NCBI RefSeq assembly: GCF_018977255.1
Contig: NW_024704742.1
Coordinates: 57,538,001-57,602,000 of the forward strand
DNA: 64,000 nt
Reading direction: 5' to 3'
Source of the DNA: Callorhinchus milii
Lineage: Eukaryota
Shown here: piece by piece, positions 1-64,000 of the stretch
Position numbering within the stretch: the first letter of the stretch is position 1
Layout of the letters: each line of letters starts with the position of its first letter
Position numbers and translations under genes: made by a program
The notes under the pieces: model-generated
Seen by the model: the letters and a program-made list of their open reading frames with translations, nothing else
The model's database searches: none
Told to the model about the DNA's origin: nothing

Positions 1-2330
1 AGCTTGGTGTCATCTGCAAACTTAGCCACTGTGCTTGTGACTCCTAGTTTCAGATCATTTATAAAAATATTAAACAAAAGAGATCCTAAAACAGACCTTT
101 CTGGAATTCCATTGGTATTATTTTCCCAGTCTGATGACATTCCCTTACTACGACCCTCTGGGTTCTTCCAGTCAACCAGTTGCGTATCCATTGTAATATA
201 CCTCTGCTGATTTCCGCATTCTTTACTTTCAGTACCAGCCTCTCAAGAGGAACTGTGTTAAAGGTTTTACTGAAATCCAGATATACAACATCCACAGTCT
301 TACCCTTAACAAGCTCCCTTGTCACACTATCAAAGAAAACCAGTAAATTAGATTGGCAAGACCTCCCCTGAAGCCATATTGGCTATCATTTATAATTTTA
401 TTTCTGTCCAGATACTCCATGATTTTATCCTTAATAAGAATCTCCGTAATTTTATCCACAATATTCGTCAAACTTACTGGCCTTTAGTTTCCTGTGTCAC
501 GTTTTGTTACCTTTCTTAAAAATAGGAGTAACATCTGCCTTTCTCCAGTCCCCCGGCACCTCTCCTGTATTCAGTGATTTTTGAAAGATTTGTGCCAGAG
601 TTTCTGCGACTTCCTCCCTTAGTTCCTTAAGGATCCTCGGATGTGATTTATCAGGCCCATGAGATTTATTTTTGTTAAGTTTGCACAGCTGTTTGGCAAC
701 CATGCTGGTAATGATATGAATAGTGTCACAACTTTCCTCTGCAACATTCTTGAGTTCTCTATCCAGATCAGATAGATTACCAGTCTTCTGCTTAGTAAAG
801 ACTAATGAAAAAACTTATTTAGCACTATTGCAGCCTGTGAACCATTATCTGTCATCTTCTCTCCCGAACCCATCTTCAGTGGCCCTATTCCATTGCTTGT
901 TTTTCTTTTACTCTTAATGTAACTAAAAAACATTTTGTTATTATTCTTCGCATCTCTTGTCATGTTCAGTTCAAAGCTTTTCTTTGCCATTCTGATGCCT
1001 TTTTTGCAGTTCTGGTATGCCTTCTGGTATTGAATCCGACTTCATTCTGTGCCATTTTCCTTCATGTTCTTAAATGCCTTTTTTTTTCCTCTTTATGATT
1101 TGCTATGTAGCCACAGTCAACCAGGCAGGAGAGCCTTTAAGCTTGGTACACATTGTTGTACCATTGCCTTCATAATGACCTCCTTGAAGGAACTCCATAG
1201 GTCTTTCACTTCCATTGCCATATTTAAGCCTGCCAGGACCACTCCGACTAGACTCATCAAGTGCACAAAGACCATCCTCTTGAAATTTAGCATTTTTGTT
1301 TTTGTTTTTATAACCTCACCAATTCTTGTGATGTCTAATTTGACTGAATTGTAATCGCTGTTGCCTAAAGCTTCTCTCACTTTTATGTTGGAGATTAGGT
1401 TATCCCTGTTACTGATTATCGAATCCAAGATGTTGTCTCCCCTTGTTGGCTCTTTTACAAACTGAGATATAAAACAGTCTTCCTTTAACTCTGGAAACCT
1501 CTTCACTATCTTACCAGTATTATTATTATCATACCAATCAATTTCAGGAAAGTTAAAATCTCCAATTACTATGGTTGGTTCCTTACTAGTCACCTTCCTT
1601 ACCTCACCCCACAGTTCCCTGCTGGATTGCCTTGGTGCATGGCACTACCTTGCCAGTTTCAGCCCTCTCCTACCCTACCACTAGCAAGGTCTCCTCTAAT
1701 ATGTCACTTATAAAGACCTCTCGCCCTAATACTTTAGTGCATGGCTAGTCACTCACTAAGGCTGACCACTTCAGCCTTGAATGAATCTACCAGCTTGCAG
1801 TTATTGCAGATGAATCCTTTCAAATCCTGGGCCTGGAAGGCAAACATCTCACAACCTCTGCAATGCACAAAGCACTCCATTGTTATATAAAATATACAAG
1901 AGGAAAAAAAATTCTCATCTGCACCTCCTTCCCCCACTGCACTGAATTCCCACTCTCACCAAATTCCTTAACAGAAGACTCACTCAGTTCCCTCCTCACT
2001 CTGCTGGGCTCTCTGCTCAAGTGAGGCTCCTGCGCATCTTTCCTTTATATAGGCATCTGACAAAACCAGTTTCAAGTGGTCAGCACATAATTAACTAATC
2101 CCTAACACTTGCCCTGTGACTAATTCCCAATTTGACTTACTTACCTGGTTGCTTGAAAAGTTCTCTCTTGCTCAAGAAAGAATTCCCACTCTTTCGCTAA
2201 AAGAAAGTTATCTCTTGCTCTCCAGTTCTCTCTTGCTCAAGAATTCCCACTGTCACCAAATTCCCTAACAGAAGTCTCACTCTGTTCCACCTCACTCAGT
2301 TCCCTCCTCACTCTGCTGGGATCTCTTCTC
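1..2330 (-). mobile_element. CR1-clade LINE, 5' portion (5'UTR repeats, ORF1 N-terminal remnant, ORF2 endonuclease and start of RT), decayed
   Basis: IGDFNFPEIDW, PTRGDNILD and LGNSD (APE); KSHGPD..HPRILKEL, VPGDWRKADVTPIFKKG and DVVYLDFSKTF (RT); CxxC..CxxC in ORF 1749..1937; frameshifts and stops. Confidence 0.9.
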
Positions 2331-2344
2331 AATATCACTCCATT

Positions 2345-2810
2345 GTTTTGAAAGAGGAGAACAAGATAAAACTACATCAGTTAGTCTCACTTGGGAAAAA
2401 TCTTAGAGTCAATCATAAGGGACAAAATTAAAAAGTATCTGGAGCAGAATAACTTGATCAAGGGCAGTTTGGATGAATTCATGAAGGCCAGATTATGTTT
2501 GACTTAATTAACTGAATTTTTTGAAGAGTTTATTGAAAGCACAGATCAGGGAAACAAGGTGGATATTGTACATATGGATATTCAGAAGCCCTTTGATAAG
2601 GTACCATATAAGAGATTAACATCAAAATAAGAGGCATGGTACTATAGATAAAGTAGTAGAGGAGACAGATGGCCGTCTGATTGCAAAGCATAGAAGTCAA
2701 TGGTGTTTCTCAGACTGGTAACTGGTGGTGTGCCCAGGGGTCTGTGCTGGGACTGTGCTGAGAACATGGAATGGTTTGTGTTCAGCTTTGCTGATTATAT
2801 GAAATTAAAA
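2345..2810 (+). mobile_element. Older CR1 LINE RT fragment
   Basis: Degenerate ...VDIVHMDIQKPFDKVP and GVPRGLCW(LGP)-like sequence. Confidence 0.75.
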
Positions 2811-3127
2811 TACAGTGAAAATTTACATTTATATAGTGCCTTTTACATTGGGAGAAATTATGAGAATTGAGAATTGTTGTGTGCAAATTGGATGCCACAT
2901 TCACCGACAAATATATAGCCCCTTACTTTAAATCTTGTGAAATACTTCAAAATATGTTGACAATGTGATAATGCACTGTATGATGCGTAGCAATTATTAT
3001 TGTATTGCTCAGTATCATCCCATTTCTTACATCTATACAACTATGTCTGCTGCAAAAAAGAATGATTTACTGCTAATTGTTTAACTATTTCTTAAAATTT
3101 ATAACTGTTATATCCTATGAAACATAC

Positions 3128-3283
3128 CTGGAACTGCAAGAGGTGATTTTTCTCATAGTCAAGTGCCTCAGATTTGGCTACTTGAAGTGCTATGTTTGCC
3201 TCATTATAAATGATATATTGATTCAAGATAAAAGCAGTCAAATTTCTTCCTTTAAGAAACACTTCAAATGTTCCGTTGTTACC
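3128..3283 (-). CDS. CDHR2-like: Cadherin EC4 exon [12 protein letters not shown]...[15 protein letters not shown]
   Basis: LDYE motif; TCTAG acceptor, GTATGT donor, 156 nt. Confidence 0.9.
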
Positions 3284-6200
3284 CTAGATTAAACAAAAAA
3301 AATCTTAAGGTCAGATATTGGGAGGAAAAAATATTATTCTTTTGACTAGATTTTTTAAAAAACGAAATTAACTGACTTGGTCTTTGTCCTGCACAAAGAT
3401 GTGAAGAATGGTCATCCCACTCGCGGTTTCCTCAGGCACAGTGACGTGATACGTCTCAGTGACTTTCCTGTGCTCAGAATAAAAGGTTGGCTTATTGTCA
3501 TTCACATCGAGTATTAATATTGTCACTGGTGTTGTCACTGAGGCAAAGGTGTCTTTAACACCCCCGAAAAATTCAAAAGCCTGAAATAAAAAANTTATGC
3601 TTTGTTAGAGAACATGCTTTGTTAGAAACCAGAAAAGCTGGGATTGTTCTCCTTAGAGCACAGAAGGTTAAGGAGAGATTTAATAGAGGTGTTCAAAATT
3701 ATGAGGGGTTTTGATAGAGTAAATAGGGAGAAACTGTTTCCACTGGCAGTGGGTCGGTAACTAGGGGACATAGATTTAAGATAATTGTCAAAAGAACAGG
3801 AGGGGAAAAGAGGAGAATTTTTTTTACACAGAGAGTTGTTACGGTCTGGAATGCACTGCCTGAAAGGGTGGTGGAAACAGATTCAATAATAAACAACAAC
3901 AAATAATATATAATAATCCTTATAATTGATGTAGCGCTTTATCACGTCTTCGAGACATCTCAAAGTGCTTCACAGAATATACTGTAAAGTGAATTGACTG
4001 TATATTGTGTGGACAAAACACGGCAATCAATTGCACACAGCATTGTCCCACAAACAGTCATGGATTGAAGTGACCAATTTATTTAATTATTTGTTTGGTT
4101 GTTTGCTTGTTTGTTTTTGAAGGAATTATTATCCCCGGAAAAGCAAACCAGAAGCAAATTGCATTATATTATATTTTTCACATTAGGAGGGCGCCCCAAG
4201 ACTGGACAGTTGTGGGACTCTATGTAAATATATGTATTGTACTATATTCAAATGAGGTGTAAAAATGGTAAAGCATAAACAGCACAAATTGGAAATTTTC
4301 TTTGATGACCCACTTTTACTGCTTTCTAAAGTCATCCAGATACAACAACTTGAATTTATATAGTGCCCTTTACCTGGGTAGCATCTTGTAGGGCTTAACA
4401 GTGGTGTGGCTTGACGCTGAGCTCGAAAGAGAGGGGAGATTATCGAAGGCACAGTCAAAGAGGAAAGTCTTCAGGTGTGATTTGAAGATGGACAAAGAAG
4501 GGGCAAGACGGAAGGATTGAGGCAAATTTGGGGTACAGTGGCTAAACGCACGACCACCGGAGGGGATGAGGGACATGCAGCAGACCCATGCCAGCTGAGC
4601 AAAGGAGGTGGGCAGAGGAGTGAGCTGATCGGAGAGGTAGGGAGGTGCCAGGCCATGAACAGATTTGAAAGTGACAGTGAAGATCTTGAAATCCATCCAT
4701 TCTGCAATAGGGAGCCAATGGGGTTGATAGGGGTGCAGAACCTGATACAGGTGATAACACGGTCAACAGAGTTTTGAATCAGGTACAATTAAGTAAAGCT
4801 CAGCCATTAATACCTCTCTTCTTAACCATACCTTCAATGACATTTAATAATCTTGCTGTGTTTCAAAATGATTTTGTCAATGAAAATAGCTCATTTTAAA
4901 ACATCCGTGCTCTTGCCTTGAACGATACGATTTATGACTTACAGTGATATTAAATGTAACATGTTCTCCTCTCATATCTTCCCTGTCCAACAAAGAGACA
5001 ACACTGATTGTACCAGTTATTTCATCCACATCAAATGCTGTTGTACCTGAATTAAAACCATAAAGAAATATCTCAATAATGATTTACAAAAATGCCTTTG
5101 GAGGTGACATGATGAAATACAAATCTCCAGGGAATCCAACCCGATGAACATAATACCGACCCACAAAAACTCAGCTCCAAACCAAGACAAACAAAATGAA
5201 AGTTCACAGAGGTATTGAAAAAACAAAGGGGAGAAGAAAAGCTGTGGTGGAAAGGCAACAACAGATTGGAAGTAGCCTGTCAGTCAGCAATGAACAAAAC
5301 AAGCATGGTAAAAGAGGTAAATCTTTGGGCAGGCTTTGAAAGTAGGGAGAGAGAGCATGGGTCATAGGGACTCTGGGATGAAGTTCACAAGAGTGAGTGC
5401 AAAATGGCAGAAAGCTCACATGCTAATGGTGGGGCGGATGGCATAAAATAAAATCCAATAAAACATGCAATAAAATCGGATGTATTATATGATAACCATC
5501 TCAAATTTATTTTCCTGAAAATACATCTTAATTCTGCAATACGCACCGCTAATGCTGTATCTGACTGGGTTGTTGATGCCTCTGTCTCCATCAATTGCCA
5601 TAACTGTAATGATACCTGTTTTCTAAACAAAGTACAGCTACATTTCAGACATGTAATTTTTACAAAACCACCATAATATACAGAAACGTGATCCACAATG
5701 CAATGTGTTAACCTGCTCCATCTGCTGAAACACTTACGGTAGGCAAATTCTCAGGAATACGGACGTGATAAAAAGGGCTAAGAAATTCCGGTGGTTTATT
5801 TGGAATATCAATCACGTTTATAATCAAACTTGCAGTGGCATTTTTTGTTTCCGGTATGCCTTGATCCTGTTAAAAGAATTGAATTCAGGCGTTCAGTTTT
5901 CTGTATGCTATGTTGATTTATGTCATGTTTTAATAGACCAGGATTTAAAAGGGGTCCTTGTTTTTCTACAGAATAAATCCAGATGCTCTGGGATCACTTT
6001 ACCCAACTTTGCTCTTGAATAAATAGTAATAATAATAATAATTCTTACATTTGTTACAGTGCTTTCCACGTCAGGAGGATTTTTACTGTAAAGTGGTGTG
6101 ACTGTTTTGTTGTGGGCAAATGCAGCAGCCATGAAGTGAATGATCAATTTTATTTGGGGCATTTTTGGCCAGGACACTGGAGAAACACCCTTTCCTTTTC

Positions 6201-9200
6201 GAATAGTGCCATGGAATCTTTAATGTCCACTAGAACAGGCATGGAAAGAACAGCATCTCCAACAATACAGCCCTGCATTGGAGTGTCAGCTTAGACTATA
6301 TAAGTTTCAAGTCATAACAAGATGCTTTAACCACAACAGAGTATCGTTTTTTAAAAAAATGTAAATTTAAAACGATCTTTTTACCTTTATTTTAGAACAC
6401 TTCAAATCTATCTTGGTATCTGAGTAGCTTTAGTATTGTGATATTGACGTGTGATGTGGAAATGTAGCCTGGTCACCCCATAGACACAGGCGTCTACATG
6501 GAACTGGCAGTCAAAGAGTCAAGAACATTCTCTGCCTCCAGCCATTCATAAAAACATTACACGCATAGAAAGTGTAACCAAATCTATTACAGAATATCTA
6601 TGCAAGGAAGACTTATTTATGACTATTGGTACTTACCACTGCCATAATAAGAACCTGGTAAATGCTGCATATGGAGAAGTCCAGTTGACCTTGTAGATAA
6701 ACACAGCCATTTTTGGATATTTCGAACAATCCAGTGTTATCTGAGGGTATAAGCTAAGCACACATACACAAGTTACATAACCTGAACATATGTTGTAGAC
6801 ACAATCTGAATCCAGTTTTATATTAGTTGTACAATAGGAAACAAAGAAAAGCAAAAGCAAAAAGTAAAATAAAAGGATTACCTCCAGAATTACGTAGGTT
6901 ACAGAACCATTATTGCCTTTATCGGAGTCCTTGGCTAATACTTTGAATATTTCTGTGCCGACATTTTCATCCTGTTCCAAAAATTAATAATTTTAAAGCA
7001 ATCTTGAAATGATTACAATCTATCTGGCAAAATATAATTTAAAAACAAAACAAATGTAAAACAATACATTTGAAACATGTTACACTGGGTACCTCTGGTA
7101 TATCTGCCTGATATGGTAATCCCTTAAATACTGGTGCATTGTCATTGACATCCTCAATGTATACATGCAGAATCTTTTTCACCTACAGAAGGAGAAGCAT
7201 AAGGTCCATAAGTACACATGGAAACAACATATAACATATTTCACCAAGGATGAACACCTCAGTGTAGTGCTGGGGTGTGCTGCATTATTGGAGATGATGT
7301 CCTTTGGATGAGGAGTTAATCTAATGTTCTGGTGAGCGTTACAAATCCCCTTGGCATATTCAGAAAGCGAAGGGTGTCCAACCCAAGAATTTCCCAAATA
7401 TAAAAATTGGCCGTTCACTTCATGCCTGTGTGCAAATTGGCTGTTGCGCTGTAAAGTGCTTCACAGAAATGAAAAGGAGCACCAAGCAGGGAAGCGAGGA
7501 GGAGAAGATACAGTTTTACTAAGAGACTAATTTGTAAAAAAAGCACAATTAAAATATTTTACACATACTGATATTAATTTTGGCTTCACATCCATAATTA
7601 TCTCAAAGACCTGTACCTATAATAAATCATTATAAATAATTCATATGTTCTCTTTTGTTTAGGAAATTTGAAAGCTTGTCTTCCCATTGTGTAAGAATGA
7701 CTTGCAGCAGTGTTGCTCCCACAAACAGTCGCGGATTGAGTGACCAAATTATTATTTTTTAAAAAAAGGGATTATCACCCTAGAAAGCAATCCGCCTATT
7801 GACTAACACCTGGGTTCCTACTTACTGCTGGGTAAACAGAGGTGTGTGGAGTAAGAAAACTTGCCCAACGTTTCACCCTGCCCAGGAATCAAACCCAGGT
7901 CATCTCACTTATGAGTTGAGTGCTCCAACCACTAAGCTACAGGACTCCACTCTTTTGGAGCCCTAACTGATTTAGATATGGCTTAGTTGTGTCCTACTGC
8001 CACAGGATCTCCTGGTTCAGTTTGGATGAACTCTTAAAAACTTGAACATAGGTTTCCGCAACCAACTAACTATAAAAAAGTCTGGTTCACTGTTCACATG
8101 ATGTGTTGGGTAATTTAAGCCATGAAAGTATTGAAATTTAGATTGCTCTTAAAAAAAAGAAAATTAACAAGAGTTGCAGTGAAATGTTGATGGGCATTAA
8201 AGATCACATGGCATTATTCGAAAAAAGAAGGGAGTTTCTCTTGGTGTTCTGCCAAACAATCCAGCAAAATAAAATTATGGAGAGCTTTGAGACAGCCTGC
8301 CGACTACATCAAATATAAGAATTATTATTACTTAAGAATGTATTACTGAATTATCAAATTGATTGAAAAAAGTTAATTTGACCGTTTTAAGTGGAAATAT
8401 AATACAATTTTATATTTATATAACTGCCTTTTATGTTGGAAGATTGTCTAAAGGCTCTTTTGAGTCCTAGCCTGGCACTCGTGTTGGGAGTGGAACCTGG
8501 GGAGGGTGGGAGATGGGGAGGGGGAAGATGATCAAAGATAGACATTATCTTGAGATAGACCTTAAAAGAGGTAAGGGAGGAAGCCAGAAAACTTGGACAT
8601 AACCAAATTCTTATGAAATGCATCTGTAATCAAACCTTCATAACCCCAAAGCCATCAGCAAACAATAAACAAATATCAGTGAGCAAACAATGCCAAAATT
8701 GTATGATTGTTTGTGAGCGTTGGATTTTAAGGACAGTTTCAAAGATTATGGGGCATGGAATTACTTATCCCACATACATTCCTTCTTCACGAGAGATCAG
8801 AAAGGGATTCAGATAAATGAAAAAGGCCCCTTTACATCTCATCCTGCCAGAATACAAACCCGACCATTATATTTCTTAAATGAGCAACAAATTCCACTTT
8901 AACAAGATTGACTGAATTGGCACTGAAATCTGACATCCATTTGAAATACCAGACAAGATACAAGATCCCCACTAATGCTAGTCTGTGATCAGTCAATAGG
9001 AAATGTCATTCCAGAAAGGGAGAAGTAGGTCTACTAACTTTACCTTCCCCTGAGATTGAATGCTTGGCTACGGCTGCAGTTCAAATAAGAGCTTGTGGCA
9101 GTAAAACTTGCTGACTGAAAGTAATGAAGCTTAAGCAAGACTGCTATTTGAATTTGGGTCTCTAAATGTGGGAGACCAATAATCTATCCCAATAGCCGCT

Positions 9201-12200
9201 TGAGCACTTTCATATTGCATTCTTTTGAACATTTCATGTTTATGTTCATTTTATGAAAATAATCACAGAAATTATTCAACTCAAAGAGCACTTAACAGAG
9301 AACATGAATGAACTTTGAGAGATGTGCATTGAATGGCAATTGTGAGCAGAACAAAACACAATTGACACAGATTTGTTTGGAAGAAGAACCTTTCAGACCA
9401 TCTAATCTCATCCTTCCAGAATACCTAATCTACTATCCTCCCATCTCAGAATCAAGCTATAATTTTTAAATGAGTCTTGTATCCTAGCATCAATCACCCT
9501 TCCTGGCAACCTGTTACAGTCTTTAATTACCTCTAGGTAAAGAAAAGGTCCCTGATATCTGTCCTTAAATTGCTAACGGTCCATCGGCAGATCTGGCTTC
9601 TCCACACCACACCAAGATCTACCACTTCACTTTTGCCACCGCCAAATCCTCCTTCTACTCCAAGGTTATCTTGGAGTCAAAGGACAAGCCCCAGCTTCTC
9701 TTTTCCACCACAAACCGTCTCTTCTGTCCACATTGCCACGCCCCGCCCATCCTCTCCTCAAACTCAACTGTGAGGAGATGATGGATTTCCTCAAAACCAA
9801 AATTGAGGGGATACGTTCAGCCACCTCAGCCCCATCCACACTCACACCCACACCCACATTACCTCTCCCTCATGATCCACCCCCCACCCATCCCCCCATA
9901 CACCTTTGACCCTATCTCTCCCTCTTCCCTCTCCGCGATTGTTCACAAACTCAAACCCACCATCAGCTCCATCGATCCCATCCCCACCCCGCTCCTCATC
10001 TCCCAGCTCCACCTTCTGGCCCCTCTCCTGTCCGACGTCATCAATCTCTCCTTGTCAACAGGTTCAGTTCCAACCGTCATCACCCCCATCTTGAATAAAC
10101 CTTCCCTGGACCAATCCCTCCTCTCCAGCTACCACCCCATCTCTAACCTCCCAATCCTCTCCAAGGTCCTGGAACAAGTCGTCGGGTCCCAGCTCCACTC
10201 CTTTCTCTCTCACCATTCCCACTTTGAACCCCTCCAATCCGGCTTCCGTGCTGTCCACAGCACGGAAATAGCCCTGGTCAAAGTCACTAATGACGTTCTG
10301 AACATCTGTGATCAGGTCTCCCTCTGCTTCCTTGTCCTCCTCGACCTCTCTGCCACCTTCGACACGATCGACCACTCCATCCTCATACACCTCCTCTCCT
10401 CTTTACTTAATCTTCGCAGACCTGCCCTTGCCTGGTTCCTATCTCTCTCACCGTCTCCACTTTGTTGCCTCTAACGGATTCTCCTCCAGCCCCCGCACTT
10501 TCACGTCTGGTGTCCCCCCAGGGCTCTGTCCTTGGCCCTCTCGTCTTTAATATCTACATGCTCCCCCTTGGTGACATCATCCGCAGACATGGGGTCAACT
10601 TTCTGCTTCCACCCTCAACCCCAGGACCACTGCTGTCCTGACAGACTGTCTGTCGGACATCAAGTCCTGGATGAGGGCAAATTTCCTACAGTTGAATGTG
10701 AACAAGACTGAGGCCCTCCTGATTGGCTCGTGCCAGTGCCTCAGCACCTCAGGCTCTGGCAGCATCAACCTCCATGGTTGTTCGCTTCAACTCACCAAGC
10801 CAGTCAGGAACAGAGGTGTCTTTTTCGACCCTCAACTGTCTTTTCTTCCACACGTCCAAACCATGACCCGCTCTGCCTTCCCTCACCTCCGTAACATCAC
10901 CCAACTCTGCCACCCCTCAGGCCACTGAAACTCTTGTTCATGCCTTCATCACCTCCAGGCTCGACTAAGCAAATACCCTGCTTGTTGGCCTTCCCAACTC
11001 CTCCCTCCACAGGCTGCAGATAATCCAGAACTCTGCAGTCCTTGTCCTCTCCCGCACCAAACTCTGTGACCCCATCTCCCCCATTCACACCCGACTCCAT
11101 TGGTTCCCTATCCTTCAGAGGATCCAGTTGAAGATCCAGGTCCTCACCTACAAAGTCCTCAATGGTCTCGCCCCACCCTATCTCTGTGACCTCCTAAACC
11201 CCCAACCAACCCGCCCATTCCCTCCGCTCAGCCGGCTCTGGCCTGCTCCATGTCCCCCAACCCACCCACCCCACCATTGGCGGGAGTACCTTCAGCCACT
11301 GTGCCCCCAACCTCTGGAACTCCATCCCCCAATCACTCTGCCTTGCCCCTTCCTTAGCCTCCTTCAGGTCCCACTTCAAGACCCTCCTCTTTGACCATGC
11401 CATTAGTCACCCCCATTCCCCTCCCCTCCCTTCTCCCCCCCGACCCCAGCTCGGGTCTGAAATGCTTTACACGTCCTCCCGACTTGTTATTGTTTTTGCA
11501 ACTCTAAACCTAAGGCCTCTTGTTTTACTGTCTCAGTGCATCCTGAAGTATTGTTCTGAATTTACCATTTCAATCCTTTTTAAATGTTGTACGCTTTTAA
11601 AGGTACTACTACACCGTCTTTTCTCCAGACTAAAAAACCTTAGCTTGCCTAATGGTTGTTCATAGCTCATTCCTCTAACAATGGTGATCAACAACAACAA
11701 TTTACACTTCTATAGCGCCCTTCTTGCAGGGTAGCATGTCAGAGTGCTCAACAGTGGTGAAGCCTGAGTCCGAGCCGGGGGAGGACGAAGGTGGCCGTAA
11801 GCACGGTCGAAGAGGAAAGTTTTCTGATGGGACTTGAAAGAGGGGAGAAGGGGGCAAGGTGGAGGGTTTGAGTTAGTGTGTTCCAGAGTTTTGGGGCATA
11901 GTGGCTGAAAGCACGACCTCCAATGGTAGAGCAGAGTGTGTAAGAGACAATCAGGAGTCTGGTGCCAGTCGAGCGGAGGCGCTGGGTAGTGGATTGGAGA
12001 GTGAGGAGATCGGAGATGTAGGGAGGTGCCAGGGAGTGAAGGGATTTGAAGACGAGTGTGAGGATCTTGAAGTCAATCCGTTCAGTGATGGGGAGCCAGT
12101 GAAGTCAGGCCAGAACTGGTAAGATGTGGGTACGTAGTTTGGTCAGTGTCAGTTTGTGGGCGGCAGAGTTCTGAATGAGCTGGATCTTTTGAATAGTGGA

Positions 12201-15200
12201 GCTGGGGAGACCGGTGAAGAGGGAGTTGGAATAATCCAAGCGGGAGGTGACAAACGCATATTCGAGGGTCATCATTGTTGCTCTCCTCCTACTGTCTCTA
12301 GGGCCTGGGAAGCTCCCTTGTGTCCACTACATTTTACAATAAATCTTGTGAAATGTTTTGAGACTTTCTGATGATGTTATAAGGCAAATGCAAGGATTAT
12401 TATTATTTTATTAATATCATTAAAGCTACTTACTATTGCATTTATCCCATCATTAACCGTAATAATTATTCCAAAGTGATCATTGTTGTTTGCATATGCC
12501 TGTAAAATACAAAAAAATTGGGTTCCAGATTTGTGCAACAAAAGACCTACATAAAATGTGCTATGCATAAAAATCGCAGATACTTATTCCATTCGTCTTC
12601 ACAGTATTCCATTCACTGATGGTTCCTCAGGTCAAATGAGAATAATAGGGTCTAAGATTGCAGTGATTTCTTACAGCAATCGGACTATAGGAACTTGAAA
12701 TGCGCTTTAAGATGTTTCAACTTGATAAAACTATATTAAATGCAAGGATTATTATTATTATTTAACATTAATCAGAACAACTAGATATGTCTTCAGTTTC
12801 ACCTTAAATGATAACATCTCTAACAATGCTTCAGTACACACTAATGTCAGCCTCGGTTATGAACTTAAGTCCTGCTCTTGATAGGATCCAAGTGGGAAGA
12901 ATTACAATTGCAGGTCAAATGATTCTAAAATAATAATCCTTTCCATTTGATAGAGAACCTTATCATGTTATCAAGACGTCTCAAAGGGCTTCACAGGCTA
13001 TATGTAAAGGGGTATGACTGTGTATTTTATGGACAACAACAATAAATTACACTTATATAGCACCCTTCACATTGGAAAGATGTCCCAGGGCACTGGATAG
13101 TCAGGGTTTTTTTTGACCTGAGCTGGGAGTTGGGGTCAGGAGGGGTGGAGGGTAGGGGTGTGGGGGTGGGAAGATGTCCAAAGGCACGGTCGAAAAGGAA
13201 AGTCTTTAGATGGTATTTAAAGGAGGCAAGAGAGGGGTGAGGCAGAGGAACTGCGGGATAGAGTTCCAGAGTGTGGGGGCAGATGAGCCAAAAAAAAGGA
13301 CAAAATGCAGATGAGCAAAAAATGGTCACTTTCTTAATTTATAATGTGAATCCAGCAGTGATTTCTCTTACAACTGGTGAACTGGTGAATGAACTGTATT
13401 CCAGTATCCACCAGTCAACAAGTAAGATACCTGTCCTAGTTACAGTCTGTTTTACATAGATGCACAGTAAATGAAGAATAGATAAAATACCTATAAAATA
13501 TCATACCTCTCTGTCAATGGACTCTTTAATAGTTACATCACCACTCCTGTTGTTCACTGTAAAGTAAACTGAAGCTGGCAGTTCCTCGAGCCCATATAAG
13601 AGCGAATCACCATCCTTATCTTCAGCTGCCAGCTTAAAAACAGACACACCTGGAGTGGAAAATATGAAGGAAAATATTCAGGGAAGGAAATAAAACTATG
13701 AGCATTGGAGGAAAACGAAAACAAATGATCAATAGGAAAGTAAAAACAGCTCAAGAGAAAGAATTACAAATGTGTTAAACTCAAAGCAATGCAAGAACAT
13801 ATGCTGATATGTATAATCTTTGGAAAAGAACAGTAATACAGAGATCATAATTGGAAGAGGGAATATTGAGAGAGAATAATTAAGAAACTTGGGCTCATGA
13901 TAACCTTTTGTTTCTGCTGAGCACGTTACAATACAGTGGAGTCCTGTAGCTCAGTGGTTAGAGCACTCGCTTTGCAAGTGAGAGACCTGAGTTCAATTCC
14001 AGGCAGGGCGAAACCTTGGGCAAGTTTCCTTACTCCACACGCCTAATAATAATCCCTCCAAAAACAAAAACAATAATAAATTGGTCATTTTCAATCTACG
14101 ACTGTTTGTGGGACATTGCTGTGCGCAATTGGCTGCCGCGTTCGCCCACAAATATACAGTCAATTCACTTTGCAGTGTGTTCTGTGAAGCGCTTTGGGAC
14201 GTCCTCTCGACGTGAAAAGCGCTATATCAAATGCAAGGATTATTATTATTATTATTACAATGTAAAATCAGTATAATGTCAGCATAACATTACATGATTC
14301 AATGTAATGGCCAGGTACATAGTGAATATTAACAACAACAATAACAACTTGCACTTATATAGCGCCCTGCACACAGGGAAGTGACTCAAAGTGCTTAAAA
14401 GCATCTGAAAGGTAACGTTGCGAAATTCAGCAGAAAATAAATGTAAAAACTAAGAAACAAACATCAAATAAATATCTTTAGATTAACATGTCAGTTGCTG
14501 TTTAGAATGATGCCAAAGACAAGATGTTTAATGGATATCAATAGTCATTGAAATAGTTGACGTACACAGTAAAGCAATAGTTTGAATTTTCACAATTCCA
14601 GGTCAATTGGAATTATGCTACAGGTAACTCTCTGTCTCCCGTGTACAGAGGGGCATCCTCCTCATGTGAATGGCACTTATGCAAATGCATTTTTGTATTT
14701 TATAAGATCATAAGAAAGATTTGGTTGAAAAAGACCCTTTGGCTGATTTGATCACATTTTTCTACAAAACCCTCCCTAGAGTCTTCCCATTACTTCCAAT
14801 TCTTAAATGATTCCAGTGTCCTGAGCTCAACCACCCTTCCTGTAAACCTCTTCCAGCTGTTACCAATAATTACCCTTTGCTTGAAGAAATACTTATGCTG
14901 TTTGTTGTAAAATTTGCCCTGGGCAATGATCAACTTATGCTTGGTTGTTTTATTGTCATGGGAAAAATGCAAGAAAATGGGACTAAATGGACAGTTCTTG
15001 CAAAAATGGACACAATGAGTGGAATGGTCTCTATGCTCTAAATTTCTATGGTTTCATGGCATATCTGAAAGTACTGTTCAGGGATCAAATTACTGACGGA
15101 TAGTTTGGTATGATCAAAAGCCTTTCCTCCTTAATCTATTGGAATAATTTTCATTTACCTTCCATTCAATGTGCCATTGAGATCCAATGCATAACATATA

Positions 15201-16374
15201 ATTGAGAACAGATTGTTAGAAATATCCATACTGTTTGTTACTGCTTTCTGGGTTTACCTGGTAGTGCATCTTCATTCAGGCGAACAACTGTCATATTTGT
15301 CATAAAAGTTGGGGCTAGGTTTTGTGACTTAGTTAATGTAAAAGCTTCTGAAACAAAATAAGAAAACAAACCCATTTAAGATATACAGTATTTGACATTT
15401 TAAAAAAATGAAGTGAAATAATCTTTGCATTTTATACAGCGTCTTTCAGGAGGATGTCACAAAGTGTTTCACAGAATTTACTGTAAAGTGTAGCAATTAT
15501 ATTCTGTAGTGAATGAAGCAACCAATTATTTGTATTCCAGGGCTTCCTCTGATGACTCTGTGGTAAATGCAATGCTTAAGGTACAACAGGGCCAGGGTGC
15601 TGGACTCATTTAAAAAACAGCTCAGTGCTGCGATGAATGTAGGGTGGATATTCTTGAAGGATAAGATCAGTTAGAAACTGGGGTCTTCTTCATCCAAACC
15701 AATCTTGTGATCTTATGAAGATCAGGCATGTCTCAGGTTTATTGGATTAGTAATAATTACGGGTAAGAGGTGGACACATGATCTGGTATTGCATCCACCA
15801 ATCACTTATTATTTAACCTATGTTGAAAAATGCCTATGTGTGGGCAGAATAGGGCTTGAGCTATGTTGTCTCCTCCATGGTTGAATGGCCTGCTGATAGT
15901 CACTGTCCAGCCTGGGATATCTGTAAATCAGAATGGTCACTGGGGAGAGGTACTGAAGAAGTGATAGGGCCAATTAAAGTGTACTCTGGCTTGAGCTACT
16001 GCCTTCAGAAGAGGAGGGCAGAGTAGAAAAAAACAATGTTATTCAATTACTAAACCAACCTCTAAGTCTTCAGAGGGGCAGTTGTGGCATGTTGGTGGCA
16101 GTCAAGGCCATCTTAGTTATATATTTATTTAACTCTTTAGATAATCAAGCCATCTCTCTCTATCTCTCTCACACACATAAAATACACCTCCACAACACAT
16201 TGACTTCCTCACACCTCCCTGTATATAACTGTGTAATTGTGATAGTTCAGATAGTTAAAGATTTGCTGGTGTGCAAAGAAGGACCAAGCAGGGACGTTAT
16301 AAGCACTTACTTGTAATAAAAATGATGACCATTATCCCCATACACTGAAGCATTTTCATTTGTTCCAGCACCAT
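3128..16374 (-). CDS. CDHR2-like: Cadherin-related family member 2-like gene (CDH23/CDHR1/CDHR2 group), 12 coding exons, 3'-partial (continues past window start)
   Basis: Hand-spliced exons 16311-16374, 15258-15347, 13507-13649, 12434-12499, 7093-7182, 6882-6971, 6637-6753, 5738-5866, 5547-5622, 4943-5046, 3377-3580, 3128-3283. All introns are GT-AG, phases match, and the 1329 nt (443 codons) contain no stop. Cadherin motifs present: [12 protein letters not shown], AxDxD, LDYE. The N-terminus [22 protein letters not shown] resembles human CDHR2 NVAPKFLANMTSVILPEDLPVG (recalled). Confidence 0.9.
3377..3580 (-). CDS. CDHR2-like: Cadherin EC3-EC4 exon AFEFFGG...[14 protein letters not shown]...VQDKDQ
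   Basis: DVNDNKPTF motif; TTTCAG acceptor, GTCAGT donor, 204 nt. Confidence 0.92.
3630..3892 (+). mobile_element. CR1 LINE 3' fragment
   Basis: [24 protein letters not shown]...[14 protein letters not shown]. Confidence 0.85.
4343..4790 (-). mobile_element. L2 LINE 3' fragment
   Basis: [21 protein letters not shown]...[11 protein letters not shown]-terminus with (TTG)n tail. Confidence 0.8.
4943..5046 (-). CDS. CDHR2-like: Cadherin EC3 exon (G)[34 protein letters not shown]
   Basis: LDRE motif; TTCAG acceptor, GTAAGT donor, 104 nt, phase 1-0. Confidence 0.92.
5547..5622 (-). CDS. CDHR2-like: Cadherin EC3 exon [25 protein letters not shown]
   Basis: AIDGDRGIN motif typical of CDHR1/CDHR2/CDH23 EC3; 76 nt, phase 0-1. 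Confidence 0.9.
5738..5866 (-). CDS. CDHR2-like: Cadherin EC2-EC3 exon [43 protein letters not shown]
   Basis: TTAACAG acceptor, GTAAGT donor, 129 nt. Confidence 0.9.
6637..6753 (-). CDS. CDHR2-like: Cadherin EC2 exon [39 protein letters not shown]
   Basis: CTTAG acceptor, GTAAGT donor, 117 nt, phase 0-0. Confidence 0.88.
6882..6971 (-). CDS. CDHR2-like: Cadherin EC2 exon [30 protein letters not shown]
   Basis: AxDxD motif; AG acceptor and GTAATC donor, 90 nt; forms the start of ORF 6633..6980. Confidence 0.93.
7093..7182 (-). CDS. CDHR2-like: Cadherin EC1-EC2 linker exon [30 protein letters not shown]
   Basis: Canonical DxNDNxPxF motif; TTCTGTAG acceptor, GT donor, 90 nt. Confidence 0.93.
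7700..7950 (-). mobile_element. tRNA-derived SINE, long subfamily, 3'-partial
   Basis: Same head plus central CCTCTGTTTACCCAGCAGTAAGTAGGAACC segment. Confidence 0.8.
9577..11490 (+). mobile_element. L2 LINE, 5'-truncated RT region, frameshifted
   Basis: [58 protein letters not shown]. Confidence 0.9.
11690..12260 (-). mobile_element. L2 LINE 3' fragment inserted into a CR1 remnant
   Basis: (CAA)n tail on the plus strand; same L2 3' sequence as the copies at 4343 and 37067. Confidence 0.75.
12434..12499 (-). CDS. CDHR2-like: Cadherin EC1 exon [22 protein letters not shown]
   Basis: TTTTACAG acceptor, GTAAGT donor, 66 nt, phase 0-0. Confidence 0.85.
13035..13290 (-). mobile_element. L2 3' end fragment
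   Basis: [18 protein letters not shown] plus conserved L2 tail. Confidence 0.75.
13507..13649 (-). CDS. CDHR2-like: Cadherin EC1 exon [19 protein letters not shown]...[12 protein letters not shown]
   Basis: CTCCAG acceptor, GTATGA donor, 143 nt, DxDxD and DRE motifs. Confidence 0.92.
13936..14257 (+). mobile_element. Young tRNA-Ala-derived SINE, short subfamily, full length
   Basis: A box TAGCTCAGTGG, B box GTTCAATTCC, body CCTTGGGCAAGTTTCCTTACTCC, tail GCGCTATATCAAATGCAAGG(ATT)n; nearly identical to the copies at 19359 and 40519. Confidence 0.92.
15258..15347 (-). CDS. CDHR2-like: Cadherin exon (K)[29 protein letters not shown](G), start of EC1
   Basis: TTTCAG acceptor, GTAAAC donor, 90 nt, phase 1-1. 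Confidence 0.9.
16311..16374 (-). CDS. CDHR2-like: Cadherin first coding exon, signal peptide [21 protein letters not shown]
   Basis: ATG at 16374 (alternative in-frame ATGs follow), hydrophobic stretch, phase-1 donor GTAAGT that joins the next exon in frame. Confidence 0.75.
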
Positions 16375-17765
16375 TTCAGCAACTACTTTCTTTAAAATTT
16401 ATGAAGCACTATCTGGTTTGGAAATCACGAATACTGCTCAGATCTAATGATATGAAAATAGGTGAATCATAAAATCTGACAATTTTCTCTGTATTTCGTT
16501 GAATATCAAAATAGAACAGAACATTTTACAAAATCTATAAATATTTCAGAAATACAGTACACTAAGAATTCTTGGGATGCAGAAATCTATTTCCTTGAAG
16601 CAGAATAATAAACCTACTATTCAATATTAAAAAATATTAAAATATTATTAAATATTACAAATGTACATTTAAGCTCCCAACATAAAACAAATCTGTTCCG
16701 ATGGTTCAGAACTAACAACGTTCACGTAAACTCCTAATCATGAACCAACTGAGGAAAAACATATTCTCTTTTCGGTTAACATCGCAATTTAAACCTTACC
16801 TTTCCTGTAGTTAGAAAAAATAATAAAAAGTTATGATTACAATTTACATTTATGCGGCACCTTTCAAGTCGGGAGGACATCTCAAAGTACTTCACACAGC
16901 GAACTGGGCACCAGATTCGACGCAACAGAATTGGGTTCCAATTCCTGCACCTTTTCCGATCCTGCGTTGGTTTTCCTGGGTGAAACATGAACAATATGTG
17001 CCACTAGATAAAACGTTTTGTTGTTATGTTCAACATGATTACGTTTTCAGTTTGTGGATCTTTTGTGCACATTACTGAGCGCATGCTTCTCAGGGAATAT
17101 TCTGTGACATATATTGAATAAATCATTCAAGCAACAAAACATTGTACCAGCATAGAAGTCTGGAGCAACTTCTGGCAGCGAGCTGAACTTGGAATCACTA
17201 TGGCAACAGAAGCTCTTAGTACCCATTAAAACAAGGCTGAGACCATTTGGGAACTCCAGCACATCATAACCGATCACCATCAACAGACAACTTGAGTGCA
17301 GCCGATTGTGTGAAATACAAAAGCGAAACATTCTTACAAAATGTGTGCTAAATACAAAGAAATACAATGCTTCATTCTATCTTCATTCTGGGTTATATGT
17401 GAAAAAATAACGATGTGCTATCAACAACAACAACAACAACAACAACAACTTGTGCCCTCCATGCAGGTTAGTGTCTTGGAGCGCTTAAAAGCGACCAAAG
17501 AATCAACTGTTTTTTCATATCAAAATATTGTTATAAGACTGACTGGAAATTACTGTACGGTGCTGTTCAGGGGTTCTTTGAAAATAGAAAGAAACTAGTT
17601 TGTTCCAGAGTTTATATTCCACACGCGTCTCCATCCATTCCTTAATCCCTCCCATACCCTTTTATTCCTTTCTACCTCATGTGTATAACTATATTCCTCC
17701 CGACAAGAAAGGCGCTCTATAAATGCAATCTTGTTGTTGTTGCTCCTTTCTCCTTCATGTGTATA

Positions 17766-18165
17766 CAGTCAAACTTGTTAAAGCAACAACCTCTGCTCAG
17801 GTGTCAAACAATGACCCTGGAACAGTCCAGACCGATTTCCCACAATAAACCACCTCTATTCAGCAAACACTCATCTAACGCAACCAGTGTGCTAGGAGAC
17901 AAGCGGGAGTCTATAGGCGGGCCCATGGAAATGTTTGGCCCACGGAAACAGTAACGATTTGCATTTTGTAATTGATTTATTACTTTATTAAAACTAGTTT
18001 GATATATGGGTTAAAGCTAATTTTCATTATTAATACGTACTGATATATTTTTCTATACACTTAGAAATTCTACACACATCAACGAACCCTTACTCAGAGG
18101 CTACCCTGGCATAAAGGCCACTTTGGTCCAGTTCCTTGAATGGTTGCTGAAAACAGGTTTGACTG
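17766..18165. mobile_element. Tc1/mariner (Tigger/pogo-like) MITE, 400 bp
   Basis: TA-CAGTCAAACTTGTT...AACAGGTTTGACTG-TA: terminal inverted repeats flanked by a TA duplication, no coding capacity. Confidence 0.8.
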
Positions 18166-18746
18166 TATCTTGTAATACTTTATAAAAGAAACAAATTAAT
18201 TACATGCACTAACCTGAAGAGTACAGACCCAATACTGGATATTTCACATAGAGGACTTGACAATGAACAGTCAGGCAACCAGAACAAATCAATATGACAG
18301 GATTCCACAGCTGTGTGTAAATCTAAAGATTATGCTGAAGCACATCTGCACAATTCTTATCATTTGCATTCCTAATATATATTCTCAACTTAAACTGTAT
18401 GTTTACCACAAAAGTGCATAATACTAACAGAGTTTGTACATCAAATAATATTGTGAAGACATGTCATGATCCATTTTGTCTCAACTGATAATGGCAAAGT
18501 TAATACAATACTCTAGTAATTGAAAGTGTAGATAAAAGTAGCGGTATGGATGCAGTGTATTTGGATTTCCAGAAGTCATCTGACAATTTGGATAAAAAGG
18601 CAGTTGAAGGATAGGAAGCAGAGAGTAAGGCTTAAAGGATATTTTTCTAGTTTGCAGACTGATATTTAATTAATGGCAGCACGGGTCTGCCTGGGAACTC
18701 CTTTTTCTCCTTCTGTATTACGACCTTGACTTTTAGCTATAAGGAT

Positions 18747-18996
18747 ATAATAATAATAATAATAATCCTTGCATTTGATATAGCGCTTTTCACGTCAGGA
18801 GGACGTCCCAAAGCGCTTCACAGAACACACTGTAAAGTGAATTGACTGTATATTTGTGGGCGAACGCGGCAGCCAATTGCGCACAGCAATGTCCCACAAA
18901 CAGTCGTAGATTGAAAATGACCAATTTAATTATTGTTTTTGGTTTTGGAGGGATTATTATTAGGCGTGTGGAGTAAGGAAACTTGCCCAAGGTTTC
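18747..18996 (-). mobile_element. Young SINE, 5'-truncated
   Basis: Body and tail match the copy at 13936; lacks the tRNA head. Confidence 0.9.
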
Positions 18997-19358
18997 AAAG
19001 GTATCAAAGTTTGCGGATAACACCAAGCTAGGTGGTACAGTGAATATTGAGAAGATTTGCAAGAGACTGCAGGGTTTAAATAGATTAATGCAATCGTAGA
19101 TCAGTGTTAGATGAAGTTTAATGAAGCAAAAATTTAAGATGATTCATTTTGACAGGAAAAAAAAGGATTTTATATTGAATGACAGTATGTTGCACAGAGC
19201 AGAGGAAGAAAATGGGTTGGGAATGCAGGTATATAAGTCCTTGATACTGTCAGTGCGACTGAAAAGGAATGTGAAAAATGTTAATGATATTCTGGCTTTT
19301 ATACCTAGTGGTATAGAGTATAAACGGAAATAATGCCACATTTGTACAAAGTATCAGT

Positions 19359-19686
19359 TATAATAATAATAATAATAATCTTTGCATTTGATATAGCGCT
19401 TTTCATGTCGGGAGGACGTCCCAAAGCGCTTCACAGAACACACTGTAAAGTGAATTGACTGTATATTTGTGGGCGAACGCAGCAGCCAATTGCGCACAGC
19501 AATGTCCCACAAACAGTCGTAGATTGAAAATGACCAATTTATTATTGTTTTGGGTTTTGGAGGGATTATTATTAGGCTCTGTGTGGAGTAAGGAAACTTG
19601 CCCAAGGTTTCGCCCTCTGCCTGGAATTGAACTCAGGTCTCTCACTTGCAAAGCGAGTGCTCTAACCACTGAGCTATAGGACTCCA
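19359..19686 (-). mobile_element. Young SINE, full length
   Basis: Matches the copy at 13936; flanked by a CAGTTA duplication. Confidence 0.92.
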
Positions 19687-19728
19687 GTTAGGCTACAACT
19701 GGAGTATTGCTTTTGGGTTTGGGCACCT

Positions 19729-20503
19729 CAACAACAACAACAACAAGATTCCATTTATAAAGCGCCTTTCACGTCAGGAGGACGTCCCAAGGCGCTGCAC
19801 AGTTGGGTCATGACCCGAGCAGGGGGGAAATGGTCAGGGTGAGGGGAGGGAAGGGAGGGAGCGAGGAGGGGGGAAATGGTCAGGGTGAGGGGAGGGAAGG
19901 GAGGGAGCGAGGAGGGGGAAGAGAGTCGAGAGGGGAGCTGAAGGCATGGTCAAAGAGAAAGGTTTTGAGACCGGCCTTGAAGGAGGAAAGGGAGGAAGCG
20001 GCGAAGGCACTGGGGGATAGAGTTCCAGAGCCTCGGGGCTGAGAGGCTGAAGGCCCGACCACCGATGGTAGGGCGGTTGGGGCGGGGGATGTGGAGCAGA
20101 CCGGAGCCAGAGGAACGGAGGGTACGGCCAGGTAGGTAGGGGGATAGTAGGTCGGAGAGGTAGGAGGGAGCGAGGCCGTGAATGGCCTTGTAGGTGAGGA
20201 TGAGGATCTTGAATTCGATCCTCTGGGGGATGGGGAGCCAGTGGAGGCGAGCGAGGGTGGGAGTGATGTGGTCCTGGTGCGGGACAGTACACGAGCTGCA
20301 GAGTTCTGAATGACCTGCAGCTTGTGGAGGGAGGTGGCGGGAAGGCCGGCGAGGAGAGAGTTCCCGTAGTCCAGCCTTGAGGTGACAAAGGCGTGAACCA
20401 GGGTTTCAGCAGCGTGAGGGGTGAGGTAATGGCGTAGTCTGGCGATATTCCGGAGGTGATGGAAGGCGGTGCCAGTTGTGGTGCGGATGTGAGGGAGAAA
20501 GGA
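19729..20503 (-). mobile_element. Young CpG-rich L2 LINE 3' fragment with an internal ~46-bp tandem duplication
   Basis: Near-identical to 50504-51225; (CAA)n tail on the plus strand. Confidence 0.9.
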
Positions 20504-21861
20504 CCTCGTTTCAGGAAGGATGTTTATAAGGCTTTGGAGGTGATGCAGAAGATATTTATAAAAATGAAAGCAGGGATGAAAGACTACAGTTATGATGAGA
20601 GGTTGGGTCTGTTTTCACTGGAGCAAAGAAAGATGAGTGGCGATCTGATGGAAGTGTAGAAAACTATGAGGAATTTTGACAGGATAAACCGGAAGAAGTT
20701 ATTTCCACTGGTAGGGGAGTCAATGATTAGAGGACATAAGTATACGGTAGCCACAAGAAAAGCGAAAAAAGAGCTTAGGAGAAATATTTTCACACAGAGA
20801 GTTGTTGGGAAGTGGAATGCCTAGCCAAATAAGTTGAGGCAGAGTCCATTGTGGATTTAAAAAAAAACTTTGCATTTGGAATAGCGCCTTCCATGTCAGC
20901 GGGATGCCCAAAGTGCTTCACTGTGAGAAGTAGACAGGTATGTGAAAAGTAAAGGCTCAAAGGGTTATCGGGATAGGATCGGACAGTGGGATGGAATGAA
21001 CACTTTGCTCTGTGAGTCAGTGCAAACTCAATGGGATAAAAGGGTTCCTGCTCTGTAGGTTTCTATAATTCTATGTTTCTAATCTCACAAGAACTTTATG
21101 ACTCACCATTGCAGGAAGTTGTACTTATAATAATAATAATCCTACGTTTGGTACAGCACCTATCACATTGGGAGGATATACACAGGATATACTGCACAGT
21201 GCGGTGATGTGTGTTTGTGGGAGAACACTGCAGCCAATTTGTACACAGTCAAGCCAATGTTCCACAGACAGCCATGAAATGAATGACCAATTTTACTTTT
21301 CGAAAACAATTCTTCTGCTTTTGAAAAATGCCATGGGATCTTTAACATCTGCCTGATCAGGCAGGCGGGACCTGGGTTTAATGTCACATAGTGTGAACAA
21401 GCAGTGACGTAAGTGATACTTCTTGCATATTCATGAAACACGTAGGAAGTGACATTGGGAGCAATCTTACTAACCTAGAAGTGCAAGAAGCTAGCAAATC
21501 ATTGCCTGAATCTAAGTGTACTGCACCTCCAGTATAAGTCCATTTGTCTGTGCCAGAGGCCAGGTCTACTCCAGGCCCTGAACAAACCCACACTTTCTGG
21601 GGGTGGAGGGGTGGGGATTGTCTTTTATCATTCTATGCATCCATTCCATGCTTTCTCCTCTTTCTGTCCTTTCTATCCTCTCTTGTAGTTCACTGTACTG
21701 TAGCTCAGTGGTTCCATTCCTGGCAGGCTGAAATGTTGGGCAAGTTTCACCCACAAACAAACAGTCAATTCACTTTACAGTATATTCTGTGAAGCATTTT
21801 GAGATGTCTAGATGACATAAAAAGCGCTATATCAAATGCAAGGGTTATTATTATTATTATT

Positions 21862-24800
21862 TCTGACCTCCTCTCATCCTATCCCTACTTGACCATCCCA
21901 TAGCCTCCCTCTGCTTCAGCCTAGGAATCCTCCGTCAGGCTTACTGTGACACTCGGCGTTAGTTGTCCACCAGAGTCACACAGACAGCCCCATTCCTTAT
22001 TATCACTCAAGCCCCACAGGACCCAGACCCCGGGGGCCAACTTCTGCTCGCTCATCCTCATTCTCACCCTCCCTGCCATTCAGTCCATCACGCCCTCCCA
22101 TCTCACACGTTCCTCGGCAACTATCCCTTCCGCCCCCTCAAAATATCCGCTCATATTCCCCATCATTGAGGCCACACCACCTGGCTATACCTCCCACCGT
22201 GCCCCATGTCCCAACCTCCATAGTGGTGTTATGGCCCTCATCTCCAGAACCTCACTTGCTCTATCCGCTTACTTCTCTGGCTTATTCCCTCATTCAAGCA
22301 CCTTACATTCTTCATCGCTATATCAAATGCAAGGATTATTATTATTATTATCACCCCAATCTGTCCCTCAAAATTCTTCTAATTTACAGCCCCATCCCCA
22401 AAACCTCCCCCACCTTCATCTCTGACGTCCCCACCCTCCTAGCTTCTCTCTACCTCGGTTCTGAACTCCTCCTCATCCTCAGCAACTTCAACCTTCACTT
22501 CACCCCTCAAACTCCATCTCCTCTCCCTCCACATCCTCTCTGCCACTCACATTCATGGCCACCCACTTGACCTGGTGATTACCCAGGGCCTCAGTGTCTT
22601 GGATATCACAATCACAGACAAAGCCATCCCCTTACTTCTCTGACTGATTCCCCTCAGTCAAGCACCTTACATCGCTCCAATCTTTCCCTCAAAATTCTCC
22701 TCATTTACCGCCCCCATTTTGACGTGGATCATATCAAAACGTACTGCTCCACCCTCACCATTTCATCTCCTTTAACTCCTCAATCCCTCTCCCCACTGCC
22801 ATGCAACCCACCTCTGTCTCTTATCGCCACTAGAAAAAAATCTATCCGCAATCCCTCTCTGCTGCATTGAAATCATCTGAACTCCTTCCCCTCTGGCCTA
22901 TCTCCCGCACTGATTTATCCTCCTCACTGACTTTCCTCCACAGCTCCCTCTCCACCAATCTAGATGCCCTTGCCCACCTCACCTCCCAAACCGCCTCCTC
23001 CTCACGAATTTCACTTGGTACACCAGCCACCTCCACTCCCTCAAGTGTCAGGTGCGGGCTGCCGAATGCACCTCGCTCAAATCTGATGTAATGGTCCACC
23101 AGCAGATCTGGCTGGATCACATCAAAACGTACCACTCCACCCTCACCTCTGCCGAATCGTCCTTCTTCTCCAAGATAACCTTGGAGGCGAAGCACAACCC
23201 CAGGCTCGTCTTCTCCACTACCAACCGGCTCCTCCGTCCACCCGCTCACACCTCACCCATTCTCTCCTCAAACTCTGTTTGTGAGGAGATGCTGGATTTC
23301 CTTGAGTCCAAAATGGAGGCGATCTGATCAGCTGTCTCTGCCCTCCCAACCGCAACTTCCTCCCCATCTCCCCCTCACACTCCCATCCCTCCCTGAACAT
23401 CTTCGCACCTGTCTCCCCGTCCTCTTTCATCACCACCATATCCAGCATGAAACACACCACCTGCTCCATTGACCCCATCCCCACCCCTCTCCTTAGCTCC
23501 CACCTCCACCTCCTTGCCCCTCAACTCTCTGACACCATCAATCTCTCCCTCCAAAAAACAGCTATGATTATCTCAACCCTGAAAAAAACTTCCCTGGACT
23601 CATCCCTGCTTTCTAACCATTGGCCCATCTCCAACTTCCCTCTTTATTCCAAGATCCTTGAAAGAGTCGTTGCTTCCCAGCTTCGCTCCTTCCTCTCCTA
23701 CCATTCCCTTCATGAGCCCCTCCAATCAGGTTTCTGTGCTGCTCACAGCAGGGAAGCTGCTCTAGTCAGGTGACAAATGACATCCTTCGATACCATGGAC
23801 CACTCCATCCTCCTCCACCGCCTCTCCTCTCACCTCAACCTTCAAGGTTCTGCCCTTGAATGGTTCAGGCCTTATCTTTCACCCTGTCTCCAATTTGTCT
23901 CCGCCAATGGTTTCTCTTCCATCTCCCACACAGTCTCATGCAGTGTTCCTCAGGGATCTTTCCTTGGTCCCCTCCTCTTCAACCTCTACATGCTCCTTCT
24001 TGGTGACGTCATGCGCAAACATGAGGTCAACTTCCACATGTATGCAGATGACCTCCAACTCTATCTCTGCCTCCACCCTCAATTCCAGGACAACTGACAT
24101 CCTGAAAAACTGTCTGTCAGACATCAACACCTGAATGAGAGCCAACTTTCTACAGCTGAATGTCAGCAAGACCAAGGCCATCCTGATTGGCTCACGTCAG
24201 CGCCTCCGCACCTCAGGCACTGACAGCATCAGCATCCAGAGATACACACTCAACCTCACCAAATCAGTCAGGAACCTGGGCGTCTTGTTTGACCATCAAC
24301 TGTCCTTTCTTCCCCATATCCGTGCCATGACCCGCTATGCCTTCCCCCATCTCCGCAACATTGCCCGACTCCATCACTGCCTCACCCCTCATACAGCATT
24401 CTTCACCTCAAGGCTCAACTATGGAAACTCCCTCTTTGTCGGCCTCTCCAATTCTTCCCTCCACAAGCAGCAAATCATCCAGAATTCTGCAGCTCGTGTC
24501 CACTCCCACACCAGGCTCCGTGACCCCATCACTCCCACCCTTGCTCGACTCCACTGGCTCCTCATCCCTCTGAAGATAGAATTCAAAATCCTCATCCTCA
24601 CTTTCAAGGCCCTCCACAGCCTTGCCACCTCCTACCTCTCTAACCTGCTGATGCCCTATCAACCTATCTGCTCCCTCGATTCGGCAGGCTCTGGCCTGCT
24701 CCATGTCTCCCGCCCGACCTGCACTACCATCGGTGTCCGGGCTTTCAGCCTCGCTGCCCCCACCCTTAGGAACGCCATCCCACAATCCCTTAGCCTTGCT

Positions 24801-25080
24801 CCTCCTTAGCCTCCTTCAAGGCACGACTCAAGACCCTCCTTTTCAACCGTGCCTTCAGCACCCAGCTACAACAGGAACAACAACTTGGATTTATATAGCA
24901 TCCTCCATGCCGGACGGCGTCTCAGAGCTCTTCAGTTACGGATCTCGGGGCCTACCTTCTCTGCACTCCCTCATCCCAACCCTGCTCCCCCACTCTCGGG
25001 TCCTGATCCCTGACTGTTCAGCGCCTTGGGATGTTCTCCCGACGTGAAAGGCGCTTTACAAATGTAATGTTGTTGTCGTT
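21862..25080 (+). mobile_element. L2 LINE, near-complete ORF2 (endonuclease and RT), decayed
   Basis: ATPPGYT, LLILSNFNLH and HPLDLVIT (APE); [15 protein letters not shown] and [10 protein letters not shown] (RT); L2 tail with (TTG)n. Confidence 0.9.
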
Positions 25081-26107
25081 TCTTATTTTCTTATTCTCTT
25101 AAAATTACTTCTCTGCTCTACTTTTTTTTAATTCATTCACATCTTGTGACTTTTTTTTAGCAAGGCAAAGATTGAGGCCAAAAATTAATACCAGCCATAG
25201 GTGCAGTAATTAGAAATTTTTAATTAAATTAAAAAAAACTACTATTAGAGGTTTGCAGTGGACACAATTCTCCAGAAATGTGATGTCTCAAGCTATTAGT
25301 TGTAGAGTAACATATTTCAAAAATATATACAGTATTAACCATGGGAATGAAGGTTCACACAATATTACCTGTGTTTAGGCTGAATTCAGATTTTAAAGCT
25401 AAGACAGAATTAAATATGAATTATATGAAATTACTATTTCTCCCAATTTTTAGTCCCGTGTTTATGTGTCTTGTATCCAGGTTAAAATTAACTATTTTAA
25501 AATTTTAAATCTAAAACAGAATGAAGAATGATGTGAAATGATGAATTGTGGAAGTATGTATTTTTAATAACTCTTATTTTCATTTCCCATCACCTCAGTT
25601 TATCTAGCAGTAAGTAAGAACCCGGTTGTTAGTCGATTGGCAGATCACTTTTCCGCCCACAAATATAGTCAATTCACTTTACAGTATATTCCGTTAAGTG
25701 CTATGAGACAAATACGTCGTAAGGCACTATATCAAATGCAAGGATTATTATTATTATTATCACTCTATACCCAGTTTCCCTGACTAACCAGGTACCTTCA
25801 GATATTTATTTGCTAAGAGTTGGATGAGACAGTTTGAGTGGATTCCTATATTTTTCCTCCCTCTAGCCAGCCTGCTTGATATTCAAAATTTGCCTGAGAT
25901 ATGAAGTTGCAGTCCATCATTTTGCTGCCCATTACACTGCTCTGTTCAATATTTATTCACTTACTACCTCTGTGTACCTTTAATTGTGTGTGTAAAAAAA
26001 ATTCCAGCTATTCTATGTATAACAATTCATCCTTAAAATAAGTGAGTTCCTCAGGTAGTTTGCTACCTAAAACGGACCACCCAGTGCAGCTCTAAGCCTC
26101 AATATCC

Positions 26108-26490
26108 AAGTTGCACTGAGTAGCTGATCTCAACAGGGGCAGCAGTTGGTGAACTACAAGTAGCCTCAGTCCCTCTGGGTTAGGGAGGGAAAAGTCAGCC
26201 AGGGTTCGTACCCCAGGTTGATATCCAGACATCATGCTGGAGAGGAGGATGTGATCATATGGATGGAAGGGTTTTCTTCATCCAAAACTCTTTTGACTCA
26301 CATGAAACATGATTATGTTTAGCTGTACTCTCTCTCCCCCCACCCCCATCTCCAGTTGAATAGACTGCGAACACTCAGTATTAAGTTTGATACATGAACA
26401 ATGAGTTTCTTGGGCAATGTACCAAAGTACATCTGGTCCATGTAGAGCCATACTCCAGTAAAAGGAATTAAATGGCTTCAGTAGAGGTGA
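26108..26490 (+). mobile_element. Ancient SINE-like dispersed repeat (family not assigned)
   Basis: GCTGATCTC...GGGCAGCAG...CTGGGTTAGGGAGGGAAAAGTCAGCCAGGGTTC; related to 28972-29340 (+) and 36478-36668 (-). Confidence 0.6.
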
Positions 26491-26989
26491 AGGAGAACAG
26501 ATAAAATCGATGATTTTTTTTTAATAAAAGGTAAATGACTAATTTGAAATCATAATATTGTGAATAATGCAATGTTTACATTGTTATTCCTGATCCCAAA
26601 TTAAGCTTCCTGAATTCTTCTTTACACATAAATGTTTTATTCCTTAAGAATGCTATAGTAAGCTCCTGATAACATGACACTGGCTTAACTAGTCACTACC
26701 ACTTAAGTAGCTGTGCTGTCAACATCCCAGCTGCTTCCAATATTAAATATTAATAACTAGTTTTATTCTAAAAATTCTTGTAAATACTTACATAGGATAA
26801 TGCATCCTGTAAGATAGCATATTGCATCACAGATGCCTCCTGCCCCTTTCCTGTGACTGGCTCAGATGCTCGGTGGAGTTGTGTGGAGGTTTGGTTTTCA
26901 CGCTCAGCTATCTAGCTACTCTGGATAACTAGTCGTTGAGCACTTTTCCCTTTCATTGATGAGTTATCAGGAGTTTACTGTATATTCTT

Positions 26990-27424
26990 AGGTGTCAGCC
27001 TGGCTCACCTGGTAGCACTCTCAACCCTGAGTCAGAAGGTTGTGGGTTCAGGCTCCAGGGCAAGACTCTAAACTCAAAAGTACAGGCTGACCCTCCAGTG
27101 CACTGCTGGGAGGGTGCTGCATTGTGGCGAGGTGCCAACCTTCAGATGAGGCATTAAAGTGAAGCCCTCCCTGTCTATTTGTCTTTCTGTTGAGGTGGAT
27201 GTTAAAAGATCCCATGGCACTATTTAAAAAAAAATAGAACGCCCCTGTGATCCTGGTCAACATTTCTCTGAATAAAATCGTTCATTCACTTCATAGCTGT
27301 TTGTGGGACATTGTTGTGCGTCACATCCACCCAAAAATAGTCACTACACTTTACAGATCCTGTGAAGCACTTTGAAACATGCTCCAGATGTGAAAGGGCC
27401 ATATCAAATGCAAGGATTATTATT
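26990..27424 (+). mobile_element. DeuSINE-type SINE (tRNA head, Deu domain, L2 tail)
   Basis: GCTGACCCTCCAGTGCA...GAGGTGCC..CTTCAGATGAG..TTAAA...AAAAGATCCCATGGCACTATT is characteristic of the Deu domain (recalled). Confidence 0.8.
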
Positions 27425-27489
27425 CAGCACTCAATAAGGAACTATTACATCTGCATGTCTGAAAAAAATGCAAAGCATTACAATATATT

Positions 27490-30400
27490 AAAGAAACGTT
27501 ATTTAATGGCTTTAAAGTAAATAACACATTCCCAAAGGGAAAATTCACATGAGCTACAATAGTAACAACATAAACACTTTTGACATAGAGGGACTTTTAA
27601 ATAAACATTTTTAAAAATCCCTGTTTACAGTTTTTCAAGTTATTGTACTAAGCATGACAGCTAAACACATCATTTTACAGTATAATACACTTACAAAAAA
27701 CAAGCCTGTTATAATTTGCTATAACATACATAAAACAGTAACATTAGGGAAGACGTTCCATGAACGATTGCTTGGTAAGAAACTTTTTACAATATAAACA
27801 CCACATCTGGATGAGTTTAACAGCAACCAGAGAAAATCACTTTTTTTCGTTTGTTGTTATTTTAGCAGTGCAAACATATTTGTACAAGGCAGTCCTGGCT
27901 GCTCTATTCCTTCTTCTTGAAGAAAAAATATTGTTTGCATTTGTACTCACTAAATTCATACAATTACAATTCAGTCATTTACAGGAAAAATACCTATCAT
28001 TATCCTTTTGAGTTCAGTCTTTAAAAATAGACTAACCTTTGAATGCAAACTCCTCATAGAGATATCTGATAGAAGAAGTTAATCTTTTTTTCACGTGCTG
28101 GCACATTTCAAAACAACACATGAATTAAAATGAACATATATGGAAGCTAGTTTGGAACCCACGCTTCAAGGAATTAAAGCACCAGCGTAAAAATTCACAA
28201 GCAAGTTTGGTGAGAGCTTATTTATAAGATGGTAACAAAGAGAGGGAAAAGAAAGGGAATCATGCTACATCACCCTCACTGTTACCATTTTATTAAAGCT
28301 GTGGAGGTAGTTATGTGCAATGATGAACAATATGTTGACTTAATGAAAAAATGTTTTGTGTACATTTAAGATCATTCAAATCTCTCATTGCCATAGAAAC
28401 AGTATCAAAGACATTTGCAATGTTTTGTCCTACTATGGATTGCAATAAATCAGGCACACACACATTTTGTAAACATATATACATTTATACTAGTTTGCTT
28501 GTTTTGTCGCTATGTAATTCTATGTAATCTCATATTTACACCATTTATTGAAACCAAATCAAATTTCAAATCATTTATCAATGGGTGTGTTAATAGTTTT
28601 GCATCAATAGAAATTACTTAATTTGAAAGTAAGGTTAACCAAATGATAAGCGTGTTCCAGTGCTATTGTCACAATAAGCATCTGCTGGATGTTGAATATT
28701 GGAAACTGTACATTCACAAAGGGGCAGATATTAACCAGTTTTAGTGCCATGATAATAGCAGTGTGCCTCCAGGTAATAATAAAATTATGCCAAATATCCA
28801 CCAAAAACAGATTCTTGCCTGTCGTAGGACAAGACAAAATGAGATGATTAGTCCCTTTTTTAAAAAAAATGTATAAATATAACACATCTAAAGGACTGGC
28901 TCCATACTCACTACTATTCCAAATACCTAGATTTGTACAAAATTGGCTTAACTGGTGCATCAGAAGCCTAATAGATAGCTCAGTTGGTTAAGCCACTCCT
29001 AAAGAGATCTGCGATACAGATGGGAAGGTTGTAGGTTTGATCCCCAGTCTGTGCTGCGTTGGGCTGCTCTCGATTAGGGCAGCAATAGGGATGTTACTGT
29101 TGGTCTCAGGTTACTTGGGTTACAAGACAGAAAAAGTGCCTAGGATTTGCACTTCTGACTGTTATCCAGCAGCTTCTACTGGAATCAGTGCTTGTATGTT
29201 TTGGGGTGATGTTAGAGTCAGGTTTGACTGTGATGCCCCTGCCCTAGTTTAAATATCCTGCAGACTCATAGATGCGGAATGGCCACAAGAGCTGCTGTTC
29301 TGTACAAACATACTCCAGCATCAGCATCTGAGGGTCGGAAGAGACTGAAGGGAGGAATGGGACAGGAAATGTTTATTTAAAAAAAAATCACACAAAATAA
29401 AGAGTAATTAATATTTAATGGCATCCCAAAACACAAAGGCACTAATGGATATAAAACATGGAGTTACCTTTCAGCAAAAAGAGAGGAACCTAGTGGCATG
29501 CTAGCACCAATGTTAGTTACATGCATAACACTGGGCCCTGGTCACTGTAAAAANTAGCCTTGTGCTGTAATACTCTTCTATCAGTAACATAATATGGTAA
29601 CGTACGTTTCAATTACTACAGAAAGGTCGGTAATAATGTGCTCACTGACACTGCATGATCAACAGTGACAGCTCAGACACCAATATCCAAGAAATTTAAA
29701 ACCTTTACAATTTTATGCACTGGTTATGTTGGTTAGGAGGAAGCTATTGTTGGCAACATAATCAAAGTGTACAGGTGATGTGTGTTATCCCGCTCAAACT
29801 TTGCTCACTTGGTTTATATTGTAGTCAAAATGCTTCAGTTACACTGCCTTGTAATAACAATATCTATTTTCCATGTAACAAACTGTTTTCAAGATAGAGT
29901 TTCTTATTCAAGAGCATTTCCTCTGAAGCACATTGGTACACATAAACAGACTCTTATCAGGTAGATATAATTGGTATACAGTTGCTATAATACTTGAAAC
30001 AATTTTCCCTATGAATTGCTCTTATAGACAGTAGTTAGGGCTACTGAAATAGTGACAAAAATAACCAAATGTGCAAGCTTATAGATTGTACAACTAACAA
30101 AACTCAAATACCATTTTATCTTTCAATAGTGCAACAGAATCTGTTGGTACCACATCACTTTATTATCGACAACAATTGTTCTTAGAAAAAAAACGGACAT
30201 TAGAATTGAAGATAATATCTTCAGTGTTTAGACTGTGACAGAAATGTGCTCATCCAGATTTTAATGCGTGCACTAGCTTTGCAAAATTACTGTGGTGCAT
30301 TTTGCTGGCTTGATGTTCTAAAGAAGATCATTTCTAAACATGGAAGTTTTGGTAGAATATCATCAAGAAACCAAAGCCATGAAGTGCAAAACAGTTTGTG

Positions 30401-30720
30401 CTTTTTCTTCTTTACCAAACCCACAATGGACGTTCATGCAGTATGGTGCAGTTATGGTGTTGGCGAATGCCATGCAGTAAGTTGCATTACCCACTCAATA
30501 CCTAAAGGATGAAGAAGTAAAATTGATAAGTACATACGATTATTCTTTTAATACAGCTCCAATTCATAGAAATGGCTCTAAATTCAGTTTCACTGTCACT
30601 TATGTGTGAGCAAAGCTGATGGTCTCAATACGTTTCAAATGGTAACTGAAGTATAGGTGCGTGATTGGTTGTTGAGTCTATGATATGGAATCTGTCACTG
30701 ACAGCTACTACTGACAGTGG
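27490..30720 (-). other. STOX2: Putative long STOX2 3'UTR with candidate distal poly(A) signal ATTAAA (27502-27507)
   Basis: Repeat-poor, AU-rich stretch downstream of the stop; ends at ATTAAA followed by a U-rich tract just before a SINE. Alternative AATAAA hexamers at 28289-28294 and 28544-28549. Confidence 0.55.
28972..29340 (+). mobile_element. Ancient tRNA-headed SINE, antisense within the putative STOX2 3'UTR
   Basis: TAGCTCAGTTGG A box, GGTTTGATCCC B box, body similar to 26108. Confidence 0.65.
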
Positions 30721-30910
30721 TCAAACACTGGTAACAGAAGCTAAACACTTCAAGGGCTCTTGTAGGTTTTCAGGTTCACTTGGCGCAGAATCGGTAGTTG
30801 CTCGGAAACTGAATGCTGCCGTGCCTCCATGTCCTGGACTAAGAGCAGGGTTCTGACGCCTGTTGCTTTCTAATAGGCTCGAGGTGTTAGAGGCCAGACT
30901 TTCACGAGTA
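30721..30910 (-). CDS. STOX2: Storkhead-box protein 2, last coding exon TRESLASNTSSLLESNRRQNPALSP...ASVTSV*
   Basis: TTTCAG acceptor in phase 2 completes Arg (CG|T); conserved C-terminus ending VTSV; TGA at 30721-30723. Confidence 0.96.
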
Positions 30911-32470
30911 CTGAAACACAGTATGGGTGGAAAAACATTAATGCTTCCAGACACTAATGCCATAACATTAATCCTTCACAACCTTTGGGCAACAATACTC
31001 AAAGAGGCCATAAGCATAGGGGGTTAAGTAATCTTTATATCAGATGGTGCAGTACAGGGTGCTCTTCTGAGAGTTTGATGGGGAAAGGATGGGTGGAGGC
31101 ACATTGTGTGGGACACAACTCAGCATCACATCTGATCTGATTACACTGGTGTGATGGTATTACTTGGTACAATATAAAAAATAATTGCATTTCTGGATAT
31201 TATAATCCATCATTAACAACCCATTATCAATCCGTAGAATTGCTGTCTAACTGTAAACTGTATTTTAACACTATCAAGACATAATCGCAAAATATAATGA
31301 CTTTGAATTATGCAGAATGGGAGGTACTTTTATTCACGAGACCATCAGAGGAGCTTACATACAGTTTAAAAAATCTTTTTTTGGTATATATTTTAGAAAT
31401 TTAATATCTCAATATTAAAACTCTCCTAATGCTCGGGGTACTGCTGTTCTATTAGTGTTCTCAGTTGTCTCTCAAAGCATGGGCTGAAAACTCATAGAAC
31501 CAGTCAGCAGGAGTGTGAAATTCCAGCTCATTTAAACGTATAAGACCAGATTGCCTTAAAATTGAACATCGTCCAGAATTGTTGAAAATTCTTAAAATTC
31601 AGTCTTAATTTGGAAGACAGTTCTTTATGTAAATAAAAACTGCAGCAAACTTGTCTCCAAAATAAGATTGAATATGAGCATATTATACAATTCAATACAA
31701 CCTTACATTTTAAAAGAAAATGTTTTTATGGGTGCAGTTTCAGGCCTCAGGTACACGAGCTCCCCTGAAACTGACAATATCCGAAAGTTAACAAGATATT
31801 TTAGCAACTATTTATACATGAAAAACATAAATTAGAACAAAGGGCATTAGACGCCCCAACATTTTGGAAACAGTCATTTGGAAACCAATTCTTTTGTAGT
31901 TCTTTTGGTGCTGAGAAAAATCAGCTTCCAAATTCAGACTGAATTTGAGGGGATTTCCCAAAATTCTGTTTGATCTCAAATTTTAAGACAATGTTCTTTT
32001 CACAAGATCACATGATTGGTCTGGATGAAGGCCCTTCAGCCCATTCTATCTCATCCCTCCAAAACACCTACCTTATCGCATCCCACATCACTGCATCAAG
32101 CTGCTTTCTAAATGAGCCCAGTGCACTGTATCACTTTTACTGGCAACCTGTTCTGGCTGATGATTACCGTTGATATAAAGAAAACTTCCTGGTATCTGTC
32201 CTGAAATTGCCCTTTACGATTCTACTGTACTCTTGTTCTACTGTCTTGATGCATCCTAAAGTATTAATCTGGGCTTACTTTTTCATCCTATTTACAATTT
32301 CATACACCTCTATGAGGTCCCTTCTGAGTCATCTTCTCTCAAGACTGAAGAACCCAGCTTGTCTAATTGTTGCTCAGTTGCTTATGAATGAGAGAAATTT
32401 GAGTGCTCCTATTCCACATGTGGAAAACTCACAGTGACCAAGACAGATCTTCAGTGAACAAATGTTAAAT

Positions 32471-32557
32471 TCGATTTCTACCTTAAGAAATTTACAATGG
32501 ATTGATGACTTATCTCACGTAATCAATCCACTGTGAATTTCTCAAGGTGGAAATCGA
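32471..32557. repeat. Inverted repeat with 39-bp arms and a 9-nt loop, in the last STOX2 intron
   Basis: Arms 32471-32509 and 32519-32557 are 34/39 complementary. Confidence 0.9.
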
Positions 32558-32957
32558 CATTATTAAACTGTCACAATCAAGATTTTCTCCAAGTCCCATA
32601 GCTGCTTACTGATTTAAGGTCTCTTCTGGTGCTTCAAACAATCTATTCTTCTTGTTAACTTTCTTTTTTATGAATAATAATAGGTTATATTCATGTGTTT
32701 ATCTGTAAATGGTATAAAGTGTTCATTATTCCAAAGAAAATGAACAAATATGCAATGCACAGTAATCTGGGGCAAGATTTTGTACTAAACTAAATCACTG
32801 CAAAAACGGATTTCTAAATTCTACAGATGTAAGATGACAATGCATCAATTAATTTTTGAAGTCTAGCATCTGCTTTGAGATTTTCTGTCTAATTATAGCC
32901 TGAAAGAATTTTAAGTCATAAATTCAATTACACTGAATTTACCACTTGTTTGCTTAC

Positions 32958-35217
32958 CGAGGAGAATTAAATCCACTGTCTACTGTTATACTGCTGCTGT
33001 CCATGCTATCTAGTCGAGCAGTGTGCGTAGTTTTCTGGCTGGTATTGTTATCACCTTCCTTGGGGAGAGTTAGATTCTTCTCAAACTTTCTCTGGAGGCT
33101 CTTCTCTTTCTCTCGTTCTAGGAGCCACTGTACAGTTCCACCGTCCTCTCGGTTCTTAGCCTCCTCTTGTTTTTTGTTCGTCCCATCTTCAGACTCATCA
33201 TCAGAAACATTGTAATAGTCAAAGGAGGATTCTTGGTTCACTGGCTCTTCTTGTCCCTGTGACACAGGCATTAATTGCGTCCCAGCGGTGAGGCCAACAC
33301 ACTCGAGGTTCTCAAGGTTTGTGTGGAGCACCTCAGAAGGGTTCTTGTGTTGTGATTCATACAATGAAATCCCAGATGATTCCTGGTAACTGTTCTCCAC
33401 ATACTTTCCAGGCAGAATTTCAGAATGTGGTTTGAAGACTTCTCCATTCGGCAATGACAGTGTGGATGCTTGCCCAGCTCCAGGCAGACTAATGTTGGTG
33501 TCCACTTTTTCAGGATAATGGCTCTGTTGGAGTGACAATTGCTCAAGCTGTCCATTCACATTTTCTTCAATAGGAGAGTGTTTGGAGAACCTGTCCAAAG
33601 GGGACAGATTTTTAACTCCATCTGACAAGGTCAAATTTTCATAGCCCTTGAACAGATGCTCATCATTACATCCAGTTGATGGAGAAGACGCAGTCAAAAT
33701 ACCCTCCTTAGATGTATTACACTGAAAGTAATCAGCAGCTGCTGGGTCTGTTGCGCAACAGTTGGGTTCACTGAATTTGGACAAACCCTCTTCAACTGTA
33801 ATGTGTTCAAGTGGATTGCAAGGATCAGCAGGACCTGGTGTACTGTTATCAATATCAACGCACTCAGGTATACATGGCTCTGTAATATGATTTGAATGTG
33901 ATGGCAGTCCTGATCTGTGATAACTGAGTAATTTGGAAGAACGTAATTTACTGTCTTCATTAGTGGAATGGCTTTCCTCCAAGCCGCGTCCTTTCATCTC
34001 TTCAGGCGTACCTAACAAGGCAGCACCAAGAGGTCTTTTCGAATTATCCATAGACCTGGATCTCTCCTTAGCTTTACTGCTCCTATCATTTCTTGATTTT
34101 CTGTCTTGAGTATGGCTGTGGCTCCGATGAACCTTGGACTGTAAACTCTCTCTCGAATGTTCATGAAATCGACTCTCCATCCTTCTCTTATATAGATCCC
34201 CAGACACATCCCACTCTGGCGTCACAGGAAAGTGGGATTCAACCATATTTATTTTATCATGTGTTATAAACTCATTATCGCCTTTTAGTTCTATAGTGGC
34301 ACTTTTTTCACACGGTGATCTAGTTACTGGATCATAAAATTCATATTCCCTTGATTCTGGTACATCTAAGTGGGTATCTTCTGAGTGTTCCCCTTTAGGA
34401 ACCCTAGACTTGCTATGTGATCGGGATTTACCATGGGATTTTTTGTGACTTCTACTCTTTTTGCTCTTGCCACTGTGCTGTGCGGAGGAACCTGCTTTAT
34501 TCCTTTGGGCTTTGTCCTCTTCAAGTTTCTTCATCAGCGCTGTGTGTTTCAAGACGTTTTCTACAGTCAGGTCAGGATTGATGCGTTTAATTAACTCCTG
34601 TTCTACCTCCCTTGGTATGGAAGTCGGATTATCTTCATCACGCAATGGCCATTCCTCTGGGGGAAACTGGGCAGAAAAATTCACCAACTGCTTTGATTTG
34701 TCCTTTTTAAAACTTAACCTGAATAGTTTCAGGCCAAATTTTTTAGATTGCTTTTCTCCATCTTTGTGTTTCGGCAGCGTTTCGGTTTTGTACGAACAAT
34801 TCACAGTACTTTTACTTTTCTCTGTGTGGGTTGCTGGCATCAGATTGAAAGAAGGAGGGCAAACAGAGTCCTTACATTCCTTTGTTGATTTTTTCTGAAG
34901 AGTGGATGTATGATTATGAAATTCTTCTCTAAAGCAATTGCAAGAGTCACAGTGGTTTCTATGGTGCGCTCTGTCTCTGACACAGCCAGAGGTGGACGGA
35001 GTGATAGACCCTGGCTGTGGTGACGTACATTGAGACCGATCAGGTATCCTTTCATCCAGATGGTACCATTTGCTATTTGTTCTTATGAGTGAAGGTGTAA
35101 TAAAATAAGTCTGTGGGGTCACGATAAAATAACCATCAGGAGTTGGGTAAATTTTACGCTCTCTCACAAGCATGTTCAATGTGTGCCGCAGAATTTCTTG
35201 ACTGGGTGTGGGAACCC
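32958..35217 (-). CDS. STOX2: Storkhead-box protein 2, large exon (2260 nt) VPTPSQEILRHTLNMLVRERKIYPTPDGYFIVTPQTYF...DSSSITVDSGFNSP(R)
   Basis: ORF 32954..35239; STOX2 signatures FSAQFPPEEWPLRDED, FPVTPEWDVSG, DSGFNSPR; CTATAG acceptor, GTAAGC donor. Confidence 0.97.
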
Positions 35218-36668
35218 CTATAGAAAGAAATACAAACATGTTACATATAATTAAAATGCACTTCTCTTTAATGGTTTACAAATATATTTACCTGCTGGTG
35301 CTTCTATCCAAATTATTTAGTTTCTGTTATTTGTAAAAGTCCTAATGAAAACAAACTTCAAGATCAGTGTTACACAAATGGTTAATATCTCTCAAACTAC
35401 AATAACAACAAGATTACATTTGTATAGTGCCTTTCACGTCGGGAGGACGTCCCAAGGCGCTGGACAGTGTACAGCATTTCAGACAGCTAAGGAAAGAACA
35501 GCTAAGAAAAGAAAGCCGGAAATCCAACTATTAATAATCAGACAAAAAGCATCAGGAAACTGGCTTGTCAGAGTGGTATCTTTGTATTCAATACAAATCC
35601 AAGTCTGTGAGCCAGAACTTATACAGTCATTGTGCCTGGAACTGAATATGGCAGCTAAATATCTAAGTCTTCATTTCTCAGTTAGGTCATTGGGATTCTT
35701 CAGTACAGACAAAAATGGGCACTCCATCTGTCTTGCCCTGGGTTAAGAGTGCCTCCTGTCGGATGAGACGCATGCCATTATTGATAACGAAAATCAGAAA
35801 GATATTCCTATTCTGTGCTGTTTTCCATTGAAAGGGTGACGTGTTTGGATGACTGACTTTGCTGATGTAGGATGTGAGTTAAAAATGAAGAAATTGTTTG
35901 GTAAAGTATATATTCAAACCAGTTTCTGGCATGTTCAACACAGCTCACGGGCGCTTCAGCTCATTCTGCCATTAAATGGGGTCATATAGGAAGCTTCTCA
36001 TAAGACAAATCCTGACCGTGCCACCAGGATAAAGGACCCATCAGAAGGCAGGGGAGAGAAAATCTGCCGATCAGTCAATCTAAGTACACCTGTACTCATC
36101 GTGCCTGTGCCGGCTCTTTGAAAGAGCTATCCAACTAGTCCCACTACCCTGCTCTTACCACATGGGCCTGTAATTGTTTCCTTTTCAAATACCTATCCAA
36201 TTCCTTTTTGAAAGATAATATCAAATCTGCTTCTGCCACCCTTTCAGGCAGTGCATTCCAGATAGTAACAACTCGCTGGGGGAAAAAAATTCCTCATTGA
36301 GAGAGAGAGAGATAGAGAGAAACAGTAAGAGAGAGAAGGGCTGACACAGTGTCGTACCATAATGACAGTATAAATTTAGTTTCCAAATAATTTTCCTAAT
36401 TTTCTCCCCATTGACATATGCTTCTACTACCAGCTTCCTCATCCAGGGAAAAGGTTACACAAGCATTAGTTATCCTCCAGTACCACACCCAGGTAGCCTG
36501 GATTCATGTGCAGTGAGTGTGAGCAGGCTTCACAGCCAAGACAAACATTTCCTCACCTGGCTGCCTCATGTAAGCACAAACAGTTGGAGGGAGTTGAAGG
36601 AACCTGGCTGGCTTTTCCCTCCCTAACCCTGCGATGGAAAGGGCAATTTAGCCTCCCAATGCTACCCT

Positions 36669-36981
36669 GGAGTCCTGTAGCTCAGTGGTTAGAGCACTCA
36701 CTTTGCAAGTGATAGACCTGGGTTTGGTTCCCGGCAGGGTGAAACCTTGGGCAAGTTTCCTTACTCCACACGCCTGATAATAAGCCCTCAAGAAAAAAAC
36801 CAATAATAAATTAGTCACTTCAATCCATGACTGTTTTTGGGACACTGCTGTGCGCAATTGGCTGCTGCGTTTCACCCACAAATATACAGTCAATTCACTT
36901 TACAGTATATTCTGTGAAGCGCTTTGAGATGTCTAGAAGACATGATAAGGCTCTATATCAAATGCAAGGATTATTATTATT
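36669..36981 (+). mobile_element. tRNA-Ala SINE, short subfamily, inserted into an ancient SINE relic
   Basis: Full head and (ATT)n tail. Confidence 0.88.
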
Positions 36982-37066
36982 AGCCTGGATAAGACCAGTA
37001 AAGTAAGCAAGGTCTAGGATTTGAAGCAGTGAGCTCCCAGTCCATGAGCTCCTATTCCATTCCTAC

Positions 37067-37680
37067 AACAACTTGCATTTATATAGCGCCCCTCACGCAG
37101 TGTAGCGTCCCAGAGTGCTTGATAGTGGTGGAGAATGATGACGAGCCGGGGGGAGGTGACCATAGGCATGATCGAAGAGGAAGATCTTCAGGTGTGATCT
37201 GAAGATGGGGAAGGAAAGGGTAAGGCAGAGGGATAGAGGAAGAGTGTTTTGGGGTATAGTGGCTAAAAGCGCAGCCACCAATGGTGGAACGGAGGCATAA
37301 TGGACGTGCTAGTCGAGCGGAGGCACGGTGTTGTGGGTTGGGGAGAAAGCAGGTCGGAGAAGTAGGGAGATGCCAGAGCAAGAAAGTATTTGGTAACGAG
37401 TGTGAGGTTCTTGAAATTGATCCGTTCAGTGATAGGGAGCCAGTGCAGCCTGGCTAGAACTGGTGTGATGGGAGTATGAAGTTTAGTACAGGTGAATATG
37501 CGGTCGGTGGAGTTTTATATCAGCTGGATTTTGTGGACGGTGGAGCTGGAGAGACCGGCGAAGAGGGCATTTGAATAGTCAGGGCGAGGTGACCGTAGGC
37601 ACGGTCAAAGAGGAAGGTCTTTAGGTAAGATCTGAAGATGGGGAAGGAAGGGGCAAGACGAAGAGATAGCAGAAGAGAAT
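37067..37680 (-). mobile_element. L2 3' fragments
   Basis: FRSHLKIFLFDHAYG; partial duplication of the 3' end at ~37585-37680. Confidence 0.75.
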
Positions 37681-39795
37681 TGAAGCTACCAATAGTAGAC
37701 TTTTGAAGTTAGTACTGGGACCAATAGGAATTTGTGTCATGTCCACCATTGTCTTATCCACAATAGGGCCATTTCACCCACAAAATATACAGTCAATTCA
37801 CTTTACAGTAAATTATGTGAAGTGTTTTGAGGCGTCTTGAAGATGTCATAGCACGCTATATCAAATGCAAGTATTATTATTCCCAATTAGTTTAGATAAT
37901 AAGTTCTATACTGTAGAAAGATTTATCAAAGATTATTCATTTTGACAATTAATTTATGAATAGACCCCCAATATTTGATTATTTTACACTTCCTTGGAAA
38001 GTTTTATAAATTATAGACTACAAACTGTTCTTTGAGATACCAATGAGTAAGAGAGAGAACATTTGCAACATTCAATAAATTTATGACAATAATTTTGATA
38101 ATTATGTTAATTGTGAAAATTATACATTTCGCCCACAAAATACACAATATTATATCCTGTGAAGCGCTTTAAGACGTACCAATGGTGTGATAAGGCACTC
38201 TATCAAACCAAGGATTATTATTATTAATTAACAACGTTTCCTGCTCAACATCATGACCTAAAATCTCACTGGGAAAACATGGGATAAAACTATTTCTGGG
38301 ATGGGGAAAAAATGCATTTTGCCACACTTCACTAGATCTTGCTCAGAAAATAACTATTAAATCAAAACAAATATTTACATACTTTCTAAAAACTTCAGGA
38401 ACTTGAAACAAAAAACTGCTCATCAAACACATGGCAGCAACGAAAGCTAAAGACAGCACGTGTGGGGGGAGGAAGAGGAGGAGACAAGACAGTGACACCT
38501 TATGGCTATTCAGTGAAATACATCAAGCTTAGTTTGAATTTAGCAATATTCACATTAACAGCATAAATTACATAATGTTCAATGCGAGTGGTGTTAATTA
38601 TCATTGTGATTTTAATTATTAATCATGTGTTAGCAGATAAATTCCCTTATTACTTGGGTTCTTTAAGGTTCTTCCTGTTATAGCTTCATTTTTGAAACCA
38701 ACCAGGTTTGCTTCACAAAGTTAATTTGTACTAAGTCTGCCTTTAACTTTTATATGTAAACAGTACGTTTTAATACAGATTAAATTGCCTCAAAGGGAAG
38801 CACATCTTTTCATTCTGTTCAAACCTGCTGCAACTATTCTGATCTGTGTGCTTCAGGCAGAGAACTCATTAATGTGGCGAACTGCTATTCTGCTTGGTAA
38901 GTTTTACAAATTTGTCCCTGTGCATTTTGAATCAACTGCAATTGTACATGCATAATTGAATTTTGCATTCATAATGCTATTCATAAATTACAATTTCAGT
39001 GACTGATTTATAAAAATGTACCAAATAGAGCAGAATAGCTCTCAAACCACATCAATGGAATACATGGGACAGAATAATCCCCAAGGATTGTAAGTGAGGT
39101 AATGAAAAGAAAACACTGATAAGATCTGAGACATGAATGTTAATACTGTTTCACTCATTTCTTACACTGCAGCAAAAGAGGCTAAATCTATTTTAAAAGT
39201 CAGACACTGCAACTGATATACAAGCCTTTACATATATATAGAAGAAATGATCATTCCATTAATCCAATAAAACACAATATATGTTAGGCTACATGTTTAT
39301 TCACAATGGAACTTTGGCAAGCCAGCCAAGCAGATCTCTTCTTTGATTATAATACAAACTAAAGTGCTCCACTCCCGAAAAGTCAAGAGAGGCTGCTAAC
39401 ATGCCCAGCAACTCATAGCCAATGCATTTATTTAATAAACCAACTAATTACTCTCCTTCTGGGTTGGGTGGGTGGTTGGGTAGGGGCAGTGAAAGGGGCA
39501 GGAAGGTAACCAGGGTCTCCTTGCAGCTGAACTGATTCCAAGGTGACGGAATACTGGAAATGAGTCAATCATCTGTGGCGCTCTCAGTAGCTGGTTCATG
39601 ATCCAGGCAGGTCCACAGTACTACAGGGTACTGCTGATGACAGTTCTTGGATGCAGACTGATCACCCGGGCAGGCAATCAGCTTCTGGAAATCTAGAGGC
39701 TGCTTGCACCAAATATTGTTCCACTCATGTGGAAGGTGCCAAAAATATCCACCGAGACATCACAGCCCTTTGTATCCATACACACCAACCTCCGA

Positions 39796-39949
39796 TGCTA
39801 AAAAAAAAGATCTATTTCTGAGTTGTCAAGTTGCCACTGACATCTCCTACTGCACACCAAGTGCAAGTACTTCCTGCACATATGCTGAGTTCACAGGAAG
39901 TGGCTTCAGCAGTGACCTGATGACCCGAAAGTCAGACTTTTTTTTAGCA
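39796..39949. repeat. Decayed palindrome (MITE-like)
   Basis: TGCTAAAAAAAAAG...CTTTTTTTTAGCA outer arms; ACTTCCTG...CAGGAAGT inner arms. Confidence 0.75.
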
Positions 39950-40518
39950 CACAGGAAGCTGGCCAGTCTGCATGTTGAAACCAACTCACCCGTTTTATAG
40001 CGAATCTGCCTCATAAGAGACTACCTTATGGAAGTGTAAATTGTAATGTATCTTATAATGGGGCTCTTCTGTATCTCCACTACATCTCAAAATAAATAGT
40101 AGCGGAGGCTGGGAGATAACAATAATACTTCTATATTAAATAGGGCTTTATCACATTTTCAGATGTCTCAAAGTGCTATTACATAATAAAGTATTTAACA
40201 AGGGCATGGAATCCAATTTCTCCATATGGCGATTGAAACCAGCATTTAACTTCTGGATTGTTTATTGAAGCTGGTAGAAAGCACAGAGCACTCTTCCCTC
40301 CTTTATCTGGTTCATACTCTATGTGAAGATTTTTCTCTTAGGTACCTTGGCAGAATGGTGGAAGAGACGATTTAGAGCAATAACAGAGTGGGATCTTCAC
40401 TAAGCCGAGGGATGAGTGGCATTGGATTAATCTGGATTCTTTGAATATTTCTACAATGTTCAGAATTGGAAAAAAAGTGGATTCTAATTTTGCTGAATTT
40501 ACAGAAAAATATTCTGTG

Positions 40519-40843
40519 AATAATAATAATAATAATAATCCTTGCATTTGATATAGCCCTTTTCACGTCGGGAGGACGTCCCAAAGCGCTTTACAGAACA
40601 CACTGTAAAGTGAATTGACTGTATATTTGTGGGCGAACGCGGCAGCCAATTGCGCACAGCAATGTCCCACAAACAGTCGTAGATTGAAAATGACCAATTT
40701 ATTATTGTTTTTGGTTTTGGAGGGATTATTATTAGGCGTATGGAGTAAGGAAACTTGCCCAAGGTTTCGCCCTGTGCCTGGAATTGAACTCAGGTCTCTC
40801 ACTTGCAAAGCGAGTGCTCTAACCACTGAGCTACAGGACTCCA
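40519..40843 (-). mobile_element. Young SINE, full length
   Basis: Near-identical to the copies at 13936 and 19359. Confidence 0.92.
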
Positions 40844-40866
40844 CAATAATATTCTTCGAAAAATAA

Positions 40867-41172
40867 TGTAGAACCCTATAGTATATTGGTTAGAGCACTC
40901 ACCTTGTAAGCGAGAGGACCTGGATTCGATTCCTAGACAGGATGAAACCTGAGGCAAGTTTCCTTACTTCACACGCCTCTGCTTACCTAGCAGTAAGTCA
41001 GAACTTGGTTGTTAGTCGATTGGCACATCTCTTTTCCATGTGGAGTAAGGAAATGTGCCCAACATTTCACCCTGACGGTAAAATTATACTTTACAGTAAA
41101 TTGTGTGAAGCGCTTTGAGACGTCTCAATGACATGATAAGGCACTACATCAAATGAAAGGATTATTATTATT
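40867..41172 (+). mobile_element. Older tRNA SINE, long subfamily, rearranged
   Basis: Degenerate head, central TTACCTAGCAGTAAG segment, (ATT)n tail. Confidence 0.8.
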
Positions 41173-41889
41173 TTTCAAAGATTATTTTTCACAGCATATT
41201 TTTCTGTAAATTCAGCAAATTAGAGTCCATTTTTTTCAAATCTGAACATGATACTATTTTAGATGATTCGTCATGCGAACACTATCCATAACTTTGAAAG
41301 TTCCATGTAAACACAAGGAAACGTTTGATTTTTTTCAGGGTTATTGGGACATACTGTACAAAAAACTGTGGTTGAGGTAGAATCCAGAATTTTTAAAACA
41401 GAACCAGATAAACTGGAAAAATATAAAAGTGTCTGGAGGAAGACGAATGAAGACCATCTAAGAAACCATATGAAGACCATATCAGAAAGACCCCTATCTT
41501 TTAGGAATCCTCATAAATTAATCCTCAGTGTCTGGAAGCCAATTAACATTTATGTTATAATGAGACACATACTGTATAAAAATAGAACTCAGCTGCAAAT
41601 ATCACCAACAGAGAAATGTGGATGTTGTAATTCCATGATCTTTACATACTTTGTAGTCTAGGAACTGAAAAAAACACAATTACAGTAAGGGATATAGTGT
41701 TTTGGGAGTCATTCTGGTGTCTGACATGTGCAGAAAAGCATCACCATGCTTCAGAGATCCAACCCAGACAGAGTTTCACATATATATGTCACCTACGTAT
41801 AGAAATTTTCCTGCATCTGGAATGGAGTACACACTCTCTCTCTGAAGGCATGCACCCCACTTATCTAATTTCTGAGAGTATTAGGCACA

Positions 41890-42345
41890 TGTTGGCAAGA
41901 TCCAAGGTTGGGGACCCCTGAGTGCACCCATCACATCAGTCCTTGCCAGGCTGCTCTGGCTCCCAATTTCCAAATGGATCAACTTCAAGATCCTCTCTCT
42001 CGTTTTCAAATCCCTTCATGCTCTCGCACCTCCCTACCTTGCCGACTCACTCACCTCTACTCCACCACTAGCTGCCTCCACTCGGCCGGCTCCGACCTCC
42101 TGTTTGTCCCTCACCCCCTCCACTCCACCACCGGCAGCTGTGCTTTTCAGTCACTATGCTCCAAAGCTCTGTAACTCTCTTACTAAATCCCCTTGCCCCC
42201 TCCCTCCCCAGTTCCAAATCCCGCCTAAAAACCTTCCTTTTTAATTGTGCTTACGATCACCTTCCCCCTGGCTCGGGGTCACACTGTTAAGTGTTCCGGG
42301 ATGCTACATGGCATGAAGGGTGCTATATAAATGCCAGTTGTTGTT
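41890..42345 (+). mobile_element. L2 3' fragment
   Basis: FKILSLVFKSLHALAPPYL; (TTG)n tail. Confidence 0.75.
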
Positions 42346-44351
42346 GGGGTACTGCTGGGATTTAATCATCTAAAAGAGACATTGCTACATAGAGGCAGCA
42401 GTGCTTGACGTTGACTAAGTGGACCACATGGACTGGTTGTTGAATTCTTTCACTGCCACTCTCAATTTAACAACACCAAAAATATTGGTGTGAATTGACA
42501 ATAACAGTTATTCTGAGGCAGTTCACAGATGAACCATATTGTCACAAAACTGTTAACAACAAAATTATATTTGTATAGTGCATTTCATGTCAGGAAGATG
42601 TCCCAAGGCACTGGATAAGGGTGTTGTTTGCAATTATGGACACTGTAGCTTTATAGAGATGTTAAATGAACATCCTATTTAAGGTGGGCTACCTATTATG
42701 GCAATAAAACTACAATAAATTTTACAGGTGCATCTCAATTTTTGTGCAAGCACTTAAATTAATTACACATTACACTAAGAGAGCCTAATAACTACAATGC
42801 TAGAGACTGGATCTTTTGCCATGATGCCCATGTTGAAAATCTCCGACTAAATGCATGTTTGTTAACATGTAAGACACCTCCTGGGCAGTACTTTTGTCTA
42901 ACATCAGCTGGTTATCTGTGGAAAGGCAGAAAAACTGGCCAAAGAATAGTTTTCTACAAAACTCAAGATACACATCTGGTGATCCAGGTGACAAGTGTTA
43001 AGAGCATTCATGAAACTCAGCAGGTTGAGACTGATAGCATTCATGAAGTCCAACAGTTTCTCCCTCCTCATCTAGGAGGCTAAGATTAATTTGGAGGGCG
43101 TGAAAGAGTAATGACATAAACAGAGTGTAGTTCCTGTAAGGAATTTTTGCTAATAATCTTCACCTGTTGCCTTTCTATTTTAGGAATGTTTTCTGTTTTC
43201 CTCGTAGTCTGTCTTAGCTCTTGCTCAGTCAGCATAACCACAATGTTAACTTATTTCAGTTTAATTCTTAGCTGGTAAGATTAATGTTTTTCTCATAAGC
43301 TTTCCGCAGTCCCTTTTACAGACCTTTACTGTATTCTATTACTCATTTTCATCACCATCTATTGCATCTATTACAGATCCTCATAAATATCCTAGTCATT
43401 ATTCTCTGATATATCTGGGGAGGGGGCAATACCTCAAGTCTCAATTCAAGACCTGTTTGTGGGACATTGGTGTGCAAATTTGGCTGCTGGGTTAATCTAC
43501 AAAATGCAATATATCCTGTGAAGCACTTTGAGATGTCCTCCCGATGTGAAAGTTTTATTTTCACATATCATATAAATGGTAAGTTTTATTTATTTAAGTT
43601 AAGTGAATGTGCATTCGTCCCCAAAATGCGCATTGAGGATCCAGTTGAGTGCTCATCTGATCCAGTTCTATTTGACTAAAGCTTAAAATATTTTAGCTTT
43701 ATACATACCAGCCATGTCTTCCTCAATAATTTTCATTGGCTATCCTTCTGCTTAACAGCTTTATTCAAATCTTTTGGAATGAGACAAATTTAGATTTTAT
43801 TAGGTATTAATGACTGTCCACGTTGTTCACCCATTATTTTTTGATTCACGCAATCATTAAATTGTATCTAACCTTTCCACATGATCAAGTTATGTTTCTC
43901 CCTTGTCAAATTTCTCCCCTTCGACTGTTCTGCTGGATGCATTTGACTCACGTTGGCTCCTGTGGTACATAATCTCAGGTACAATCAATCAGTAGTACTT
44001 GCACAGTTGGTCATTGTTTCTGTGTAAGCCTGGATAGTGAGTGTCAGCAGGCTATCTGATTTTAGGAGCCCAATCATGCCTTCACGTACGTGCATCTCCA
44101 GCAGGAGTCACTGTTAAGGTCACGACGAGCACCTTGACTGATCTTCCCCCCTTAGGATGAAGGAATCCTTCAAAACACTGATTGGGCAGCTTCTTGCACA
44201 TAGCATGCAGATACAATAGACCTCTTAGTGTCTTGCTTTGTCCCAGCATTCACTACAAATGCTTGTGAGTGGTTGACAGCTTTTTGCACACACATACATA
44301 GGGTGCAGCAAATAATGTCACAAGAAACCAGACAACCTGAAAGCAACAATA

Positions 44352-44677
44352 ATTATAATAATCCTTGCATTTGATATAGTGCAGTATCATGTCTTCAATA
44401 CATCTCAAAGCAGTTCACAGAATATACTGTAAAATGAATTGACTATATTTTGTGGGCACAATGCAGCAGCCTATCAGTAGTAGTGCCCAACAAACAGAAA
44501 TGGATTGAGTGACCATTTTTTAAAGGAATTATTACCCCCGGAGAAGCGATCCATCAATCAATCGACTAATAACCGGGTACTTACTTATTGCTAGGTAAAC
44601 TGAGGTGCGTGGAGTAAGGAAACTTGCCCAACGTTTTGTCCTGCTGGGAATCGAACCCAGGTCTCTTGCTTGCGAGG
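44352..44677 (-). mobile_element. tRNA SINE, long subfamily
   Basis: B box GGTTCGATTCC, central segment, tail. Confidence 0.82.
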
Positions 44678-44681
44678 CAAT

Positions 44682-45510
44682 TGGATGAGGGCAAATTTCC
44701 TACAGTTGAATGTGAACAAGACTGAGGCCCTCCAGCACCTCAGGCTTTAGCAGCATCAACTTCCATGGTTGCACATCACAACTCACCAACCCAGTCAGGA
44801 AAATAGGTGTCTTGTTCGACCCTCAATTGTCTTTTCTTGCCCACAACCAAGCCATGACCCGCTCTGCCTTCCCTCACCTCCGTAACATCGCCCCGACTCC
44901 GCCATTACCTCACCCCTCAGCCACTTGTTCATGCCTTCATCACCTCCAGGCTTGACTACGCAAACTCCCTGCTTGTCGGCCTTCCCAACTCCTCCCTCCA
45001 CAGGCTGCAGATAATCCAAAACTCTACAGCCCGTGTTCTCTCCCGCACCAAACTCTGTGATCCCATCTCCCCTGACTCCATTGGCTCCCTATCCTTCAGA
45101 GGATCCAGTTCAAGATCCTGGTCTTTATCTACAAAGCCCTCCATAGCCTCGCCCCACTCTATCTCTGCGACGTCCTAACCCCGACCAACCCGCCCGTTCC
45201 CTCCACTCAGCCAGCTCTGGCCTGCTCCATGTGCCCCGACCCACCCATCCCACCATTGGCGGGAGAGCCTTCAGCCACTCCGACCCCAACCTCTGGAATT
45301 TCATCCCCCAGTCACTCCGCCTCGCCCCCTCCTTAGCCTCCTTCAAGGACTGTAGGCTTTCGCCCACAAATATATGGTCAATTCACTTTACAGTCTATTC
45401 TGTGAAGCGCTTTGAGACGTTGAGAAGATGTGAAAAGCGCTACATCAAACGCAAGGATTATTATTGTTATTATTCAAGTCCCGCCTCAAGACCCTCCTCT
45501 TCGACCATGC
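44682..45510 (+). mobile_element. L2 3' half, interrupted by a SINE tail (45358-45474)
   Basis: Closely matches 10668-11400. Confidence 0.88.
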
Positions 45511-46581
45511 TTTCTTTTTACAGGCCATGCCAGACTTGTTTTGGTATATGTGCTGTATTTATTTGGTGACTTCTATATGAAATTAGAGCAGTTTTGTTTT
45601 TGATCTTTCTGCTAACACAATGCCATTCTGTCCCAATAGTTGTCTTAACAGTACCTTTAAGAGTTGGAAACAAATCTGATTTTCACCTCATTTTAATTAT
45701 TTGCTCACAGTTCCAATGAAGTTCCCATTAGCCTCATATTCTACATGCTCTCTTTAGTTTATGTGCCGCACCTTCTCCTTTGCTCTTATTTTTGGTTTCT
45801 TTCAACACCACCATCGGAGGCCAAGCCTTCAGAACCTACCGTTGAACCTCCGGAATTCCTTCTCTCTACCCCTCGCTCTCTGTCTTTAATCCCCACCTCA
45901 AAGCCTCCCCTTCTTCAAACATGCCAATGGCCATTTCACCCTTCCCCGCGACTGAGTCTGCCCTTCTAAAGCAATTCATTATACGAAGAGCGCTTCATGA
46001 ATGCAAGTTGTTTTTTGTGTCAGCCTGGCTCACTTGTCCAGTAAATCCTAACTATTGAAACAATTTATTCCCTTCAATGTTTAACTGGCACCGAAGATGC
46101 CAGAATTTCTCCATCTCTGCAGAGCTATTCTAGTAGTATGACGGCAAAGCCAAGTCGATGAATTCCCGCTACACTCACCTCCCAACACCACACTGCACCA
46201 GTGAGACCTTTTTTTATTTCCCATCTCAACCATCCCTGACCTCCCTTAATGAGTATCAATTATTGTTGAATCAGATTTCCATCAGCAATTGGGTTGAGAA
46301 TGTCCAAATACATTACACAGGCAGAAAAGAGGCTTTCGGCACATCTGTCTGGGTTGGATTGAAACTCAGACTCAAGGTGTAACAGGATCTCCCACTCCCC
46401 CACCTTTCTGGGAACTTAGGTTTAGGTGAACAAATAGAGCAGTGATATCATTGAGCTTGACATATTTCTAGACAGGAAAACAAAGATACAACATAACTAA
46501 TTAATTACAGAGAACATTCTGTATTGTATTCTGTAACCTTCCTAACTCTGGAAAAAAACATCTTTATTGTTGAATACATAC

Positions 46582-46734
46582 CTGGAAAGCAGGTAGCTAG
46601 ATGTTCCATGAGAGCCTCCTGGGTGACTCGTTTCCTTGAAGCGTTCATTGCTGAGATGGCCAAGCAAAGAACTTCCCCCAGAGGAATAAACTGTGACTGA
46701 CTGATGGGGGACATACTGATTGGTGACACATCAC
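46582..46734 (-). CDS. STOX2: Storkhead-box protein 2, internal exon (G)[50 protein letters not shown](G), N-terminal half of the winged-helix Storkhead domain
   Basis: Near-identical to the recalled vertebrate STOX2 sequence; CCTCAG acceptor, GTATGT donor, 153 nt, phase 1-1. Confidence 0.96.
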
Positions 46735-46949
46735 CTGAGGAGCATAAGAAGCAATACATCTAATCAGATTTACCATGTGAAAACACACTCATTTTTCAGT
46801 ATGAGGCACTGATTGTAAACATTGTAATCCTTACATTCCATATACATGACCTACACATGACATTAATCCCCATCGAAACATCTCATGTGGAAAGGTTAGA
46901 TACAATTTAATGATTAACAGGATTTACTGTGAATTGTAGTAACAATAAA

Positions 46950-47266
46950 AATAATAATAATCTTTGCATTTGATATAGCGTTTTTCACGTCTTCTAGACA
47001 TCTCAAAGCGCTTCGCAGAATATACTGTAAAGTGAATTGACTGCATATTTGTGGGTGAAACGCGGCAGCCAATTGCGCACAGCAGTGTCCCACAAACAAT
47101 CATGGATTGAAAATAACCAATTTATTATTGTTTTTTTGTTTTGGAGAGATTATTATTAGGCATGTTGAGTAAGGAAACTTGCCCAAGGTTTCGCCCTGCC
47201 TGGAGTTGAACCCAAGTCTTTTGCTTGCAGAGCGAGTGCTCTAACCACTGAGCTACAGGACTCCAC
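46950..47266 (-). mobile_element. tRNA-Ala SINE, short subfamily
   Basis: Full head and tail. Confidence 0.88.
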
Positions 47267-47268
47267 TA

Positions 47269-48447
47269 TTCCTGACTGGCTGGTGAGTTGAAGTGTGCAA
47301 CCATGGAGGTTGATGCTGCCAGAGCCTGAGGTCCTGAGGCGCTGGCGTGAGCCAATCAGGAGGGCCTCAGTCTTGTGCACATTGAATTGTAGGAAATTTG
47401 CCCTCATCCAGGACTTGATGTCCGACAGGCAGTCTGTCAGGACAGCAGTGGTCCTGGAGTTGAGGGTGGAGGCAGAAAGATAGGAGTTGAGGGTCATCCG
47501 CATACATATGGAAGTTGACCCCATGTCTGCGATGATGTCACCAAGGGGGAGCATATAGATATTAAAGATGAGAGGGCCAAGGACAGAGCCCTGGGGAACA
47601 CCAGACATGACAGTGTGAAGGCTGGAGGAGAAACCGTTGGAGGCAACAAAGTGGAGACGGTGGGAGAGATAGGAACCAGGCAAGGGCAGGTCTGCGAAGA
47701 TTAAGTAAAGAAGAGAGGTGGTGTATGAGGATGGAGTGGTCGACAGTGTCGAAGACGGCAGAGAGGTCGAGGAGGACAAGGAGGCAGAGGGAGACCTGAT
47801 CACAGATGTTCAGAATGTCATTACTGACTTTGACCCGGGCTGTTTCCGTGCTATGGGCAGCGCAGAAGCCGGATTGGAGGGGTTCAAAGAGGGAATGGCG
47901 AGAAAGAAAGGAGCGGAACTAGGACGTGACGACTCGTTCCAGGACGTTGGAGAGGAATGGGAAGTTAGAGATGGGGCGATAGCTGGAGAGAAGGGATGGG
48001 GTCAGGGAAGGTTTTTTCAGGATGGGAATGATGACAGCTGATTTTAGGGGGGTTGGAACAAGGAGAGGTTGATGACATCGGACAGGAGAGGGACCAGAAC
48101 GTGGAGCTGGGACATGAGGAGAGAGGTGGGGATGGGATCGTGGGATCAAGGGAGCAAGTGGTGGGTTTGAGTTTGTGGACAGTCGTGGTAAGGGAGGAGG
48201 GAGAGATAGGGTCAAAGGAGTATAGGAGGGGATGGGTGAGGGGTGGGTCATGAGGGAGAGATGATGTGGGGGTGGCTGTCAACGGGACAGAGGTGGCTGA
48301 ATGTATCCCCCCAATTTTGGATTCGAGCAAGTCCAGCATCTCCTCATAGTTGGAGTTTGAGGAGAGGATGGACAAGGTGTGAGAAGGAGGAGACGGTTTG
48401 TGGTGGAAAAGAGAAGCCTAAAGTTGTCCTTTGCCTCCAAGATAACC
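47269..48447 (-). mobile_element. L2 RT-region fragment
   Basis: [24 protein letters not shown] and YRPISNFPFLSNVLE; same subfamily as the copy at 9577. Confidence 0.9.
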
Positions 48448-49584
48448 AGCTAATTTGCGCACAAATGGCCTAGAAATGAATGACCAATTTTATCTGGGTT
48501 GTTGTTGGCAAGGACATTGGGAGAAACTCCTATCTCTTTTCGTATAATGCCTTGCGATCTTTAACATTCATCTCAGCAGGCTGATAGGACTTCGGTTTAA
48601 CATCTCACCCCAAAAATGAGACCTCTGAGGAGCATTAGTGGAAACTTTACTAATTCCAATCTTGTAAGTTCTTCATCAATTCACATGCAACCCAAAAAAC
48701 AAACTCAAAAACATGCACACCACACACCTGTTTCAATGTTCAGACAATTCCTTACCCTCTGCGTGGAACCTTCCACTAATTAACACCATTTCACCATATT
48801 TACACGGCAGAATGTAATTCCATCTGTCTTGCGTGCCTCTATTTATGGCACACCACCACACAGATGGAAATCTTGGAGACTTTAATTTGTTATTCTGAAA
48901 TAATGATACCTGTTAAATATTTTGTTAAAAAAATAAGTTATTTGGGAGGAATTAATATTACATTTGTTTGGTTAGGTGCAATGTTCCATGTGGAGGGCAT
49001 TTTTAGATTGATTAAATTGTGGGGAGCAGAGATGACTGATTAAGCTATGGAGAGTTACAGTTTTACAGAGTGGTGAGGAGAAACAGCCAGCTGGAGGGAA
49101 ATCAAACTAATTGAAGGTTTTCCGTTCTCCGTTTATTATTTTACAAGATAAAAATTTAAAATTAAAAAAAATTTAAATACTGGAGGTTTTGCCTCTCGTG
49201 TTCAAATTGGGAGTACAAGTTAAATTCCAAAGACTCCAGCAAAATTTGATTGGACTGAGAGGCTGAAATTAATAAATAGAAATGTAACTTAATACTGCTA
49301 GTAACTACAACAACAACAACACCAACTTGCACTTATATAGCACCCTTCATGACGGGCGGCATCCCGGAATGCTTAACAGTCGCGGACTACTAGGGGCAGA
49401 GTGAGATTTGCTATAAGGAAATTTATGTCAGACCATGTGTTCATAAAGAAGAGCAACTTAGAAAAAAAAAGAACTGAATGTGAATATGAATCACCTCCTT
49501 TTGTAGTGAAAGTCTGTTTCTCTCTTTAACTGGTATACTGTATGTTTCACGTCATCCCATTTCCCCATCTCCATTTATCATCAT

Positions 49585-49965
49585 TATTATTAATAATTCT
49601 TACATTTCATATAATGCCTCATCACATTGTCGAGATGTCCCAAAGCACTTCACAGGATATCTTGTGTATTTTGTGGGCTAACATGGCAGCCAATTTGTGT
49701 ACAGCAGTGTCCCACAAACAGCCATGGAGTGACCAATTTTATTTGGAGGATTATTGGCATTTCAAATAGTGCCATGGGGTCTTTAATGTGCTTCTGGACA
49801 GCGAGACAGGACCTTGGTTTAACGTCTCACCTTTGACAATACAACTCTTTCCCAGCACTGAATTTGAGTAAATTCTATATGGTTTCCAAATCCCCACTTC
49901 GGGCTTGAACCCACAACCTTCTAACACATAGGAGGGGGGTGCTACCAACTAAGTCAAGCGGACAC
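49585..49965 (-). mobile_element. DeuSINE-type SINE
   Basis: tRNA head, Deu remnants, (ATT)n tail. Confidence 0.72.
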
Positions 49966-50503
49966 ATTAAAAAGTTCCATTAAAAATACAGAAAAACTAG
50001 TGATTTTTTTGGCCTGACAAAAGTATATAATTTAGCTGCAAAGTACACCCCATTATTGCACAATTAAAGGTCAACAGAATCTGTTCCAAAACAAATTCCT
50101 GCATTTACTGTGAGTATAATATTACAGGACGTTTTCAGCTGTCAAAAGAGTGTTGAAGGGTCTACCAATGCAATGTCAGATATCCGTATTCTGCAGATGG
50201 TGTGTTTCTGTTCTGCTTCATCATCATTATCTTATTTACCTGAATTTCCAGCAAGCTCTTGTATGTTGTAAAAGCACTTCACAATTTTGGTTGGGCACTG
50301 GGAGCTGAACAAGAATGGGGGTGATAAGAAAGGCAAAATAAAAGATAAAAGATCCCACAATACTACTCAAAAGGATAAGGGAATTTCTCCTGGTTTCCTG
50401 GTCAAAAATCTCCAAGGGAGTGATAGGCTTGTGGAGCCTGGCACGGGAGAGGATATGGTTCATCTGCAGCCTGTGCAGGAAAGAGCTGGGCAGTCCAGCG
50501 GGA

Positions 50504-51670
50504 ACAACAACAACAACAACAACAAGATTCCATTTATTGAGCGCCTTTCACGTCGGGAGGACGTCCCAAGGCGCTGTACAGTTGGGTCGGGACCCGAGCA
50601 GGGAGTAAATGGTCAGGGTGAGGGGAGGGAAGGGAAGGAGCGAGGAGGGGGTAGGGAGTCGAGAGGGGAGCTGAAGGCACGGTCAAAGAGAAAGGTCTTG
50701 AGACCGGCCTTGAAGGAGGAAAGGGAGGAAGCAAGGCGAAGGCACTGGGGGAAAGAGTTCCAGAGCCTCGGGGCTGAAGGCCCGGCCACCGATAGTAGGG
50801 CGGTTGGGGCGGGGGATGTGGAGCAGACAGGAGCCAGAGGAACGGAGGGTACGGGCAGGTAAGTAGGGGGATAGTAGGTCGGAGAGGTAGGAGGGAGCGA
50901 GGCCATGAATGGCCTTGTAGGTGAGGATGAGGATCTTGAATTCGATCCTCTGGGGGATGGGGAGCCGGTGGAGGCGAGCGAGGGTGGGAGTGATGTGGTC
51001 CTGGTGCGAGACAGTACACGAGCTGCAGAGTTCTGAATGACCTGCAGCTTGTGGAGGGAGGTGCCGGGAAGGCCGGCGAGAAGAGAGTTCCCATAGTCCA
51101 GCCTTGAGGTGATAAAGGCGTGGACCAGAGTTTCAGCCGCGTGAGGGGTGAGGTAGTGCCGTAGTCTGGCGATGTTCCGGAGGTGATGGAAGGCGGTGCC
51201 AGTTGTGGCGCGGATATGGGGGAGAAAGGACAGCTCAGGGTCGAACAGAACCCCAAGGTTCCTGACCGGCTTTGAGAGGTGGAGAGAGCAGCCTTGGATG
51301 CTGATGCTGTCAGCGCCTGAGGTGCGGAGGCGCTGATGTGAGCCAATCAGGAGGGCCTCAGTTTTGCGCACGTTGAGCTGGAGAAAGTTATCTCTTGTCC
51401 AGGACTCGATGTCGGACAGGCAGCTGTCAGGACATCGGTGGTCATGGAGATGAGGGTAGAGGAGGAAAGGTAGAGTTGGGTGTCATCCGCATACATGTGG
51501 AAGTTAACCCCATGTCTGCGGATGATGTCACCAAAGGGGAGCATATAGAGGGTGAAGAGGAGGGGACCGAGGACAGAGCCTTGAGGGACACCGCACGGGG
51601 CCAGAGGAAAAACCATTTGAGGAGACAAAGTGAAGACGGTGGGAGAGGTACGACCTAAACCACTCAAGGA
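50504..51670 (-). mobile_element. Young L2 LINE, 5'-truncated
   Basis: [41 protein letters not shown]; long open frames; CpGs retained. Confidence 0.92.
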
Positions 51671-52099
51671 CAGTATATGAGCCTCAGTCTTGTCGACATT
51701 CAACTGGAGAACGTTTGAGCTCATGCCATCTCTCGCTCTTATTCCATTGTCTCGCTCCCTTCCCTCCCTTCCTCTTCACTTTCAAAACCTATTGAAAACC
51801 TCTCTCTTTGACTGCTCCTCTATGTACTCCCCACTTAATTACCACATCTCCCACTCAATCTTTGAATGTACTTTGAGACTTTTCCTGTGTGAGAGGCTCT
51901 TTATTCACATACATTGCACTTTACAGTAAATCCTCCCAATGTGAAAGATGTTATGTTGAATGCAAAAATTATTATTCATCCTGCGGCTGGCGATGGAATC
52001 GGAAGGGGCTGTATTTAGGAAAAAAATGGGATTAATTATTTTTAAATTTAGATACTAATATTCATTTAATGCTGTCAATATTCCACTTTTGTGTGCTAT

Positions 52100-52428
52100 T
52101 GGTGTTAGTTTGGCTCAGTTGACAGTACTCTTGCCTCTTAAGTCAAAAGGTCAGATTCTATCACCTGTATAGGTGGATGTTAAAGATTCCATGGGAAGGA
52201 GCAGGGAATTTTCCTGATGTTCTGTTCAACAATACCCCAGATCAAATTGGTCATTAACTTTATGCATGTTTGTTGGGACATTGCTGTGTGTAAATTGGCA
52301 GCTAACAATTGTGCCACACTGCCAACAAATAGGCAGACACTACAAAATAATACAATGAAGCACTTTGAGTCACCTCAACTACGTGTTAGGGTGTTATATC
52401 AAATGCAAAGATTATTGTTAGTATTATT
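52100..52428 (+). mobile_element. DeuSINE-type SINE, internally deleted
   Basis: TGGCTCAGTTG head, AGGTGGATGTTAAAGATTCCATGG, tail. Confidence 0.7.
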
Positions 52429-52469
52429 TTGAAGGCAGATCACTTACAGCTAATTATGAGGTTCAAGAC

Positions 52470-54593
52470 CAAGTGTGGGCAATTATTTTGGCTGGTGGGC
52501 CACTTCACAAGTTTTGGTAAGCTTCGTGGGCCACACACTTAATATAGATGCAAATGCTTAATAATAGCTCAAAATCAAGTCTTACACTTGTACATACATA
52601 AAATAGTCTATATAATTGACATTCATTAAAATTAGGTTAAATAAAAACTCATTGAGCAGACATTTATTTGATATTTATTAATTTATTCACATATTGATGA
52701 GAATGTGAGAAGCTCACTCAATGGGAAGAATGAAAGCACTGATGTGTGTTAGCCAGACAATTGAAGTCAGACATCGTCTCCGTTGTTGCAATGCGGAGTA
52801 CTGCTGCAAGGTGGTCATCAGTCAGCGCAGATCTATGTTTTGATTTACTGAATTTCATCAAAGAAAATGTCTCCTCGCATATGTATGTTGATCCAAACAG
52901 CACAAGCTTCCTCCAGGCATGAGCCTTTATTTTTGGAAAGATATATTCATTAAGAGAGGCATAAAAACTGGGAAGCGGCATTGATTTGAATTGCTCCGTA
53001 AGCAATGAAACACATTGCAGGTCAATAAGCTCGAGTTGGAGGCCAAATAGGGCTTTATCAACATCAAATGAGAAAGGTGAAGAGGCAAAAGACAGGTCAC
53101 TTTTGATCAAATTGAAATCCTGGAATTGGCACGAAAATTCAGCATGTAAGTCAAGTAGTGACGAAGTATACTTTTTAAGGCTTTGATCACAAACAGTAAT
53201 CTGCTGCAGTTGGAAAATGGGAGAACAGCATGTTTCCTATCTGACGTGATAAAATAAATCATTTCCTCATAAATGACTTGACACTGCAATACAAACTGTA
53301 CACAAAGGCCCCCATCTGTTGCAATTTTGAATTCAGTTCATTCATGTGGCCCATGATATCAACGGCAAATGCAAAATCAGAGAGCCAATTCCCATCATTT
53401 AGCTGTGGGAAATCCGAATCTTTTTGTTTTATGTCCAAAAATAAATCAATCTCTGTTCTCAGTTCCCACACTCTTTTCAAGACCTTTCCTAAACTAAGCC
53501 ATCTTACATTCGTGTGATACAGAACATCTGTTTGCTCAGATTCCAATTCCTCAAGCAGAGTTACAAATTGTCTGTGGTTTAATCCTCTTGCTCGAATATA
53601 GTTGACCACTTTTGTAACTGTGTCCACGACATTGCTTAGTTTTAGAACACTCTTACAGAGGACCTCTTGGTGGATAATGCAGTGTAGAAAATCAATATTC
53701 TGTTCTGGATTTGTTTCTTTGACTTGATCTTGAATTCTTTTCAGTAACCCAACATTTTTGCCTGTCAGATTCAGGCTTCCATCGGTGGTCACATTCACCA
53801 ATTTTTTCCACTCCACTCCTAATTTTAAGATACACTTATTTACTGCCTTCAAAAAGTCTTCTCCAGTTGTCGTATCTCTCATTGATTGCATTGATGTCAA
53901 TTCTTCTGTGAGCTCAAAATGTTTGGTGATGCCTCGAATAAAAATTATCAACTGGGCTGTGTCTTTGACATCACAACTCTCATCGAGTGCCAGTGAAAAA
54001 CATGCAAAATTGCTTACTTTATTTTGTAGCTGTACATTGTTTTTATTTTCTTTATTTATTTAATTTATTTTATTTGTTTTATTTTCCACCCACACTGGTA
54101 AAAAAAATCTAGAAGTCCATTCTTTGTTGAATATTTGGCCTTCAGCATCCACTTTCCGCTTCTTTGATAAACTCATTTCGAATTAATGTCCTCTTCAGTG
54201 AAAAGTATTGCCGCGTTTGCCGCGGTTGTTTGAAAATTTGCCGCTCCGTACATTTTGGACATCAGCTGATTCAACACTTAAGGGAGCGTGCGCACAACTA
54301 GGCAGTGTGATTGGCTGATGTTCCTGGTCAGATTCAAATGCGAAATTTGTGAGACTTACCATCTCTTCTTTCCCCCTGACCCCAGCTCGGGTCTGAAATG
54401 CTGTACATTGTCCAGCGCCTTGGGACGTCCTCCCGACATGAAAGGCGCTATACAAGTGATGTAGTCTTATTGTTGTTGACTTTCTGCGATTGAACAAACT
54501 ATAATTTTTTCTATTTCTAGACACAATGACGGGCCGGATAGAATCATTTGGTAGGCCGGATATGGCCCGCTGGCAGTCTTTTGTCCACCCCTG
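52470..54593 (-). mobile_element. hAT DNA transposon (Charlie/SPIN/Buster group, GTF2IRD2-like transposase), defective
   Basis: 8-bp TSD TTCAAGAC at 52462-52469 and 54594-54601; TIRs CAAGTGTGGGCAA / CAGGGGTGGACAA; transposase motifs MSLSKKRKVD, LALDESCD, VTTDGS, HCIIHQE, RWLS, FGSTYICEETFS. Confidence 0.93.
52718..54176 (-). pseudogene. Disrupted hAT transposase ORF
   Basis: ATG at 54176, stop after ~32 codons, large internal deletion, further stop/frameshift near 53110-53260. Confidence 0.88.
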
Positions 54594-56324
54594 TTCAAGA
54601 CTATGCGATATAATGTGATTTGGCGCAACCACAGCATTAATAACAAATCTGCTTTTGGAATGCAAGTAGGTGCAGTATTTGCAACACAGCAGACAGAGAT
54701 GGCTATCTAATGACAATGAAGCCATTGACAGATGTAACCTGACACTCTCTCCAAGTAGAGAGAATTCAACTGGAGCATTCAGGTGAGGCAGGAGATTATA
54801 GCCTGGGGCCCAAAACTGCACTAAAGCTGGAGTTGGAATTTACCTCACCATTTAAATTTGTGTTTGAAACTTTTTATAAACTTTGAGATGGTATTTTATA
54901 GCACACTCTCGCACTACGTTTTTTTTCCTGTTTGTTATTTTCTTTTTCATCTGGTTTTGATTTTGAAAAAATTGGCTCCCTTTTTCTTTACTGTTGTGTG
55001 TTTTATTGATGCATCAAATTCAGCATTTTAAATGTTTCAGTCTAATGGCAAAAGTTAAAAATAAAGCTCATAACTTCATAGGAATTGGGGGAAAGAAGCA
55101 GAGAACCATCAGGGGTGAGTGAGTAATGAAAGGCAAGGCCTAATAATGGGCAAAGAGTTTTGGGATGGGTTATACTGGATACAAGGAGAATGCAAGCAAG
55201 AGTATATTAGGTACAAGAGGCAAAGGGTTTGAGGTTTGCTTAAGGGGCAAAATTGAGTGAAAAAGTCAGCATCTGCTGAAGGAAACCAAGAATGGGGTTA
55301 TTATTATTGTTGTCATTAATGGCAGCCCAACTATCGCCAGCTCTATAATACAGTAGAAGTAGTCTTGATGCCTCCTGGTGGGAAGGGGGTAAATCATTGC
55401 CTTCTCCAGTGAGTCTGCATCTGTTTCAGAAGCAACAACACTCACAAAAGAGAAATAATAAGTCCTGGTGCCATCGAGGGGGCTTTGATCACCATGCTTT
55501 CCTAGCCAGTGAGGGGCAGAGATTTCAGGCTAGAACTATACTGCTGTGCGCAATTGACTGCTAAGTTTTACCCACAATATACACATTCACTACACTTTAC
55601 AGTATATTCTGTGATGTGCTTTGAAACGTCTCGAAGATGTATAAGGCGCTGTATCAAATGCAGGGTTTATTGTACACCAACAATTAGGCAGGAACACTGT
55701 GCTTACCTTACTCAAGAGCTTGGGGATTATTTGTGACCAGAAATAAGCCTTAATTGTCTTGGAAACACTTTAGTGCCACATCTGCACACGAGTAGTTATT
55801 TTGCATATTTCTACTACCAGTTAATGTGAAGCTTTATGATCCTAATAGAGTACTTAGGCTACCTCAGAACCCGTTCCATTAAAGCTAGTTCTGCTGTACA
55901 GCATCCGATTATTTGGCGTTTCTGATTTGAATACAATAGTCACCAGATATGTTGCTCCAACTGCATTTTTATACTGAATGGGAATTAAACTTGCAAAGTG
56001 AAAAGGCATTGTTATAGCTTTTCACTCCAGGTAAAATATGTTTATTGCAACCACCTTAAAATATAATAATCGAAGCATTTGATATAGTGCATTATCCTTT
56101 CATCAAAATGTCTCAAAGCGCTTCACAGGATTTTACTGAGAAGTGCAGGGATTGTGTATTTGTAGATGAAGATGGCAGACAATTTCCACACAGCAATGTC
56201 CCACAAAACAGCCATGAAGTGAGTGACCAATTTTATCTGGAGGGTTGCTGACCAGGACACCAGGAGAAACTACTTTGTCTTTCGGGATGATCCATGTGAT
56301 TTTTAAAGACCACCTGAACAGGCA

Positions 56325-56702
56325 AATAATAATAATAATCCTTGCATTTGTTATAGCTCTTTATCACTTGTTCGAGACGTCTCAAAGCGCTTCACTGAAT
56401 ATACTGTAAAGTGAATTGACTACACTTTGTGGACAAAACATGGCAGCCTATTATGGACAGCAGTGTCCCATAAACAGTTGTGGTTTGAAGTGACCAATTT
56501 ATGATTATTATTATTTTGCAGGAATTATTACCTCTGGAAAAGCGATTTGCTAATCGACTAACAACCAGGTTCCTACATACTGCTAGGTAAACAGAGGCGT
56601 GTGGAGTAAGGAAACTTGCCAAACATTTCGCCCTGATGGGAATCAAATCCATGTCTCTTGCTTGCGAGGTGAGTGCTCTAACCACTGAGCTACAGGACTC
56701 CA
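56325..56702 (-). mobile_element. tRNA SINE, long subfamily, full length
   Basis: Head, central segment and tail all present. Confidence 0.88.
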
Positions 56703-58147
56703 CAATCTCCAAACGAACCTCAGTTGAGGGGGAGGCATCTTCGACAATGCAGTATTCCCCAACACTGGAGTATCAGCTTAGACTATGGGTTCAAAGTGCT
56801 GACTTGGACTTGTTACCACAATTTCCTGACTCAAAAGGCACAAAATTGGGGTAACACCAGCCTATCATTGTTACTGTATATTTTTTTTACCACCTTACAC
56901 ATACAATAAGAAATATTATCTTGATCAATGTCACCAAGATATCAGTTTCTAATCTTACCATACTTTGTTGTTTAAGAAAATAAGAGCAAGGTTGGAACTA
57001 TCCGATTAGTATTACCAGTGTTCATGTGCCAAACCACATCATTATGAACAAGCTATATAGCTGGGAATGAGTACACCAGATGGTCCTGAGGCTCAAAATC
57101 CCTCATGGTTTTTGTCTACAAAAACAGTCACTACACATGACAGCAATTACTTCTGAAGCACCCTGAGACATTTACATTTTTTAGGTGTTATACAAATATA
57201 AGCTTGCTTTCTTGGCCTCATGACCTTTGTCTCTAATTTTAAATTGGCCCAGAAAATTAGAAAATGAGGCCATGAGAAGTTACAAGCCTCTGATGATAAT
57301 AATAGTAATTCTTGCATTTGATATAAAGCTCATAACATCAAAGTCTCAAAGCACTTTCATAGGTAATCGCTGTCAAGTGTGGTGGTGTGTTTGTAGGCAA
57401 AACACAACAGTCAATTTGTGCATAACAATGACCCACAAATAGCCATGAAGTAAATGATTAATTTTTCAGAAATGCTGGCCTGGGAACCAGAAGTAACTTA
57501 ATTCTCTTTTCAAATAATATCAGGGGACGTCATCTTAAAGTCTCATCTAAAAGATGGCACCTCTTGACTCATCGTTCATCATGACAAAACAAAATGAGAC
57601 AGCAATGAACAACGATTAGACAAGCTAAAGCTCTTTAGTTTTGAAAGGAGAAGTCTCAGAAGAGTCCAAAATTTTCAATGGGGCACAAAATTTTCAATGA
57701 GATTGAGAAAGTGACCCCAGAACATTATTTTCTCAGTTGCACTGACACAACAGAACAAGAGCACACAGACTTAGGGGTTGCAAAGGACAATTTCAGGACA
57801 GAAACTAGCAAGTACTATATCTTTACCCAGTGGGTAATTAACAACTGGAACAAACGAATAGAAAGGTTGGTTGAGACCAAGACCTTGCTTGATGCTCTGA
57901 CGGGAAGACATTAGAGTGGGTGAAATGAAAGGATGAGATCAAATGGGCTTCATTTGTCATTTTATAATTTCAACGTCACAATCTCCATAACTGCACTGGA
58001 GTGTTGCCTGATGTTTAAAACCATTTCAAATGCGCACAAGTCACCAATTCAATTTGAATAATTTTAACTACAGTACTTATAGTATAAACAATTAAAAGCA
58101 CATAATTATATTCCCATTGAACAATTGTGATGTAATATTTTCCATCT

Positions 58148-58778
58148 AGTGGAGTCCTGTAGCTCAGTGGTTAGAGTGCTCGTCTCTCAAGCGAGAGACT
58201 TGGGTTTGATTCCCAGCAGGGCAACACCTTGGGCAAGTTTCCTTACTCCACACGCCTAATAATAATCCCTAAAGAAAAAATAAATAAATTGGTCACTTCA
58301 ATCCACGACTGTTTGTTGGACACTGCTGTGCGCAATTTGGCTGCCGCGTCTCGCCCACAAATATACAGTCAATTCACTTTACAGTATAATTTGTGAAGTG
58401 CTTTGAGATGTCTAGAAAACGTGAAAAGCGCTATATCAAATGCAAGGATTATTATTATTATCTAGTTGCTCTGATGTTCAGAGCGAAACGTTGGACAAGT
58501 TTCATTACTCCACATGCCTCTGTTTACCTAGCAGTAAGTAGGAATCCGGTTGTTAGTCAATTGGTGAATCGCTTTTCTGGGTTAACAATTCCTTCAAAAA
58601 AAAATTTGGTCACTCAATTCACGAGTGTTTGTGGGACGCTGGTTGTGCGCAATTTGTTGCCACATTTCGCCCACAAAATATACAGTCAATTCGCTTTACA
58701 GTACATTCTGTGAAGCGCTTTGAGATGTCTCAAAGACATGGTTAGGCGCTATATCAAATGCAAGGATTATTATTATTA
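58148..58778 (+). mobile_element. Two tandem SINEs (short subfamily 58148-58460; headless long subfamily ~58482-58778)
   Basis: Two GCGCTATATCAAATGCAAGG(ATT)n tails. Confidence 0.85.
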
Positions 58779-59144
58779 ATGACTTTGACTATATGTTAAG
58801 TTTGTGGAAGAAACGAATTGTGAGAAAATAAGATGTTCTGAGGTGAATAGAGTTCAAAAGATTTAGTGACTTTGCAGATGAATCGTAGAGATGTTTAACT
58901 TTGAGAGATACCAGATGATGCTTATTTATGTAACATCTTAAATACTATAAAATAGCTATGATCTATACATGATATATATATATAAAGACGGACACACACA
59001 TAGGAAATATGATTAAATACTCAATGGAATTCCAGTACTATAGTTCACTGATATTTTGTATATGCTGGTTGACTTGCAGCATCCATCCATGCTATCAAAT
59101 CATTGGCTCAAGTGAAGAGCAGGAACCAAAAGTGTTATTGACAC

Positions 59145-60790
59145 AATACAATACAAAATTACATTTGGAAAGCGCCTTTCATGTCGGAAGGATGTCCCAA
59201 GGAGCTGAACAGTCATGGATTAGGACCCGAGCGGGGGTGGGGTGGTGGTGGGGGATTGGGACTGGTGGAGGACAGAGAGGATAGTCGGGCATGGTCGTAG
59301 AGGAGGGTCTTGAGGCGTGCCTTGAAGGAGGCAAGGGAGGGAATGAGGCAAAGGGAATGTGGGATTGAGTTCCAGAGGGTTGGGACAGAGAAGCTGAAGG
59401 CCCAACTGCCAATGTCAGGGCGACCTGGGCGGGGGACATGGAGCAGGCTGGAGCCTGCTGGTGGAGGGAGCGGACAGGTTGACATGGGGTTAGAAGGTAG
59501 GAGGGCCAAGGCCATGGAGGGCGTTAAGGTGAAGAGGAGAATTTTTAACTCGATCCCCTGAGGGATGGGAAGCCAGTGGAGCCGGGCGAGGATTAGTGTG
59601 ATGAGATCACTGGTGTGGAGAGGACACGAGCTGCAGAGTTCTGGATGATCTGCAGCTTGTGGAGGGAAGTGTTGGAGAAGGCTGACAAGCTGAGCATTTG
59701 CATTGTCGTGCCTGGTTGTAATAAAAGCATGCATGAGGGAGGCATGGCGGAGTCGGGCAATATTGCAGAGGTGGGGGAAGGCAGAGCAGGTTATGGCAGG
59801 ATATGCGGGAAAAAGGACAGTTGACGGTCGAACAAGATGCCCAGATTCCTGACTGAACTGGTGAGGTGGAGTGTACATCCTTGGATGCTCATGCTGCCAG
59901 TGCCTGCGGTGTTGAGGCGCTGGCCCGAGCCAATCAGGAGAACCTCGGTCTTGCTGACGTTCAACTGTAGAAAGTTAGCTCTCATCCAGGACTTGATGTC
60001 TGACATCAATGTCCTAGAGTCGAGGGTGGAGGCAGAGAGACAGAGTTGGGTGTCATCCGCATACATGTGGATAACAAGTTGATCCCATGTCTGCGGATGA
60101 TGTCCTAAAAGGGAGTACGTACAAGTTGAAGAGGAAAGGACCAAGAACAGACAGACCCTGAGGAACACTGCATGAGACAGTGCGGGGGTTGGAGGAGAAC
60201 CCATTTGTGGAGACAAAGTAGAGCCTGTGTGAGAGATAGGATCTGAACCATTCAAGGACAGAACCTTGAAGGTTAAGGTGAGAGGAGAGGTGGTGGAGGA
60301 AGATAGAGTGGTCCACAATGTCAAAGGCAGCAGAGAGGTCAAGGAGGATGGGGAGATAGAATGTTATTTGTCACCTTGACCGGGGCTGTTTCCGTGCTGT
60401 GGGCAGCAACTCTTTCAAGGACCTTGGAAAGGAAAGGGAGATTGGAGATAGGGCAGTAGTTAGTGAGCAAAGATGGGTCCAGGGAAGGATTTTTTTAGGA
60501 TAGGCGTGATGACAGCTGTTTTTAGGGGGGTGGTTTTGGTTCTGGGTTGACAGGGAGAGGTTGATGAGTTCCGAGAGTAAAGGGGCAAGGAGGTGGAGCC
60601 GGGAGATAAGGAGAGGGGTAGGAATGAGGTCGAAGGAGCAGGTGGTGGGCTTCATGCGGGCTATAGTGGTGGTGAGAGAAGAGGGGGAGACAAATTCGAA
60701 GGTGTGAAAGGAGGGATGGTGAGGGGTCGATGTGCCCCGACACCAGCTGGGCATAGAACAGTTCTGAACCAGGCAGAACACAAATCAAAC
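59145..60790 (-). mobile_element. L2 LINE, 5'-truncated, decayed
   Basis: [30 protein letters not shown]. Confidence 0.88.
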
Positions 60791-60824
60791 AGAGCCTTTC
60801 CTATTTTGTTACAAACAGAGTCAG

Positions 60825-61145
60825 CTTCCCATCACACAGAGGATACAGTTCAAGATCCTGGTCCTCACTATCAAAGCCCTCCATGGCCTTGCTGCCTCCT
60901 ACCCCTGCGACCTCCTAACACCCTACCATCCTGCTCGTTCTCTCCGCTCAGCGGGCTCAAGACACTTCTCAAGACCCATCTCAAGACACTTCTCTTCGAC
61001 CATGCTTTTGATCATCCCCTGCCTTCCACTCTTCCCAATCCCGATCCCCAGCTCGGGTCCGAAACACTGATTGCCCAGCGCCTTGGGACGTCCTCCTGAC
61101 GTGAACGGTTCTTTACAAATATAATTTTGATGCTGCTGTTGTTAT
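60825..61145 (+). mobile_element. L2 3' fragment
   Basis: IQFKILVLTIKALHGLAASY; L2 tail. Confidence 0.78.
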
Positions 61146-62854
61146 TCATACCCCCTCTGAGGTTAGGGGTGTCTGTTCTCTACTCAACAAACTTTGAAGT
61201 TGACTGAGACTTTATTCTATGTGAAGGGCGCAACAGTAATGCAACTAGTTGGTTTATGTTTGAAGTAAGTATGATGTGCTCGGTGAATTATTTGGCCATT
61301 TGCCACTGATCCACCAATGCCAGGTGTGCCAAATTGCCCCATGGAAGTTGAGCTCTCCTAGAGGTGACATAAGGAGTGTCTTGTTCAGGTGGCCAATCTG
61401 GTGCCAGGGTGAAAATGGCTACTCAGCACTGTTAAATTGAGCGATCCTCACTGTAGCTTACTGAAATCCCGCTGTGCAGAGAAGTCAGAGTACAGCTGGG
61501 ATCTACCTCTAATACAGTAGGTTCCTCGGTTTTCAGTTGCTTCAGGCTGCCTCTGAAAGCTGAGAACATATTCAGGAGTGCTTATCTATGATTCAAAAAA
61601 AAATGGGTCACTTAATCTACGACTGTTTGTTGGACACTGCTGTGAGCAATTGGCTGCCACATTTGATCCACAAAATATACAGTTACTCCACTTTATAATA
61701 TATTCTGTGAAGCACTTTGAGACATCTCAATGACGTAATAAGGCGCAATATCAAATCCAAGGATTATTATTATTACTATTATTATGAAGACTGGAAACAA
61801 AGAAAATTCATATCATCAATAAATATCACTGGCAAAGCAAGGAACTAAGTGCCACCAACACATACTTGCTGAGCTACAGCTTCACAACTGACTCATGGGT
61901 CATAAATAATCTTTAAATGTTTTACTTCTGAAAGCCGTACAGGAAAATGTTCTCAGTCTGGAGAGTAGTGCCCACTGCCTCTGCTTAAAAGATCTTCTGC
62001 GTTCCTCTGTGAGATTGACCCTGTTGGGCACAACACGGTTATAAGCTCTGGAAGCTCCCATGTACAATTAGGAAACATTTTCCTGCTCAATGTTCGCAGT
62101 CATGCTTGCTCATTGCAAGTCAACCTTCTCAATAGTTGAAGGATTTGTACTTCATGCATTGACACCACAGAAATCTGGGAGTACATAACAACCTGGGCTG
62201 GATTTTCTTTTTTGGTCTGCCAGATGTCTGACACATACAGAAGCCTTTCACCATGTTTAAGATAATACCAAAACTACTGAGACTTCCACATTTGTACAGA
62301 CATTTCCATTTTTCTGTAGCGAAGTTTGCCGCTGTGAGCACTGTCTACAAAGCTCCTGCCGCTTGACCCTACCCATTAAAGCTTTGATTTAGAGGGTTAA
62401 CAAGAGCAAAGTAGGAAGAATTCCAGCTTTGAGTGACTGCTCTGCTCAACCAAGTCATGTCAACAAGCCAGACTGACTGGTCCAACATCAACAGTGCTTT
62501 AAAAGTACTGTGGACCTGCCAGGTTGGCTTATCCGCAGGACTTGGAGAAGGAGAACAATCACTGGGGGGCATGGCATCTGTAACATCCATCTGAACAGGA
62601 AGTTTGGAACTTGGTATAAATCCTAATCCAAAATACAGCATTCACAACAACAGAGAGCACCCTCAGCATTGCTGTCATGCAGCTTGAATCCATAACCTTC
62701 TGAATTAGAGACTGAGGCCTGGAAAACAGCATTGCTTTGTATCCAGTTGTTCCTCCATTATCTCTTTTAACTTTCCACACATAACACAAAAATACCTTGT
62801 GATCCAATGCAAATATGGAGTTTAACTACAAAATATATATATTTTATGTATCTT

Positions 62855-63278
62855 GGGTGTCAGCTTAGCACAGTGATTCTCGCCTCTGATTCAGAAGGTT
62901 GTGGGTTTAAGCCCCACATGAGGACTTGGTCTAAGTTGACACTCCAATGCAGTGCGGGGGGAGTGTTGCATTGTTGGAGGTGCCATCCTTCGGGTGAAAC
63001 ATTAAACCGAGGTCCCATTTGACTGTTCAGGTGAATGTTGAAAAACCCATGGCACTATTCGAAAAGAGAAGGGAGTTATCCCGGTTTTCCAGCCAACAAA
63101 CCCCCAAATAAAATTGGTTATTCACTCCATGTCTGTTTATGGGACATTACTATGCACAACTGGCTGCCATGTTTTGCCCACAAAATACACGGTCAATCCA
63201 CTTTACAGTATATCCTGTGAAGCACTTTGAAACGTCTCAACGATGTGATAAGGCGCTATATCAAATGCAAGGATTATT
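62855..63278 (+). mobile_element. DeuSINE-type SINE, full length
   Basis: TGACACTCCAATGCAGTG...GGAGGTGCCATCCTTCGGGTGAAACATTAAACCGAGG...CCCATGGCACTATTCG; tail. Confidence 0.82.
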
Positions 63279-64000
63279 TTATGAAAATATACTGTAACAG
63301 GGGATTTACCAAAAATACCAACTCATCAGTTTGCGGAAAACTGTTGTGTGGAAATTTACTGCTGCATTTGCCTGCAAAATACAGAGTCACTGCACAGTAA
63401 ATCCTGTTAAGCACTTTGGGATGTCTGCTTGACGTGAAAGGTGCTTTATCAAATGTTAGGATTATTATCTTCCCCTCATCTGACTCCAATATAGATTGTA
63501 CTATGAAGTATTTGATGATCTTAGTCTATATTTGCTTCTAAACAGTAAAAGTGTTCCCAATTTAATATTTATGATAATAATAATGATCCTTGTATTTCAT
63601 ATAGCGCTTTATCATGTCATTGAGACATCTCAAAGTGCTTCACGGGATATACTGTATAGTGGATTGACTGTGTGTTTTGTGGGAGAAATTTATGGAGTTT
63701 TTTAGGATTTAATCAATAAAATACCTCAAAATGAATCAGTGATATACATCATTGCCTTTTGCTGAGAATTTTTGGACAATTCTCTAGTCCTGTTTGAGGC
63801 CAGATAATTCTGAGCTTGTTTCCAGATCTGTTTAGTCGAATATGTCTGCATCATCTTTGTTACTCGACCTCTTAAAAGATCTGAAGTGTGTACGCTGGCT
63901 CTGAATCTGCTTTGTTCACCTACAAAATACAGTAAATTGGGTGAAGATGAGATGAAAATCACCATGTGAAATGCAAGGATTATTATTATTGATAACAATA

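What the first reader, a model, noticed from the sequence alone, without database searches (positions are those of the whole stretch)
3128..16374. Hidden, intact CDHR2/CDHR1/CDH23-type cadherin directly downstream of STOX2: candidate paralog lost in mammals
Seen: 12 small exons splice into 443 stop-free codons; the ORF track captures only two of them in frame. Known (recalled): human STOX2 on 4q35 is flanked by TRAPPC11 and ENPP6, with no cadherin there. CDHR2 is on 5q35, while CDHR1, CDH23 and STOX1 are on 10q, and chromosomes 4/5/10 belong to one 2R paralogon. The protein has CDHR2-like exon boundaries and N-terminus, but it lacks the CDHR2 EC2 insertion (GGMYHNTFTIQCS-like) and the Cys loop after the EC3-4 linker (YNCSLPAC-like); it has [12 protein letters not shown] there instead. 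Inference: this may be a further ohnolog of this cadherin group retained in cartilaginous fish.
Basis: partly seen in the sequence, partly recalled or inferred. Interest (0 to 1): 0.8.

Follow-up and report, generated by a model that had tools for sequence, protein, structure and literature searches.

The report
Second CDHR2-type cadherin of cartilaginous fishes
This chimaera gene is an intact, spliced second copy of the brush-border cadherin CDHR2 that sharks, rays and chimaeras have, that was found in no bony vertebrate, and that likely dates from the early vertebrate genome duplications and is predicted to link cell-surface protrusions as CDHR2 does.

Summary
Twelve GT-AG exons on the minus strand (window 16374 to 3128) splice into 443 stop-free codons. 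They are the 5' third of a 31-exon, 68.3-kb, 1329-codon gene that runs past the window start.

Spliced contigs of one public run show several junctions directly and fit the other bridged ones.

The gene is not hidden. NCBI labels it "cadherin-related family member 2-like" in about 15 cartilaginous fishes, including a partial 812-aa model 100% identical here. My full-text searches found no paper on it.

It is not CDHR2 itself. The same genome has a canonical CDHR2 on contig C13, next to a synuclein gene.

The two genes are 36% identical, colinear, and share all 25 compared intron phases.

A rooted tree puts the new gene outside all jawed-vertebrate CDHR2 (support 100/99). Forcing a shark-lineage duplication is rejected (p-AU 0.009).

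The gene sits between STOX2 and ENPP6. IRF, synuclein, STOX and caspase paralogues lie on C1, C7 and C13, as expected of genome-duplication blocks.

No bony-vertebrate orthologue appeared in three protein searches.

The protein keeps 9 EC repeats, the tip calcium site motif and a C-terminal -TDL. Function is inferred, not tested.

Verdict: a new member of a known kind, of moderate interest.

The parts
16311..16374 (-). CDHR2-like exon 1: ATG at 16374 and signal peptide ([21 protein letters not shown])
   Evidence: The donor is CAA|GTAAGT. The 5' end of X1 record 2 is consistent with the exon 1-2 junction.
15258..15347 (-). Exon 2: end of the signal peptide and start of EC1 (mature N-terminus NLAPTF, N9-M-T sequon)
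   Evidence: X1 record 2 covers it.
13507..13649 (-). Exon 3: EC1 with the DKDGD (DXDXD) site-0 motif
   Evidence: X1 record 2 joins it to exon 2.
12434..12499 (-). Exon 4: EC1
   Evidence: The last 62-63 nt of X1 record 2 fit it by length only.
7093..7182 (-). Exon 5: EC1-EC2 linker ([10 protein letters not shown])
   Evidence: Supported by the length arithmetic of X1 record 1.
6882..6971 (-). Exon 6: EC2
   Evidence: Supported by the length arithmetic of X1 record 1.
6637..6753 (-). Exon 7: EC2
   Evidence: X1 record 1 has a piece at 6636-6753.
5738..5866 (-). Exon 8: non-canonical EC2-EC3 linker ([10 protein letters not shown]). It is 15 nt shorter than the matching CDHR2 exon.
   Evidence: X1 record 1 has a piece at 5738-5865.
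5547..5622 (-). Exon 9: EC3
   Evidence: It corresponds to the 78 unlisted nt of X1 record 1, between record positions 536 and 615.
4943..5046 (-). Exon 10: EC3
   Evidence: X1 record 1 has a piece at 4942-5044.
3377..3580 (-). Exon 11: EC3-EC4 linker and [14 protein letters not shown]. It is 24 nt shorter than the CDHR2 exon that carries the Cys loop.
   Evidence: X1 record 1 has a piece at 3376-3579.
3128..3283 (-). Exon 12: EC4. The gene goes on outside the window with exons 13-31 at G000:C1:57527837 down to 57486081.
   Evidence: X1 record 1 has a piece at 3128-3282 plus 74 nt of exon 13.
32954..35275 (-). Large coding exon of the upstream neighbour STOX2 (773-aa open frame, end of the Stork_head domain)
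   Evidence: Pfam PF10264 with E 1.1e-8.
46574..46714 (-). STOX2 exon with the first half of the Stork_head domain
   Evidence: C1:57584574-57584714, E 7.6e-12.

Best explanation
This is an intact gene, seen as spliced contigs, for a CDHR2/protocadherin-24-type cadherin that is a separate paralogue of CDHR2. It likely arose in the early vertebrate genome duplications. It is present in cartilaginous fishes and was found in no bony vertebrate, so it appears to have been lost there.

Shown:
- The gene has 31 GT-AG exons and 1329 codons, on G000:C1:57486081-57554374, minus strand. It lies between STOX2 and ENPP6.
- A second, canonical CDHR2 is on C13.
- The two genes are colinear, share intron phases, and are about 36% identical.
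- An outgroup-rooted tree places the new gene outside all jawed-vertebrate CDHR2.

Inferred:
- The protein would be a type I membrane protein with 9 calcium-dependent EC repeats.
- Its EC1-2 tip carries the site-0 calcium motif and is predicted to make trans links between neighbouring actin-based protrusions (microvilli or similar).
- Its cytoplasmic tail ends in a class I PDZ-binding-type -TDL. That tail would be anchored to a harmonin (USH1C)/myosin-7-type scaffold, as in the CDHR2-CDHR5 intermicrovillar complex and the CDH23-PCDH15 tip link.

The tissue, the binding partner and the binding mode are unknown.
For: Gene model: searches give 30 of 30 introns as GT-AG and no stop codon. One search gives the revised 1329-aa model. 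Spliced contigs of run X1 lie on exons 2-3 and 5-13 and on the exon 30-31 junction.

Orthologues: 14 of 14 hits to exon 11 and the first 17 of the 120 listed hits to the Heterodontus protein are chondrichthyan 'CDHR2-like'. Scores then drop from 1191 to 765 bits.

Separate canonical CDHR2:
- It lies on C13.
- Sharks also carry both genes (P0024 and P0026 against P0012 and P0007).

Relationship to CDHR2:
- Identity to any CDHR2 is 34-37.5%.
- 25 of 25 compared introns have the same phase, and 11 of 24 exon pairs have equal length (read).
- The membrane-proximal region, transmembrane helix and tail find only CDHR2-like (16 proteins) and 15 further proteins, 10 of them named CDHR2 and 13 of named teleost species (31 proteins in all).
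- The best solved N-terminal match is mouse Cdhr2 EC1-3 (E 1e-45).

Timing of the duplication:
- The careful LG+C20 PMSF tree gives CDHR2-like 100/100 and jawed-vertebrate CDHR2 100/99.
- The AU test rejects a clade of CDHR2-like plus chondrichthyan CDHR2 (delta lnL 29.0, p 0.0086).
- Within cartilaginous fishes the new gene evolves more slowly than CDHR2. The same species pair is 73% against 58% identical.

Paralogous blocks:
- STOX genes are on C1 and C7.
- Synuclein genes are on C13 (40 kb from CDHR2), C1 and C7.
- IRF1/2-type genes are on C1, C13 and C7.
- Effector caspases are on C1 and C7.
- CDH23 is on C7.

Functional marks:
- There are 8 linker motifs, hence 9 EC repeats, and a transmembrane helix at 1154-1172.
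- N1 and 32-DKDGD-36 are present in 11 of 11 orthologues. This matches the Cr-2 site-0 motif described by Gray 2021 (PMC8691648, passages).
- The EC2-3 linker reads DIPNK, compared with DXPDL in mouse PCDH24.
- The C-terminus is -TDL in 10 of 11 orthologues. Bony-vertebrate CDHR2 ends in -DL in 13 of 13. The last residues are SFSNAGLESTDL here and SFTNAGLDTTDL in panda CDHR2.
- CDHR2 tails bind USH1C and MYO7B (PMC6337912, passages).
Against: - The CDHR2-like stem (1.02) and the outgroup branches are long, so long-branch attraction could draw the root onto that stem. treekit printed this warning, and the AU test shares the bias.
- No cyclostome, CDHR1 or CDHR5 sequence is in the tree. A duplication older than the genome duplications, followed by differential loss, is therefore not excluded.
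- Inside the CDHR2-like clade the chimaera groups with a shark (87/96). This contradicts the species tree and shows some error in the gene tree.
- Absence from bony vertebrates rests on predicted proteomes of set length ranges (733-2333 aa; 129-2000 aa). It does not rest on inspection of their STOX2-ENPP6 intervals.
- Run X1 is RNA only by the tool's guess. One contig keeps 59 nt of intron 29.
- No binding, localisation or tissue data exist, so all function is by homology at about 36% identity.
- The Mobula model does not end in -TDL.
Confidence: 0.75

Rival explanations
1. A duplicate of CDHR2 made only in the cartilaginous-fish stem lineage. It would have diverged very fast at first and then slowed down. 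By chance it would have landed beside STOX2.
For: The gene is found only in chondrichthyans. Its stem branch is long (1.02), and long-branch attraction could mimic the observed rooting (warning).
Against: The AU test rejects this topology (p 0.0086). The gene is equally distant from chondrichthyan and bony-vertebrate CDHR2 (35.5-37.5% against 33.9-36.4%). It now evolves more slowly than CDHR2 (73% against 58%). It lies in a block whose IRF and synuclein genes have paralogues on the CDHR2 contig C13, with STOX, IRF, synuclein and caspase paralogues on C7.
Confidence: 0.1
2. A paralogue older than the vertebrate genome duplications. On this reading two CDHR2-type genes already existed side by side. 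Each genome-duplication block then kept a different one, so the two are not ohnologues in the strict sense.
For: The same ancestral block already held several Cr-2 cadherins. CDH23 and another cadherin lie on C7 beside STOX1. STOX2 pairs with this gene in the way STOX1 shares a chromosome with CDH23. The two genes are only about 36% identical.
Against: 25 of 25 compared intron phases are shared, and length, architecture and C-terminal motif are colinear. CDH23 aligns colinearly only over model positions 11-745 and joins by a much longer branch.
Confidence: 0.12
3. It is simply the CDHR2 orthologue, moved to a new place (a translocation). Alternatively, it is a decaying or mis-assembled copy.
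For: NCBI's automatic name is 'CDHR2-like'. The old public model of this species is a broken 812-aa fragment.
Against: The canonical CDHR2 on C13 has a synuclein neighbour and groups with bony-vertebrate CDHR2. The open frame is 1329 codons with 30 of 30 GT-AG introns. Spliced contigs exist. Orthologues of 1291-1355 aa are found in about 15 species, at 60-86% identity among the five compared.
Confidence: 0.02

Closest known systems
CDHR2 (protocadherin-24, PCDH24), the long cadherin of the enterocyte intermicrovillar adhesion complex; Cr-2 subfamily
   Same: - About 1300 aa, with 9 EC repeats, a membrane-proximal region, one transmembrane helix and a cytoplasmic tail (PMC8691648 and PMC6337912, passages).
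- Colinear alignment over 92-98% of the length.
- 25 of 25 compared intron phases are shared.
- N1 plus the DXDXD site-0 motif.
- A non-canonical EC2-3 linker of the DxP type.
- Tail motifs VPGTN, NPVWN and SLNSLDEN, and a C-terminal ...SNxxLxxTDL.
   Different: - Only 34-37.5% identical.
- A separate locus between STOX2 and ENPP6, while the true CDHR2 is on C13.
- It branches outside all jawed-vertebrate CDHR2.
- It lacks 5 residues in EC2 and the Cys-bearing loop after the EC3-4 linker.
- It evolves more slowly than CDHR2 in cartilaginous fishes.
- It was found only in cartilaginous fishes.
CDH23 (cadherin-23), upper part of the hair-cell tip link; Cr-2 subfamily
   Same: - The first ~715 residues of 5 of 5 CDH23 proteins align colinearly with positions 11-745 of the CDHR2/CDHR2-like profile (scores 508-532).
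- The same site-0 motif is present.
- Pinette 2019 calls CDH23 phylogenetically related to CDHR2 (PMC6337912, passage).
- CDH23 lies on C7 with STOX1, as this gene lies beside STOX2.
   Different: - CDH23 has 27 EC repeats, by the paper's label EC1-MAD28.
- Identity is 31-32% over 76-78% of the query.
- The tail region finds no CDH23.
- CDH23 joins the tree by a branch of 1.8.
Other genes present in cartilaginous fishes but not in bony vertebrates. Other agents of this scan noted an MGA paralogue and a gp130 paralogue (listing; unchecked by me).
   Same: The same pattern: an ancient vertebrate paralogue present in sharks, rays and chimaeras and not found in bony vertebrates.
   Different: Unrelated gene families. 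Those notes were not tested here and were not used as evidence.

Membership tests
CDHR2/PCDH24-type Cr-2 protocadherins (family in the wide sense) | Nine EC repeats, then a membrane-adjacent domain, one transmembrane helix and a cytoplasmic tail | tested here: met
   Pfam finds 8 Cadherin stretches plus a FAT4_N-type first repeat in orthologue P0006. The window's model has 8 inter-repeat linker motifs and one hydrophobic helix at 1154-1172. The membrane-adjacent domain itself was not identified by any model here. Only colinearity with CDHR2 across that region supports it.
CDHR2/PCDH24-type Cr-2 protocadherins (family in the wide sense) | Calcium site 0 at the EC1 tip: N1, 32-DXDXD-36 (Gray 2021, passages) | tested here: met
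   If the signal peptide is cut after ...SQ, the mature end reads NLAPTF and D32-K-D-G-D36 follows. The motif is present in 11 of 11 CDHR2-like rows. The cleavage site is predicted, not shown.
CDHR2/PCDH24-type Cr-2 protocadherins (family in the wide sense) | Non-canonical EC2-EC3 linker (DXPDL in place of DXNDN in mouse PCDH24) | tested here: met
   The linker reads [10 protein letters not shown] here, IDVPNLDPRF in chicken CDHR2 and VDQPDLDPQF in marmoset. The description comes from the paper passage.
CDHR2/PCDH24-type Cr-2 protocadherins (family in the wide sense) | Shared exon-intron structure with CDHR2 | tested here: met
   Exons 5-29 of this gene were compared with exons 3-27 of the C13 CDHR2. 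25 of 25 introns have the same phase, and all length differences are multiples of 3. The first two exons of my C13 model are not resolved and were left out.
CDHR2/PCDH24-type Cr-2 protocadherins (family in the wide sense) | Cytoplasmic tail with a C-terminal PDZ-binding-type end that docks on USH1C/harmonin | tested here: inconclusive
   The sequence ends -STDL here, -TDL in 10 of 11 orthologues and -DL in 13 of 13 bony-vertebrate CDHR2. The chimaera's own CDHR2 ends -TSVL. Binding itself was not tested. That the motif is 'class I' is my recalled classification.
CDHR2 proper (1:1 orthologue of human CDHR2) | Groups inside the jawed-vertebrate CDHR2 clade and is the only such gene in the genome | tested here: not met
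   It lies outside the clade (100/99). The alternative placement is rejected (p-AU 0.0086). A second gene on C13 takes the CDHR2 position and has a synuclein neighbour.
CDHR2 proper (1:1 orthologue of human CDHR2) | Trans binding to CDHR5 and a place at microvillar tips | not testable with these tools
   No partner sequence of the same species was at hand as one piece, and no localisation data exist.
Ohnologue pair (product of the two early vertebrate genome duplications) | The two genes lie in chromosome blocks that share several other paralogue pairs | tested here: met
   C1 holds this gene, STOX2, an IRF2-type gene, a caspase-3-type gene and a synuclein gene. C13 holds CDHR2, an IRF1/2-type gene and a synuclein gene. 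C7 holds STOX1, an IRF gene, hexokinase, a synuclein gene, CDH23 and caspases. The synuclein on C1 is 56 Mb from the gene.
Ohnologue pair (product of the two early vertebrate genome duplications) | The duplication is dated after the split from invertebrate chordates and before the jawed-vertebrate crown | tested here: inconclusive
   'Before the crown' is supported. The lower bound is untested, because no cyclostome or invertebrate-chordate CDHR2-type sequence was obtained. The representative search was swamped by giant cadherins.

The most novel reading that the evidence does not exclude
Cartilaginous fishes run a third tip-link-type adhesion system beside CDH23-PCDH15 and CDHR2-CDHR5. This slowly evolving Cr-2 cadherin has an intact site-0 tip and a harmonin-type -TDL tail. 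It would form its own links between actin protrusions in a tissue that bony vertebrates organise differently, or with CDHR2 alone. Its loss at the base of bony vertebrates would mark a rewiring of apical-protrusion adhesion.
Probability: 0.3. Interest if true: 0.65.

Novelty: new member of a known kind. Interest (0 to 1): 0.45.

Why it matters
CDHR2 and CDH23 are the long cadherins of the two best-studied links between cell-surface protrusions: gut microvilli and hair-cell stereocilia. A third gene of this type gives a natural comparison. It is ancient and better conserved than CDHR2 itself. It can help show which features of the tip and of the tail are essential. It also gives a dated example of an early vertebrate paralogue found in cartilaginous fishes but in no bony vertebrate.

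For genome annotation, the report supplies a complete 31-exon model. The only public model of this species that my searches returned is a broken 812-aa fragment. It also gives a reason to name the gene as a paralogue of its own, not as 'CDHR2-like'.

Tried and rejected
- Pfam on 10 single-exon translations gave only sub-threshold Cadherin hits, in 5 of 10. Part-domains are too short to score.
- The one HMMER search of the representative library, with exon 18 as query, returned 150 rows that were almost all giant multi-repeat cadherins. Only P0006, P0001 and P0008 were close. It was useless for finding cyclostome or CDHR1-type relatives.
- The look-up of sequencing runs listed no holder on record as RNA. 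Runs X1-X4, X9 and X10 are 'RNA?' by guess.
- X2, X3 and X4 gave only short pieces, mostly on repeats, in the window. Parts without cover say nothing.
- X10 had no depth over exons 29-31, and X9 had only low depth. This is no evidence about expression.
- My first model put the exon 30 donor 21 nt too far downstream. X1 record 4 corrected it, taking the protein from 1336 to 1329 aa.
- My C13 CDHR2 model is unresolved at exons 1-2 (a small exon was skipped) and was joined only as far as ...ENVVDIM. The likely last exon was found separately.
- The C13 IRF exon cannot be assigned to IRF1 or IRF2 (E 1.4e-22 against 1.6e-22). The C1 caspase exon barely separates caspase-3 from caspase-7.
- Supplements: the one file of the catshark paper PMC11979771 could not be read. 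For the whale-shark paper PMC8455134, only part of the 24 held files was fetched (files 13-24 were not), and nothing was found. Such files may still hold expression or gene-loss tables that bear on this gene.
- The search of earlier findings gave nothing on this gene by place, by words or by sequence.
- Complex prediction, structure prediction and fold search were not used. No binding claim is made, and the fold is not in question.
Full report
**What is in the window**

- Stop-to-stop frames on the minus strand between 3.1 and 16.4 kb hold cadherin-like peptides. Five of 10 tested give sub-threshold Pfam Cadherin hits.
- The exon at 3368-3589 is 100% identical to a public 812-aa model named 'cadherin-related family member 2-like [Callorhinchus milii]'. 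All 14 hits of that search are chondrichthyan proteins of the same name.
- The window is G000:C1:57538001-57602000, in a 991.5-Mb genome.

**Gene model**

- I mapped full-length shark orthologues by tblastn and chose GT/AG sites that best fit them.
- This gives 12 exons from the ATG at 16374 to 3128, exactly 443.0 codons.
- The gene continues below the window start. In all it has 31 coding exons and 30 of 30 GT-AG introns, with no stop. It spans C1:57486081-57554374, 68.3 kb.
- The public 812-aa model lacks exons 1-4, 9, 10, 13 and part of 18. It reads through after exon 23.

**Transcript evidence**

- No run is on record as RNA. Run X1 ('RNA?' by the tool's guess) holds 0.11 of the sampled words of a 10-kb stretch whose exons make up 0.14 of it.
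- Laid on window 3000-16500, X1 record 1 (1040 nt) lies on 3128-3282, 3376-3579, 4942-5044, 5738-5865 and 6636-6753, with 0-1 mismatches per piece.
- Its length equals exons 5-12 plus 74 nt of exon 13, exactly.
- Record 2 (311 nt) joins exon 3 to exon 2. Its 5' overhang fits the end of exon 1.
- Intron 4 is not bridged by the listed contigs.
- At the 3' end, X1 record 4 joins exon 30 to exon 31. This moved my exon 30 donor 21 nt upstream, and the model now has 1329 codons.
- That contig also keeps 59 nt of the 104-nt intron 29. The intron is real by homology with the C13 gene.
- The same runs hold spliced ENPP6 contigs. This fits X1 being RNA.

**It is not CDHR2 itself**

- A search of the genome with a shark CDHR2 finds a 62%-identical large exon at C13:4826569-4827192.
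- I mapped 28 exons of that gene from an ATG at C13:4811103, and a likely last exon ending -TSVL.
- Sharks likewise carry both 'CDHR2' and 'CDHR2-like' proteins.
- The new gene is 34-37.5% identical to every CDHR2, cartilaginous or bony.
- Cartilaginous and bony CDHR2 are 39-47% identical to each other.
- Between the chimaera and Heptranchias, the new gene is 73% identical and CDHR2 is 58% identical.

**It is a CDHR2-type gene**

- Alignment with CDHR2 is colinear over 92-98% of the length.
- Exons 5-29 match exons 3-27 of the C13 gene. 25 of 25 introns have the same phase, and 11 of 24 exon pairs have the same length.
- The exon holding the EC2 insertion is 15 nt shorter here. The exon holding the Cys loop is 24 nt shorter.
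- The last 297 residues of the shark protein find only 16 CDHR2-like proteins and 15 further proteins. Ten of these are named CDHR2, 13 are of named teleost species, and 2 are unnamed or have no organism given (31 proteins).
- Among solved structures, the N-terminus matches mouse Cdhr2 EC1-3 best (E 1e-45, against 2.4e-39 for CDH23 EC1-3).

**Age of the duplication**

- I built a profile from 27 CDHR2 and CDHR2-like proteins.
- The first ~715 residues of 5 of 5 CDH23 proteins align colinearly to its positions 11-745. These, plus one insect cadherin fragment, served as outgroup.
- Six other candidate outgroup proteins were left out, because their best matches were short and not colinear.
- The careful IQ-TREE search (LG+C20+F+G4 by PMSF; 33 rows by 1323 columns) gives CDHR2-like 100/100, chondrichthyan CDHR2 100/99, bony-vertebrate CDHR2 96/94, and the two CDHR2 groups together 100/99 on a branch of 0.73.
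- Holding CDHR2-like and chondrichthyan CDHR2 together costs 29.0 log-likelihood units (p-AU 0.0086).
- Caveats:
  - The tool warns that long branches meet, and the test shares that pull.
  - The chimaera sits next to a shark inside the CDHR2-like clade (87/96), against the species tree.
  - No cyclostome, CDHR1 or CDHR5 sequence could be obtained.

**Neighbourhood**

- The upstream neighbour is STOX2 (Stork_head exons at window 46574-46714 and inside 32954-35275).
- Downstream, on the other strand, lie Phosphodiest exons at C1:57455611-57478733. They match mouse ENPP6 far better than any other ENPP (E 5e-29 and 1.4e-18).
- Further on lie an IRF gene closest to IRF2 and a caspase-3-type gene.
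- From memory, the human order at 4q35.1 is STOX2-ENPP6-IRF2-CASP3. On that basis this gene is the one extra gene in the interval. The human order was not tested here.

**Paralogous blocks**

- STOX1 is on C7, with an IRF gene and hexokinase genes close by.
- Further along C7 lie a synuclein gene, CDH23 and caspases.
- C13 holds CDHR2, a synuclein gene 40 kb away, an IRF1/2-type gene and the clustered protocadherins.
- C1 holds this gene, STOX2, the IRF2-type gene, the caspase gene and, 56 Mb away, a synuclein gene.
- Three blocks sharing these families are what the early genome duplications would leave.

**Distribution**

- Every close relative found is chondrichthyan: 14 of 14, the first 17 of 120 listed, 16 of 31, and 3 of 150 representatives.
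- After them, scores fall from 1191 to 765 bits.
- These searches covered set length ranges of predicted proteins only. I could not read any other vertebrate genome.

**Likely mechanism (inferred)**

- The protein has a signal peptide, 8 linker motifs (hence 9 EC repeats) and one transmembrane helix.
- The predicted mature end NLAPTF, with D32-K-D-G-D36, is present in 11 of 11 orthologues. It reproduces the Cr-2 site-0 calcium motif '1N, 32DXDXD36' of human PCDH24 and CDH23 (PMC8691648, passages).
- The EC2-3 linker is non-canonical, as in mouse PCDH24.
- The tail shares VPGTN, NPVWN and SLNSLDEN with CDHR2.
- The tail ends SFSNAGLESTDL, against SFTNAGLDTTDL in panda CDHR2.
- CDHR2 and CDHR5 tails bind USH1C and MYO7B (PMC6337912, passages).
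- I therefore expect a calcium-dependent link between apical protrusions, anchored to a harmonin-type scaffold. Partner, tissue and binding mode are unknown.

**Novelty**

- Five full-text searches found no paper that mentions the NCBI name, that appears among the listed hits linking CDHR2 or PCDH24 with cartilaginous fishes or ohnologues, or that treats STOX2-ENPP6 synteny.
- Two supplement look-ups were blank or unreadable.
- The gene is annotated automatically but, as far as I could search, undescribed.
- It is a new member of a known kind.

Noticed in passing
G000:C7:5506783-5506938 (outside the window): A third IRF gene lies between STOX1 (C7:5.4735 Mb) and the hexokinase genes (C7:5.59-5.63 Mb). 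Its DNA-binding-domain exon starts at the same profile position (about 53-55) as the IRF2-type gene on C1 and the IRF1/2-type gene on C13. It may be a third member of the IRF1/2 group.
   Followed up: partly
L010 594-6973 = G000:C1:57478594-57484973: Spliced contigs show the last ENPP6 exons (594-731, 4617-4740, 5809-6251), and further contigs reach 6973. The 3' end of ENPP6 therefore lies within about 1-2 kb of the stop codon of the cadherin gene, on the opposite strand. The two genes converge closely.
   Followed up: partly
window 52718-54059, minus strand: Two adjacent long open frames (266 aa and 172 aa) lie upstream of the Stork_head-encoding STOX2 exon at 46574-46714, and are probably intronic. 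They have no Pfam match at E 0.001. Their nature is unknown.
   Followed up: partly
window 13921-14046, 18960-19100, 19403-19687, 47156-47300, 56392-56772 and others: A short repeat gives near-identical peptides ([35 protein letters not shown]) and recurs on both strands. The same places show very high contig depth in the laid runs (3902-4352, 13824-14274), as expected of an abundant, transcribed SINE-type element.
   Followed up: no
window 9782-10474 (+) and 1117-1644 (-): LINE fragments lie inside introns 4 and 12 of the cadherin gene: a reverse transcriptase (PF00078, E 8e-10) and an endonuclease (PF14529, E 4e-7).
   Followed up: yes
G000:C7:11459054-11459203 (L002): A further cadherin exon on the STOX1/CDH23 chromosome is most like CDH23 EC2 among solved structures, but only weakly (E 8e-9). 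It is 3.3 Mb from the CDH23 EC1 exon and may be another Cr-2 cadherin such as CDHR1.
   Followed up: partly
C-termini of canonical CDHR2 (P0024, P0026; C13 about 4835.5 kb): The two shark CDHR2 proteins end -DIDI and -SIDI. The chimaera's CDHR2 ends -TSVL. Bony-vertebrate CDHR2 ends -DL in 13 of 13 (-TTDL in 11, -TSDL and -SVDL in one each). The CDHR2-like gene keeps -TDL. In sharks it is thus the extra paralogue, not CDHR2, that keeps the -TDL ending of bony-vertebrate CDHR2.
   Followed up: partly
window 3594, window 29554, and G000:C1:57508546: Single N bases. The first lies in intron 10, 14 nt before exon 11. The third lies in intron 22, 15 nt before exon 23. None falls in coding sequence of the model.
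   Followed up: yes
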